A stretch of DNA of 64,000 nucleotides, taken from Eledone cirrhosa. Taxonomy: Eukaryota. The translations under genes were made by a program, and so were the position numbers. Shown in pieces: positions 1-64,000 of this stretch. The notes under the pieces were generated by a model that saw only the letters and a program-made list of their open reading frames with translations, searched no databases and had not been told where the DNA came from. The first letter of the stretch is position 1, and each line of letters opens with the position of its first letter. The stretch covers positions 226,548,001 to 226,612,000 of the forward strand of contig OZ024742.1 of NCBI GenBank assembly GCA_964016885.1, read 5' to 3'.

Positions 1-3000
1 TGCTGTAGTTGGTGGTGGTGTTAGTACTGTTACAGTAGGTGGTGTTACTGCTGGAGTTGGTGGTGGTGTTAGTACTGTTACAGTAGTTGGTGTTACTGCT
101 GTAGTTGGTGGTGGTGTTAGTACTGTTACAGTAGTTGGTGTTACTGCTGTAGTTGGTGGTGGTGTTAGTACTGTTACAGTAGGTGGTGTTACTGCTGTAG
201 TTGGTAGTGGTGTTAGTACTGTTACAGTAGTTGGTGTTACTGCTGTAGTTGGTGGAGGTGTTAGTACTGTTACAGTAGGTGGTGTTACTGCTGTAGTTGG
301 TGGTGGTGTTAGTACTGTTACAGTAGCTGGTGATACTGCTGTAGTTGGTGGAGGTGTTAGTACTGTTACAGTAGGTGGTGTTACTGCTGTAGTTGGTGGT
401 GGTGTTAGTACTGTTACAGTAGTTGGTGTTACTGCTGTAGTTGGTGGCGGTGTTAGTACTGTTACAGTAGGTGGTGTTACTGCTGTAGTTGGTGGTGGTG
501 TTAGTACTGTGACAGCAGGTGGTGTTACTGCTGTAGTTGGTGGTGGTGTTAGTACTGTTACAGTAGGTGGTGTTACTGCTGGAGTTGGTAGTGGTGTTAG
601 TACTGTTACAGTAGTTGGTGTTACTGCTGTAGTTTGTGGTGGTGTTAGTACTGTTACAGTAGTTGGTGTAACTGCTGTAGTTGGTGGTGGTGTTAGTGCT
701 GTTACAGTAGGTGGTGTTACTGCTGTAGTTGGTGGTGGTGTTACTGCTGTAGTTGGTGGTGGTGTTAGTACTGTTACAGTAGTTGGTGTTACTGCTGTAG
801 TTGGTGGTGGTGTTAGTACTGTGACAGTAGGTGGAGTTACTGCTGTAGTTGGTAGTGGTGTTAGTACTGTTACAGTAGGTGGTGTTACTGCTGTAGTTGG
901 TAGAGGTTTTAGTACTGTTACAGTAGGTGGTGTTACTGCTGTAGTTGGTGGTGGTGTTAATACTGTTACAGTAGTTGGTGTTACTGCTGTAGTTGGTGGT
1001 GGTGTTAGTACTGTTACAGTAGGTGCTGTTATTGCTGTAGTTGGTGGTGGTGTTAGTACTGTTACAGTAGGTAGTGTTACTGCTGTAGTTAGTGCTGGTA
1101 TTAGTACTGTTACAGAAGGTGGTGTTACTGCCCTAGTTGGTAGTGGTGTTAGTACTGTTACAGTAGTTGGTGTTACTGCTGTAGTTGGTAGTGGTGTTAG
1201 TTAGTTACAGTAGGTGGTGTTACTGCTGTAGTTGGTTGTGGTGTTAGTACTGTTACAGAAGGTGGTGTTACTGCTGTAGTTTGTAGTGGTGTTAGTACTG
1301 TTACAGTAGGGGGTGTTACTGCTGTAGTTCGTGGTGGTGTTAGTACTGTTACAGTAGGTGGTGTTACTGCTGTAGTTGGTGGTGGTGTTAGTACTGTTAC
1401 TGGAGGTGGTGTTCCTGCTCTAGTTGGTGGGTGTGTTAGTACTGTTACAGTAGTTGGTGTTACTGCTGTAGTTGGTGGTGGTGTTACTACTGTTACAGTA
1501 GGTGGTGTTACTGCTGTAGTTGGTGGTGGTGTTAGTACTGTTACAATAGGTGGTGTTACTGCTGTAGTTGGTGGTGGTGTTAGTACTGTTACAGTAGGTG
1601 GTGTTACTGCTGTAGTTGGTGGTGGTGTTAGTACTGTTACAATAGGTGGTGTTACTGCTGTAGTTGGTGGTGGTGTTAATACTGTTACAGTAGGTGGTGT
1701 TACTGCTGTAGTTGGTGGTGGTGTTAGTACTGTTATAGTAGGTGGTGTTACTGCTGTAGTTGGTGGTGGTGTTAGTACTGTTATAGTAGGTGGTGTTACT
1801 GCTGTAGTTGGTGGTGGTGTTAGTACTGTTATAGTAGGTGGTGTTACTGCTGTAGTTGGTGGTGGTGTTAGTACTGTTACAGTAGGTGGTGTTACTGCTG
1901 TAGTTGGTGGTGGTGTTAGTACTGTTATAGTAGGTGGTGTTACTGCTGTAGTTGGTAGTGGTGTTAGTACTGTTACAGTAGGTGGTGTTACTGCTGTAGT
2001 TGGTGGAGGTCTTAGTACTGTTAGAGTAGGTGGTGTTACTGCTGTAGTTGGTGGTGGTGTTAGTACTGTTACAGTAGGTGGTGCTACTGCTGTAGTTGGT
2101 GGTGGTATTAGTACTGTTACAGTAGGTGGTGTTACTGCTGTAGTTGGTGGTGGTATTAGTACTGTTACAGTAGGTGGTGTTACTGCTGTAGTTGGTGGAG
2201 GTGTTAGTACTGTTACAGTAGGTGGTGTTACTGCTGTAGTTGGTGGTGGTGTTAGTACTGTTACAGTAGGTGGTGTTACTGCTGTAGTTGGTGGAGGTGT
2301 TAATTTGTACTGTTACAGTAGGTGGTGATACTGCTGTAGTTGGTGGTGGTGTTAGTACTGTTACAGTAGGTGGTGTTACTGCTGTAGTTGTTAGTGGTGT
2401 TAGTACTGTTACAGTAGTTGGTGTTACTGCTGTAGTTGGTAGTGGTGTTAGTACTGTTACAGTAGGTGGTGTTACTGCTGTAGTTGTTAGTGGTGTTAGT
2501 ACTGTTACAGTAGTTGGTGTTACTGCTGTAGTTGGTGGTGGTGTTAGTACTGTTACAGTAGGTGGTGTTACTTCTGTATTTGGTGGTGGTGTTAGTACTG
2601 TTACAGTAGGTGGTGTTACTGCTGTAGTTGGTGGTCGTGTTAGTACTGTTACAGTAGGTGGTGTTACTGCTGTATTTGGTGGTGGTGTTACTACTGTTAC
2701 AGTAGGTGGTGTTACTGCTGTATTTGGTAGTGGTGTTAGTACTGTTACACTAGGTGGTGTTACTGCTGTAGTTGGTGGTGTTAGTACTGTTACAGTAGGT
2801 GGTGTTACTGCTTTAGTTGGTGGTGGTGTTAGTACTGTTACAGAAGGTGGTGTTACTGCTCTAGTTGGTAGTGGTGTTAGTACTGTTACAGTAGTTGGTG
2901 TTACTGCTGTAGTTGGTAGTGGTGTTAGTTAGTTACAGTAGGTGGTGTTACTGCTGTAGTTGGTTGTGGTGTTAGTACTGTTACAGAAGGTGGTGTTACT

Positions 3001-6000
3001 GCTGTAGTTTGTAGTGGTGTTAGTACTGTTACAGTAGGTGGTGTTACTGCTGTAGTTTGTGGTGGTGTTAGTACTGTTACAGTAGGTGGTGTTACTGCTG
3101 TAGTTGGTGGTGGTGTTAGTACTGTTACAGTAGGTGGTGTTCCTGCTCTAGTTGGTGGGTGTGTTAGTACTGTTACAGTAGGTGGTGTTACTGCTGTAGT
3201 TGGTGGTGGTGTTAGTACTGTTACAGTAGGTGGTGTTACTGCTGTAGTTGGTGGTGGTGTTAGTACTGTTATAGTAGGTGGTGTTACTGCTGTAGTTGGT
3301 GGTGGTGTTAGTACTGTTATAGTAGGTGGTGTTACTGCTGTAGTTGGTGGTGGTGTTAGTACTGTTACAGTAGGTGGTGTTACTGAGGTAGTTGGTGGTG
3401 GTGTTAGTACTGTTATAGTAGGTGGTGTTACTGCTGTAGTTGGTAGTGGTGTTAGTACTGTTACAGTAGGTGGTGTTACTGCTGTAGTTGGTGGTGGTGT
3501 TAGTACTGTTACAGTATGGTGGTGTTACTGCTGTAGTTGGTGGAGGTGTTAGTACTGTTACAGTAGGTGGTGTTACTGCTGTAGTTGGTGTTGGTGTTAG
3601 TACTGTTACAGGAGTTGGTGTTACTGCTGTAGTTGGTGGTGGTGTTAGTACTGTTATAGTAGGTGGTGTTACTGCTGTAGTTGGTGGTGGTGTTATTACT
3701 GTTACAGTAGGTGGTGTTACTGCTGTAGTTGGTGGTGGTGTTAGTACTGTTATAGTAGGTGGTGTTACTGCTGTAGTTGGTGGTGGTGTTAGTACTGTTA
3801 TAGTAGGTGGTGTTACTGCTGTAGTTGGTGGTGGTGTTAGTACTGTTACAGTAGGTGGTGTTACTGCTGTAGTTGGTGGTGGTGTTAGTACTGTTATAGT
3901 AGGTGGTGTTACTGCTGTAGTTGGTAGTGGTGTTAGTACTGTTACAGTAGGTGGTGTTACTGCTGTAGTTGGTGGTGGTGTTAGTACTGTTACAGTAGGT
4001 GGTGTTACTGCTGTAGTTGGTAGTGGTGTTAGTTAGTTACAGTAGGTGGTGTTACTGCTGTATTTGGTGGAGGTGTTAGTACTGTTACAGTAGTTGGTGT
4101 TACTGCTGTAGTTGGTGGAGGTGTTAGTACTGTTAAAGTAGTTGGTGTTACTGCTGTAGTTGGTGGTGGTGTTAGTACTGTTACAGTAGGTGGTGTTACT
4201 GCTGTATTTGGTGGTGGTGTTACTACTGTTACAGTAGGTGGTGTTACTGCTGTAGTTGCTAGTGGTGTTAGTACTGTTACAGTAGGTGGTGTTACTGCTG
4301 TAGTTGGTCGTGGTGTTAGTACTGTTACAGTAGGTGGTGTTACTGCTGTAGTTGGTGGTGGTGTTAGTACTGTTACAGTAGGTGGTGTTACTGCTGTAGT
4401 TGGTGGTGGTGTTAGTACTGTTACAGTAGGTGGTGTTACTGCTGTAGTTGGTGGTGGTGTTAGTACTGTTACAGTAGGTGGTGTTACTGCTGGAGTTGGT
4501 GGAGGTGTTAGTACTGTTACAGTAGGTGGTGTTACTGCTGTAGTTGGTGGAGGTGTTAGTACTGTTACAGTAGGTGGTGTTACTGCTGTAGTTGGTGGTG
4601 GTGGTAGTACTGTTACAGTAGGTGGTGTTACTGCTGGAGTTGGTGGAGGTGTTAGTACTGTTACAGTAGGTGGTGTTACTGCTGTAGTTGGTGGAGGTGT
4701 TAGTACTGTTACAGTAGGTGGTGTTACTGCTGTAGTTGGTGGTGGTGTTAGTACTGTTATAGTAGGTGGTGTTACTGCTGTAGTTGGTGGTGGTGTTAGT
4801 ACTGTTACAGTAGGTGGTGTTACTGCTGTAGTTGGTGGTGGTGTTAGTACTGTTATAGTAGGTGGTATTACAGCTGTAGTTGGTAGTGGTGTTAGTACTG
4901 TTACAGTAGGTGGTGTTACTGCTGTAGTTGCTAGTGGTGTTAGTACTGTTACAGTAGGTGGTGTTACTGCTGTAGTTGGTGGTGGTGTTAGTACTGTTAC
5001 AGTAGGTGGTGTTACTGCTGTATTTGGTAGTGGTGTTACTACTGTTACAGTAGGTGGTGTTACTGCTGTAGTTGCTAGTGGTGTTAGTACTGTTACAGTA
5101 GGTGGTGTTACTGCTGTAGTTGGTGGTGGTGTTAGTACTGTTACAGTAGGTGGTGTTACTGCTGTAGTTGGTGGTGGTGTTAGTACTGTTACAGTAGGTG
5201 GTGTTACTGCTGTAGTTGGTGGTGGTGTTAGTACTGTTACAGTAGGTGGTGTTACTGCTGTAGTTGGTTGTGGTGTTAGTACTGTTACGGTAGGTGGTGT
5301 TACTGCTGTAGTTGGTGGTGGTGTTAGTACTGTTACAGTAGGTGGTGTTACTGCTGTAGTTGGTGGTGGTGTTAGTACTGTTACAGTAGGAGGTGTTACT
5401 GCTGTAGTTGGTGGTGGTGTTAGTACTGTTACAGTAGGTGGTGTTACTGCTGTAGTTGGTGGTGGTGTTAGTACTGTTACAGTAGGTGGTATTACTGCTG
5501 TAGTTGGTGGTGGTGTTAGTACTGTTACAGTAGGTGGTGTTACTGCTGGAGTTGGTGGAGGTGTTAGTACTGTTACAGTAGGTGGTGTTACTGCTGTAGT
5601 TGGTGGAGGTGTTAGTACTGTTACAGTAGGTGGTGTTACTGCTGTAGTTGGTGGTGGTGTTAGTACTGTTACAGTAGGTGGTGTTACTGCTGGAGTTGGT
5701 GGAGGTGTTAGTACTGTTACAGTAGGTGGTGTTACTGCTGTAGTTGGTGGAGGTGTTAGTACTGTTACAGTAGGTGTTGTTACTGCTGTAGTTGGTGGCG
5801 GTGTTAGTACTGTTATAATAGGTGGTGTTACTGCTGTAGTTGGTAGTGGTGTTAGTACTGTTACAGTAGGTGGTGTTACTGCTGTGGTTGGTGGTGGTGT
5901 TAGTACTGTTATAGTAGGTGGTGTTACTGCTGTAGTTGGTGGTGGTGTTAGTACTGTTATAGTAGGTGGTGTTACTGCTGTAGTTGGTAGTGGTGTTAGT

Positions 6001-9000
6001 ACTGTTACAGTAGGTAGTGTTACTGCTGTAGTTGGTAGTGGTGTTAGAACTGTTACAGTAGGTGGTGTTACTGCTGTAGTTGGTGGAGGTCTTAGTACTG
6101 TTAGAGTAGGTGGTGTTACTGCTGTAGTTGGTGGTGGTGTTAGTACTGTTACAGTAGGTGGTGCTACTGCTGTAGTTGGTGGTGGTATTAGTACTGTTAC
6201 AGTAGGTGGTGTTACTGCTGTAGTTGGTGGTGGTATTAGTACTGTTACAGTAGGTGGTGTTACTGCTGTAGTTGGTGGAGGTGTTAGTACTGTTACAGTA
6301 GGTGGTGTTACTGCTGTAGTTGGTGGTGGTGTTAGTACTGTTACAGTAGGTGGTGTTACTGCTGTAGTTGGTGGAGGTGTTAATTTGTACTGTTACAGTA
6401 GGTGGTGATACTGCTGTAGTTGGTGGTGGTGTTAGTACTGTTACAGTAGGTGGTGTTACTGCTGTAGTTGGTAGTGGTGTTAGTACTGTTACAGTAGGTG
6501 GTGTTACTGCTGTAGTTGGTAGTGGTGTTAGTACTGTTACAGTAGGTGGTGTTACTGCTGTAGTTGGTGGTGGTGTTAGTACTGTTACAGTAGGTGGTGT
6601 TACTGCTGTAGTTGTTAGTGGTGTTAGTACTGTTACAGTAGTTGGTGTTACTGCTGTAGTTGGTAGTGGTGTTAGTACTGTTACAGTAGGTGGTGTTACT
6701 GCTGTAGTTGTTAGTGGTGTTAGTACTGTTACAGTAGTTGGTGTTACTGCTGTAGTTGGTGGTGGTGTTAGTACTGTTACAGTAGGTGGTGTTACTGCTG
6801 TATTTGGTGGTGGTGTTAGTACTGTTACAGTAGGTGGTGTTACTGCTGTAGTTGGTGGTCGTGTTAGTACTGTTACAGTAGGTGGTGTTACTGCTGTATT
6901 TGGTGGTGGTGTTACTACTGTTACAGTAGGTGGTGTTACTGCTGTATTTGGTAGTGGTGTTAGTACTGTTACAGTAGGTGGTGTTACTGCTGTAGTTGGT
7001 GGCGTTAGTACTGTTACAGTAGGTGGTGTTACTGCTTTAGTTGGTGGTGGTGTTAGTACTGTTACAGAAGGTGGTGTTACTGCTCTAGTTGGTAGTGGTG
7101 TTAGTACTGTTACAGTAGTTGGTGTTACTGCTGTAGTTGGTAGTGGTGTTAGTTAGTTACAGTAGGTGGTGTTACTGCTGTAGTTGGTTGTGGTGTTAGT
7201 ACTGTTACAGAAGGTGGTGTTACTGCTGTAGTTTGTAGTGGTGTTAGTACTGTTACAGTAGGTGGTGTTACTGCTGTAGTTTGTGGTGGTGTTAGTACTG
7301 TTACAGTAGGTGGTGTTACTGCTGTAGTTGGTGGTGGTGTTAGTACTGTTACAGTAGGTGGTGTTCCTGCTCTAGTTGGTGGGTGTGTTAGTACTGTTAC
7401 AGTAGGTGGTGTTACTGCTGTAGTTGGTGGTGGTGTTAGTACTGTTACAGTAGGTGGTGTTACTGCTGTAGTTGGTGGTGGTGTTAGTACTGTTATAGTA
7501 GGTGGTGTTACTGCTGTAGTTGGTGGTGGTGTTAGTACTGTTATAGTAGGTGGTGTTACTGCTGTAGTTGGTGGTGGTGTTAGTACTGTTACAGTAGGTG
7601 GTGTTACTGAGGTAGTTGGTGGTGGTGTTAGTACTGTTATAGTAGGTGGTGTTACTGCTGTAGTTGGTAGTGGTGTTAGTACTGTTACAGTAGGTGGTGT
7701 TACTGCTGTAGTTGGTGGTGGTGTTAGTACTGTTACAGTATGGTGGTGTTACTGCTGTAGTTGGTGGAGGTGTTAGTACTGTTACAGTAGGTGGTGTTAC
7801 TGCTGTAGTTGGTGTTGGTGTTAGTACTGTTACAGGAGTTGGTGTTACTGCTGTAGTTGGTGGTGGTGTTAGTACTGTTATAGTAGGTGGTGTTACTGCT
7901 GTAGTTGGTGGTGGTGTTATTACTGTTACAGTAGGTGGTGTTACTGCTGTAGTTGGTGGTGGTGTTAGTACTGTTATAGTAGGTGGTGTTACTGCTGTAG
8001 TTGGTGGTGGTGTTAGTACTGTTATAGTAGGTGGTGTTACTGCTGTAGTTGGTGGTGGTGTTAGTACTGTTACAGTAGGTGGTGTTACTGCTGTAGTTGG
8101 TGGTGGTGTTAGTACTGTTATAGTAGGTGGTGTTACTGCTGTAGTTGGTAGTGGTGTTAGTACTGTTACAGTAGGTGGTGTTACTGCTGTAGTTGGTGGT
8201 GGTGTTAGTACTGTTACAGTAGGTGGTGTTACTGCTGTAGTTGGTAGTGGTGTTAGTTAGTTACAGTAGGTGGTGTTACTGCTGTATTTGGTGGAGGTGT
8301 TAGTACTGTTACAGTAGTTGGTGTTACTGCTGTAGTTGGTGGAGGTGTTAGTACTGTTACAGTAGTTGGTGTTACTGCTGTAGTTGCTAGTGGTGTTAGT
8401 ACTGTTACAGTAGGTGGTGTTACTGCTGTATTTGGTGGTGGTGTTACTACTGTTACAGTAGGTGGTGTTACTGCTGTAGTTGCTAGTGGTGTTAGTACTG
8501 TTACAGTAGGTGGTGTTACTGCTGTAGTTGGTCGTGGTGTTAGTACTGTTACAGTAGGTGGTGTTACTGCTGTAGTTGGTGGTGGTGTTAGTACTGTTAC
8601 AGTAGGTGGTGTTACTGCTGTAGTTGGTGGTGGTGTTAGTACTGTTACAGTAGGTGGTGTTACTGCTGTAGTTGGTGGTGGTGTTAGTACTGTTACAGTA
8701 GGTGGTGTTACTGCTGGAGTTGGTGGAGGTGTTAGTACTGTTACAGTAGGTGGTGTTACTGCTGTAGTTGGTGGAGGTGTTAGTACTGTTACAGTAGGTG
8801 GTGTTACTGCTGTAGTAGGTGGTGGTGGTAGTACTGTTACAGTAGGTGGTGTTACTGCTGGAGTTGGTGGAGGTGTTAGTACTGTTACAGTAGGTGGTGT
8901 TACTGCTGTAGTTGGTGGAGGTGTTAGTACTGTTACAGTAGGTGGTGTTACTGCTGTAGTTGGTGGTGGTGTTAGTACTGTTATAGTAGGTGGTGTTACT

Positions 9001-12000
9001 GCTGTAGTTGGTGGTGGTGTTAGTACTGTTACAGTAGGTGGTGTTACTGCTGTAGTTGGTGGTGGTGTTAGTACTGTTATAGTAGGTGGTATTACAGCTA
9101 TAGTTGGTAGTGGTGTTAGTACTGTTACAGTAGGTGGTGTTACTGCTGTAGTTGCTAGTGGTGTTAGTACTGTTACAGTAGGTGGTGTTACTGCTGTAGT
9201 TGGTGGTGGTGTTAGTACTGTTACAGTAGGTGGTGTTACTGCTGTATTTGGTGGTGGTGTTACTACTGTTACAGTAGGTGGTGTTACTGCTGTAGTTGCT
9301 AGTGGTGTTAGTACTGTTACAGTAGGTGGTGTTACTGCTGTAGTTGGTGGTGGTGTTAGTACTGTTACAGTAGGTGGTGTTACTGCTGTAGTTGGTGGTG
9401 GTGTTAGTACTGTTACAGTAGGTGGTGTTACTGCTGTAGTTGGTGGTGGTGTTAGTACTGTTACAGTAGGTGGTGTTACTGCTGTAGTTGGTTGTGGTGT
9501 TAGTACTGTTACGGTAGGTGGTGTTACTGCTGTAGTTGGTGGTGGTGTTAGTACTGTTACAGTAGGTAGTGTTACTGCTGTAGTTGGTGGTGGCGTTAGT
9601 ACTGTTACAGTAGGAGGTGTTACTGCTGTAGTTGGTGGTGGTGTTAGTACTGTTACAGTAGGTGGTGTTACTGCTGTAGTTGGTGGTGGTGTTAGTACTG
9701 TTACAGTAGGTGGTATTACTGCTGTAGTTGGTGGTGGTGTTAGTACTGTTACAGTAGGTGGTGTTACTGCTGGAGTTGGTGGAGGTGTTAGTACTGTTAC
9801 AGTAGGTGGTGTTACTGCTGTAGTTGGTGGAGGTGTTAGTACTGTTACAGTAGGTGGTGTTACTGCTGTAGTTGGTGGTGGTGTTAGTACTGTTACAGTA
9901 GGTGGTGTTACTGCTGGAGTTGGTGGAGGTGTTAGTACTGTTACAGTAGGTGGTGTTACTGCTGTAGTTGGTGGAGGTGTTAGTACTGTTACAGTAGGTG
10001 TTGTTACTGCTGTAGTTGGTGGCGGTGTTAGTACTGTTATAATAGGTGGTGTTACTGCTGTAGTTGGTAGTGGTGTTAGTACTGTTACAGTAGGTGGTGT
10101 TACTGCTGTGGTTGGTGGTGGTGTTAGTACTGTTATAGTAGGTGGTGTTACTGCTGTAGTTGGTGGTGGTGTTAGTACTGTTATAGTAGGTGGTGTTACT
10201 GCTGTAGTTGGTAGTGGTGTTAGTACTGTTACAGTAGGTAGTGTTACTGCTGTAGTTGGTAGTGGTGTTAGAACTGTTACAGTAGGTGGTGTTACTGCTG
10301 TAGTTGGTAGTGGTGTTAGTACTGTTACAGTAGGTGGTGTTACTGCTGTAGTTGGTAGTGGTGTTAGTACTGTTACAGTAGTTGGTGTTACTGCTGTAGT
10401 TGGTGGTGTTGTTAGTACTGTTACAGTAGTTGGTGTTACTGCTGTAGTTGGTGGTGGTGTTAGTACTGTTACAGTAGGTGGTGTTACTGCTGTAGTTGGT
10501 AGTGGTGTTAGTACTGTTACAGTAGTTGGTGTTACTGCTGTAGTTGGTGGATGTGTTAGTACTGTTACAGTAGGTGGTGTTACTGCTGTAGTTGGTGGTG
10601 GTGTTAGTACTGTTACAGTAGCTGGTGATACTGCTGTAGTTGGTGGAGGTGTTAGTACTGTTACAGTAGGTGGTGTTACTGCTGTAGTTGGTGGTGGTGT
10701 TAGTACTGTTACAGTAGTTGGTGTTACTGCTGTAGTTGGTGGCGGTGTTAGTACTGTTACAGTAGGTGGTGTTACTGCTGGAGTTGGTAGTGGTGTTAGT
10801 ACTGTTATAGTAGGTGGTGTTACTGCTGTAGTTGGTGGTGGTGTTAGTACTGTTACAGTAGTTGGTGTTACTGCTGTAGTTGGTGGTGGTGTTAGTACTG
10901 TGACAGCAGGTGGTGTTACTGCTGTAGTTGGTGGTGGTGTTAGTACTGTTACAGTAGGTGGTGTTACTGCTGGAGTTGGTAGTGGTGTTAGTACTGTTAC
11001 AGTAGTTGGTGTTACTGCTGTAGTTGGTGGTGGTGTTAGTACTGTTACAGTAGTTGGTGTAACTGCTGTAGTTGGTGGTGGTGTTAGTGCTGTTACAGTA
11101 GGTGGTGTTACTGCTGTAGTTGGTGGTGGTGTTACTGCTGTAGTTGGTGGTGGTGTTAGTGCTGTTACAGTAGTTGGTGTTACTGCTGTAGTTGGTGGTG
11201 GTGTTAGTACTGTGACAGTAGGTGGAGTTACTGCTGTAGTTGGTAGTGGTGTTAGTACTGTTAGAGTAGGTGGTGTTACTGCTGTAGTTGATAGAGGTTT
11301 TAGTACTGTTACAGTAGGTGGTGTTACTGCTGTAGTTGGTGGTGGTGTTAATACTGTTACAGTAGTTGGTGTTACTGCTGTAGTTGGTGGTGGTGTTAGT
11401 ACTGTTACAGTAGGTGCTGTTATTGCTGTAGTTGGTGGTGGTGTTAGTACTGTTACAGTAGGTAGTGTTACTGCTGTAGTTAGTGGTGGTATTAGTACTG
11501 TTACAGAAGGTGGTGTTACTGCCCTAGTTGGTAGTGGTGTTAGTACTGTTACAGTAGTTGGTGTTACTGCTGTAGTTGGTAGTGGTGTTAGTTAGTTACA
11601 GTAGGTGGTGTTACTGCTGTAGTTGGTTGTGGTGTTAGTACTGTTACAGAAGGTGGTGTTACTGCTGTAGTTTGTAGTGGTGTTAGTACTGTTACAGTAG
11701 GGGGTGTTACTGCTGTAGTTCGTGGTGGTGTTAGTACTGTTACAGTAGGTGGTGTTACTGCTGTAGTTGGTGGTGGTGTTAGTACTGTTACTGGAGGTGG
11801 TGTTCCTGCTCTAGTTGGTGGGTGTGTTAGTACTGTTACAGTAGTTGGTGTTACTGCTGTAGTTGGTGGTGGTGTTACTACTGTTACAGTAGGTGGTGTT
11901 ACTGCTGTAGTTGGTGGTGGTGTTAGTACTGTTACAATAGGTGGTGTTACTGCTGTAGTTGGTGGTGGTGTTAGTACTGTTACAGTAGGTGGTGTTACTG

Positions 12001-15000
12001 CTGTAGTTGGTGGTGGTGTTAGTACTGTTACAATAGGTGGTGTTACTGCTGTAGTTGGTGGTGGTGTTAGTACTGTTACAGTAGGTGGTGTTACTGCTGT
12101 AGTTGGTGGTTGTGTTAGTACTGTTATAGTAGGTGGTGTTACTGCTGTAGTTGGTGGTGGTGTTAGTACTGTTATAGTAGGTGGTGTTACTGCTGTAGTT
12201 GGTGGTGGTGTTAGTACTGTTATAGTAGGTGGTGTTACTGCTGTAGTTGGTGGTGGTGTTAGTACTGTTACAGTAGGTGGTGTTACTGCTGTAGTTGGTG
12301 GTGGTGTTAGTACTGTTATAGTAGGTGGTGTTACTGCTGTAGTTGGTAGTGGTGTTAGTACTGTTACAGTAGGTGGTGTTACTGCTGTAGTTGGTGGAGG
12401 TCTTAGTACTGTTAGAGTAGGTGGTGTTACTGCTGTAGTTGGTGGTGGTGTTAGTACTGTTACAGTAGGTGGTGTTACTGCTGTAGTTGGTGGTGGTATT
12501 AGTACTGTTACAGTAGGTGGTGTTACTGCTGTAGTTGGTGGTGGTATTAGTACTGTTACAGTAGGTGGTGTTACTGCTGTAGTTGGTGGAGGTGTTAGTA
12601 CTGTTACAGTAGGTGGTGTTACTGCTGTAGTTGGTGGTGGTGTTAGTACTGTTACAGTAGGTGGTGTTACTGCTGTAGTTGGTGGAGGTGTTAATTTGTA
12701 CTGTTACAGTAGGTGGTGATACTGCTGTAGTTGGTGGTGGTGTTAGTACTGTTACAGTAGGTGGTGTTACTGCTGTAGTTGGTAGTGGTGTTAGTACTGT
12801 TACAGTAGGTGGTGTTACTGCTGTAGTTGGTAGTGGTGTTAGTACTGTTACAGTAGGTGGTGTTACTGCTGTAGTTGGTGGTGGTGTTAGTACTGTTACA
12901 GTAGGTGGTGTTACTGCTGTAGTTGTTAGTGGTGTTAGTACTGTTACAGTAGTTGGTGTTACTGCTGTAGTTGGTGGAGGTGTTAGTACTGTTACAGTAG
13001 TTGGTGTTACTGCTGTAGTTGGTGGTGGTGTTAGTACTGTTACAGTAGGTGGTGTTACTGCTGTATTTGGTGGTGGTGTTAGTACTGTTACAGTAGGTGG
13101 TGTTACTGCTGTAGTTGGTGGTGGTGTTAGTACTGTTACAGTAGGTGGTGTTACTGCTGTATTTGGTGGTGGTGTTACTACTGTTACAGTAGGTGGTGTT
13201 ACTGCTGTAGTTGGTAGTGGTGTTAGTACTGTTACAGTAGGTGGTGTTACTGCTGTAGTTGGTGGTGTTAGTACTGTTACAGTAGGTGGTGTTACTGCTG
13301 TAGTTGGTGGTGGTGTTAGTACTGTTACAGAAGGTGGTGTTACTGCTCTAGTTGGTAGTGGTGTTAGTACTGTTACAGTAGTTGGTGTTACTGCTGTAGT
13401 TGGTAGTGGTGTTAGTTAGTTACAGTAGGTGGTGTTACTGCTGTAGTTGGTTGTGGTGTTAGTACTGTTACAGAAGGTGGTGTTACTGCTGTAGTTTGTA
13501 GTGGTGTTAGTACTGTTACAGTAGGTGGTGTTACTGCTGTAGTTTGTGGTGGTGTTAGTACTGTTACAGTAGGTGGTGTTACTGCTGTAGTTGGTGGTGG
13601 TGTTAGTACTGTTACAGTAGGTGGTGTTCCTGCTCTAGTTGGTGGGTGTGTTAGTACTGTTACAGTAGGTGGTGTTACTGCTGTAGTTGGTGGTGGTGTT
13701 AGTACTGTTACAGTAGATGGTGTTACTGCTGTAGTTGGTGGTGGTGTTAGTACTGTTATAGTAGGTGGTGTTACTGCTGTAGTTGGTGGTGGTGTTAGTA
13801 CTGTTATAGTAGGTGGTGTTACTGCTGTAGTTGGTGGTGGTGTTAGTACTGTTACAGTAGGTGGTGTTACTGAGGTAGTTGGTGGTGGTGTTAGTACTGT
13901 TATAGTAGGTGGTGTTACTGCTGTAGTTGGTAGTGGTGTTAGTACTGTTACAGTAGGTGGTGTTACTGCTGGAGTTTGTGGAGGTGTTAGTACTGTTACA
14001 GTATGTGGTGTTACTGCTGTAGTTGGTGGTGGTGTTAGTACTGTTACAGTATGGTGGTGTTACTGCTGTAGTTGGTGGAGGTGTTAGTACTGTTACAGTA
14101 GGTGGTGTTACTGCTGTAGTTGGTGTTGGTGTTAGTACTGTTACAGGAGTTGGTGTTACTGCTGTAGTTGGTGGTGGTGTTATTACTGTTACAGTAGGTG
14201 GTGTTACTGCTGTAGTTGGTGGTGGTGTTAGTACTGTTACAGTAGGTGGTGTTACTGCTGGAGTTGGTGGAGGTGTTAGTACTGTTACAGTAGGTGGTGT
14301 TACTGCTGTAGTTGGTGGAGGTGTTAGTACTGTTACAGTAGGTGGTGTTACTGCTGTAGTTGGTGGTGGTGTTAGTACTGTTACAGTAGGTGGTGTTACT
14401 GCTGGAGTTGGTGGAGGTGTTAGTACTGTTACAGTAGGTGGTGTTACTGCTGTAGTTGGTGGAGGTGTTAGTACTGTTACAGTAGGTGTTGTTACTGCTG
14501 TAGTTGGTGGCGGTGTTAGTACTGTTATAATAGGTGGTGTTACTGCTGTAGTTGGTAGTGGTGTTAGTACTGTTACAGTAGGTGGTGTTACTGCTGTGGT
14601 TGGTGGTGGTGTTAGTACTGTTATAGTAGGTGGTGTTACTGCTGTAGTTGGTGGTGGTGTTAGTACTGTTATAGTAGGTGGTGTTACTGCTGTAGTTGGT
14701 AGTGGTGTTAGTACTGTTACAGTAGGTAGTGTTACTGCTGTAGTTGGTAGTGGTGTTAGAACTGTTACAGTAGGTGGTGTTACTGCTGTAGTTGGTAGTG
14801 GTGTTAGTACTGTTACAGTAGGTGGTGTTACTGCTGTAGTTGGTAGTGGTGTTAGTACTGTTACAGTAGTTGGTGTTACTGCTGTAGTTGGTGGTGTTGT
14901 TAGTACTGTTACAGTAGTTGGTGTTACTGCTGTAGTTGGTGGTGGTGTTAGTACTGTTACAGTAGGTGGTGTTACTGCTGTAGTTGGTAGTGGTGTTAGT

Positions 15001-18000
15001 ACTGTTACAGTAGTTGGTGTTACTGCTGTAGTTGGTGGAGGTGTTAGTACTGTTACAGTAGGTGGTGTTACTGCTGTAGTTGGTGGTGGTGTTAGTACTG
15101 TTACAGTAGCTGGTGATACTGCTGTAGTTGGTGGAGGTGTTAGTACTGTTACAGTAGGTGGTGTTACTGCTGTAGTTGGTGGTGGTGTTAGTACTGTTAC
15201 AGTAGTTGGTGTTACTGCTGTAGTTGGTGGCGGTGTTAGTACTGTTACAGTAGGTGGTGTTACTGCTGGAGTTGGTAGTGGTGTTAGTACTGTTATAGTA
15301 GGTGGTGTTACTGCTGTAGTTGGTGGTGGTGTTAGTACTGTTACAGTAGTTGGTGTTACTGCTGTAGTTGGTGGTGGTGTTAGTACTGTGACAGCAGGTG
15401 GTGTTACTGCTGTAGTTGGTGGTGGTGTTAGTACTATTACAGTAGGTGGTGTTACTGCTGGAGTTGGTAGTGGTGTTAGTACTGTTACAGTAGTTGGTGT
15501 TACTGCTGTAGTTGGTGGTGGTGTTAGTACTGTTACAGTAGTTGGTGTAACTGCTGTAGTTGGTGGTGGTGTTAGTGCTGTTACAGTAGGTGGTGTTACT
15601 GCTGTAGTTGGTGGTGGTGTTACTGCTGTAGTTGGTGGTGGTGTTAGTGCTGTTACAGTAGTTGGTGTTACTGCTGTAGTTGGTGGTGGTGTTAGTACTG
15701 TGACAGTAGGTGGAGTTACTGCTGTAGTTGGTAGTGGTGTTAGTACTGTTAGAGTAGGTGGTGTTACTGCTGTAGTTGATAGAGGTTTTAGTACTGTTAC
15801 AGTAGGTGGTGTTACTGCTGTAGTTGGTGGTGGTGTTAATACTGTTACAGTAGTTGGTGTTACTGCTGTAGTTGGTGGTGGTGTTAGTACTGTTACAGTA
15901 GGTGCTGTTATTGCTGTAGTTGGTGGTGGTGTTAGTACTGTTACAGTAGGTAGTGTTACTGCTGTAGTTAGTGGTGGTATTAGTACTGTTACAGAAGGTG
16001 GTGTTACTGCCCTAGTTGGTAGTGGTGTTAGTACTGTTACAGTAGTTGGTGTTACTGCTGTAGTTGGTAGTGGTGTTAGTTAGTTACAGTAGGTGGTGTT
16101 ACTGCTGTAGTTGGTTGTGGTGTTAGTACCGTTACAGAAGGTGGTGTTACTGCTGTAGTTTGTAGTGGTGTTAGTACTGTTACAGTAGGGGGTGTTACTG
16201 CTGTAGTTCGTGGTGGTGTTAGTACTGTTACAGTAGGTGGTGTTACTGCTGTAGTTGGTGGTGGTGTTAGTACTGTTACTGGAGGTGGTGTTCCTGCTCT
16301 AGTTGGTGGGTGTGTTAGTACTGTTACAGTAGTTGGTGTTACTGCTGTAGTTGGTGGTGGTGTTACTACTGTTACAGTAGGTGGTGTTACTGCTGTAGTT
16401 GGTGGTGGTGTTAGTACTGTTACAATAGGTGGTGTTACTGCTGTAGTTGGTGGTGGTGTTAGTACTGTTACAGTAGGTGGTGTTACTGCTGTAGTTGGTG
16501 GTGGTGTTAGTACTGTTACAATAGGTGGTGTTACTGCTGTAGTTGGTGGTGGTGTTAGTACTGTTACAGTAGGTGGTGTTACTGCTGTAGTTGGTGGTTG
16601 TGTTAGTACTGTTATAGTAGGTGGTGTTACTGCTGTAGTTGGTGGTGGTGTTAGTACTGTTATAGTAGGTGGTGTTACTGCTGTAGTTGGTGGTGGTGTT
16701 AGTACTGTTATAGTAGGTGGTGTTACTGCTGTAGTTGGTGGTGGTGTTAGTACTGTTACAGTAGGTGGTGTTACTGCTGTAGTTGGTGGTGGTGTTAGTA
16801 CTGTTATAGTAGGTGGTGTTACTGCTGTAGTTGGTAGTGGTGTTAGTACTGTTACAGTAGGTGGTGTTACTGCTGTAGTTGGTGGAGGTCTTAGTACTGT
16901 TAGAGTAGGTGGTGTTACTGCTGTAGTTGGTGGTGGTGTTAGTACTGTTACAGTAGGTGGTGTTACTGCTGTAGTTGGTGGTGGTATTAGTACTGTTACA
17001 GTAGGTGGTGTTACTGCTGTAGTTGGTGGTGGTATTAGTACTGTTACAGTAGGTGGTGTTACTGCTGTAGTTGGTGGTGGTGTTAGTACTGTTACAGTAG
17101 GTGGTGTTACTGCTGTAGTTGGTGGAGGTGTTAATTTGTACTGTTACAGTAGGTGGTGATACTGCTGTAGTTGGTGGTGGTGTTAGTACTGTTACAGTAG
17201 GTGGTGTTACTGCTGTAGTTGGTAGTGGTGTTAGTACTGTTACAGTAGGTGGTGTTACTGCTGTAGTTGGTAGTGGTGTTAGTACTGTTACAGTAGGTGG
17301 TGTTACTGCTGTAGTTGGTGGTGGTGTTAGTACTGTTACAGTAGGTGGTGTTACTGCTGTAGTTGTTAGTGGTGTTAGTACTGTTACAGTAGTTGGTGTT
17401 ACTGCTGTAGTTGGTGGAGGTGTTAGTACTGTTACAGTAGTTGGTGTTACTGCTGTAGTTGGTGGTGGTGTTAGTACTGTTACAGTAGGTGGTGTTACTG
17501 CTGTATTTGGTGGTGGTGTTAGTACTGTTACAGTAGGTGGTGTTACTGCTGTAGTTGGTGGTGGTGTTAGTACTGTTACAGTAGGTGGTGTTACTGCTGT
17601 ATTTGGTGGTGGTGTTACTACTGTTACAGTAGGTGGTGTTACTGCTGTAGTTGGTAGTGGTGTTAGTACTGTTACAGTAGGTGGTGTTACTGCTGTAGTT
17701 GGTGGTGTTAGTACTGTTACAGTAGGTGGTGTTACTGCTGTAGTTGGTGGTGGTGTTAGTACTGTTACAGAAGGTGGTGTTACTGCTCTAGTTGGTAGTG
17801 GTGTTAGTACTGTTACAGTAGTTGGTGTTACTGCTGTAGTTGGTAGTGGTGTTAGTTAGTTACAGTAGGTGGTGTTACTGCTGTAGTTGGTTGTGGTGTT
17901 AGTACTGTTACAGAAGGTGGTGTTACTGCTGTAGTTTGTAGTGGTGTTAGTACTGTTACAGTAGGTGGTGTTACTGCTGTAGTTTGTGGTGGTGTTAGTA

Positions 18001-21000
18001 CTGTTACAGTAGGTGGTGTTACTGCTGTAGTTGGTGGTGGTGTTAGTACTGTTACAGTAGGTGGTGTTCCTGCTCTAGTTGGTGGGTGTGTTAGTACTGT
18101 TACAGTAGGTGGTGTTACTGCTGTAGTTGGTGGTGGTGTTAGTACTGTTACAGTAGGTGGTGTTACTGCTGTAGTTGGTGGTGGTGTTAGTACTGTTATA
18201 GTAGGTGGTGTTACTGCTGTAGTTGGTGGTGGTGTTAGTACTGTTATAGTAGGTGGTGTTACTGCTGTAGTTGGTGGTGGTGTTAGTACTGTTACAGTAG
18301 GTGGTGTTACTGAGGTAGTTGGTGGTGGTGTTAGTACTGTTATAGTAGGTGGTGTTACTGCTGTAGTTGGTAGTGGTGTTAGTACTGTTACAGTAGGTGG
18401 TGTTACTGCTGGAGTTTGTGGAGGTGTTAGTACTCTTACAGTATGTGGTGTTACTGCTGTAGTTGGTGGTGGTGTTAGTACTGTTACAGTATGGTGGTGT
18501 TACTGCTGTAGTTGGTGGAGGTGTTAGTACTGTTACAGTAGGTGGTGTTACTGCTGTAGTTGGTGTTGGTGTTAGTACTGTTACAGGAGTTGGTGTTACT
18601 GCTGTAGTTGGTGGTGGTGTTATTACTGTTACAGTAGGTGGTGTTACTGCTGTAGTTGGTGGTGGTGTTAGTACTGTTATAGTAGGTGGTGTTACTGCTG
18701 TAGTTGGTGGTGGTGTTAGTACTGTTATAGTAGGTGGTGTTACTGCTGTAGTTGGTGGTGGTGTTAGTACTGTTACAGTAGGTGGTGTTACTGCTGTAGT
18801 TGGTGGTGGTGTTAGTACTGTTATAGTAGGTGGTGTTACTGCTGTAGTTGGTAGTGGTGTTAGTACTGTTACAGTAGGTGGTGTTACTGCTGTAGTTGGT
18901 GGTGGTGTTAGTACTGTTACAGTAGGTGGTGTTACTGCTGTAGTTGATAGTGGTGTTAGTTAGTTACAGTAGGTGGTGTTACTGCTGTATTTGGTGGAGG
19001 TGTTAGTACTGTTACAGTAGTTGGTGTTACTGCTGTAGTTGGTGGAGGTGTTAGTACTGTTACAGTAGTTGGTGTTACTGCTGTAGTTGGTGGTGGTGTT
19101 AGTACTGTTACAGTAGGTGGTGTTACTGCTGTATTTGGTGGTGGTGTTACTACTGTTACAGTAGGTGGTGTTACTGCTGTAGTTGCTAGTGGTGTTAGTA
19201 CTGTTACAGTAGGTGGTGTTACTGCTGTAGTTGGTCGTGGTGTTAGTACTGTTACAGTAGGTGGTGTTACTGCTGTAGTTGGTGGTGGTGTTAGTACTGT
19301 TACAGTAGGTGGTGTTACTGCTGTAGTTGGTGGTGGTGTTAGTACTGTTACAGTAGGTGGTGTTACTGCTGTAGTTGGTGGTGGTGTTAGTACTGTTACA
19401 GTAGGTGGTGTTACTGCTGGAGTTGGTGGAGGTGTTAGTACTGTTACAGTAGGTGGTGTTACTGCTGTAGTTGGTGGAGGTGTTAGTACTGTTACAGTAG
19501 GTGGTGTTACTGCTGTAGTTGGTGGTGGTGGTAGTACTGTTACAGTAGGTGGTGTTACTGCTGGAGTTGGTGGAGGTGTTAGTACTGTTACAGTAGGTGG
19601 TGTTACTGCTGTAGTTGGTGGAGGTGTTAGTACTGTTACAGTAGGTGGTGTTACTGCTGTAGTTGGTGGTGGTGTTAGTACTGTTATAGTAGGTGGTGTT
19701 ACTGCTGTAGTTGGTGGTGGTGTTAGTACTGTTACAGTAGGTGGTGTTACTGCTGTAGTTGGTGGTGGTGTTAGTACTGTTATAGTAGGTGGTATTACAG
19801 CTGTAGTTGGTAGTGGTGTTAGTACTGTTACAGTAGGTGGTGTTACTGCTGTAGTTGCTAGTGGTGTTAGTACTGTTACAGTAGGTGGTGTTACTGCTGT
19901 AGTTGGTGGTGGTGTTAGTACTGTTACAGTAGGTGGTGTTACTGCTGTATTTGGTGGTGGTGTTACTACTGTTACAGTAGGTGGTGTTACTGCTGTAGTT
20001 GCTAGTGGTGTTAGTACTGTTACAGTAGGTGGTGTTACTGCTGTAGTTGGTGGTGGTGTTAGTACTGTTACAGTAGGTGGTGTTACTGCTGTAGTTGGTG
20101 GTGGTGTTAGTACTGTTACAGTAGGTGGTGTTACTGCTGTAGTTGGTGGTGGTGTTAGTACTGTTACAGTAGGTGGTGTTACTGCTGTAGTTGGTTGTGG
20201 TGTTAGTACTGTTACGGTAGGTGGTGTTACTGCTGTAGTTGGTGGTGGTGTTAGTACTGTTACAGTAGGTGGTGTTACTGCTGTAGTTGGTGGTGGTGTT
20301 AGTACTGTTACAGTAGGAGGTGTTACTGCTGTAGTTGGTGGTGGTGTTAGTACTGTTACAGTAGGTGGTGTTACTGCTGTAGTTGGTGGTGGTGTTAGTA
20401 CTGTTACAGTAGGTGGTATTACTGCTGTAGTTGGTGGTGGTGTTAGTACTGTTACAGTAGGTGGTGTTACTGCTGGAGTTGGTGGAGGTGTTAGTACTGT
20501 TACAGTAGGTGGTGTTACTGCTGTAGTTGGTGGAGGTGTTAGTACTGTTACAGTAGGTGGTGTTACTGCTGTAGTTGGTGGTGGTGTTAGTACTGTTACA
20601 GTAGGTGGTGTTACTGCTGGAGTTGGTGGAGGTGTTAGTACTGTTACAGTAGGTGGTGTTACTGCTGTAGTTGGTGGAGGTGTTAGTACTGTTACAGTAG
20701 GTGTTGTTACTGCTGTAGTTGGTGGCGGTGTTAGTACTGTTATAATAGGTGGTGTTACTGCTGTAGTTGGTAGTGGTGTTAGTACTGTTACAGTAGGTGG
20801 TGTTACTGCTGTGGTTGGTGGTGGTGTTAGTACTGTTATAGTAGGTGGTGTTACTGCTGTAGTTGGTGGTGGTGTTAGTACTGTTATAGTAGGTGGTGTT
20901 ACTGCTGTAGTTGGTAGTGGTGTTAGTACTGTTACAGTAGGTAGTGTTACTGCTGTAGTTGGTAGTGGTGTTAGTACTGTTACAGTAGGTGGTGTTACTG

Positions 21001-24000
21001 CTGTAGTTGGTAGTGGTGTTAGTACTGTTACAGTAGGTGGTGTTACTGCTGTAGTTGGTAGTGGTGTTAGTACTGTTACAGTAGGTGGTGTTACTGCTGT
21101 AGTTGGTAGTGGTGTTAGTACTGTTACAGTAGGTGGTGTTACTGCTGTAGTTGGTAGTGGTGTTAGTACTGTTACAGTCGGTGGTGTTACTGCTGTAGTT
21201 GGTAGTGGTGTTAGTACTGTTATAGTAGGTGGTGTTACTGCTGTAGTTGGTAGTGGTGTTAGTACTGTTACAGTAGGTGGTGTTACTGCTGTAGTTGGTG
21301 GTGGTGTTAGTACTGTTACAGTAGTTGGTGTTACTGCTGTAGTTGGTAGTGGTGTTAGTACTGTTACAGTAGGTGGTGTTACTGCTGTAGTTGGTAGTGG
21401 TGTTAGTACTGTTACAGTAGGTGGTGTTACTGCTGTAGTTGGTAGTGGTGTTAGTACTGTTACAGTCGGTGGTGTTACTGCTGTAGTTGGTGGTGGTGTT
21501 AGTACTGTTACAATAGGTGGTGTTACTGCTGTAGTTGGTGGTGGTGTTAGTACTGTTACAGTAGGTGGTGTTACTGCTGTAGTTGGTGGTTGTGTTAGTA
21601 CTGTTATAGTAGGTGGTGTTACTGCTGTAGTTGGTGGTGGTGTTAGTACTGTTATAGTAGGTGGTGTTACTGCTGTAGTTGGTGGTGGTGTTAGTACTGT
21701 TATAGTAGGTGGTGTTACTGCTGTAGTTGGTGGTGGTGTTAGTACTGTTACAGTAGGTGGTGTTACTGCTGTAGTTGGTGGTGGTGTTAGTACTGTTATA
21801 GTAGGTGGTGTTACTGCTGTAGTTGGTAGTGGTGTTAGTACTGTTACAGTAGGTGGTGTTACTGCTGTAGTTGGTGGAGGTCTTAGTACTGTTAGAGTAG
21901 GTGGTGTTACTGCTGTAGTTGGTGGTGGTGTTAGTACTGTTACAGTAGGTGGTGTTACTGCTGTAGTTGGTGGTGGTATTAGTACTGTTACAGTAGGTGG
22001 TGTTACTGCTGTAGTTGGTGGTGGTATTAGTACTGTTACAGTAGGTGGTGTTACTGCTGTAGTTGGTGGAGGTGTTAGTACTGTTACAGTAGGTGGTGTT
22101 ACTGCTGTAGTTGGTGGTGGTGTTAGTACTGTTACAGTAGGTGGTGTTACTGCTGTAGTTGGTGGAGGTGTTAATTTGTACTGTTACAGTAGGTGGTGAT
22201 ACTGCTGTAGTTGGTGGTGGTGTTAGTACTGTTACAGTAGGTGGTGTTACTGCTGTAGTTGGTAGTGGTGTTAGTACTGTTACAGTAGGTGGTGTTACTG
22301 CTGTAGTTGGTAGTGGTGTTAGTACTGTTACAGTAGGTGGTGTTACTGCTGTAGTTGGTGGTGGTGTTAGTACTGTTACAGTAGGTGGTGTTACTGCTGT
22401 AGTTGTTAGTGGTGTTAGTACTGTTACAGTAGTTGGTGTTACTGCTGTAGTTGGTGGAGGTGTTAGTACTGTTACAGTAGTTGGTGTTACTGCTGTAGTT
22501 GGTGGTGGTGTTAGTACTGTTACAGTAGGTGGTGTTACTGCTGTATTTGGTGGTGGTGTTAGTACTGTTACAGTAGGTGGTGTTACTGCTGTAGTTGGTG
22601 GTGGTGTTAGTACTGTTACAGTAGGTGGTGTTACTGCTGTATTTGGTGGTGGTGTTACTACTGTTACAGTAGGTGGTGTTACTGCTGTAGTTGGTAGTGG
22701 TGTTAGTACTGTTACAGTAGGTGGTGTTACTGCTGTAGTTGGTGGTGTTAGTACTGTTACAGTAGGTGGTGTTACTGCTGTAGTTGGTGGTGGTGTTAGT
22801 ACTGTTACAGAAGGTGGTGTTACTGCTCTAGTTGGTAGTGGTGTTAGTACTGTTACAGTAGTTGGTGTTACTGCTGTAGTTGGTAGTGGTGTTAGTTAGT
22901 TACAGTAGGTGGTGTTACTGCTGTAGTTGGTTGTGGTGTTAGTACTGTTACAGAAGGTGGTGTTACTGCTGTAGTTTGTAGTGGTGTTAGTACTGTTACA
23001 GTAGGTGGTGTTACTGCTGTAGTTTGTGGTGGTGTTAGTACTGTTACAGTAGGTGGTGTTACTGCTGTAGTTGGTGGTGGTGTTAGTACTGTTACAGTAG
23101 GTGGTGTTCCTGCTCTAGTTGGTGGGTGTGTTAGTACTGTTACAGTAGGTGGTGTTACTGCTGTAGTTGGTGGTGGTGTTAGTACTGTTACAGTAGGTGG
23201 TGTTACTGCTGTAGTTGGTGGTGGTGTTAGTACTGTTATAGTAGGTGGTGTTACTGCTGTAGTTGGTGGTGGTGTTAGTACTGTTATAGTAGGTGGTGTT
23301 ACTTCTGTAGTTGGTGGTGTTGTTAGTACTGTTACAGTAGGTGGTGTTACTGAGGTAGTTGGTGGTGGTGTTAGTACTGTTATAGTAGGTGGTGTTACTG
23401 CTGTAGTTGGTAGTGGTGTTAGTACTGTTACAGTAGGTGGTGTTACTGCTGGAGTTTGTGGAGGTGTTAGTACTGTTACAGTATGTGGTGTTACTGCTGT
23501 AGTTGGTGGTGGTGTTAGTACTGTTACAGTATGGTGGTGTTACTGCTGTAGTTGGTGGAGGTGTTAGTACTGTTACAGTAGGTGGTGTTACTGCTGTAGT
23601 TGGTGTTGGTGTTAGTACTGTTACAGGAGTTGGTGTTACTGCTGTAGTTGGTGGTGGTGTTATTACTGTTACAGTAGGTGGTGTTACTGCTGTAGTTGGT
23701 GGTGGTGTTAGTACTGTTATAGTAGGTGGTGTTACTGCTGTAGTTGGTGGTGGTGTTAGTACTGTTATAGTAGGTGGTGTTACTGCTGTAGTTGGTGGTG
23801 GTGTTAGTACTGTTACAGTAGGTGGTGTTACTGCTGTAGTTGGTGGTGGTGTTAGTACTGTTATAGTAGGTGGTGTTACTGCTGTAGTTGGTAGTGGTGT
23901 TAGTACTGTTACAGTAGGTGGTGTTACTGCTGTAGTTGGTGGTGGTGTTAGTACTGTTACAGTAGGTGGTGTTACTGCTGTAGTTGGTAGTGGTGTTAGT

Positions 24001-27000
24001 TAGTTACAGTAGGTGGTGTTACTGCTGTATTTGGTGGAGGTGTTAGTACTGTTACAGTAGTTGGTGTTACTGCTGTAGTTGGTGGAGGTGTTAGTACTGT
24101 TACAGTAGTTGGTGTTACTGCTGTAGTTGGTGGTGGTGTTAGTACTGTTACAGTAGGTGGTGTTACTGCTGTATTTGGTGGTGGTGTTACTACTGTTACA
24201 GTAGGTGGTGTTACTGCTGTAGTTGCTAGTGGTGTTAGTACTGTTACAGTAGGTGGTGTTACTGCTGTAGTTGGTCGTGGTGTTAGTACTGTTACAGTAG
24301 GTGGTGTTACTGCTGTAGTTGGTGGTGGTGTTAGTACTGTTACAGTAGGTGGTGTTACTGCTGTAGTTGGTGGTGGTGTTAGTACTGTTACAGTAGGTGG
24401 TGTTACTGCTGTAGTTGGTGGTGGTGTTAGTACTGTTACAGTAGGTGGTGTTACTGCTGGAGTTGGTGGAGGTGTTAGTACTGTTACAGTAGGTGGTGTT
24501 ACTGCTGTAGTTGGTGGAGGTGTTAGTACTGTTACAGTAGGTGGTGTTACTGCTGTAGTTGGTGGTGGTGGTAGTACTGTTACAGTAGGTGGTGTTACTG
24601 CTGGAGTTGGTGGAGGTGTTAGTACTGTTACAGTAGGTGGTGTTACTGCTGTAGTTGGTGGAGGTGTTAGTACTGTTACAGTAGGTGGTGTTACTGCTGT
24701 AGTTGGTGGTGGTGTTAGTACTGTTATAGTAGGTGGTGTTACTGCTGTAGTTGGTGGTGGTGTTAGTACTGTTACAGTAGGTGGTGTTACTGCTGTAGTT
24801 GGTGGTGGTGTTAGTACTGTTATAGTAGGTGGTATTACAGCTGTAGTTGGTAGTGGTGTTAGTACTGTTACAGTAGGTGGTGTTACTGCTGTAGTTGCTA
24901 GTGGTGTTAGTACTGTTACAGTAGGTGGTGTTACTGCTGTAGTTGGTGGTGGTGTTAGTACTGTTACAGTAGGTGGTGTTACTGCTGTATTTGGTGGTGG
25001 TGTTACTACTGTTACAGTAGGTGGTGTTACTGCTGTAGTTGCTAGTGGTGTTAGTACTGTTACAGTAGGTGGTGTTACTGCTGTAGTTGGTGGTGGTGTT
25101 AGTACTGTTACAGTAGGTGGTGTTACTGCTGTAGTTGGTGGTGGTGTTAGTACTGTTACAGTAGGTGGTGTTACTGCTGTAGTTGGTGGTGGTGTTAGTA
25201 CTGTTACAGTAGGTGGTGTTACTGCTGTAGTTGGTTGTGGTGTTAGTACTGTTACGGTAGGTGGTGTTACTGCTGTAGTTGGTGGTGGTGTTAGTACTGT
25301 TACAGTAGGTGGTGTTACTGCTGTAGTTGGTGGTGGTGTTAGTACTGTTACAGTAGGAGGTGTTACTGCTGTAGTTGGTGGTGGTGTTAGTACTGTTACA
25401 GTAGGTGGTGTTACTGCTGTAGTTGGTGGTGGTGTTAGTACTGTTACAGTAGGTGGTATTACTGCTGTAGTTGGTGGTGGTGTTAGTACTGTTACAGTAG
25501 GTGGTGTTACTGCTGGAGTTGGTGGAGGTGTTAGTACTGTTACAGTAGGTGGTGTTACTGCTGTAGTTGGTGGAGGTGTTAGTACTGTTACAGTAGGTGG
25601 TGTTACTGCTGTAGTTGGTGGTGGTGTTAGTACTGTTACAGTAGGTGGTGTTACTGCTGGAGTTGGTGGAGGTGTTAGTACTGTTACAGTAGGTGGTGTT
25701 ACTGCTGTAGTTGGTGGAGGTGTTAGTACTGTTACAGTAGGTGTTGTTACTGCTGTAGTTGGTGGCGGTGTTAGTACTGTTATAATAGGTGGTGTTACTG
25801 CTGTAGTTGGTAGTGGTGTTAGTACTGTTACAGTAGGTGGTGTTACTGCTGTGGTTGGTGGTGGTGTTAGTACTGTTATAGTAGGTGGTGTTACTGCTGT
25901 AGTTGGTGGTGGTGTTAGTACTGTTATAGTAGGTGGTGTTACTGCTGTAGTTGGTAGTGGTGTTAGTACTGTTACAGTAGGTAGTGTTACTGCTGTAGTT
26001 GGTAGTGGTGTTAGTACTGTTACAGTAGGTGGTGTTACTGCTGTAGTTGGTAGTGGTGTTAGTACTGTTACAGTAGGTGGTGTTACTGCTGTAGTTGGTA
26101 GTGGTGTTAGTACTGTTACAGTAGGTGGTGTTACTGCTGTAGTTGGTAGTGGTGTTAGTACTGTTACAGTAGGTGGTGTTACTGCTGTAGTTGGTAGTGG
26201 TGTTAGTACTGTTACAGTCGGTGGTGTTACTGCTGTAGTTGGTAGTGGTGTTAGTACTGTTATAGTAGGTGGTGTTACTGCTGTAGTTGGTAGTGGTGTT
26301 AGTACTGTTACAGTAGGTGGTGCTACTGCTGTAGTTGGTGGTGGTGTTAGTACTGTTACAGTAGTTGGTGTTACTGCTGTAGTTGGTGGAGGTGTTAGTA
26401 CTGTTACAGTAGGTGGTGTTACTGCTGTAGTTGGTGGTGGTGTTAGTACTGTTACAGTAGGTGGTGTTACTGCTGTAGTTGGTGGTGGTGTTAGTACTGT
26501 TACAGTAGTTGGTGTTACTGCTGTAGTTGGTGGTGGTGTTAGTACTGTGACAGTAGGTGGTGTTACTGCTGTAGTTGGTAGTGGTGTTACTACTGTTACA
26601 GTAGGTGGTGTTACTGCTGTAGTTGATGGTGGTGTTAGTACTGTTACAGTAGTTGGTGTTACTGCTGTAGTTGGTGGTGGTGTTAGTACTGTTACAGTAG
26701 GTGGTGTTACTGCTGTAGTTGGTGGTGGTGTTAGTACTGTTACAGTAGGTGGTGTTACTGCTGTAGTTGGTGGGGGTGTTAGTACTGTTACAGTAGGTGG
26801 TGTTACTGCTGGAGTTGGTAGTGGGGTTAGTACTGTTACAGTAGGTGGTGTTACTGCTGTAGTTGGTGGTGGTGTTAGTACTGTTACAGTAGTTGGTGGT
26901 GGTGTTAGTACTGTGACAGTAGGTGGTGTTACTGCTGTAGTTGGTGGTGGTGTTAGTACTGTTACAGTAGGTGGTGTTACTGCTGGAGTTGGTAGTGGTG

Positions 27001-30000
27001 TTAGTACTGTTACAGTAGTTGGTGTTACTGCTGTAGTTGGTGGTGGTGTTAGTACTGTTACAGTAGGTTGTGTTACTGCTGTAGTTGGTGGTGGTGTTAG
27101 TACTGTTACAGTAGGTGGTGTTACTGCTGTAGTTGGTGGTGGTGTTAGTACTGTTACAGTAGGTGGTGTTACTGCTGTAGTTGGTAGTGGTGTTAGTACT
27201 GTTACAGTAGGTGGTGTTACTGCTGGAGTTGTTAGTGGTGTTAGTACTGTTACAGTAGGTGGTGTTACTGCCGTAGTTGGTGGTGGTGTTAGTACTGTTA
27301 CAGTAGGTGGTGTTACTGCTGTAGTTGGTGGTGGTGTTAGTACTGTTACAGTAGGTGGTGTTACTGCTGTAGTTGGTAGTGGTGTTAGTACTGTTACAGT
27401 AGGTGGTGTTTCTGCCGTAGTTGGTGGTGGTGTTAGTACTGTTACAGTAGGTGGTGTTACTGCTGTAGTTGGTGGTGGTGTTAGTACTGTTACAGTAGGT
27501 GGTGTTACTGCTGTAGTTGGTGGCGGTGTTAGTACTGTTATAATAGGTGGTGTTACTGCTGTAGTTGGTAGTGGTGTTAGTACTGTTACAGTAGGTGGTG
27601 TTACTGCTGTAGTTGGTGGTGGTGTTAGTACTGTTATAGTAGGTGGTGTTACTGCTGTAGTTGGTGGTGGTGTTAGTACTGTTATAGTAGGTGGTGTTAC
27701 TGCTGTAGTTGGTAGTGGTGTTAGTACTGTTACAGTAGGTAGTGTTACTGCTGTAGTTGGTAGTGGTGTTAGTACTGTTACAGTAGGTGGTGTTACTGCT
27801 GTAGTTGGTAGTGGTGTTAGTACTGTTACAGTAGGTGGTGTTACTGCTGTAGTTGGTAGTGGTGTTAGTACTGTTACAGTAGGTGGTGTTACTGCTGTAG
27901 TTGGTAGTGGTGTTAGTACTGTTACAGTAGGTGGTGTTACTGCTGTAGTTGGTAGTGGTGTTAGTACTGTTACAGTAGGTGGTGTTACTGCTGTAGTTGG
28001 TAGTGGTGTTAGTACTGTTACAGTAGGTGGTGTTACTGCTGTAGTTGCTAGTGGTGTTAGTACTGTTACAGTAGGTGGTGTTACTGCTGTAGTTGGTCGT
28101 GGTGTTAGTACTGTTACAGTAGGTGGTGTTACTGCTGTAGTTGGTGGTGGTGTTAGTACTGTTACAGTAGGTGGTGTTACTGCTGTAGTTGGTGGTGGTG
28201 TTAGTACTGTTACAGTAGGTGGTGTTACTGCTGTAGTTGGTGGTGGTGTTAGTACTGTTACAGTAGGTGGTGTTACTGCTGGAGTTGGTGGAGGTGGTAG
28301 TACTGTTACAGTAGGTGGTGTTACTGCTGGAGTTGGTGGAGGTGTTAGTACTGTTACAGTAGGTGGTGTTACTGCTGTAGTTGGTGGAGGTGTTAGTACT
28401 GTTACAGTAGGTGGTGTTACTGCTGTAGTTGGTGGTGGTGTTAGTACTGTTATAGTAGGTGGTGTTACTGCTGTAGTTGGTGGTGGTGTTAGTACTGTTA
28501 CAGTAGGTGGTGTTACTGCTGTAGTTGGTGGTGGTGTTAGTACTGTTATAGTAGGTGGTATTACAGCTGTAGTTGGTAGTGGTGTTAGTACTGTTACAGT
28601 AGGTGGTGTTACTGCTGTAGTTGCTAGTGGTGTTAGTACTGTTACAGTAGGTGGTGTTACTGCTGTAGTTGGTGGTGGTGTTAGTACTGTTACAGTAGGT
28701 GGTGTTACTGCTGTATTTGGTGGTGGTGTTACTACTGTTACAGTAGGTGGTGTTACTGCTGTAGTTGCTAGTGGTGTTAGTACTGTTACAGTAGGTGGTG
28801 TTACTGCTGTAGTTGGTGGTGGTGTTAGTACTGTTACAGTAGGTGGTGTTACTGCTGTAGTTGGTGGTGGTGTTAGTACTGTTACAGTAGGTGGTGTTAC
28901 TGCTGTAGTTGGTGGTGGTGTTAGTACTGTTACAGTAGGTGGTGTTACTGCTGTAGTTGGTTGTGGTGTTAGTACTGTTACGGTAGGTGGTGTTACTGCT
29001 GTAGTTGGTGGTGGTGTTAGTACTGTTACAGTAGGTGGTGTTACTGCTGTAGTTGGTGGTGGTGTTAGTACTGTTACAGTAGGAGGTGTTACTGCTGTAG
29101 TTGGTGGTGGTGTTAGTACTGTTACAGTAGGTGGTGTTACTGCTGTAGTTGGTGGTGGTGTTAGTACTGTTACAGTAGGTGGTATTACTGCTGTAGTTGG
29201 TGGTGGTGTTAGTACTGTTACAGTAGGTGGTGTTACTGCTGGAGTTGGTGGAGGTGTTAGTACTGTTACAGTAGGTGGTGTTACTGCTGTAGTTGGTGGA
29301 GGTGTTAGTACTGTTACAGTAGGTGGTGTTACTGCTGTAGTTGGTGGTGGTGTTAGTACTGTTACAGTAGGTGGTGTTACTGCTGGAGTTGGTGGAGGTG
29401 TTAGTACTGTTACAGTAGGTGGTGTTACTGCTGTAGTTGGTGGAGGTGTTAGTACTGTTACAGTAGGTGTTGTTACTGCTGTAGTTGGTGGCGGTGTTAG
29501 TACTGTTATAATAGGTGGTGTTACTGCTGTAGTTGGTAGTGGTGTTAGTACTGTTACAGTAGGTGGTGTTACTGCTGTGGTTGGTGGTGGTGTTAGTACT
29601 GTTATAGTAGGTGGTGTTACTGCTGTAGTTGGTGGTGGTGTTAGTACTGTTATAGTAGGTGGTGTTACTGCTGTAGTTGGTAGTGGTGTTAGTACTGTTA
29701 CAGTAGGTAGTGTTACTGCTGTAGTTGGTAGTGGTGTTAGTACTGTTACAGTAGGTGGTGTTACTGCTGTAGTTGGTAGTGGTGTTAGTACTGTTACAGT
29801 AGGTGGTGTTACTGCTGTAGTTGGTAGTGGTGTTAGTACTGTTACAGTAGGTGGTGTTACTGCTGTAGTTGGTAGTGGTGTTAGTACTGTTACAGTAGGT
29901 GGTGTTATTGCTGTAGTTGGTAGTGGTGTTAGTACTGTTACAGTCGGTGGTGTTACTGCTGTAGTTGGTAGTGGTGTTAGTACTGTTATAGTAGGTGGTG

Positions 30001-33000
30001 TTACTGCTGTAGTTGGTAGTGGTGTTAGTACTGTTACAGTAGGTGGTGTTACTGCTGTAGTTGGTGGTGGTGTTAGTACTGTTACAGTAGTTGGTGTTAC
30101 TGCTGTAGTTGGTGGAGGTGTTAGTACTGTTACAGTAGGTGGTGTTACTGCTGTAGTTGGTGGTGGTGTTAGTACTGTTACAGTAGGTGGTGTTACTGCT
30201 GTAGTTGGTGGTGGTGTTAGTACTGTTACAGTAGGTGGTGTTACTGCCGTAGTTGGTGGTGGTGTTAGTACTGTGACAGTAGGTGGTGTTACTGCTGTAG
30301 TTGGTAGTGGTGTTACTACTGTTACAGTAGGTGGTGTTACTGCTGTAGTTGATGGTGGTGTTAGTACTGTTACAGTAGTTGGTGTTACTGCTGTAGTTGG
30401 TGGTGGTGTTAGTACTGTTACAGTAGGTGGTGTTACTGCTGTAGTTGGTGGTGGTGTTAGTACTGTTACAGTAGGTGGTGTTACTGCTGTAGTTGGTAGT
30501 GGTGTTAGTACTGTTACAGTAGGTGGTGTTACTGCTGGAGTTGGTAGTGGTGTTAGTACTGTTACAGTAGGTGGTGTTACTGCCGTAGTTGGTGGTGGTG
30601 TTAGTACTGTTACAGTAGGTGGTGTTACTGCTGTAGTTGGTGGTGGTGTTAGTACTGTTACAGTAGGTGGTGTTACTGCTGTAGTTGGTAGTGGTGTTAG
30701 TACTGTTACAGTAGGTGGTGTTTCTGCCGTAGTTGGTGGTGGTGTTAGTACTGTTACAGTAGGTGGTGTTACTGCTGTAGTTGGTGGTGGTGTTAGTACT
30801 GTTACAGTAGGTGGTGTTACTGCTGTAGTTGGTGGCGGTGTTAGTACTGTTATAATAGGTGGTGTTACTGCTGTAGTTGGTAGTGGTGTTAGTACTGTTA
30901 CAGTAGTTGGTGTTACTGCTGTAGTTGGTGGTGGTGTTAGTACTGTTACAGTAGGTGGTGTTACTGCTGTAGTTGGTGGTGGTGTTAGTACTGTTACAGT
31001 AGGTGGTGTTACTGCTGTAGTTGGTGGGGGTGTTAGTACTGTTACAGTAGGTGGTGTTACTGCTGGAGTTGGTAGTGGGGTTAGTACTGTTACAGTAGGT
31101 GGTGTTACTGCTGTAGTTGGTGGTGGTGTTAGTACTGTTACAGTAGTTGGTGGTGGTGTTAGTACTGTGACAGTAGGTGGTGTTACTGCTGTAGTTGGTG
31201 GTGGTGTTAGTACTGTTACAGTAGGTGGTGTTACTGCTGGAGTTGGTAGTGGTGTTAGTACTGTTACAGTAGTTGGTGTTACTGCTGTAGTTGGTGGTGG
31301 TGTTAGTACTGTTACAGTAGGTTGTGTTACTGCTGTAGTTGGTGGTGGTGTTAGTACTGTTACAGTAGGTGGTGTTACTGCTGTAGTTGGTGGTGGTGTT
31401 AGTACTGTTACAGTAGGTGGTGTTACTGCTGTAGTTGGTAGTGGTGTTAGTACTGTTACAGTAGGTGGTGTTACTGCTGGAGTTGTTAGTGGTGTTAGTA
31501 CTGTTACAGTAGGTGGTGTTACTGCCGTAGTTGGTGGTGGTGTTAGTACTGTTACAGTAGGTGGTGTTACTGCTGTAGTTGGTGGTGGTGTTAGTACTGT
31601 TACAGTAGGTGGTGTTACTGCTGTAGTTGGTAGTGGTGTTAGTACTGTTACAGTAGGTGGTGTTTCTGCCGTAGTTGGTGGTGGTGTTAGTACTGTTACA
31701 GTAGGTGGTGTTACTGCTGTAGTTGGTGGTGGTGTTAGTACTGTTACAGTAGGTGGTGTTACTGCTGTAGTTGGTGGCGGTGTTAGTACTGTTATAATAG
31801 GTGGTGTTACTGCTGTAGTTGGTAGTGGTGTTAGTACTGTTACAGTAGGTGGTGTTACTGCTGTAGTTGGTGGTGGTGTTAGTACTGTTATAGTAGGTGG
31901 TGTTACTGCTGTAGTTGGTGGTGGTGTTAGTACTGTTATAGTAGGTGGTGTTACTGCTGTAGTTGGTAGTGGTGTTAGTACTGTTACAGTAGGTAGTGTT
32001 ACTGCTGTAGTTGGTAGTGGTGTTAGTACTGTTACAGTAGGTGGTGTTACTGCTGTAGTTGGTAGTGGTGTTAGTACTGTTACAGTAGGTGGTGTTACTG
32101 CTGTAGTTGGTAGTGGTGTTAGTACTGTTACAGTAGGTGGTGTTACTGCTGTAGTTGGTAGTGGTGTTAGTACTGTTACAGTAGGTGGTGTTACTGCTGT
32201 AGTTGGTAGTGGTGTTAGTACTGTTACAGTAGGTGGTGTTACTGCTGTAGTTGGTAGTGGTGTTAGTACTGTTACAGTAGGTGGTGTTACTGCTGTAGTT
32301 GCTAGTGGTGTTAGTATTGTTACAGTAGGTGGTGTTACTGCTGTAGTTGGTCGTGGTGTTAGTACTGTTACAGTAGGTGGTGTTACTGCTGTAGTTGGTG
32401 GTGGTGTTAGTACTGTTACAGTAGGTGGTGTTACTGCTGTAGTTGGTGGTGGTGTTAGTACTGTTACAGTAGGTGGTGTTACTGCTGTAGTTGGTGGTGG
32501 TGTTAGTACTGTTACAGTAGGTGGTGTTACTGCTGGAGTTGGTGGAGGTGGTAGTACTGTTACAGTAGGTGGTGTTACTGCTGGAGTTGGTGGAGGTGTT
32601 AGTACTGTTACAGTAGGTGGTGTTACTGCTGTAGTTGGTGGAGGTGTTAGTACTGTTACAGTAGGTGGTGTTACTGCTGTAGTTGGTGGTGGTGTTAGTA
32701 CTGTTATAGTAGGTGGTGTTACTGCTGTAGTTGGTGGTGGTGTTAGTACTGTTACAGTAGGTGGTGTTACTGCTGTAGTTGGTGGTGGTGTTAGTACTGT
32801 TATAGTAGGTGGTATTACAGCTGTAGTTGGTAGTGGTGTTAGTACTGTTACAGTAGGTGGTGTTACTGCTGTAGTTGCTAGTGGTGTTAGTACTGTTACA
32901 GTAGGTGGTGTTACTGCTGTAGTTGGTGGTGGTGTTAGTACTGTTACAGTAGGTGGTGTTACTGCTGTATTTGGTGGTGGTGTTACTACTGTTACAGTAG

Positions 33001-36000
33001 GTGGTGTTACTGCTGTAGTTGCTAGTGGTGTTAGTACTGTTACAGTAGGTGGTGTTACTGCTGTAGTTGGTGGTGGTGTTAGTACTGTTACAGTAGGTGG
33101 TGTTACTGCTGTAGTTGGTGGTGGTGTTAGTACTGTTACAGTAGGTGGTGTTACTGCTGTAGTTGGTGGTGGTGTTAGTACTGTTACAGTAGGTGGTGTT
33201 ACTGCTGTAGTTGGTTGTGGTGTTAGTACTGTTACGGTAGGTGGTGTTACTGCTGTAGTTGGTGGTGGTGTTAGTACTGTTACAGTAGGTGGTGTTACTG
33301 CTGTAGTTGGTGGTGGTGTTAGTACTGTTACAGTAGGAGGTGTTACTGCTGTAGTTGGTGGTGGTGTTAGTACTGTTACAGTAGGTGGTGTTACTGCTGT
33401 AGTTGGTGGTGGTGTTAGTACTGTTACAGTAGGTGGTATTACTGCTGTAGTTGGTGGTGGTGTTAGTACTGTTACAGTAGGTGGTGTTACTGCTGGAGTT
33501 GGTGGAGGTGTTAGTACTGTTACAGTAGGTGGTGTTACTGCTGTAGTTGGTGGAGGTGTTAGTACTGTTACAGTAGGTGGTGTTACTGCTGTAGTTGGTG
33601 GTGGTGTTAGTACTGTTACAGTAGGTGGTGTTACTGCTGGAGTTGGTGGAGGTGTTAGTACTGTTACAGTAGGTGGTGTTACTGCTGTAGTTGGTGGAGG
33701 TGTTAGTACTGTTACAGTAGGTGTTGTTACTGCTGTAGTTGGTGGCGGTGTTAGTACTGTTATAATAGGTGGTGTTACTGCTGTAGTTGGTAGTGGTGTT
33801 AGTACTGTTACAGTAGGTGGTGTTACTGCTGTGGTTGGTGGTGGTGTTAGTACTGTTATAGTAGGTGGTGTTACTGCTGTAGTTGGTGGTGGTGTTAGTA
33901 CTGTTATAGTAGGTGGTGTTACTGCTGTAGTTGGTAGTGGTGTTAGTACTGTTACAGTAGGTAGTGTTACTGCTGTAGTTGGTAGTGGTGTTAGTACTGT
34001 TACAGTAGGTGGTGTTACTGCTGTAGTTGGTAGTGGTGTTAGTACTGTTACAGTAGGTGGTGTTACTGCTGTAGTTGGTAGTGGTGTTAGTACTGTTACA
34101 GTAGGTGTTGTTACTGCTGTAGTTGGTAGTGGTGTTAGTACTGTTACAGTAGGTGGTGTTATTGCTGTAGTTGGTAGTGGTGTTAGTACTGTTACAGTCG
34201 GTGGTGTTACTGCTGTAGTTGGTAGTGGTGTTAGTACTGTTATAGTAGGTGGTGTTACTGCTGTAGTTGGTAGTGGTGTTAGTACTGTTACAGTAGGTGG
34301 TGTTACTGCTGTAGTTGGTGGTGGTGTTAGTACTGTTACAGTAGTTGGTGTTACTGCTGTAGTTGGTGGAGGTGTTAGTACTGTTACAGTAGGTGGTGTT
34401 ACTGCTGTAGTTGGTGGTGGTGTTAGTACTGTTACAGTAGGTGGTGTTACTGCTGTAGTTGGTGGTGGTGTTAGTACTGTTACAGTAGGTGGTGTTACTG
34501 CCGTAGTTGGTGGTGGTGTTAGTACTGTGACAGTAGGTGGTGTTACTGCTGTAGTTGGTAGTGGTGTTACTACTGTTACAGTAGGTGGTGTTACTGCTGT
34601 AGTTGATGGTGGTGTTAGTACTGTTACAGTAGTTGGTGTTACTGCTGTAGTTGGTGGTGGTGTTAGTACTGTTACAGTAGGTGGTGTTACTGCTGTAGTT
34701 GGTGGTGGTGTTAGTACTGTTACAGTAGGTGGTGTTACTGCTGTAGTTGGTAGTGGTGTTAGTACTGTTACAGTAGGTGGTGTTACTGCTGGAGTTGGTA
34801 GTGGTGTTAGTACTGTTACAGTAGGTGGTGTTACTGCCGTAGTTGGTGGTGGTGTTAGTACTGTTACAGTAGGTGGTGTTACTGCTGTAGTTGGTGGTGG
34901 TGTTAGTACTGTTACAGTAGGTGGTGTTACTGCTGTAGTTGGTAGTGGTGTTAGTACTGTTACAGTAGGTGGTGTTTCTGCCGTAGTTGGTGGTGGTGTT
35001 AGTACTGTTACAGTAGGTGGTGTTACTGCTGTAGTTGGTGGTGGTGTTAGTACTGTTACAGTAGGTGGTGTTACTGCTGTAGTTGGTGGCGGTGTTAGTA
35101 CTGTTATAATAGGTGGTGTTACTGCTGTAGTTGGTAGTGGTGTTAGTACTGTTACAGTAGGTGGTGTTACTGCTGTAGTTGGTGGTGGTGTTAGTACTGT
35201 TATAGTAGGTGGTGTTACTGCTGTAGTTGGTGGTGGTGTTAGTACTGTTATAGTAGGTGGTGTTACTGCTGTAGTTGGTAGTGGTGTTAGTACTGTTACA
35301 GTAGGTAGTGTTACTGCTGTAGTTGGTAGTGGTGTTAGTACTGTTACAGTAGGTGGTGTTACTGCTGTAGTTGGTAGTGGTGTTAGTACTGTTACAGTAG
35401 GTGGTGTTACTGCTGTAGTTGGTAGTGGTGTTAGTACTGTTACAGTAGGTGGTGTTACTGCTGTAGTTGGTAGTGGTGTTAGTACTGTTACAGTAGGTGG
35501 TGTTACTGCTGTAGTTGGTAGTGGTGTTAGTACTGTTACAGTAGGTGGTGTTACTGCTGTAGTTGGTAGTGGTGTTAGTACTGTTACAGTAGGTGGTGTT
35601 ACTGCTGTAGTTGGTAGTGGTGTTAGTACTGTTACAGTAGGTGGTGTTACTGCTGTAGTTGGTAGTGGTGTTAGTACTGTTACAGTAGGTGGTGTTACTG
35701 CTGTAGTTGGTAGTGGTGTTAGTACTGTTACAGTCGGTGGTGTTACTGCTGTAGTTGGTAGTGGTGTTAGTACTGTTACAGTAGGTGGTGTTACTGCTGT
35801 AGTTGGTAGTGGTGTTAGTACTGTTACAGTAGGTGGTGTTACTGCTGTAGTTGGTGGTGGTGTTAGTACTGTTACAGTAGTTGGTGTTACTGCTGTAGTT
35901 GGTGGAGGTGTTAGTACTGTTACAGTAGGTGGTGTTACTGCTGTAGTTGGTGGTGGTGTTAGTACTGTTACAGTAGGTGGTGTTACTGCTGTAGTTGGTG

Positions 36001-39000
36001 GTGGTGTTAGTACTGTTACAGTAGGTGGTGTTACTGCTGTAGTTGGTGGTGATGTTAGTACTGTGACAGTAGGTGGTGTTACTGCTGTAGTTGGTAGTGG
36101 TGTTACTACTGTTACAGTAGGTGGTGTTACTGCTGTAGTTGGTGGTGGTGTTAGTACTGTTACAGTAGTTGGTGTTACTGCTGTAGTTGGTGGTGGTGTT
36201 AGTACTGTTACAGTAGGTGGTGTTACTGCTGTAGTTGGTGGTGGTGTTAGTACTGTTACAGTAGGTGGTGTTACTGCTGGAGTTGGTAGTGGGGTTAGTA
36301 CTGTTACAGTAGGTGGTGTTACTGCTGTAGTTGGTGGTGGTGTTAGTACTGTTACAGTAGGTGGTGTTACTGCTGTAGTTGGTGGTGGTGTTAGTACTGT
36401 TACAGTAGGTGGTGTTACTGCTGGAGTTGATAGTGGTGTTAGTACTGTTACAGTAGTTGGTGTTACTGCTGTAGTTGGTGGTGGTGTTAGTACTGTTACA
36501 GTAGGTTGTGTTACTGCTGTAGTTGGTGGTGGTGTTAGTACTGTTACAGTAGGTGGTGTTACTGCTGTAGTTGGTGGTGGTGTTAGTACTGTTACAGTAG
36601 TTGGTGTTACTGCTGTAGTTGGTGGTGGTGTTAGTACTGTTACAGTAGGTGGTGTTACTGCTGTAGTTGGTAGTGGTGTTAGTACTGTTACAGTAGGTGG
36701 TGTTACTGCTGGAGTTGGTAGTGGTGTTCGTACTATTACAGTAGGTGGTGTTACTGCTGTAGTTGGTGGTGGTGTTAGTACTGTTACAGTAGGTGGTGTT
36801 ACTGCTGGAGTTGGTAGTGGGGTTAGTACTGTTACAGTAGGTGGTGTTACTGCTGTAGTTGGTGGTGGTGTTAGTACTGTTACAGTAGGTGGTGTTACTG
36901 CTGTAGTTGGTGGTGGTGTTAGTACTGTTACAGTAGGTGGTGTTACTGCTGGAGTTGGTAGTGGTGTTAGTACTGTTACAGTAGGTGGTGTTACTGCTGG
37001 AGTTGGTAGTGGTGTTCGTACTATTACAGTAGGTGGTGTTACTGCTGTAGTTGGTGGTGGTGTTAGTACTGTTACAGTAGGTGGTGTTACTGCTGGAGTT
37101 GGTAGTGGTGTTCGTACTATTACAGTAGGTGGTGTTACTGCTGTAGTTGGTGGTGGTGTTAGTACTGTTACAGTAGGTGGTGTTACTGCTGGAGTTGGTA
37201 GTGGGGTTAGTACTGTTACAGTAGGTGGTGTTACTGCTGTAGTTGGTGGTGGTGTTAGTACTGTTACAGTAGGTGGTGTTACTGCTGTAGTTGGTGGTGG
37301 TGTTAGTACTGTTACAGTAGGTGGTGTTACTGCTGTAGTTGGTGGTGATGTTAGTACTGTGACAGTAGGTGGTGTTACTGCTGTAGTTGGTAGTGGTGTT
37401 ACTACTGTTACAGTAGGTGGTGTTACTGCTGTAGTTGGTGGTGGTGTTAGTACTGTTACAGTAGTTGGTGTTACTGCTGTAGTTGGTGGTGGTGTTAGTA
37501 CTGTTACAGTAGGTGGTGTTACTGCTGTAGTTGGTGGTGGTGTTAGTACTGTTACAGTTGGTGGTGTTACTGCTGTAGTTGGTGGTGGTGGTGTTAGTAC
37601 TGTTACAGTAGGTGGTGTTACTGCTGTAGTTAGTGGTGGTGTTAGTACTGTTACAGTAGGTGGTGCTACTGCTGTAGTTGGTGGTGGTGTTAGTACTGTT
37701 ATAGTAGGTGGTGTTACTGCTGTAGTTGGTGGTGGTGTTACTACTGTTATAGTAGGTGGGGTTACTGCTGTAGTTGGTGGTGGTGTTAGTACTGTTACAG
37801 TAGGTGGTGTTACTGCTGTAGTTGGTGGTGGTGTTAGTACTGTTACAGTAGGTGGTGTTACTGCTGTAGTTGGTGGTGGTGGTGTTAGTACTGTTACAGT
37901 AGGTGGTGTTACTGCTGTAGTTGGTGGTGGTGTTAGTACTGTTACAGTAAGTGGTGTTACTGCTGTAGTTGGTGGTGGTGTTAGTACTGTTATAGTAGGT
38001 GGTGTTACTGCTGTAGTTGGTGGTGGTGTTAGTACTGTTACAGTAGGTGGTGTTACTGCTGTAGTTGGTGGTGGTGTTAGTACTGTTACAGTAGGTGGTG
38101 TTACTGCTGTAGTTGGTGGTGGTGTTGGTACTGTTACAGTAGGTAGTGTTACTGCTGTAGTTGGTGGTGGTGTTAGTACTGTTACAGTAGGTGGTGTTAC
38201 TGCTGTAGTTGGTGGTGGTGTTAGTACTGTTACAGTAGGTGGTGTTACTGCTGTTGTTGGTGGAGGTGTTAGCACTGTTATAGTAGGTGGTGTTACTGCT
38301 GTAGTTGGTGGTGGTGTTAGTACTGTTACAGTAGTTGGTGTTACTGCTGTAGTTGGTGGTGGTGTTAGTACTGTTACAGTAGGTGGTGTTACTGCTGTAG
38401 TTGGTGGTGGTGTTAGTACTGTTACAGTAGTTGGTGTTACTGCTGTAGTTGGTGGTGGTGTTAGTACTGTTACAGTAGGTGGTGTTACTGCTGTAGTTGG
38501 TGGTGGTGTTAGTACTGTTACAGTAGGTGGTGTTACTGCTGGAGTTGGTAGTGGTGTTAGTACTGTTACAGTAGTTGGTGTTACTGCTGTAGTTGGTGGT
38601 GGTGTTAGTACTGTTACAGTAGGTTGTGTTACTGCTGTAGTTGGTGGTGGTGTTAGTACTGTTACAGTAGGTGGTGTTACTGCTGTAGTTGGTAGTGGTG
38701 TTAGTACTGTTACAGTAGGTGGTGTTACTGCTGGAGTTGGTAGTGGTGTTAGTACTGTTACAGTAGGTGGTGTTACTGCCGTAGTTGGTGGTGGTGTTAG
38801 TACTGTTACAGTAGGTGGTGTTACTGCTGTAGTTGGTGGTGGTGTTAGTACTGTTACAGTAGGTGGTGTTACTGCTGTAGTTGGTAGTGGTGTTAGTACT
38901 GTTACAGTAGGTGGTGTTTCTGCCGTAGTTGGTGGTGGTTTTAGTACTGTTACAGTAGGTGGTGTTACTGCTGTAGTTGGTGGTGGTGTTAGTACTGTTA

Positions 39001-42000
39001 CAGTAGGTGGTGTTACTGCTGTAGTTGGTGGCGGTGTTAGTACTGTTATAATAGGTGGTGTTACTGCTGTAGTTGGTAGTGGTGTTAGTACTGTTACAGT
39101 AGGTGGTGTTACTGCTGTAGTTGGTGGTGGTGTTAGTACTGTTATAGTAGGTGGTGTTACTGCTGTAGTTGGTGGTGGTGTTAGTACTGTTATAGTAGGT
39201 GGTGTTACTGCTGTAGTTGGTAGTGGTGTTAGTACTGTTACAGTAGGTAGTGTTACTGCTGTAGTTGGTGGTGGTGTTAGTACTGTTACAGTAGGTGGTG
39301 TTACTGCTGTAGTTGGTAGTGGTGTTAGTACTGTTACAGTAGGTGGTGTTACTGCTGTAGTTGGTAGTGGTGTTAGTACTGTTACAGTAGGTGGTGTTAC
39401 TGCTGTAGTTGGTAGTGGTGTTAGTACTGTTACAGTAGGTGGTGTTACTGCTGTAGTTGGTAGTGGTGTTAGTACTGTTACAGTAGGTGGTGTTACTGCT
39501 GTAGTTGGTAGTGGTGTTAGTACTGTTACAGTAGGTGGTGTTACTGCTGTAGTTGGTAGTGGTGTTAGTACTGTTACAGTAGGTGGTGTTACTGCTGTAG
39601 TTGGTAGTGGTGTTAGTACTGTTACAGTAGGTGGTGTTACTGCTGTAGTTGGTAGTGGTGTTAGTACTGTTACAGTAGGTGGTGTTACTGCTGTAGTTGG
39701 TAGTGGTGTTAGTACTGTTACAGTCGGTGGTGTTACTGCTGTAGTTGGTAGTGGTGTTAGTACTGTTACAGTAGGTGGTGTTACTGCTGTAGTTGGTAGT
39801 GGTGTTAGTACTGTTACAGTAGGTGGTGTTACTGCTGTAGTTGGTGGTGGTGTTAGTACTGTTACAGTAGTTGGTGTTACTGCTGTAGTTGGTGGAGGTG
39901 TTAGTACTGTTACAGTAGGTGGTGTTACTGCTGTAGTTGGTGGTGGTGTTAGTACTGTTACAGTAGGTGGTGTTACTGCTGTAGTTGGTGGTGGTGTTAG
40001 TACTGTTACAGTAGTTGGTGTTACTGCTGTAGTTGGTGGTGATGTTAGTACTGTGACAGTAGGTGGTGTTACTGCTGTAGTTGGTAGTGGTGTTACTACT
40101 GTTACAGTAGGTGGTGTTACTGCTGTAGTTGGTGGTGGTGTTAGTACTGTTACAGTAGTTGGTGTTACTGCTGTAGTTGGTGGTGGTGTTAGTACTGTTA
40201 CAGTAGGTGGTGTTACTGCTGTAGTTGGTGGTGGTGTTAGTACTGTTACAGTAGGTGGTGTTACTGCTGGAGTTGGTAGTGGGGTTAGTACTGTTACAGT
40301 AGGTGGTGTTACTGCTGTAGTTGGTGGTGGTGTTAGTACTGTTACAGTAGGTGGTGTTACTGCTGTAGTTGGTGGTGGTGTTAGTACTGTTACAGTAGGT
40401 GGTGTTACTGCTGGAGTTGGTAGTGGTGTTAGTACTGTTACAGTAGTTGGTGTTACTGCTGTAGTTGGTGGTGGTGTTAGTACTGTTACAGTAGGTTGTG
40501 TTACTGCTGTAGTTGGTGGTGGTGTTAGTACTGTTACAGTAGGTGGTGTTACTGCTGTAGTTGGTGGTGGTGTTAGTACTGTTACAGTAGTTGGTGTTAC
40601 TGCTGTAGTTGGTGGTGGTGTTAGTACTGTTACAGTAGGTGGTGTTACTGCTGTAGTTGGTAGTGGTGTTAGTACTGTTACAGTAGGTGGTGTTACTGCT
40701 GGAGTTGGTAGTGGTGTTCGTACTATTACAGTAGGTGGTGTTACTGCTGTAGTTGGTGGTGGTGTTAGTACTGTTACAGTAGGTGGTGTTACTGCTGGAG
40801 TTGGTAGTGGGGTTAGTACTGTTACAGTAGGTGGTGTTACTGCTGTAGTTGGTGGTGGTGTTAGTACTGTTACAGTAGGTGGTGTTACTGCTGTAGTTGG
40901 TGGTGGTGTTAGTACTGTTACAGTAGGTGGTGTTACTGCTGGAGTTGGTAGTGGTGTTAGTACTGTTACAGTAGTTGGTGTTACTGCTGTAGTTGGTGGT
41001 GGTGTTAGTACTGTTACAGTAGGTTGTGTTACTGCTGTAGTTGGTGGTGGTGTTAGTACTGTTACAGTAAATGGTGTTACTGCTGTAGTTGGTGGTGGTG
41101 TTAGTACTGTTACAGTAGGTGGTGTTACTGCTGTAGTTGGTGGTGGTGTTAGTACTGTTACAGTTGGTGGTGTTACTGCTGTAGTTGGTGGTGGTGGTGT
41201 TAGTACTGTTACAGTAGGTGGTGTTACTGCTGTAGTTAGTGGTGGTGTTAGTACTGTTACAGTAGGTGGTGCTACTGCTGTAGTTGGTGGTGGTGTTAGT
41301 ACTGTTATAGTAGGTGGTGTTACTGCTGTAGTTGGTGGTGGTGTTACTACTGTTATAGTAGGTGGGGTTACTGCTGTAGTTGGTGGTGGTGTTAGTACTG
41401 TTACAGTAGGTGGTGTTACTGCTGTAGTTGGTGGTGGTGTTAGTACTGTTACAGTAGGTGGTGTTACTGCTGTAGTTGGTGGTGGTGGTGTTAGTACTGT
41501 TACAGTAGGTGGTGTTACTGCTGTAGTTGGTGGTGGTGTTAGTACTGTTACAGTAAGTGGTGTTACTGCTGTAGTTGGTGGTGGTGTTAGTACTGTTATA
41601 GTAGGTGGTGTTACTGCTGTAGTTGGTGGTGGTGTTAGTACTGTTACAGTAGGTGGTGTTACTGCTGTAGTTGGTGGTGGTGTTAGTACTGTTACAGTAG
41701 GTGGTGTTACTGCTGTAGTTGGTGGTGGTGTTGGTACTGTTACAGTAGGTAGTGTTACTGCTGTAGTTGGTGGTGGTGTTAGTACTGTTACAGTAGGTGG
41801 TGTTACTGCTGTAGTTGGTGGTGGTGTTAGTACTGTTACAGTAGGTGGTGTTACTGCTGTTGTTGGTGGAGGTGTTAGCACTGTTATAGTAGGTGGTGTT
41901 ACTGCTGTAGTTGGTGGTGGTGTTAGTACTGTTATAGTAGGTGGTGTTACTGCTGTAGTTGGTGGTGGTGTTAGTACTGTTATAGTAGGTGGTGTTACTG

Positions 42001-43555
42001 CTGTAGTTGGTGGTGGTGTTAGTACTGTTACAGTAGGTGGTGTTACTGCTGTAGTTGTTGGTAGTGTTAATACTGTTATAGTAGGTGGTGTTACTGCTGT
42101 AGTTGGTGGTGGTGTTAGTACTGTTACAGTAGGTGGTGTTACTGCTGTAGTTGGTGGTGGTGTTGGTACTGTTACAGTAGGTAGTGTTACTGCTGTAGTT
42201 GGTGGTGGTGTTAGTACTGTTACAGTAGGTGGTGTTACTGCTGTAGTTGGTGGTGGTGTTAGTACTGTTACAGTAGGTGGTGTTACTGCTGTAGTTGGTG
42301 GAGGTGTTAGCACTGTTATAGTAGGTGGTGTTACTGCTGTAGTTGGTGGTGGTGTTAGTACTGTTATAGTAGGTGGTGTTACTGCTGTAGTTGGTGGTGG
42401 TGTTAGTACTGTTACAGTAGGTGGTGTTACTGCTGTAGTTGGTGGTGGTGTTAATACTGTTATAGTAGGTGGTGTTACTGCTGTAGTTGGTGGTGGTGTT
42501 AGTACTGTTACAGTAGGTGGTGTTACTGCTGTAGTTGGTGGTGGTGTTGGTACTGTTACAGTAGGTAGTGTTACTGCTGTAGTTGGTGGTGGTGTTAGTA
42601 CTGTTACAGTAGGTGGTGTTACTGCTGTAGTTGGTGGTGGTGTTAGTACTGTTACAGTAGGTGGTGTTACTGCTGTAGTTGGTGGAGGTGTTAGCACTGT
42701 TATAGTAGGTGGTGTTACTGCTGTAGTTGGTGGTGGTGTTAGTACTGTTATAGTAGGTGGTGTTACTGCTGTAGTTGGTGGTGGTGTTAGTACTGTTACA
42801 GTAGGTGGTGTTACTGCTGTAGTTGGTGGTGGTGTTAATACTGTTATAGTAGGTGGTGTTACTGCTGTAGTTGGTGGTGGTGTTAGTACTGTTACAGTAG
42901 GTGGTGTTACTGCTGTAGTTGGTGGTGGTGTTAGTACTGTTACAGTAGGTGGTGTTACTGCTGTAGTTGGTGGTGGTGTTAGTACTGTTACAGTAGTTGG
43001 TGTTACTGCTGTAGTTGGTGGTGGTGTTAGTACTGTTACAGTTGGTGGTGTTACTGCTGTAGTTGGTGGTGGTGTTAGTACTGTTACAGTAGGTGGTGTT
43101 ACTGCTGTAGTTGGTGGTGGTGTTAGTACTGTTACAGTAGGTGGTGTTACTGCTGTAGTTGGTGGTGGTGTTAGTACTGTTACAGTAGTTGGTGTTACTG
43201 CTGTAGTTGGTGGTGGTGTTAGTACTGTTACAGTTGGTGGTGTTACTGCTGTAGTTGGTGGTGGTGTTAGTACTGTTACAGTAGTTGGTGTTACTGCTGT
43301 AGTTGGTGGTGGTGTTAGTACTGTTACAGTAGGTGGTGTTACTGCTGTAGTTGGTGGTGGTGTTAGTACTGTTACAGTAGGTGGTGTTACTGCTGTAGTT
43401 GGTGGTGGTGTTAGTACTGTTACAGTAGTTGGTGTTACTGCTGTAGTTGGTGGTGGTGTTAGTACTGTTACAGTTGGTGGTGTTACTGCTGTAGTTGGTG
43501 GTGGTGTTAGTACTGTTACAGTAGGTGGTGTTACTGCTGTAGTTGGTAGTGTTGG
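1..43555. repeat. Giant tandem array of a 48-bp unit (ggtggtgttagtactgttacagtaggtggtgttactgctgtagttggt), about 900 copies, running off the left window edge
   Basis: Unit read directly throughout. It is a diverged dimer of two 24-mers that both begin ggtggtgtta. The array ends abruptly at ~43,555 (…gttggtagtgttggtgtctttggg). Confidence 0.99.
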
Positions 43556-43567
43556 TGTCTTTGGGTC
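23996..43567 (-). CDS. Putative mucin-like Pro/Thr/Val repeat reading frame (TPPPTTAVTPPTVTVL)n; candidate giant exon, no ATG
   Basis: Frame is open from just after TAG-TAA (43,573-43,568) to TAA at 23,998-23,996. All consensus codons end in A/T and the composition is PTS-like. Only in-frame indels occur in this span. Caveats: no strong splice acceptor feeds this frame, and its codons cannot become stops by a single substitution. Confidence 0.35.
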   Translation of the reverse strand, partial: DPKTPTLPTTAVTPPTVTVLTPPPTTAVTPPTVTVLTPPPTTAVTPTTVTVLTPPPTTAVTPPTVTVLTPPPTTAVTPPTVTVLTPPPTTAVTPTTVTVLTPPPTTAVTPPTVTVLTPPPTTAVTPTTVTVLTPPPTTAVTPPTVTVLTPPPTTAVTPPTVTVLTPPPTTAVTPPTVTVLTPPPTTAVTPTTVTVLTPPPTTAVTPPTVTVLTPPPTTAVTPPTVTVLTPPPTTAVTPPTITVLTPPPTTAVTPPTVTVLTPPPTTAVTPPTITVLTPPPTTAVTPPTITVLTPPPTTAVTPPTVTVLTPPPTTAVTPPTVTVLTPPPTTAVTLPTVTVPTPPPTTAVTPPTVTVLTPPPTTAVTPPTITVLTPPPTTAVTPPTVTVLTPPPTTAVTPPTITVLTPPPTTAVTPPTITVLTPPPTTAVTPPTVTVLTPPPTTAVTPPTVTVLTPPPTTAVTLPTVTVPTPPPTTAVTPPTVTVLTPPPTTAVTPPTITVLTLPTTTAVTPPTVTVLTPPPTTAVTPPTITVLTPPPTTAVTPPTITVLTPPPTTAVTPPTITVLTPPPTTAVTPPTVTVLTPPPTTAVTPPTVTVLTPPPTTAVTLPTVTVPTPPPTTAVTPPTVTVLTPPPTTAVTPPTVTVLTPPPTTAVTPPTITVLTPPPTTAVTPLTVTVLTPPPTTAVTPPTVTVLTPPPPTTAVTPPTVTVLTPPPTTAVTPPTVTVLTPPPTTAVTPPTITVVTPPPTTAVTPPTITVLTPPPTTAVAPPTVTVLTPPLTTAVTPPTVTVLTPPPPTTAVTPPTVTVLTPPPTTAVTPPTVTVLTPPPTTAVTPFTVTVLTPPPTTAVTQPTVTVLTPPPTTAVTPTTVTVLTPLPTPAVTPPTVTVLTPPPTTAVTPPTVTVLTPPPTTAVTPPTVTVLTPLPTPAVTPPTVTVLTPPPTTAVTPPTVIVRTPLPTPAVTPPTVTVLTPLPTTAVTPPTVTVLTPPPTTAVTPTTVTVLTPPPTTAVTPPTVTVLTPPPTTAVTQPTVTVLTPPPTTAVTPTTVTVLTPLPTPAVTPPTVTVLTPPPTTAVTPPTVTVLTPPPTTAVTPPTVTVLTPLPTPAVTPPTVTVLTPPPTTAVTPPTVTVLTPPPTTAVTPTTVTVLTPPPTTAVTPPTVTVVTPLPTTAVTPPTVTVLTSPPTTAVTPTTVTVLTPPPTTAVTPPTVTVLTPPPTTAVTPPTVTVLTPPPTTAVTPTTVTVLTPPPTTAVTPPTVTVLTPLPTTAVTPPTVTVLTPLPTTAVTPPTVTVLTPLPTTAVTPPTVTVLTPLPTTAVTPPTVTVLTPLPTTAVTPPTVTVLTPLPTTAVTPPTVTVLTPLPTTAVTPPTVTVLTPLPTTAVTPPTVTVLTPLPTTAVTPPTVTVLTPLPTTAVTPPTVTVLTPLPTTAVTPPTVTVLTPPPTTAVTLPTVTVLTPLPTTAVTPPTITVLTPPPTTAVTPPTITVLTPPPTTAVTPPTVTVLTPLPTTAVTPPIITVLTPPPTTAVTPPTVTVLTPPPTTAVTPPTVTVLKPPPTTAETPPTVTVLTPLPTTAVTPPTVTVLTPPPTTAVTPPTVTVLTPPPTTAVTPPTVTVLTPLPTPAVTPPTVTVLTPLPTTAVTPPTVTVLTPPPTTAVTQPTVTVLTPPPTTAVTPTTVTVLTPLPTPAVTPPTVTVLTPPPTTAVTPPTVTVLTPPPTTAVTPTTVTVLTPPPTTAVTPPTVTVLTPPPTTAVTPTTVTVLTPPPTTAVTPPTITVLTPPPTTAVTPPTVTVLTPPPTTAVTPPTVTVLTPPPTTAVTLPTVTVPTPPPTTAVTPPTVTVLTPPPTTAVTPPTVTVLTPPPTTAVTPPTITVLTPPPTTAVTPLTVTVLTPPPTTAVTPPTVTVLTPPPPTTAVTPPTVTVLTPPPTTAVTPPTVTVLTPPPTTAVTPPTITVVTPPPTTAVTPPTITVLTPPPTTAVAPPTVTVLTPPLTTAVTPPTVTVLTPPPPTTAVTPPTVTVLTPPPTTAVTPPTVTVLTPPPTTAVTPTTVTVLTPPPTTAVTPPTVTVVTPLPTTAVTPPTVTVLTSPPTTAVTPPTVTVLTPPPTTAVTPPTVTVLTPPPTTAVTPPTVTVLTPLPTPAVTPPTVTVLTPPPTTAVTPPTVIVRTPLPTPAVTPPTVTVLTPPPTTAVTPPTVIVRTPLPTPAVTPPTVTVLTPLPTPAVTPPTVTVLTPPPTTAVTPPTVTVLTPPPTTAVTPPTVTVLTPLPTPAVTPPTVTVLTPPPTTAVTPPTVIVRTPLPTPAVTPPTVTVLTPLPTTAVTPPTVTVLTPPPTTAVTPTTVTVLTPPPTTAVTPPTVTVLTPPPTTAVTQPTVTVLTPPPTTAVTPTTVTVLTPLSTPAVTPPTVTVLTPPPTTAVTPPTVTVLTPPPTTAVTPPTVTVLTPLPTPAVTPPTVTVLTPPPTTAVTPPTVTVLTPPPTTAVTPTTVTVLTPPPTTAVTPPTVTVVTPLPTTAVTPPTVTVLTSPPTTAVTPPTVTVLTPPPTTAVTPPTVTVLTPPPTTAVTPPTVTVLTPPPTTAVTPTTVTVLTPPPTTAVTPPTVTVLTPLPTTAVTPPTVTVLTPLPTTAVTPPTVTVLTPLPTTAVTPPTVTVLTPLPTTAVTPPTVTVLTPLPTTAVTPPTVTVLTPLPTTAVTPPTVTVLTPLPTTAVTPPTVTVLTPLPTTAVTPPTVTVLTPLPTTAVTPPTVTVLTPLPTTAVTPPTVTVLTPLPTTAVTLPTVTVLTPLPTTAVTPPTITVLTPPPTTAVTPPTITVLTPPPTTAVTPPTVTVLTPLPTTAVTPPIITVLTPPPTTAVTPPTVTVLTPPPTTAVTPPTVTVLTPPPTTAETPPTVTVLTPLPTTAVTPPTVTVLTPPPTTAVTPPTVTVLTPPPTTAVTPPTVTVLTPLPTPAVTPPTVTVLTPLPTTAVTPPTVTVLTPPPTTAVTPPTVTVLTPPPTTAVTPTTVTVLTPPSTTAVTPPTVTVVTPLPTTAVTPPTVTVLTPPPTTAVTPPTVTVLTPPPTTAVTPPTVTVLTPPPTTAVTPPTVTVLTPPPTTAVTPTTVTVLTPPPTTAVTPPTVTVLTPLPTTAVTPPTITVLTPLPTTAVTPPTVTVLTPLPTTAITPPTVTVLTPLPTTAVTTPTVTVLTPLPTTAVTPPTVTVLTPLPTTAVTPPTVTVLTPLPTTAVTLPTVTVLTPLPTTAVTPPTITVLTPPPTTAVTPPTITVLTPPPTTAVTPPTVTVLTPLPTTAVTPPIITVLTPPPTTAVTTPTVTVLTPPPTTAVTPPTVTVLTPPPTPAVTPPTVTVLTPPPTTAVTPPTVTVLTPPPTTAVTPPTVTVLTPPPTPAVTPPTVTVLTPPPTTAVIPPTVTVLTPPPTTAVTPPTVTVLTPPPTTAVTPPTVTVLTPPPTTAVTPPTVTVLTPPPTTAVTPPTVTVLTPQPTTAVTPPTVTVLTPPPTTAVTPPTVTVLTPPPTTAVTPPTVTVLTPPPTTAVTPPTVTVLTPLATTAVTPPTVTVVTPPPNTAVTPPTVTVLTPPPTTAVTPPTVTVLTPLATTAVTPPTVTVLTPLPTTAVIPPTITVLTPPPTTAVTPPTVTVLTPPPTTAVTPPTITVLTPPPTTAVTPPTVTVLTPPPTTAVTPPTVTVLTPPPTPAVTPPTVTVLPPPPTPAVTPPTVTVLTPPPTTAVTPPTVTVLTPPPTTAVTPPTVTVLTPPPTTAVTPPTVTVLTPRPTTAVTPPTVTILTPLATTAVTPPTVTVLTPLPTTAVTPPTVTVLTPLPTTAVTPPTVTVLTPLPTTAVTPPTVTVLTPLPTTAVTPPTVTVLTPLPTTAVTPPTVTVLTPLPTTAVTLPTVTVLTPLPTTAVTPPTITVLTPPPTTAVTPPTITVLTPPPTTAVTPPTVTVLTPLPTTAVTPPIITVLTPPPTTAVTPPTVTVLTPPPTTAVTPPTVTVLTPPPTTAETPPTVTVLTPLPTTAVTPPTVTVLTPPPTTAVTPPTVTVLTPPPTTAVTPPTVTVLTPLTTPAVTPPTVTVLTPLPTTAVTPPTVTVLTPPPTTAVTPPTVTVLTPPPTTAVTQPTVTVLTPPPTTAVTPTTVTVLTPLPTPAVTPPTVTVLTPPPTTAVTPPTVTVLTPPPTTVTVLTPPPTTAVTPPTVTVLTPLPTPAVTPPTVTVLTPPPTTAVTPPTVTVLTPPPTTAVTPPTVTVLTPPPTTAVTPTTVTVLTPLPTTAVTPPIITVLTPPPTTAVTPPTVTVLTPPPTTAVTPPTVTVLTPPPTTAETPPTVTVLTPLPTTAVTPPTVTVLTPPPTTAVTPPTVTVLTPPPTTAVTPPTVTVLTPLPTPAVTPPTVTVLTPLPTTAVTPPTVTVLTPPPTTAVTPPTVTVLTPPPTTAVTPTTVTVLTPPSTTAVTPPTVTVVTPLPTTAVTPPTVTVLTPPPTTAVTPPTVTVLTPPPTTAVTPPTVTVLTPPPTTAVTPPTVTVLTPPPTTAVTPTTVTVLTPPPTTAVTPPTVTVLTPLPTTAVTPPTITVLTPLPTTAVTPPTVTVLTPLPTTAITPPTVTVLTPLPTTAVTPPTVTVLTPLPTTAVTPPTVTVLTPLPTTAVTPPTVTVLTPLPTTAVTLPTVTVLTPLPTTAVTPPTITVLTPPPTTAVTPPTITVLTPPPTTAVTPPTVTVLTPLPTTAVTPPIITVLTPPPTTAVTTPTVTVLTPPPTTAVTPPTVTVLTPPPTPAVTPPTVTVLTPPPTTAVTPPTVTVLTPPPTTAVTPPTVTVLTPPPTPAVTPPTVTVLTPPPTTAVIPPTVTVLTPPPTTAVTPPTVTVLTPPPTTAVTPPTVTVLTPPPTTAVTPPTVTVLTPPPTTAVTPPTVTVLTPQPTTAVTPPTVTVLTPPPTTAVTPPTVTVLTPPPTTAVTPPTVTVLTPPPTTAVTPPTVTVLTPLATTAVTPPTVTVVTPPPNTAVTPPTVTVLTPPPTTAVTPPTVTVLTPLATTAVTPPTVTVLTPLPTTAVIPPTITVLTPPPTTAVTPPTVTVLTPPPTTAVTPPTITVLTPPPTTAVTPPTVTVLTPPPTTAVTPPTVTVLTPPPTPAVTPPTVTVLPPPPTPAVTPPTVTVLTPPPTTAVTPPTVTVLTPPPTTAVTPPTVTVLTPPPTTAVTPPTVTVLTPRPTTAVTPPTVTVLTPLATTAVTPPTVTVLTPLPTTAVTPPTVTVLTPLPTTAVTPPTVTVLTPLPTTAVTPPTVTVLTPLPTTAVTPPTVTVLTPLPTTAVTPPTVTVLTPLPTTAVTLPTVTVLTPLPTTAVTPPTITVLTPPPTTAVTPPTITVLTPPPTTAVTPPTVTVLTPLPTTAVTPPIITVLTPPPTTAVTPPTVTVLTPPPTTAVTPPTVTVLTPPPTTAETPPTVTVLTPLPTTAVTPPTVTVLTPPPTTAVTPPTVTVLTPPPTTAVTPPTVTVLTPLTTPAVTPPTVTVLTPLPTTAVTPPTVTVLTPPPTTAVTPPTVTVLTPPPTTAVTQPTVTVLTPPPTTAVTPTTVTVLTPLPTPAVTPPTVTVLTPPPTTAVTPPTVTVLTPPPTTVTVLTPPPTTAVTPPTVTVLTPLPTPAVTPPTVTVLTPPPTTAVTPPTVTVLTPPPTTAVTPPTVTVLTPPPTTAVTPTTVTVLTPPSTTAVTPPTVTVVTPLPTTAVTPPTVTVLTPPPTTAVTPTTVTVLTPPPTTAVTPPTVTVLTPPPTTAVTPPTVTVLTPPPTTAVTPTTVTVLTPPPTTAVAPPTVTVLTPLPTTAVTPPTITVLTPLPTTAVTPPTVTVLTPLPTTAVTPPTVTVLTPLPTTAVTPPTVTVLTPLPTTAVTPPTVTVLTPLPTTAVTPPTVTVLTPLPTTAVTLPTVTVLTPLPTTAVTPPTITVLTPPPTTAVTPPTITVLTPPPTTAVTPPTVTVLTPLPTTAVTPPIITVLTPPPTTAVTTPTVTVLTPPPTTAVTPPTVTVLTPPPTPAVTPPTVTVLTPPPTTAVTPPTVTVLTPPPTTAVTPPTVTVLTPPPTPAVTPPTVTVLTPPPTTAVIPPTVTVLTPPPTTAVTPPTVTVLTPPPTTAVTPPTVTVLTPPPTTAVTPPTVTVLTPPPTTAVTPPTVTVLTPQPTTAVTPPTVTVLTPPPTTAVTPPTVTVLTPPPTTAVTPPTVTVLTPPPTTAVTPPTVTVLTPLATTAVTPPTVTVVTPPPNTAVTPPTVTVLTPPPTTAVTPPTVTVLTPLATTAVTPPTVTVLTPLPTTAVIPPTITVLTPPPTTAVTPPTVTVLTPPPTTAVTPPTITVLTPPPTTAVTPPTVTVLTPPPTTAVTPPTVTVLTPPPTPAVTPPTVTVLPPPPTTAVTPPTVTVLTPPPTTAVTPPTVTVLTPPPTPAVTPPTVTVLTPPPTTAVTPPTVTVLTPPPTTAVTPPTVTVLTPPPTTAVTPPTVTVLTPRPTTAVTPPTVTVLTPLATTAVTPPTVTVVTPPPNTAVTPPTVTVLTPPPTTAVTPTTVTVLTPPPTTAVTPTTVTVLTPPPNTAVTPPTVTN

Positions 43568-43616
43568 TTACTATTCTAAGCTGCAGTGATGGCACCTGGT
43601 TATTTTGAGGCTTAAG
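24000..43616 (-). CDS. Alternative overlapping Asn/Thr/Ser/Tyr/Cys repeat frame (NSTNTTTNYSSNTTYC)n with unique N-terminal extension LKPQNNQVPSLQLRIVRPKD
   Basis: ORF track 24000..43595 (6531 aa). The frame stays open into unique sequence up to TAG at 43,619-43,617. Candidate acceptors ctag|, accag| and ctgcag| lie in this extension. Coding status is unproven. Confidence 0.3.
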   Translation of the reverse strand, partial: LKPQNNQVPSLQLRIVRPKDTNTTNYSSNTTYCNSTNTTTNYSSNTTNCNSTNTTTNYSSNTNYCNSTNTTTNYSSNTTYCNSTNTTTNYSSNTTYCNSTNTTTNYSSNTNYCNSTNTTTNYSSNTTNCNSTNTTTNYSSNTNYCNSTNTTTNYSSNTTYCNSTNTTTNYSSNTTYCNSTNTTTNYSSNTTNCNSTNTTTNYSSNTNYCNSTNTTTNYSSNTTYCNSTNTTTNYSSNTTYCNSTNTTTNYSSNTTYYNSINTTTNYSSNTTYCNSTNTTTNYSSNTTYYNSTNTTTNYSSNTTYYNSANTSTNYSSNTTYCNSTNTTTNYSSNTTYCNSTNTTTNYSSNTTYCNSTNTTTNYSSNTTYCNSTNTTTNYSSNTTYYNSINTTTNYSSNTTYCNSTNTTTNYSSNTTYYNSTNTTTNYSSNTTYYNSANTSTNYSSNTTYCNSTNTTTNYSSNTTYCNSTNTTTNYSSNTTYCNSTNTTTNYSSNTTYCNSTNTTTNYSSNTTYYNSINTTNNYSSNTTYCNSTNTTTNYSSNTTYYNSTNTTTNYSSNTTYYNSTNTTTNYSSNTTYYNSANTSTNNSSNTTYCNSTNTTTNYSSNTTYCNSTNTTTNYSSNTTYCNSTNTTTNYSSNTTYCNSTNTTTNYSSNTTYCNSTNTTTNYSSNTTYYNSTNTTTNYSSNTTYCNSTNTTTNYSSNTTYCNSTNTTTTNYSSNTTYCNSTNTTTNYSSNTTYCNSTNTTTNYSSNPTYYNSSNTTTNYSSNTTYYNSTNTTTNYSSSTTYCNSTNTTTNYSSNTTYCNSTNTTTTNYSSNTTNCNSTNTTTNYSSNTTYCNSTNTTTNYSSNTIYCNSTNTTTNYSSNTTYCNSTNTTTNYSSNTNYCNSTNTTTNSSSNTTYCNSTNTTTNYSSNTTYCNSTNTTTNYSSNTTYCNSTNPTTNSSSNTTYCNSTNTTTNYSSNTTYCNSTNTTTNSSSNTTYCNSTNTTTNYSSNTTYCNSTNTTTNYSSNTNYCNSTNTTTNYSSNTTYCNSTNTTTNYSSNTTYCNSTNTTTNYSSNTNYCNSTNTTTNSSSNTTYCNSTNTTTNYSSNTTYCNSTNTTTNYSSNTTYCNSTNPTTNSSSNTTYCNSTNTTTNYSSNTTYCNSTNTTTNYSSNTNYCNSTNTTTNYSSNTTYCNSSNTTTNYSSNTTYCHSTNITTNYSSNTNYCNSTNTTTNYSSNTTYCNSTNTTTNYSSNTTYCNSTNTSTNYSSNTNYCNSTNTTTNYSSNTTYCNSTNTTTNYSSNTTYCNSTNTTTNYSSNTTDCNSTNTTTNYSSNTTYCNSTNTTTNYSSNTTYCNSTNTTTNYSSNTTYCNSTNTTTNYSSNTTYCNSTNTTTNYSSNTTYCNSTNTTTNYSSNTTYCNSTNTTTNYSSNTTYCNSTNTTTNYSSNTTYCNSTNTTTNYSSNTTYCNSTNTTTNYSSNTTYCNSTNTTTNYSSNTTYYNSTNTTTNYSSNTTYYNSTNTTTNYSSNTTYCNSTNTTTNYSSNTTYYNSTNTATNYSSNTTYCNSTNTTTNYSSNTTYCNSTKTTTNYGRNTTYCNSTNTTTNYSSNTTYCNSTNTTTNYSSNTTYCNSTNTTTNYGSNTTYCNSTNTTTNSSSNTTYCNSTNTTTNYSSNTTYCNSTNTTTNYSSNTTYCNSTNTTTNYSSNTNYCNSTNTTTNSSSNTTYCNSTNTTTNYSSNTTYCNSTNTTTNYSSNTNYCNSTNTTTNYSSNTTYCNSTNTTTNYSSNTNYCNSTNTTTNYSSNTTYYNSANTSTNNSSNTTYCNSTNTTTNYSSNTTYCNSTNTTTNYSSNTTYCNSTNTTTNYSSNTTYCNSTNTTTNYSSNTTYCNSTNTTTNYSSNTTYYNSTNTTTNYSSNTTYCNSTNTTTNYSSNTTYCNSTNTTTTNYSSNTTYCNSTNTTTNYSSNTTYCNSTNTTTNYSSNPTYYNSSNTTTNYSSNTTYYNSTNTTTNYSSSTTYCNSTNTTTNYSSNTTYCNSTNTTTTNYSSNTTNCNSTNTTTNYSSNTTYCNSTNTTTNYSSNTNYCNSTNTTTNYSSNTTYCNSSNTTTNYSSNTTYCHSTNITTNYSSNTTYCNSTNTTTNYSSNTTYCNSTNTTTNYSSNTTYCNSTNPTTNSSSNTTYCNSTNTTTNYSSNTTYCNSTNTTTNSSSNTTYCNSTNTTTNYSSNTTYCNSTNTTTNSSSNTTYCNSTNTTTNSSSNTTYCNSTNTTTNYSSNTTYCNSTNTTTNYSSNTTYCNSTNPTTNSSSNTTYCNSTNTTTNYSSNTTYCNSTNTTTNSSSNTTYCNSTNTTTNYSSNTTYCNSTNTTTNYSSNTNYCNSTNTTTNYSSNTTYCNSTNTTTNYSSNTTYCNSTNTTTNYSSNTNYCNSTNTTINSSSNTTYCNSTNTTTNYSSNTTYCNSTNTTTNYSSNTTYCNSTNPTTNSSSNTTYCNSTNTTTNYSSNTTYCNSTNTTTNYSSNTNYCNSTNTTTNYSSNTTYCNSSNTTTNYSSNTTYCHSTNITTNYSSNTTYCNSTNTTTNYSSNTTYCNSTNTTTNYSSNTTYCNSTNTSTNYSSNTNYCNSTNTTTNYSSNTTYCNSTNTTTNYSSNTTYCNSTNTTTNYSSNTTDCNSTNTTTNYSSNTTYCNSTNTTTNYSSNTTYCNSTNTTTNYSSNTTYCNSTNTTTNYSSNTTYCNSTNTTTNYSSNTTYCNSTNTTTNYSSNTTYCNSTNTTTNYSSNTTYCNSTNTTTNYSSNTTYCNSTNTTTNYSSNTTYCNSTNTTTNYSSNTTYYNSTNTTTNYSSNTTYYNSTNTTTNYSSNTTYCNSTNTTTNYSSNTTYYNSTNTATNYSSNTTYCNSTNTTTNYSSNTTYCNSTNTTTNYGRNTTYCNSTNTTTNYSSNTTYCNSTNTTTNYSSNTTYCNSTNTTTNYGSNTTYCNSTNTTTNSSSNTTYCNSTNTTTNYSSNTTYCNSTNTTTNYSSNTTYCNSTNTTTNYSSNTNYCNSTNTTINYSSNTTYCNSSNTTTNYSSNTTYCHSTNTTTNYGSNTTYCNSTNTTTNYSSNTTYCNSTNTTTNYSSNTTYCNSTNTSTNYSSNTNYCNSTNTTTNYSSNTTYCNSTNTTTNYSSNTTYYNSTNTTTNYSSNTTDCNSTNTTTNYSNNTTYCNSTNTTTNYSSNNTYCNSTNTTTNYSSNTTYCNSTNTTTNYSSNTTYCNSTNTTTNYSSNTTYCNSTNTTTNYSSNTTYYNSTNTTTNYSSNTTYYNSTNTTTNHSSNTTYCNSTNTTTNYSSNTTYYNSTNTATNYSSNNTYCNSTNTSTNYSSNTTYCNSTNTSTNSSSNTTYCNSTNTTTNYSSNTTYCNSTNTSTNYSSNTTYCNSTNTSTNSSSNTTYCNSTNTTTNYSSNTTYCNSTNTTTNYSSNTTYCNSTNTTTNYSSNTSYCNSTNTTTNYSSNTTYCNSTNTTTNYSSNTTYRNSTNTTTNYSSNTTYCNSTNTTTNYSSNTTYCNSTNTTTNYSSNTTYCNSTNTTTNYSSNTTYCNSTNTTSNYSSNTTYCNSSNTTTKYSSNTTYCNSTNTTTNYSSNTTYCNSTNTTSNYSSNTTYCNSTNTTTNYSCNTTYYNSTNTTTNYSSNTTYCNSTNTTTNYSSNTTYYNSTNTTTNYSSNTTYCNSTNTSTNYSSNTTYCNSTNTSTNSSSNTTYCNSTTTSTNSSSNTTYCNSTNTTTNYSSNTTYCNSTNTTTNYSSNTTYCNSTNTTTNYSSNTTYCNSTNTTTNYSSNTTYCNNTNTTSNYSSNTTYCNSTNTTTNYSSNTTYCNSTNTTTNYSSNTTYCNSTNTTTNYSSNTTYCNSTNTTTNYSSNTTYCNSTNTTTNYSSNTTYCNSTNTTTNYSSNTTYCNSTNTTTNYSSNTTYYNSTNTTTNYSSNTTYYNSTNTTTNYSSNTTYCNSTNTTTNYSSNTTYYNSTNTATNYSSNTTYCNSTNTTTNYSSNTTYCNSTNTTTNYGRNTTYCNSTNTTTNYSSNTTYCNSTNTTTNYSSNTTYCNSTNTTTNYGSNTTYCNSTNTTNNSSSNTTYCNSTNTTTNYSSNTTYCNSTNTTTNYSSNTTYCNSTNTTTNYSSNTTYCNSTNTTTNYSSNTNYCNSTNTTTNSSSNTTYCNSTNTTTNYSSNTTYCHSTNTTTNYCNSTNTTTNYSSNTTYCNSTNPTTNSSSNTTYCNSTNTPTNYSSNTTYCNSTNTTTNYSSNTTYCNSTNTTTNYSSNTNYCNSTNTTTNYSSNTTYYNSTNTATNYSSNTTYCNSTNTTTNYSSNTTYCNSTNTTTNYGRNTTYCNSTNTTTNYSSNTTYCNSTNTTTNYSSNTTYCNSTNTTTNYGSNTTYCNSTNTTTNSSSNTTYCNSTNTTTNYSSNTTYCNSTNTTTNYSSNTTYCNSTNTTTNYSSNTNYCNSTNTTINYSSNTTYCNSSNTTTNYSSNTTYCHSTNTTTNYGSNTTYCNSTNTTTNYSSNTTYCNSTNTTTNYSSNTTYCNSTNTSTNYSSNTNYCNSTNTTTNYSSNTTYCNSTNTTTNYSSNTTYYNSTNTTTNYSSNTTDCNSTNTTTNYSNNTTYCNSTNTTTNYSSNTTYCNSTNTTTNYSSNTTYCNSTNTTTNYSSNTTYCNSTNTTTNYSSNTTYCNSTNTTTNYSSNTTYYNSTNTTTNYSSNTTYYNSTNTTTNHSSNTTYCNSTNTTTNYSSNTTYYNSTNTATNYSSNNTYCNSTNTSTNYSSNTTYCNSTNTSTNSSSNTTYCNSTNTTTNYSSNTTYCNSTNTSTNYSSNTTYCNSTNTSTNSSSNTTYCNSTNTTTNYSSNTTYCNSTNTTTNYSSNTTYCNSTNTTTNYSSNTSYCNSTNTTTNYSSNTTYCNSTNTTTNYSSNTTYRNSTNTTTNYSSNTTYCNSTNTTTNYSSNTTYCNSTNTTTNYSSNTTYCNSTNTTTNYSSNTTYCNSTNTTSNYSSNTTYCNSSNTTTKYSSNTTYCNSTNTTTNYSSNTTYCNSTNTTSNYSSNTTYCNSTNTTTNYSCNTTYYNSTNTTTNYSSNTTYCNSTNTTTNYSSNTTYYNSTNTTTNYSSNTTYCNSTNTSTNYSSNTTYCNSTNTSTNSSSNTTYCNSTTTSTNSSSNTTYCNSTNTTTNYSSNTTYCNSTNTTTNYSSNTTYCNSTNTTTNYSSNTTYCNSTNTTTNYSSNTTYCNSTNTTSNYSSNTTYCNSTNTTTNYSSNTTYCNSTNTTTNYSSNTTYCNSTNTTTNYSSNTTYCNSTNTTTNYSSNTTYCNSTNTTTNYSSNTTYCNSTNTTTNYSSNTTYCNSTNTTTNYSSNTTYYNSTNTTTNYSSNTTYYNSTNTTTNYSSNTTYCNSTNTTTNYSSNTTYYNSTNTATNYSSNTTYCNSTNTTTNYSSNTTYCNSTNTTTNYGRNTTYCNSTNTTTNYSSNTTYCNSTNTTTNYSSNTTYCNSTNTTTNYGSNTTYCNSTNTTNNSSSNTTYCNSTNTTTNYSSNTTYCNSTNTTTNYSSNTTYCNSTNTTTNYSSNTTYCNSTNTTTNYSSNTNYCNSTNTTTNSSSNTTYCNSTNTTTNYSSNTTYCHSTNTTTNYCNSTNTTTNYSSNTTYCNSTNPTTNSSSNTTYCNSTNTPTNYSSNTTYCNSTNTTTNYSSNTTYCNSTNTTTNYSSNTNYCNSTNTTINYSSNTTYCNSSNTTTNYSSNTTYCHSTNTTTNYSSNTNYCNSTNTTTNYSSNTTYCNSTNTTTNYSSNTTYCNSTNTSTNYSSNTNYCNSTNTTTNYSSSTTYCNSTNTTTNYSSNTTYYNSTNTTTNYSSNTTDCNSTNTTTNYSSNTTYCNSTNTTTNYSSNTTYCNSTNTTTNYSSNTTYCNSTNTTTNYSSNTTYCNSTNTTTNYSSNTTYCNSTNTTTNYSSNTTYYNSTNTTTNYSSNTTYYNSTNTTTNHSSNTTYCNSTNTTTNYSSNTTYYNSTNTATNYSSNNTYCNSTNTSTNYSSNTTYCNSTNTSTNSSSNTTYCNSTNTTTNYSSNTTYCNSTNTSTNYSSNTTYCNSTNTSTNSSSNTTYCNSTNTTTNYSSNTTYCNSTNTTTNYSSNTTYCNSTNTTTNYSSNTSYCNSTNTTTNYSSNTTYCNSTNTTTNYSSNTTYRNSTNTTTNYSSNTTYCNSTNTTTNYSSNTTYCNSTNTTTNYSSNTTYCNSTNTTTNYSSNTTYCNSTNTTSNYSSNTTYCNSSNTTTKYSSNTTYCNSTNTTTNYSSNTTYCNSTNTTSNYSSNTTYCNSTNTTTNYSCNTTYYNSTNTTTNYSSNTTYCNSTNTTTNYSSNTTYYNSTNTTTNYSSNTTYCNSTNTSTNYSSNTTYCNSTNTSTNSSSNTTYCNSTTTTTNYSSNTTYCNSTNTSTNYSSNTTYCNSTNTSTNSSSNTTYCNSTNTTTNYSSNTTYCNSTNTTTNYSSNTTYCNSTNTTTNYSSNTTYCNSTNTTTNYSSNTTYCNSTNTTSNYSSNTTYCNSSNTTTKYSSNTTYCNSTNTTTNYSSNTNYCNSTNTSTNYSSNTNYCNSTNTSTKYSSNTTYCN

Positions 43617-43921
43617 CTAGCTCTACAATAAAATAAATTCAATTTGCAGTCTGGTAAGGTGATGAACCTATTTGTTTATCCTTCATGCTCTGACCACACT
43701 AAGAAAAATACTAAGCCTGCATTTTCTACTACACAAGTTCACACTCCCCACCCACACCATTTGTGTCATAATTCTGTCAGTCACCACCCTGGACTCGTAC
43801 TCCATTTTATCAACTACAAAACAATGAAAATCGAAATTAACGTTGGCAAGATTTGAACTCAATCACACAAATAACACAAGTTATCTGATCCGACACTCTA
43901 ACAATTCCATTAATCTACCAT

Positions 43922-44116
43922 AATAATAATTGTTTCTACTTTTGGCACAAGGCCAGCAATTATCCAGTACATTACTGGTACTTTATTTTATCGACCACGT
44001 AAGGATGAAAGGCAAAGTTAACCTCGGCGGGATTTGAACTCAGACCATAAAGAGCCATAGCTCTTTGCTGCAAAGCATGGCGTCCGACCCTCTACTGATA
44101 CTGCCAATCCACTGCC
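43922..44116 (-). mobile_element. tRNA-derived SINE (MetaSINE-like central domain)
   Basis: Minus strand reads A-box-like tggcagtatcagt, B-box gagttcaaatccc, then ttgcctttcatccttacgtggtcgataaaataaagtaccag and an (ATT)n tail. Near-identical copies at 44,906 and 53,617. Confidence 0.85.
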
Positions 44117-44119
44117 CTT

Positions 44120-44607
44120 ATAATAATAATAATGATTTCATTTATTAGCCACAAAGGGCCACATGTAGGGGACAATACAAAGACGTGGACAGTGGGGGCT
44201 TACAATAAGATTGAGTAAAAATGCACAATAACAATAATAATAATAATAAAATGATTGTGTACAGTGCTCAGGTGCACTACAACACATCAAAGGTGCAAGT
44301 ATAGTACATAGAATAATGTACAAATGTTAAGAAAGTGAACAGTGTGTGACTCATGGTATACACACAGATACATGTGTGTGTATGGCGGAGGAATATCAGG
44401 TGTAGTGTTGGCGAATTTCAGGAAGCATAGAAGCTTTGAAGGATGCAGTGTCCTAACAGTTAACAACTAATGCAGGTAGTTTGTTTCTGCCTCAACAACT
44501 CTGAGCATGAAGAAATGTTTCTGAAAGTCATGGGAGCTGTGCTGTTTTCTGATTTTGTAAGCATGTCCACGGGTGTTAGACACATGGAATTCAAAAAGGT
44601 GCTCAGA
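44120..44607 (-). mobile_element. 3' end of a CR1/L2-group LINE (degenerate ORF2 C-terminus and 3' UTR)
   Basis: Minus-strand translation SNTRGHAYKIRKQHSSHDFQKHFFMLRVVEA..KLPALVVNC.DTASFK matches the TRGH…FF..RVV..WN.LP..VV…FK motif. (ATT)n-rich tail. Confidence 0.75.
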
Positions 44608-44905
44608 CTAGTACTTTGCTTTTCATCCATTCAGAGTCAATAAAATAAAGTTGGCCTTGGCAAAATTTGAATTCAGAATGCAAAGAACTGGAACAAATAT
44701 CACAAAACCCTAATGACTCTGCCAAGTCGTTTCTTTCAAATATTGTGAATCATAGAGATTCCACCCTGGTATTGGCCGATGATAGATTGAAGAGGGGGGC
44801 TGAATGGACCACACCCTGACCAGTGGCAGATTGAGAGTAGGTATTGACTGTCCCCACAATATATAAAAGGCCTCATATTAATTTTTCTTTTTTTTTTTTG
44901 CTACC

Positions 44906-45093
44906 ATAAATAATTGTTCCTACTTTTGGCACAAAGCCAGCAATTACCTCAGTGCATTACTGGTGCTTTATTTCATCAACCCCTTAAGGATGAAAGGCAA
45001 AGTTAACCTCGGTGAGATTTGAACTCAGAACGTAACGGGCCATAACTCTGTGTTGCAAAGCATGGTGTCCGACGCTCTACGATACTGCCAATC
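44906..45093 (-). mobile_element. tRNA-derived SINE, same family as 43,922-44,116
   Basis: Colinear similarity: acttttggcacaaagccagcaatt…ggatgaaaggcaaagttaacctcggtgagatttgaactcag…gatactgccaatcc. Confidence 0.85.
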
Positions 45094-45139
45094 CAATAAT
45101 ATTAGTTTGATTCAATAGGAAAGAAGACAGTATAGGCTG

Positions 45140-45365
45140 GGTATATTTTATTGTGACACCAACACTACCTCTTTACATAGTATACTGAGAGCATTTTATC
45201 ATGACACCATCGCTGCTATTTTACAGAGTATACTGAGTGCATTATAATGTGGCACCAGCACTACCACTCTACAGTGTGGGGTGAGTGTATTTTATCACAA
45301 CACCAGCACTACCACTCTGCTGAGTGGGTTGGGCTCATTTTATCATGACAGCAGCATTATCACTT
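45140..45365. repeat. Degenerate ~45-50-bp minisatellite (about 5 copies)
   Basis: Recurring ttttat(c/t)..gacaccagcactacc.ct.tacag.gt units, resembling the repeats in RTE 3' UTRs elsewhere in the window. Confidence 0.55.
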
Positions 45366-45799
45366 CACATATATAAATACATATACATACATATATCAAT
45401 AGATATATGTGTACACGAACACACACACACATCTATATAGCGATGTATATTTTTAAATCGACATTGAAACCTGAAAACCTGCTGGAATGACACCTAACAT
45501 ATTTTTACTGCACACTAGACAAAAATAATCTAGTGTCTCTCTTTACAGAGTTACTGTTCTTTATTTTTTCAGTACTATAGCATTTATGAAACTTCCTGTA
45601 TGTGTATGTGTCTAAATGTGTAAGCATCTGAATGTGTGCTGTGTCTGTTATGTCTATGATGTGTATATGTATATCTATATGTGTGTCTAAGAGTGCGTGT
45701 GTGTATGCATGTCTGTATCTAAGTGCGTGTGTAAACTACACACCAGAGAAAAATAATCTCAATAAAATGCACTCAGTACACTCTGTAAAGGGGTGAATA

Positions 45800-45940
45800 G
45801 ACAGAGTTGCTGGAACATCAGATAGAATGCTGCGTGGGATTCATTCTGAGTCTGTGCTTTGAGTTACAAACCTGCTGCAGTTAACTTTGGCCTTCATCTT
45901 TTTGGAGTCAATAAATAACATACCAGTCTAGTACTGGATT
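45800..45940 (+). mobile_element. Degenerate SINE copy
   Basis: gagttacaaacctgctgcagttaactttggccttcatcttttggagtcaataaataacataccagt resembles the B-box and central domain of the SINE family. Confidence 0.55.
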
Positions 45941-45969
45941 TGATTCTTCCTCTATATCTCTTTCTAACC

Positions 45970-46018
<49 letters not shown>

Positions 46019-46103
46019 GTATTTCCGTAGAAAAGGTAAAGGAAAGAAGAGTGCTCTATGTATAGTACAGAGCTATTTAATTATGTCTTAAACAACACAA
46101 TAC

Positions 46104-46185
46104 AATTATTCCATTTACCAAAGGTTTCACGAAGACAGGCGACCTCAACAGATGTGTCCGAAGTTGTTCATCAGAAAGGAAAATT
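46104..46185 (-). ncRNA. Type I hammerhead ribozyme motif (mirror copy in the left arm)
   Basis: Minus strand reads tcctttCTGATGAacaacttcggacacatctgttgaggtcgcctgtcttcgtGAAAcctttggTAaatggaataatt. Core is intact; stem II is weaker. Confidence 0.55.
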
Positions 46186-46245
46186 AAATATGGATGTAAG
46201 ATATGAAATTAAAAACAAATAATTTCATATCTTACATCCATATTA

Positions 46246-46327
46246 AATTATCCTTTCTGATGAACGACTTCGGATGCCTCTGTTGAAGTCGCCTGTCTTC
46301 GTGAAACCTTTGGTAAATGGAATAATT
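46246..46327 (+). ncRNA. Type I hammerhead ribozyme motif
   Basis: CTGATGA at 46,257-46,263; stem II closed by acga/tcgt; GAAA at 46,303-46,306; stem III cc-ttt-gg; GTA cleavage triplet ending 46,315; stem I aattatccttt / aatggaataatt (imperfect). Confidence 0.7.
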
Positions 46328-46351
46328 GTATTGTGTTGTTTATTACATAAT

Positions 46352-46385
<34 letters not shown>

Positions 46386-46387
<2 letters not shown>

Positions 46388-46819
46388 GCGGTACTCAGTA
46401 ATAGAGAAGACCCGCCTTACCTAAATACAAAGTAAAAACCTACTACAGTCAGTAGGCATCTCTATCAAAACACCCCCCCCCCCGTCCCACCACCTCCACC
46501 CCATCCACACCGCCCCTTTCAATGTAAAGTTATGTTGGTGCCACAACATCCAGGCCGAAACAAATGAGATCGTGTAGGTGTCACGACAAAAAAACACACA
46601 GTCCACGCTGTAATGTGGCCGTGTAGGCAACACGGTAAAAACCTCCCAGCCCCACACTGTAAATGTGGTTGGTGTTAGGAAGGGCATCCAACTGTAGAAA
46701 ACCTGCCAGACAGTCCTATGCGAGCAAGACAACCACTCTTGCCTCAAGTGGGACTACCCCCGTCCAAACCCATGCAAGCGTGGAACACGGACGTTAAACG
46801 TTGATGATGATGATGATGA

Positions 46820-46822
<3 letters not shown>
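46386..46822 (+). mobile_element. 5'-truncated copy (3' UTR) of the RTE LINE at 49.4-52.9 kb
   Basis: Near-identical to 52,465-52,905 (agaagacccgccttacctaa…ggacgttaaacg) and ends in (GAT)n. Confidence 0.92.
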
Positions 46823-46873
<51 letters not shown>

Positions 46874-47144
46874 TTCTCTGGAAAAAATTGTGTATGTTCC
46901 AGCATGGAATTAAGGAGTCAAGGGCTCTGGAAACTATAAAGTGATTGGTATCCCCTCATAGAAACCACTCAAAATATGGAACATATAAGCAAGATTAGGT
47001 CACTCTGACTCTTTTAGTCTCAAGCTGTGACAACCCATCCAACCCATGCCAGAATGGAAAACTGACATAAATCATATGGTGATGATGATGATGTGTCTCT
47101 CTACAGAGTTACTCTTCTCGATTTCTTCATTACTACAGCATTAC

Positions 47145-47347
47145 TCGTGTGTGTGTGTGTCTGTGTGTGTGTGTGTCTGTGTGTGTGTGTGTCTGTGTGT
47201 GTGTGTGTCTGTGTGTGAATTACACACCAGATAAAAATAATCACCTCGAGCAAGTTTCTTTACTGTGTTATTGTTCTTGATTTTCTTCAGCACTATAGCA
47301 TTCCTTATGAAACTGTTTGTATGTGTAAGTATGTGTGTGTATATATG

Positions 47348-47414
<67 letters not shown>

Positions 47415-47503
47415 GCACAAAGACATGCAGACACACACGCATACATGTATATATACACACACACAGACACAGATACTCACAGACACATATATATATATGT
47501 ATA

Positions 47504-47564
<61 letters not shown>

Positions 47565-47575
47565 ATGTGTGTGTA
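47145..47575. repeat. Compound (TG)n/(TA)n/(CA)n microsatellite cluster
   Basis: Read directly. It accounts for the YIYI/CVCV ORFs in the track. Confidence 0.95.
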
Positions 47576-48029
47576 TGGGAGGGTATAGGTGAAAATGTAC
47601 TAAAATTCAATAATGAACTGAATCCATTGATGTCTGTAATCAATTATGGATGTGTTACTATTATTAACCAACATAAGAATCTACACTTGTTTCATGTTAT
47701 TGATTTTTTTAAATCAATCAATCAATCAATCAATAATTTAGGAAAGCTACAAGAAGAGAGAAAATCAATCATTAACTAATGTTTAACTGAACAACACAGT
47801 TGATCATCAGCTTCTTAACATAAATTTCTTATTTTAGTTTCTTCCTAGGAAAAGCAAAAGTCACAAAATAACTGCTCATTAACAATTTGTTGAGTCAGCC
47901 ATTTTTGCAAATCAAATTTGTTGCTCATTAGCTACACAATATTCAATTTAATGGCTAAACACAAGTTACAATTTATTCAAATGTTGGAAAGACAGAGAGG
48001 AATTACAATTAAAACAAGCATTTTGAAAC

Positions 48030-48345
48030 CATCTTCCCTGCTAAAGTAGGGCTTAGTCTTGTGGGCCCCTTGACAGGCTTCTCTATTTTGCCCAAGTGTC
48101 TGATTCCCCTCTCATCAACCTCCTGGCTTTCATGTCTTCCTCTATCATCTTTAGCCATGTCATTCTTGGTCTTCTCCTTCCTCTACCTACTTCCACATTC
48201 ATTTCCCTCACTCCTCTCATCCAGTCACAACTATTTTGTAGCATTTCTCGTCACAACCTTCATTACTGGCTCTATTGCTCTCATCCCATCATTTTCATCC
48301 TTCCTCAACACATGACCCAACAATGTCACTCCATTTTGCTTCACA
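48030..48345 (-). mobile_element. Degenerate RTE-like LINE C-terminal fragment
   Basis: Minus strand agaggaaggagaagaccaagaatgacatgg translates to RGRRRPRMTW, cf. the GRPRKTW motif of the intact RTE. Confidence 0.5.
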
Positions 48346-48539
48346 ACATTCATCACTGACTATCTCCAGTTCATCGTTTGCCTGCCTCTCCCTAAACAAT
48401 ACTCTATCCTCATATGAACCATTTCCTTTTACCCTTTAGCATTTGTATTACTCTATATATATACTATTGTATTATCGCACATAATATCGAATCTATAAGA
48501 ACTTGATATTATTTATTTTGAGAACAATACCTTAACGTT

Positions 48540-49320
48540 GGTACGAGTGGCCAGTTATGGCTGGATTGAACAGAAAAGGGTGAGAGAATTTTTGCCGGAT
48601 ATGGTTTAAATGCTAATGGGTTATTTGTAATATGTGTATGGAGAGAGCTATAGGAGAGAATATTGAGCTGGGTCATAGGAATGGTGTGAATATAGAAGGT
48701 GTGAAAAGGTTTTGTTACCTTGGAGGTATATTAGATGAAGAAAGTGGATCAGACATTTGACAGTATCTAGAGTGAGATGTGCATTGAAGAGGACCCGGGA
48801 ACTGAGTAGTATGCTAATGAAGACAGGTGTGTTGCTGAAACTGAAGGGAAATGTGTATGCTGCATGTGTGAAAAGTGCCATATGGAGCAGCAGGGAATGC
48901 TGGGTGTGACATCACACACACAAACACTAACATACATTTATCCGGTATTCGTGCCAAACCTTACCTTGGGTCATGAATTTTGGGTAATGACCAAAAGAAT
49001 ATGATCACAAATACAAGTGGCCAAAATGGGATTCCTCTGAAGAGTCTTTAGAGTAATGTTACTCAATAGAGTGTGTAGCTCGGAGATCAGAGAGTCAGTC
49101 CAGGTAGAGCCACGAGCCACTACTTCTCCAAATTGAGAGATCACAACTCCAATACTATGGGCATGTGGTTAAAATATCTCAGGAAAGAATCACTGGACAG
49201 ATTTTACAGGCAGAACCAACCATCAGGAGACCCAGCTTGGCTGGTCTTGCTTGGAGATCCAGCCAGATCAGTTGGAGACAATTGCTTCTGGCAAGACCCT
49301 CTGGAAGGAGGACTCTACCC
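48540..49320 (+). mobile_element. Highly degenerate RTE-like fragments
   Basis: Remnants of the FCYLG motif (ttttgttaccttgga) and LKGNVYAACVKSA (cf. KGRLYNACIRTA), plus downstream RTE-like residues. Confidence 0.45.
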
Positions 49321-49385
49321 CCACAGCCCTCTCAGGAATAAGTAGGTGAATAATAATTGTTTCTACTTTTAAATAATAAGAAGAA

Positions 49386-52300
49386 GGGGTTATGTTGGGG
49401 TTATGTTGGCCATCCGTGGTTTCGGCCGCGGATGGCCAACATAACCCCAACCCCATCCTCCTCACCCCTCCCCGCGCCCCACCCACCAAACGCAATCCAA
49501 AACTTCAGAGTTGGTACCATGAATGTAGGCACCTTAAATGCTTGAACGTAAGGAGGTTGATGTTTGCTGTTTCCAAGAGACCAGGTGGAGGGGCGGGTCT
49601 GGTAGATTCATTGTGGGTAAAAAACGATGCTATAAGCTTTTCTGGGTGGGAAATGATAATGGGCTGGGTGGGGTAGGAATCATGGTAGCAGAAAAATGGG
49701 TGGATAAGATAATAGACGTAAATAGAGTGAACGACAGAATAATTAAAATAAGACTTGTCCTAAATAGAACTACTATGACAGTAATATCTGCGTACGCACC
49801 CCAATCCGAACTGCCTGGCGCTATAAAAGACAGATTCTATGAGACACTGATGCTCACTACCTCCCAAATAACCGACAGTGACTATATAATTATTGCTGGC
49901 GACCTAAATGGTCACGTTGGACAACATTGTGACGGCTATGACGGAATCCATGGAGGCTATGGGTTTGGTACTAGAAATGAGGAAGGCTCCAGAATCTTGG
50001 AATTCTGTGATGCAAATAACCTAACTATCTGTAACACTAACTTCAAAAAAACGAGACAATCACTTGATCAGCTACAGATCAGGGGAACATACCAGCCAGG
50101 TAGATTATATCCTTACCAGAAGACGTGACAGAGTGTCTGTTGTAAACACTAAATCCTTCCCCCATGAAGAATGCACCTCCCAACATAGACTCATAATTAG
50201 CGACCTCATAGTCAGGACGAGACGTACTCGACAACAGAAGAGGACTATCCTCAGGAGAAAAATATGGAAGCTAAAGGACCCCACAGCCAGTAATAAATTT
50301 AAAAGCATATTACTTGATGCTTTCGACAGTAAGGAAGAGCAATTAGAGTCGTACAATATAGAGGAACAGTGGGAATTCCTGAAAGCAAACCTGCTGATGG
50401 CGGCAGATGAAGTCTGTGGCTGGAGCAGGCCTATAGGCAGGAGGAGAGTAACGTGGGGTGGAACAGTAAGGTGGAGGAGTCAATTAAGGCCAAAAAGCAG
50501 GCTTGGAAAGTATGGCGGGATGGGGGAAGTAGAGAAGACTATCAAGTGGCCAGGAGGGAAGCTAGGAGACAAGTGTGCTTCGCAAGAAGGGAAGGAGAGG
50601 AAAGAAAGTTCAAGCATGTTCTACAACGCGAGGACCAAAAACGTGAGGCGTTCAGGATTGCTAGGCAATGTGTCAAGGAAAACCGTGATATTGTCGGGGA
50701 GAAGTGTGTCCGTAATGATGATGGTGTACTTGCCATCACTGACGCTGATAAGAAGGTAGCTTGGAAGTGTCACTACGAAAGGCTACTAAATGAGGAGAAT
50801 AAATGGGAGAAAGACAGTCTCCCTCACATCGATCCAATAGAGGGACCAGCAGTGTTAGTCGAAGGTAGTATAATAAGTAAGGCAATCAAAGATATGAAGA
50901 CGGGTAAGGTGGCTGGGCCTTTGGAAAAAGTTGCTGAAATGCTGAAAGCTTCTGGAACAGTGGGACACACCATGGTCACCCGGATAGTAAACCAAGTCAT
51001 ACAGAATGGGGTTGTTCCGAAGGACTGGCGTAGCAGCATCATCGTTAACTGCTATAAGGGAAAAGGAGATGCCCTAGATAGGAGTAACTATAGAGGCATT
51101 AAATTAATCGACCAGGTCATGAAGGTCACGGAAAAAGTAATAGCGCAACTAATCAGAGAGCGAATTGATCTAGATGAAATGCAGTTCGGGTTTGTGTCAG
51201 GTAAAAGTACCACAGACGCTCTTTTCATTGTACGACAACTACAGGAGAAGTACCTAGCTAAAAGTAAACCCCTATACTTAGCTTTTGTCGACTTGGAGAC
51301 AGCCTTTGACAGAGTCCCCCGTTCCATTATCTGGTGGGCTCTTAGAAAACTAGGTGTTGATGAATGGCTTGTGAGAGCTATACAAGCCATGTATAAAGAA
51401 ACAGTCAGCAAGGTTAGAATTAACAACGAATATAGTGAAGAGTTTAGCGTAAAAGTTGGTGTTCATCAGGGCTCCATTCTTAGCCCCCTACTATTTATTA
51501 TTGCCCTTCAGGCTATAACAGAGGAGTTCAAGACCGGCTGCCCATGGGAACTCTTATACGCAGATGATCTAACGCTCATAGCTGAATCAATGGCTGAACT
51601 AGAGAAGAAATTCCAAACATGGAAGCATGGCCTAGAATCAAAAGGCCTTAAAATTAACCTGTCTAAGACTAAAGTTCTAGTTTGTAGGAAGGAAAATAGG
51701 GCACCGGTCCCATCCGGGAAATGGCCATGCTCAGTGTGTAGGAAAGGCATAGGTAGAAACTCCATTTTATGTCCCAAATGCAAAGTATGGGTGCATAAAA
51801 GATGTAATGGGATCACAGGTAAGCTAACTAAAAATATAGATTTTATATGTGGCCGGTGCTCTGTGCAATAAGTAGCAGCAAGTGGCCACAGAATACTAGC
51901 CCATTCCATTGCACAGATGGTTCTATAGAAATAGTGGACACCTTCCGTTACCTGGGTGACAAAATCAGCAGTGGGGGAGGGTGCTCTGAAAGTACAGTAG
52001 TTAGAGTCAGAACGGGGTGGAAAAAGTTCAGCGAGCTTATACCACTATTGGCCGCTAAAGGGTTCTCTCTAAAAATGAAAGGCAGGCTGTATAATGCCTG
52101 CATACGAACAGCAATGTTACATGGCAGTGAGACCTGGGCATTGTGTGCAGAGGATATACGCAGACTGGAGAGGAACGAAGCTTGCATGCTCCGCTGGATG
52201 TGTAATAGTAATATACGTGAACGGCAAAGCATAAACGAACTAAGGGAAAAATTAGAAATAAGAGGGATCAGATGTTGTTTACTCGAGAGAAGACTACGTT

Positions 52301-52875
52301 GGTATGGTCACGTGATGCGTATGAAAGACGACAGCTGTATAAAAAAGTGCAGGGCAATAAAAATAGACGGTAGCCACGGAGTAGGCAGACCCAGAAAAAC
52401 TTGGGGCGACTTGATAAATTCTGACCTCACACACTTACACCTCAATGTCACTGGACCGAGATCTTTGGCGCGACACAGTAATACAGAAGACCCGCCTTAC
52501 CTAAGTACAAAGTAAAACCTACTACAGTCAGTAGGTACCTCTAACAAAAATACACCCCCGTCCCACTACCCCCGCCCCATCCACACCACCCCCTTAAATG
52601 TGAAGTTATGTTGGTACCACAACATCCAGTCCGAAATAAATGAGGTCGTGTAGGTGTCACGACAAAAAAACACACAGTCCACGCTGTAATGTGGCCGTGT
52701 AGGCAACACGGTAAAAACCTCCCAGCCCCACACTGTAAATGTGGTTGGTGTTAGGAAGGGCATCCAGCCGTAGAAAACCCGCCAGACAGTCCTATGCGAG
52801 CAAGACAACCACTCTTGCCTCAAGTGGGAAAACTCCCGTCCAAACCCATGCAAGCGTGGAAGATGGACGTTAAAC

Positions 52876-52905
<30 letters not shown>
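49386..52905 (+). mobile_element. Near-full-length RTE-clade non-LTR retrotransposon
   Basis: Single APE-RT ORF architecture, structured 5' UTR, and a 3' UTR ending in (GAT)n at ~52,876-52,905. Confidence 0.93.
49480..52515 (+). pseudogene. RTE ORF: AP endonuclease + reverse transcriptase + Cys/His zinc finger, broken by about 4 frameshifts/stops
   Basis: APE motifs GTMNVGTL, QETRW, SAYAPQ, GDLNGHVG, QVDYIL, SQHRL. RT motifs YKGKGD, NYRGIKL, QFGF, FVDLETAFD, GVHQGSILSP, YADD (51,557-51,568), FRYLG. Split over ORFs 49538, 50064, 50453 and 51847. Confidence 0.92.
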
Positions 52906-52908
<3 letters not shown>

Positions 52909-53616
52909 GGCTTCCATCTTTTTTGTGATGTTCACCATCTTGAAATCAGCTGTCATCACTTCTGCCCACATCTTCCTTGATGTACCACTACTACATCTAT
53001 GCCTTCTACTTGGAACACATTGCATATGTTTACTCAACTGTCACCATTCAGACATATTATGTGTCCATATGAATACAATCTTCTCTTTTGTCCACATCTG
53101 GTTCCTCTTATTCCCAGTCTTTCTCTCTACTCATCCATGCTTTGTTGTTCAACACATATATTATGCATCTAAAAAAGATAGAGTGAGAGACAGAGAGAGA
53201 TAGTGTGAGGGACAGGGAGCGATAGTGTGAGAGACAGAGAGAGATAGCATGAAAGACAGAGAGAGTTGTGTGAAAGACAAAGAGAGTTAGTGTGAAAGAC
53301 AGAAAGAATTAGTATAAAAGACAGAGAGAAAGACTGTATTTTCTGCTGATTTTCATTGAACACTATTACAATTCTATCAGTGAAGGTTTTTCTTTCTCTT
53401 TGTCTATCTCTCTTCATCTCTCACACTCTCTTTTATCTTAGTATATATCTCTCACTATCTCACACAGAGATAATGTTCAAAACATTGATTCTACATATTT
53501 TACTAAAGTTATAATTCCAGTATATTCCATAGTTTGGTAAATCTTCAAACAATGAATGTCAACGTAGACATAAATTATTGGCCATAATCTCCAATACAGT
53601 AACAACACCGTGAATA

Positions 53617-53803
53617 TAAATAATTGTTTCTACTTTTGGCACAAGGCCAGCAATTATTCCAGTGTATTACTGGTACTTTATTTTATCGACCCCGTAAGGA
53701 TGAAAGGCAAAGTTAACCTCGGCGGGATTTGAACTCAGTCCGTTAAGGGACGTAACTGTGCTGCAAAGCATGGCGTCCGACCCTCTACCGATACTGCCAA
53801 TCC
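53617..53803 (-). mobile_element. tRNA-derived SINE, third copy
   Basis: aataattgtttctacttttggcacaagg…ggatgaaaggcaaagttaacctcggcgggatttgaactcag…gatactgccaatcc. Confidence 0.88.
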
Positions 53804-54050
53804 AAACTATTTGACAAGGTATTCAAAAACACTAAGTTATCTAGAATAACAGCAATGGAAAGATTAAAAAAAATAGGAAGAATATATTAAAATGGTTTAG
53901 ATCTTATTGCAAATGGTCTCAAATAGATTAACAATAATTTTATTGAAAAATATTAACTCTTTTGATACCACCCAGCCTGAAAATAATAAAACTGATGCTC
54001 CTATCATTAAAATGCACAAGAGACTTCATATGAGATGCAACCCTGTAGGG

Positions 54051-54237
54051 CAGTGGTTCCCAAAATGGGTTCCGTGGAACCCAAGTGTTCCACAAAGGAG
54101 TGTCTAGGGTTCCATGAAAAAAAAGGTAGAGGAGTATATTTATATTATGACCATATAACAGTATTAGACTTTGGGGTTCCCCCAAAAGTTTCTGAACCAA
54201 AAAGAGTTCTGCATTTGAAAAAGTTTGGGAAACCCTG
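54051..54237. mobile_element. hAT-superfamily (Charlie-like) MITE
   Basis: TIRs CAGTGGTTCCCAAA / TTTGGGAAACCCTG. 8-bp TSD ctgtaggg (54,043-54,050) / ctgtaggc (54,238-54,245), 7 of 8 matching. Confidence 0.85.
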
Positions 54238-55070
54238 CTGTAGGCGAATGGCTAAACCTGTGCATATGTGAGCTGTAACAACAACAAGCTACTTGAAACC
54301 GCCCCTGGTTCTATGATACAATGCTGTTTTAAAGTGTCTATATTTATCTATAAATCTTCCAAAATAATTTCAAGTAAGAACCTTTCTTAAGTTATGTTCC
54401 AGAAATTATCTTAATAATGAGAAAGTTAGTTATATAGCTAAACCCTTCCAAATACATGATTATTTTCAAAATTATTTGAAAATCTTAAGTGGTGTGTTTT
54501 ATTAGAAATATGTTAATGAAAAATTAAAAGGATTTATAACAATTCTCACATGCCATTAATTTCGTTAAATCCAGGGTGACTAAAAAGATTGGCCCCATTC
54601 TTATTTTTGTCTATATTATTTATTTTTTGACAAAAACTTAAGATCATCTTTGACAACCCTTCTGCAAGTTTCTGAATATTTCTGGGTTCAATGTTTCAAT
54701 TGGCTAGAGGAAGAAACTGTGTGACTGGTGCAAGGAAGTTATCTTATGACTGGAGAGCTGACTCAAATACTTATGAAAAAAACAGTGAACTCTGTTTAAG
54801 ACAGTCAAATGACAGATGGTAGCGGTGTTAAACTGGACGATGTTTTACAGCATCCTTTGTTTCATATTTTCCTTTTCTTTTTTGTTTACTTATGCATAAT
54901 CTGCCTCCCATTGGCTTTCAATATTTGAAATTTTTTTTTATTTCTGTTTTGTTCCCTTTTTATTTTATATTACTTGCCTCACTAGCTCTTTTTTAGTACT
55001 TGATATTTCCCCTAGTCTGTCATGGCTTACTAGGTCTATATGGACGTCTAAATTGATTAAATTAAATAAA

Positions 55071-56040
55071 CCAGCAGAATAACCGCCCGCGGGCGGTTTT
55101 CTGCTAGCATATGTAGTGTACATATTGGTATTATACGCAAATATATATATGTAAATTGAAAAATAAATTGACAATATCTTCTTCTTTGCTCACTTATTTC
55201 TGAGAGGGCTGTGGGGGCAGAGTGCTTCTCAAACACTCCTTCCAGTGTGTCTGTCAGAAGCAAACATCTCTAACTGATCCAGCTGGATCCCAAAGCATGA
55301 CCAGCCAAGCTCATGGATATTACAAGTAAAGTTTGTCGGAAGTCCCCTGATAAAACAACAGTGATTCCTCCAATGATTGTTGTGCTGTTCCAGATATTTT
55401 TCAATGTTCTGTCAATGCGTGTCTGTGAGCTATTATGCATTCATCCCCTAAAACTGACACACATCTTTGCAATACATGAGCAGCTCTTGTGTCCTTCTTT
55501 ATATGACACACAGACATTTCATTCAAACTGAGGCCTAAGTCCAATTTGAAAGCAGAATAAACTGTCCAACCTTCCAGATAAAGCAAACACTAAAGCTATT
55601 TTTTGGTCTTGTCAAATTTTAATCAATAGCTTTATCAAGAAGGTTTTACCAGTTCCACCCTAATCATTGAAAAAAAATTGACTCAAGTATAATGTTATGC
55701 ACCACTTTTTGATCATCTATTAGATTGGGTTCATTTTCGTTAATATTGCAGATGAGATCTTCACATTGTATGTAGTTTCTTGGGGAATTTCACTCCTTAG
55801 GCCATAAAAATTAGTTCTAACAGTGTGAAGAAGGCCTAATAAATGCAGAGTAGGTCCATCTATTTCCACCAGTTTGTCTTCAATCTTGATCAAAGCTGTT
55901 ATAATGTTAATTTGAAAAAGTTACTTCTGGGACTGAATTTGGATTCCAAAAATGTGCCAGAATGCTTCATTACTGCTGATATATCGTCCGTATCTGAAGA
56001 TGGACGCCTTATCCGATATATTTTGTTGTCTCGGTACAAA
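55071..56040 (-). mobile_element. Degenerate Helitron: PIF1-type helicase remnant plus 3' terminus
   Basis: Minus-strand peptides GGTGKTFLIKLL (Walker A), KIALVFALSG…TVYSAFKL, DECIIAHRHAL (Walker B-like) and GGITVVLSGDFRQTLLVI. Downstream GC hairpin ccgcccgcgggcgg is followed by CTGG|T at 55,071. Confidence 0.8.
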
Positions 56041-56049
56041 CTAGGCAGC

Positions 56050-56821
56050 ATTGGAACCCTTGTTGACATATTTGCACACATACTTTATAAGATCCCCACC
56101 ACTCTCTGACCCCCCCTCCCCCCCTCCCATACACACACACTTCCATTTTCAGATAAAAAAAGGCAATTGTAAACATGTCAGAGGACACATTAGTAGAAAA
56201 CACTTGGAAAAACTTAGGAAAAATATTTCTTCGCTTTCTCCAGTCGGTGCCTTTCTATAAATTTAAACGGCTAAAAGGTGCTTATTTGTAACTCTGAGGA
56301 TCCCCCCCATCACTCCCTACCTCCGTTTTCAGAAAAAAAGAGTCTTTTGCAAGTTAGTTGGATGTCAGATCAGTCAAAAACAAATGAAAAAATTTAGAAG
56401 AGAAAATATTACCACTGAAGAAATCTCCGAAGGCTCCCCCTTTGCTCCCCTCTACTGCTGATATATTTGGCCATGCTGGAAGTTGAACACCTTGTTGGAC
56501 ATATTTCTTTGTAACACAAACATAGCAGCATCTGTACTTGTACACATACTTTATAGTTATCCCCCTCTTGCACTGCTTCCCCCACCCATTCATTTTTCAG
56601 ATAAAAAAGCCAATTGTGAGCATGTTGAAGGTCAGACTAGTTGAAACCACATGAAAAACCCTGGGATAAACAAATTCTTTCACAATCCCCAGCAGGTGCT
56701 TTAAATAAATTTAACCCGGTCCACCTCCGTTTTCAGAAAAAAAAGTCGTTGGCAAGTGAGTTGGATATCAAGTTGGTCTAAAAAAATGAAAAAAACCTAG
56801 AAAAGAAAACAATTACCACTG
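56050..56821. repeat. Diverged tandem duplication (two ~350-370-bp copies)
   Basis: Shared blocks ccttgtt.gacatattt, cattttcagataaaaaa, acctccgttttcagaaaaaaa and attaccactg at 56,050-56,417 and 56,480-56,821. Confidence 0.75.
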
Positions 56822-58130
56822 GCATAGGTGGGTGAAGGGTCCCTCTTCACCCACCTATGCTGCTTCAGTATATCCTCATTAGTATCAAGAACTGACAAAA
56901 CTAGCTCCTTCCACTGTAGTAAAGCTTCATCCATGTCCCTGTTGAAACTAGATCATGTTGGAAAGGAGTGGATGTTACTTGCTAAAGGGGAGCAAGTGTG
57001 GATGGAGGAAAGAAAACAAGGAAGAGACAGAGACAAGTATTTATGCAGACCCCCAATCCATTTGGGCAAGGCAGCCTGGTTGTGGGATGCTGGAGAGCAT
57101 CTGACATTGACCAAGCATTTGAGTTCACTAAAGATTTAGTTGTCAAAGCATTGGAGAGACAATGAAAATCTATAAGAAGGACTAACTCTGAGGAAATACA
57201 AAAACTTAGGAATTGACAAATAATTCCTAAGTATAAAAAAAACTTTGGTGAAGCTCAAAAGTTGCTTGATGTTAGCCAACTTGGATCGAAAGATGGACTC
57301 AAGAGCTCAGTCAGTACTTGAGGCTCCAAGGGAGTACCACACTGATGAGGGAGGAACCACTATAGAGGAGAAGGAATCTGTAAATAGGTTTACAGTATGC
57401 TGATGGGAAACTGGGTGGTTGAAGAGCCAGAGCTCACATTTGGGACTTTTGACATGAAGGCCTCTTTGACCAAGTTCCTCAATCATTGTCCTTGCAGTTG
57501 CAAGGACCTTATCTGGAGGACTCTCCTTCCCTAACAAGCATCATCAAGATCTTGGTAACATCATTAATACTCATTGCAAATAGAGTAGGTCACCCTGTTG
57601 GATCTCTGAGGCATATAGGATGGAACGGTCACCAAAGGAGAGGTAGGAGGGCTTCCGATAAGCTTGCCAAGCAAAGTGGTAAAGCCCTCTCCCTTACTGA
57701 ATGAAGGATGACATCCTGACTGATGGAATTGAAGGCGTTCCTGAGATCTAGTTTGAGAATAACCTTAGGGGTCTCAGAAGGTAAGTTATGTTGGTAAAAG
57801 CCCTAGCGACATGAGCAGCAGCCTCACAACCTAGCTTGGTACCCACTCCTTGCTGAATAGAGGAAAATTTGGCAGACAGACAGTTTGAAACCAAAGACAG
57901 ACACACTTTCACTGTGAGCCATCACAGAGTGCACCCTACTGCTATGGAGCAGAGGTCACCATTGGGCTTTGTGAGGCCAAACAGCTTAACCCCAAAGAAT
58001 GGGGGAGAATGTAAAAAACAGGACACTCTCAGGCAAGAACATATTAACAAACTGGTTTAGATTCTCCAAAAGTTCAAGACCAGTATCACCGGCCGACAGG
58101 GAGATACCATCCTTGAGATGTTGAGGTCAT
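56822..58130 (-). mobile_element. Degenerate CRE-like (RLE-type) non-LTR retrotransposon RT fragment
   Basis: Minus-strand peptides LTKPNGDLCSIAVGCTL, QQGVGTKLGCEAAAHVAR, ILKLDLRNAFNSI, IQQGDL and GLHVKSPKCEL match CRE-type RT motifs (RPIAVG, QLGVG..GGCEA..H, LD..NAFNS). Confidence 0.72.
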
Positions 58131-58149
58131 AAACCACCAATGTCGCAGT

Positions 58150-58722
58150 CAAATGGCCTGTCCCTCCTCATAGTGGTGTCATCCAGTGCTGGGCTCCAAA
58201 ACCATGGTTCCACTGTGTGAAGGGTTTGACACAGCCAACTGGCCTGTCCCTCCACATAGCTCAGTCCCAGGCTCCCAAGTCTAGAATGTGGCCTTGCTGT
58301 GAGGTGTGTGTCATGGCCAACTGATCTGCCCCTTCTTGTAGCGGTACCATGTGACACCTGAACTGAGGGTCCACTGCGTGAAGGGTTTGGTGTAGCCAAC
58401 TAACCTGTCCCTCTGCATTGTGGTGCCATCCAGCACCAGTTTACCAAACTATGGTTCCGCACCTGTCCCTCCTCATAGCGGTGTCATCCAGTACCAAGTC
58501 CCTAATCTATGGTTAGATGGGTTTGGTATGGCCGACTGGCCTGTCCCTCTTCATAGAAGTGCTATCCAGTACCAGCCCCCAAAACTATGACAACGCTGTG
58601 AGATGGATTTGGCTCTTCATATCGCTACCATCCAGTACTCATATCCAAAACTATGGTTTCGCTGTGAGACAGGTCTGGCGTGGCCAACTGGCCTGTCCTG
58701 CTTCATAACAAAGCCATCCAGT
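58150..58722. repeat. Diverged ~80-bp tandem repeat, about 7-8 copies
   Basis: Recurring gccaactggcctgtccctc..catag…catccagtac…aaactatggtt…gggtttgg. Confidence 0.75.
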
Positions 58723-58897
58723 TCTACACTGTAAATGTGGTTGGTGTTAGAAAGGGCATCCAGCTGTAAAATACTGGCCAAATTTACAGTCCTCATTGGA
58801 GCAAGGTACAGCGTTGCCAATTCTGGCCAGACTTGCCTCCCGGTGTGGCCAACCCGTCTAACCCATGCAAGCATGGACAAATTGGTGATGATGATTA
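58723..58897 (+). mobile_element. RTE-type 3' UTR fragment
   Basis: acactgtaaatgtggttggtgttagaaagggcatccagctgtaaaa…aacccatgcaagcatgga…(GAT)n. Confidence 0.75.
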
Positions 58898-60292
58898 TGT
58901 AAGTGTTCTGTTGGGGAAAATGAATCAGATTTATACTATGATCTTTTTTCTTTATATGAGACAAAACACCCACATAGTAAAAAAATAATACAGGATTTGA
59001 ATTTACAGTTTTAGTTTATTCTTTATAAAGTAAATCATATTTCACTATTAAAAACTAGAGATTTTGTTTTATCTTTTATTGTTTTAATTATATTCTGTGG
59101 TCCCTAAATGCTGAACTATATCCATTTATTTACAAGTAATATAAGAGAGAGATACTGGGTCTCTGAAGACCACTAGACTATATAATTATTGGGGTTTTAA
59201 AAAGCTTACACATGTTAATATAGTGCTTGGGTGAAATATCACTTGATGCCACTTCAAAAGGGGGAAGTTGACGAAACCTGTAATTGCGAGGGGAAGAATG
59301 TGGCATGTGTCTTTGAGAAACACAGAACTACTTATTAAGGTTTGAAAAATTACTAGATGATAATTCAAAATGGGGGAGGAATAAAGGAAACTTGAGACTG
59401 AAAGAAGAGAAATATGACCTTGGTCTCTAAGAGTATGGTGCTCGGGTGAAAAATTACTAAATGACAATTCAAAATGTGGTAATAATGCAACCTGGGTCGT
59501 TGTGAACCACTACCGTGTCTAATAAAGTTTATATATGAATACGGATGTTGAACTAACAAGGGAGACAACAACATATGGCTTGATAAATTCACAATTTTTG
59601 CTGATTCATCTCACCTTGCTTTTGCATCAATAAAATATTTTTGAATTACTTGAAATAGTTGCCTTTATCTATTTATTTATTTGTATTCTATAAATAGCAA
59701 CATTTTGTTTATATCATACACAACAGCAACAAATCGATTTAATATTAAACTATATTGAATGGAAATGTTGAACAGGGAATAAATAAGATAATTGTAACAT
59801 CACACAAACTGGTTGGTTGATTACGACGAAATATGGGTTCGATTCTCCCTTCGTGTTGCTTTTTATTTTTTTTGCTTTATTGTTGTGTATCTGTTCGATG
59901 TTATATTCCTATTCTGTGTAGAGATAAATTTGAGTGAAGTGTTTCTAATAAAGTTTCTTTCATTAATGGTAAATAATACACAATTGTAATACATATATTA
60001 CGAACAAACACACATATATATACATACCTACACACAAGCATATACAGCGATGTATACACATACACTTATATATAACATATATAAATATTATTTTACTGCG
60101 ACTATGTTAGGACATTGACATTAGAGGTTTAGTTGGTCATATCGAACCCAGAATTTATTTAATTCAGTTGCTTATTTTATCTATCTCTATTTGTCGAACC
60201 GCTGAATTACGGTACATAACTAGTTTTAATTTCGGTGTAATCAAATGATAAACACAATCACGGAAATACACACACACACACTCTCTCTTTAT

Positions 60293-60382
<90 letters not shown>

Positions 60383-60385
<3 letters not shown>

Positions 60386-60458
60386 GTGTCCACAAAAATG
60401 TATACACACTTTGATTAGAATGCTGTAGAAGTGTGTATACATTTTTTGGGACACCCTG
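60383..60458. mobile_element. Tiny Tc1/mariner-like MITE remnant
   Basis: Inverted repeats gtgtccacaaaaatgtatacacactt / aagtgtgtatacattttttgggacaccctg around a ~17-bp spacer. The right end reads CAGGGTG on the minus strand. Confidence 0.55.
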
Positions 60459-60499
60459 TCATCATCATCCAGTTTTTTAGTTATTATTATGCAGGACAC

Positions 60500-61059
60500 A
60501 ATTAATCCCTAAGTAGGGGTGGGTCCTGCCTGACAACGCTCCCTAGCGTCCCGCTCCATGTGTTTCTGTCCACCAGTCTCACTTGGGTCAGGCCAAGCCT
60601 AGCTTGATCCCGACGGACATCCTCCATCCAAGTCCTTTTTTATCTTCCTGGGCCTTTACTGCCTCCTGGATCGACATTCCTTATTTTGCTAATCCAGCCC
60701 TCAATACACTCGACATGGTCGTACCAGCGCATGCGTCTCGTGTGAAAGACATCCTTGCGGTCATCAATTAGCAGTCTTTTCAGGAGCTCAGTTGAGCTGA
60801 CATCATCCTCAGTGGTCACACTGCACATTCAGCGGATCATAGGTCTATAATTTCTTCTGAGCTGATTCATAAAGTCGGATGACATGGGCCAGGTCTCTCT
60901 GGTGTGGAGCAATACCCTTCTCACGCAGGCGTTGTAAATACTCCTCTTGGTGACTAATGGCAGCCAGCATGTTTCAAGTATTGGAAAAATGGAAGAAGCT
61001 GCCTAAACCTGTTCTGTGTGCGGAGTTGCACTGAGTAATGGCAGCAAGCTCTGCTCCAG

Positions 61060-61062
<3 letters not shown>
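60500..61062 (-). mobile_element. Degenerate RTE LINE 3' fragment
   Basis: Minus-strand peptides IYNACVRRVLLHTRETWP and RRMRWYDHVE. Confidence 0.7.
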
Positions 61063-61100
<38 letters not shown>

Positions 61101-61105
<5 letters not shown>

Positions 61106-61790
61106 TAGTGAGACCTGGGCGCTGAAGGTGGAAGACTTACGTAGATTAGAAAGAAACGAAGCCTGCATGCTCCGATGTATGTGTAATAGTAATATACGCG
61201 AACGGCAAAGCATAAATGAATTGAGAGAGAGACTGAGCATAAGAGGAATCAAATGTTGTGTGCAGGAGAGGCAGTTGCGTTGGACATGTGATGCGTATGA
61301 AGGATGACAGCTGCATAAAAAGGTGCAGAGCACTAGAAGTCAATGGAAACCGCGGAGTGGGGAGACCAAGAAGACCTGGGATGAGGTGATAAAAGCCGAC
61401 CTTACCCAATTACACTTCTCAAAGGTGATGACACACGACTTTGACCTCTGGCGTCATGCAGTAATACAGAGTACCCGACCTTCCATGGGTACAAGCTGAA
61501 GCATATAGACAATATGCCCCCACCCCCACCCACTGCAAAGTGGTCGTGGAGGTGCCACGGCAAAAAAGCACCCAGCCCACACTGTAAAGTGGACGTGTAG
61601 GTGCCACGGAAAAAAAGCACCCAGCACTCACTGTAAATGAGGTTGGTGTTAGGAAGGGCATCCAGCTGTAGAAATCAAGCCAAAATCAGTTCCTGTATGA
61701 GCAAGGCATGGTCAGCCTACCAGACACTGCCCACAACAGGACAACCCTGGAAGAACGGACGTAAAACGGTGATGATGATGATGGTGATGA
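61101..61790 (+). mobile_element. 5'-truncated RTE copy related to the 49-53 kb element
   Basis: GSETWALKVEDLRRLERNEACMLR…GRPRRPG, a 3' UTR with ggttggtgttaggaagggcatccagc, and a (GAT)n tail. Confidence 0.88.
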
Positions 61791-61834
61791 TATATATATA
61801 TATATATATAATGTATAAAAATCAATACAATATA

Positions 61835-61912
61835 ATTACCTCATTACCAGAGGTTTCCCGAATGAGGCGAATACGAAAGAAACGTCTTCATTCGTTCGTC
61901 AGACGAGGCAAT
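61835..61912 (-). ncRNA. Type I hammerhead ribozyme motif (intact)
   Basis: Minus strand: attgcctcgt-CTGACGA-a-cgaatga…tcattcg-g-GAAA-cc-tct-gg-TA^atgaggtaat. Stem I is 10 bp (two G-U), stem II 7 bp, stem III minimal. Predicted cut between 61,845 and 61,844. Confidence 0.8.
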
Positions 61913-61985
61913 ATAAAAAACATGGGTAAATACTTGGAAAGTCTTTCTTGATGAGACTTTCCAAGTATTTACCCATGTTTTTTAT

Positions 61986-62063
61986 ATTGCCTCGTGTGAC
62001 GAACGAATGAAGACGTTTCTTTCGTATTCGCCTCATTCGGGAAACCTCTGGTAATGAAGTAAT
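61986..62063 (+). ncRNA. Hammerhead mirror copy with core mutation (GTGACGA), probably inactive
   Basis: C>G at 61,996 in the CUGANGA box. GAAA at 62,041-62,044 and cc-tct-gg-ta are retained. Confidence 0.5.
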
Positions 62064-62163
62064 TATATTGTATTGATTTTTATACATTAAATTTTGCTCT
62101 GGTACTTACATAGAGCACTCTTCACTTCTATGACCTTTTCTGTTTTCAACGGAAATTTCAATA

Positions 62164-62196
<33 letters not shown>

Positions 62197-62198
<2 letters not shown>

Positions 62199-62580
62199 TC
62201 ATCATCACCGTTTTATGTCCATTTTCCACACTAGAATGGATTAGATGAGTTGTCCTGTTGTGGGCAATGCTAGGTCAAGTAACCATGTCTTGCACATACA
62301 GAACTGATTGGGCTTGGTTTCTATATATGGATGCCCTTCCTAATGCCAAGCTCATTTACAGTGAGTACTGAGTGCTTTTTGTCATGACGCCATCATGACC
62401 ACTTTACAGTGTGAGCTGGGCACTTTTTGCTATCTCGCCATCACAAACACTTTACAGTGTGGGCTGGAGGTTTCACTGGATGTATACTTCAGCTTATCCT
62501 CATGGAAGATGTATGGAAGTGGGTAGGTTGGGGTGAGGCGGTGCATATTATGCTTTATCTTCAGCCTGTGCCCATGATAT
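62197..62580 (-). mobile_element. RTE-type 3' UTR fragment, inverted relative to 61,101-61,790
   Basis: Reverse complement resembles 61,480-61,790 (ggatgcccttcctaa, catttacagtgagt, cctgttgtgggca, catcatcaccgtttt). Confidence 0.72.
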
Positions 62581-62951
62581 ATTCCAGTCAACCTCAAAAA
62601 ATCACTATAGTTTCAGTGCATTAAAGTTAATACTACTTATCCCAATACATGTTAGGGCGCAATAAAACAGAGACATAAGACAAGTTGTAAAATATGTATA
62701 AGATGCTAAATTGATATTTCATTCCCGCCTGCTTATATATATAGAATCTTATACATATTTTATTATATATATACAACTTGTCCTGTGTCTCCCTGTTTTG
62801 TTGCATCCCAATGTGTACTGGAAGGAATAGTATCAACCTAAATGAAATGAAACTATAATGATTTCCTGCCGTTGACTGATGTGAAAGGACTGTTTGTTTT
62901 TCTGGTGTCTTTGTCCTGTGCACCCTTTTTTTAACCCCACCCCACCCACCC

Positions 62952-63047
<96 letters not shown>

Positions 63048-63143
63048 TAGAAGTGGTACTTAATTTGTTGGAATCCGACAAATATAAATGTTTATAACTG
63101 ATTTAGAGCACTCAACAGTTATTGGAGTAAATATTCAATGAGA

Positions 63144-63184
<41 letters not shown>

Positions 63185-63730
63185 TTGCAACTCAATTTCA
63201 AGTAATGCCATTACTTGATACTTAAGCATGAGCATCACAGACATTTTAGTCCTGCTAGGGACTTGTCTATGGCCAGCAATGTCATGCATCGCAAAAAATG
63301 TCACATATCAAGCAATGCCTGTGCTTGAAGCTTTTTTAAAGTGAGGAAAGGCTTTGCATGGGGTCAGTCCCACTCTCTGAATATTGAATGCTTTTACCCA
63401 AAAAGAAAAACTGGTCTACACCATTGGATGCAAATGAAGTTGCAGGTTTTATATCAGAATGACCTTTTCCCAGAGAGATGTCTTAATGAAGACTAGGAGT
63501 TTTTCATTCCACAGAAAAAATTTTATTGGATGGTTGTTGACTCTCCTGAGTTCCTCTGCCCTTTGACGGGTTTTGTTTTTCATCCTGCAAGGTGTCCAAA
63601 ATTACCCTCCTCATCAAGCAAGCTTGGTGGGGTTACCAGTTTAGCCACTGACAACCCAATGAAGCACAGGTTGTACTGGGTTACATGTTACCAGTAGTGT
63701 CGACGAAGAGCGACCTGACATAAGTATAGT

Positions 63731-63768
<38 letters not shown>

Positions 63769-63779
63769 TCACACATTCA

Positions 63780-63968
63780 ACTCTGTAAAGTAGTAGTATA
63801 CTGGTGTCACAATAAAATGCACACAACCTATTCTGTTGGTGTCATGATAACGTGCAGACCCAGTACACTCCGTAAAGTGGTTGGTGTTAGGAAGTGTATC
63901 CAAATGCAACAAGCCGTCCAACCCATGCTAACATAGAAATCAGATATAAAATGGCAGTGGTGATGATG
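63780..63968 (+). mobile_element. RTE-type 3' UTR fragment
   Basis: acactccgtaaagtggttggtgttaggaag…ccgtccaacccatgc…gatgatg. Confidence 0.65.
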
Positions 63969-64000
63969 TCACCCTCTTTCTGAATCGAACTCTATATTCT

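Follow-up and report, generated by a model that had tools for sequence, protein, structure and literature searches.

The palindromic element of 342 bp at 46016-46357 of the window, the whole stretch of 64 kb that was analysed, is best explained as two 5'-truncated copies, joined head to head, of a hammerhead-bearing repeat of about 300 nt, which would have entered a (TA)n run in one insertion by the reverse transcriptase and GIY-YIG endonuclease of a Penelope-like element (PLE). We assign a probability of about 0.8 to this reading. The occurrence of hammerhead motifs on both strands is most likely a by-product of PLE-type insertion, a known pattern. The apparent two-way ribozyme palindrome would be an ordinary scar of Penelope-type retrotransposition, and the locus itself matters little. 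The family behind it appears as a clean and abundant non-coding passenger of about 300 nt which bears a ribozyme together with the hallmarks of PLE insertion.

The center of the element is a gapless inverted repeat with arms of 138 nt (46074-46211 and 46220-46357) that are 93 % complementary and separated by a spacer of 8 nt (46212-46219). The initial annotation had described arms of about 137 bp around a loop of 10 nt, thus nearly the measured arm length and a slightly larger loop. (TA)n runs were correctly placed outside the palindrome on both sides, at about 45987-46015 and at 46358-46385, the left one being part of a microsatellite of (CT)n followed by (TA)n (45957-46015); the two flanks represent the two sides of the target site. 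The left arm, however, does not reach its flank: 58 non-palindromic nucleotides (46016-46073), missing from the earlier description although its coordinates include them, and present on one side only, lie in between. This tail forms, when the minus strand is read as RNA, the 3' end of the element; it holds a hairpin (GCTCT...AGAGC, 46053-46073) which is present in the predicted fold of the whole transcript. In coordinates of the family unit, the tail-bearing copy on the minus strand (46016-46219) covers about 97-300, its arm 46074-46211 corresponding to about 105-240 and the spacer, an extra 5' reach of this copy, to about 97-104. The inverted copy on the plus strand (46220-46357) covers about 105-240, has no tail and ends at the AT-rich ...CATAATTAAAT adjoining (TA)n. 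The arms scored 116.6 bits (tail-bearing) and 122.6 bits (tail-less) against the family model. A covariance model built from the family matched four arms only in the 64 kb, those of this palindrome and of a second one at 61806-61944 / 61954-62092, which is also the only other long palindrome in the whole window that is not a microsatellite. Inverted repeats at 47330-47600 are plain (TA)n/(CA)n microsatellite and contain no element. The arms of the 46-kb element differ at about 7 % of the positions, hence the insertion should be old, and the copy is probably inert.

Each arm carries, on opposite strands and in sense, CTGATGA...GAAACCTTTGGTA; the full motif reads CTGATGA, 39 nt, GAAA, CC-TTT-GG, T, A. 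CTGATGA-N39-GAAAC was located at 46257-46307 on the plus strand and at 46124-46174 on the minus strand, and the pattern CTGATGA-N(20-50)-CGTGAAAC yielded two matches versus none in 100 shuffles, so the hammerhead cores annotated for both strands are indeed there. On the plus strand, the core (46257-46263) is followed by helix II (46264-46302), GAAA (46303-46306) and helix III (46306-46314), with predicted cleavage after A46315. On the minus strand, CTGATGA lies at 46174-46168, GAAA at 46128-46125, and cleavage is predicted after 46116. Both ends of the series GAAA-CC-TTT-GG-T-A coincide with the cleavage positions proposed earlier. Examined for C3 U4 G5 A6 N7 G8 A9 ... G12 A13 A14, the pair A15.1-U16.1 and a nucleotide other than G at H17, both arms proved complete: none of the 11 invariant core letters is missing, A15.1 and U16.1 can pair, and the cleavage triplet is GUA. 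An inner hairpin cgacttc/gaagtcg, reported as part of helix II, is exact in the right arm (46265-46271 / 46285-46291), while the left arm reads caacttc/gaggtcg.

The search of the genome (about 3.0 Gb) gave 2,342 first-look candidates for the element and 2,089 for the full unit, figures that are not copy numbers. The unit, defined by the longest copies, is non-coding. Read in RNA sense, it begins with about 140 nt of 5' region; then follow the hammerhead motif, its core at about position 142, the 42 nt past the predicted cleavage site, and the tail. Because the unit ends in the tail in this sense, the minus strand would be the RNA sense strand of the 46-kb copy. Oriented by the 58-nt tail, the copies share one constant end, are truncated to a variable degree at the other, and many lack an inverted arm. 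Among 43 tail-bearing copies, with segment borders approximate by about 2 nt, the mean pairwise identity was 82.4 % for the 5' region, 81.7 % for the ribozyme region, 91.9 % for the 42 nt past the predicted site (46115-46074 in the window copy) and 86.8 % for the tail. Conservation thus peaks in the 42 nt that follow the predicted site. Judged from these identities, the predicted 3' cleavage product would be the best-kept part of the family, which fits a role as recognition end for the reverse transcriptase. A tRNA-derived SINE was rejected as a classification: a tRNA search in 44000-48500 found none, and the internal T-runs of the unit would speak against RNA polymerase III.

Elsewhere in the genome copies are likewise bounded by (TA)n or by TA/CA microsatellites. 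In many tail-selected copies of one subfamily (loci L136-L155) the tail is followed by (CA)n and not by (TA)n (…ACTTAACACACAC), while (TA)n or compound TA/CA persists on their 5' side. Either the range of preferred targets may extend beyond (TA)n or the (CA)n copies may have received a short templated CA extension. Directly to the right of the 46-kb element lies a repeat of about 440 bp (46386-46823) that ends in (TGA)n(TA)n. The same repeat end (...GGACGTAAAA..GATGATGAT(AT)n) is found next to the element copies L013 and L027, and also on the left flank of the 61.8-kb palindrome. Contigs from three runs of one sample were compared with 45700-46700; the summed word depths obtained are not copy numbers. 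By far the deepest was the 440-bp repeat, whose bins reached up to about 3.7 million, as against about 10 for unique sequence. Being very abundant and adjacent to several copies, it may supply many (TA)n targets. Depths were about 131,000-158,000 in the tail bin, about 41,000-48,000 in the ribozyme bins and 200-500 at the palindrome center, and none of the listed contig pieces bridged the center with 31 letters on each side.

The conservation pattern in 64 family sequences argues for a genuine hammerhead motif in the family. Departure from the column majority was 2.0 % in the core, 11 % in helix I and 15 % in helix II. All 11 core letters were intact in 51 of the 64 sequences; had the core departed from the majority at the mean rate of the other columns, this would hold for about 22 %. 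The core columns depart least, hence the core stayed fixed while the subfamilies diverged. The three-helix structure named for the motif was paired in 74.6 % of the cells against 31-51 % in slid registers, a control biased by the derivation of the structure from these same sequences. By helix, 83 % (I), 67 % (II) and 97 % (III) of the cells were paired, so that the stem I complementarity which the initial annotation expected of genomic copies is largely kept. The covariation score was not above that of shuffled alignments (0.100 versus 0.105, with 444 of 500 shuffles as high), and 8 pairs had changed on both sides versus 8.6 expected. A subfamily without one A past the site is also without one T before the core, a paired loss that keeps the register of helix I. 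In the 61.8-kb relative, helix I and the middle of helix II consist of other letters on both strands and still pair, an observation that compares two lineages.

In in silico folding, enforcing the core, the base of helix II and helix III cost only 0.7-4.7 kcal/mol over the free minimum; under that constraint helix I formed unaided in six of eight folded sequences, both window arms being among the sequences folded. Folding each arm separately, as had been suggested, revealed an accessible ribozyme-compatible fold: the constrained structures of the single window arms had predicted energies of -13.0 and -10.1 kcal/mol versus free minima of -16.6 and -13.4 kcal/mol. The ribozyme pairs projected from the alignment onto the 46-kb copy gave -6.8 kcal/mol for the plus-strand arm and +0.9 kcal/mol for the minus-strand arm. 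The predicted structure is that of a type I hammerhead, three helices around the core with the 5' and 3' ends in an open helix I. Helix II comprises 39 nt and is irregular, and helix III has 3 bp with a loop of 3 nt. Rfam searches detected no hammerhead family at gathering score in the 64-kb window, and at E <= 10 the hammerhead models matched neither 45900-46500 nor a well-kept copy (L011) nor a young relative (L092); the 39-nt helix II may be the reason. On conservation and modelled folds, the motif is probably a genuine hammerhead at the level of the family, while the probability of good activity as a monomer appears to be well under one half. With its very long helix II, the family would present a variant of the hammerhead which escapes the current Rfam models.

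The arrangement of the copies was followed in two samples: 48 unique loci chosen by similarity of the body, which is a query-biased selection, and 29 loci chosen by the tail alone. The body-selected loci contained 19 head-to-head pairs, and in all 19 one arm extended to unit 294-300 while the other stopped at 209-240. Tail-less arms mostly ended at unit 232-240, again at the AT-rich ...CATAATTAAAT. In the tail-selected sample an adjacent inverted arm was present in 14 of 29 loci and lacking in 15. The tail was found on one arm only in 19/19 body-selected and 13/14 tail-selected pairs (32/33 overall); at a single locus, L138, both arms had it. The direct tail-selected copies started anywhere from unit 27 to 242, one of the 29 being near full length, and the series extends down to a tail alone (L140). 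Full-length copies without tail occur as well (5 of 36 solo copies in the body-selected sample), and solo full-length units have unlike ends. The turning point of the inverted arm varies from copy to copy. The inner ends of the tail-selected pairs were equal within 1 nt in 5 of 14 cases, whereas the tail-less arm reached further in eight and was shorter in one; in the query-biased body-selected pairs the inner ends differed by at most 8 nt in 10 of 19. Since equality of the arm lengths failed as a rule in the tail-selected sample, snap-back was given up as the sole origin of all palindromes. Fourteen of 43 tail-selected arms ended within unit 96-132, just 5' of helix I of the ribozyme, an interval that makes up 12 % of the unit. 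The arm ends of the 46-kb element (unit 97 and 105) fall into this cluster. Partial head-to-tail pairs were rare (1 of 48 loci, L047), and head-to-tail arrays were absent from the 48 and 29 loci. The palindrome was most likely made at insertion, and its second arm is an optional duplicate. Copies that share their 3' end, form a truncation series at the 5' end and may or may not have an inverted arm of variable extent bear the marks of target-primed reverse transcription and not of a cut-and-paste transposition.

A plausible course of the insertion begins with an endonuclease cut in the (TA)n run. The DNA 3' end would prime reverse transcription at the 3' terminus of the RNA, and the first cDNA would become the tail-bearing arm 46016-46219. 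A second cDNA would start about 58 nt further upstream, at an AU-rich site inside the RNA, and would give the tail-less arm 46220-46357. Both cDNAs would have stopped about 100 nt short of the 5' end of the unit, just 5' of helix I, and would have been joined there. The ribozyme may serve the RNA stage of the family, as proposed for PLEs and retrozymes, rather than the 46-kb locus. Two fixed start points and the cluster of arm ends 5' of the ribozyme provide countable signatures for models of inverted insertions, the formation of which is named as an open question for PLEs in the accessible part of Craig et al. (2021, PMC8557442).

PLE machinery and the same insertion scar are present in this genome. 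First-look candidates for the GIY-YIG family numbered 10,597; 150 were scored, and every one of them was above the cut-off. One coding PLE family has ORFs of 636-775 aa with a C-terminal GIY-YIG match (29.6 bits, cut-off 22.6); in the same 636-aa ORF a weak RVT_1 match of 27.6 bits remained below the cut-off of 29.6. This family is very young, with 147 places at 97-100 % amino-acid identity. Its 3' untranslated region contains a hammerhead-like motif, CTGAAGA-TTGCGAAAGCA-TGAAA-GTAC-TT, followed by a (TA)n end, and only some copies have a tail, of about 45 nt. Many copies form head-to-head pairs a few kb apart; examples of the family are L076 (G000:C6:60239000-60248500) and L084 (G000:C1:97884000-97893500), the latter being an inverted pair with the tail on one of the two copies only. 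Another coding PLE family (L074, L075, L078, L081, L082) has a 938-aa ORF with RVT_1 and GIY-YIG matches and a 3' untranslated region of about 210 nt ending in (CA)n(TA)n, in which a pattern scan detected no hammerhead-like motif. The young coding family has no sequence in common with the 46-kb element. A coding partner sharing the 3' or the 5' end of the unit was absent from the 30 PLE loci sampled, a far from exhaustive set of 12 loci around GIY-YIG matches, 10 with long ORFs and 8 where the GIY-YIG match was short. When the C-terminus of one PLE was used as protein query, that one very young family was the only one returned. As no partner was found, the case for a PLE mobilisation of the family is one of architecture.

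The tail deserves a separate consideration. All 40 places scored matched the tail of the window copy with 98-100 % identity over 59-62 nt. The bodies at the 29 tail matches with a neighbourhood read belong to quite different subfamilies, the ribozyme regions of which are only 70-90 % alike while the tails are 98-100 % identical. The tail could be a separate module, a constant template that starts the insertions and is either the RNA end of the enzyme's own element or a telomerase-like template RNA, telomerase being the sister enzyme of the PLE reverse transcriptases. From there the enzyme would switch to the ribozyme RNA at a fixed, AU-rich position. Such a template would explain the near-identical tails on diverse bodies, the tail-alone copy, full-length copies without tail, the one-sidedness of the tail in 32 of 33 pairs and the fact that 7 of the 29 direct copies stop no more than about 25 nt from the boundary of the tail. 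In body-selected copies, however, the tail is less conserved (86.8 %) than the neighbouring 42 nt (91.9 %), and the related 61.8-kb family has its own, co-diverged tail. We regard the separate template as rather unlikely. The plainer reading, a tail that is the selected 3' recognition end with tail-less arms arising by internal priming, is the more likely one.

A function of the locus in silencing would be compatible with the PLE insertion. Transcripts of the whole element are predicted to fold in either direction into a hairpin of 138 bp with -212.9 or -211.4 kcal/mol, and such a near-perfect stem might feed a small-RNA pathway directed against the family. Rfam reported matches to microRNA precursors of up to 60 bits, the kind of match that long hairpins generate. 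All of these were far below the gathering scores of 135-140 and concerned plant families; an assignment as microRNA precursor was rejected as generic long-hairpin noise. A hairpin-RNA locus is, on these predicted folds, an unlikely additional role.

The element might also be the stub of a long protein-coding PLE, that is, its ribozyme-bearing 3' end, instead of a small non-autonomous element. This idea draws on the second palindrome of the window, a diverged relative in opposite orientation with the same layout: a tail-less arm (61806-61944), another arm (61954-62092), a tail of about 73 nt (62093-62165) and (TA)n on both sides. Its arms of 139 nt are 98 % alike, and the cores read CTGACGA on the minus-strand arm and GTGACGA, with C3 changed, on the plus-strand arm. 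The family of this relative is young, with 40 other places 97-99 % identical over 217 nt, and it is longer: these 40 closest relatives of 61806-62165 share at least 0.9-1.6 kb further 5', in tandem and inverted arrangements. One of its copies (L125) contained no ORF of at least 150 aa. For the 300-nt unit the evidence points the other way. In a sample that favours long copies, 19 of 30 full-unit loci started within 7 nt of one 5' end, adjoining a TA-rich microsatellite, and no similarity between copies was seen past that end. Upstream of 29 tails, read without a family search, there was neither a reverse transcriptase ORF nor a non-repetitive ORF of at least 90 aa; the ORFs present were short or of low complexity. 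None of the sampled coding PLEs resembles the unit. An origin as a PLE stub is therefore quite improbable.

The initial annotation favoured an ambisense arrangement reminiscent of viroid-like RNAs, in which transcripts of either polarity end in a self-cleaving motif. A selected two-way module of this kind is consistent with the retention of all core letters and predicted sites in both arms, and it was right in one respect: whichever way the element is transcribed, the arm lying downstream carries the ribozyme in sense. The hairpin of about -213 kcal/mol predicted for the read-through RNA would bury this ribozyme. The upstream arm, a near-perfect antisense, is already present when the sense ribozyme emerges, so that cleavage of read-through transcripts from the 46-kb element is unlikely according to the modelled structures. 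The second arm is optional (lacking in 15 of 29 loci), its extent and turning point vary, one arm has no tail, and the two arms, which have come to differ by about 7 %, give no sign of having been maintained. Hammerheads paired on opposite strands at distances of 100-700 bp have been ascribed to truncated PLEs in the sections available of Cervera and de la Pena (2014, PMC4209133). The ambisense claim was abandoned, since a selected module of this type is very improbable. A fold-back or miniature inverted-repeat DNA transposon moving by cut-and-paste at TA is hardly credible either, for the long palindrome with its TA-repeat flanks and the thousands of first-look candidates, which would suit it, are opposed by the asymmetric, mostly one-sided tail (32/33 pairs), the 15 of 29 tail-selected copies without inverted arm, the truncation series with one constant end down to the tail alone, the variable turning point and the solo full-length units with unlike ends, while a target duplication is not discernible inside (TA)n. 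A classification as MITE was rejected on the copy series and on the lack of terminal inverted repeats on every copy.

The head-to-head structure resembles the 5' inversion of LINE-1 by twin priming, in which both DNA ends of the break are thought to prime cDNA synthesis. Twin priming joins two distinct segments of one RNA and duplicates nothing, whereas both arms of the 46-kb element cover the same segment. PLE insertions provide a closer comparison. According to the accessible text of Craig et al. (2021, PMC8557442), PLE insertions are 5' truncated to a large extent, often have an inverted 5'-truncated copy adjacent at the 5' end, and carry a tail of 30-40 bp that is often present at one end only; (TA)n is the preferred target of Naiad and of almost all Hydra-clade families, and canonical hammerheads occur near the 3' end in Hydra-clade and other PLEs. 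The present family shares with the Hydra-clade PLEs described there the (TA)n target, the 5' truncation and a hammerhead near the 3' end, and with PLE insertions the inverted 5'-truncated copy at the 5' end and the one-ended tail. Unlike the PLEs in these sections (PMC8557442), it has no ORF, a length of only about 300 nt and a tail of 58 nt, and partial tandems (pseudo-LTRs) are rare, with one in 48 loci.

The motif itself can be set beside the metazoan hammerheads. As far as the text of Cervera and de la Pena (2014, PMC4209133) is available, minimal hammerheads in metazoan genomes stand alone or are paired on opposite strands, both arrangements being ascribed to truncated PLEs, and type I motifs have a helix II of 4-6 bp. 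The present family agrees with these PLE hammerheads in the CUGANGA...GAAA core, a short helix III (3 bp, 3-nt loop), a helix II whose first base is unpaired or pairs weakly, and the occurrence as single motifs or opposite-strand pairs; it differs from those covered there in the irregular 39-nt helix II and in the lack of an Rfam hammerhead match. The short helix III of metazoan motifs has been linked, in the portions available, to action as dimers and a poor activity of the monomer (PMC4209133, PMC7229834). Retrozymes are defined, in the accessible parts of Cervera and de la Pena (2020, PMC7229834) and Li, Clavereau and Pollet (2026, bioRxiv 10.64898/2026.07.22.740005), by head-to-tail tandem repeats and abundant circular RNAs. 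The family differs in being dispersed as single or head-to-head copies, with no array in 77 loci. It shares with the metazoan non-LTR retrozymes of these two sources, as far as they are accessible, the non-coding, AT-rich sequence of about 300 nt with a type I motif. Both sources contain, in the same parts, the proposal that animal hammerhead repeats are mobilised by PLEs (PMC7229834; bioRxiv 10.64898/2026.07.22.740005), and the present family fits such a ride on PLE enzymes.
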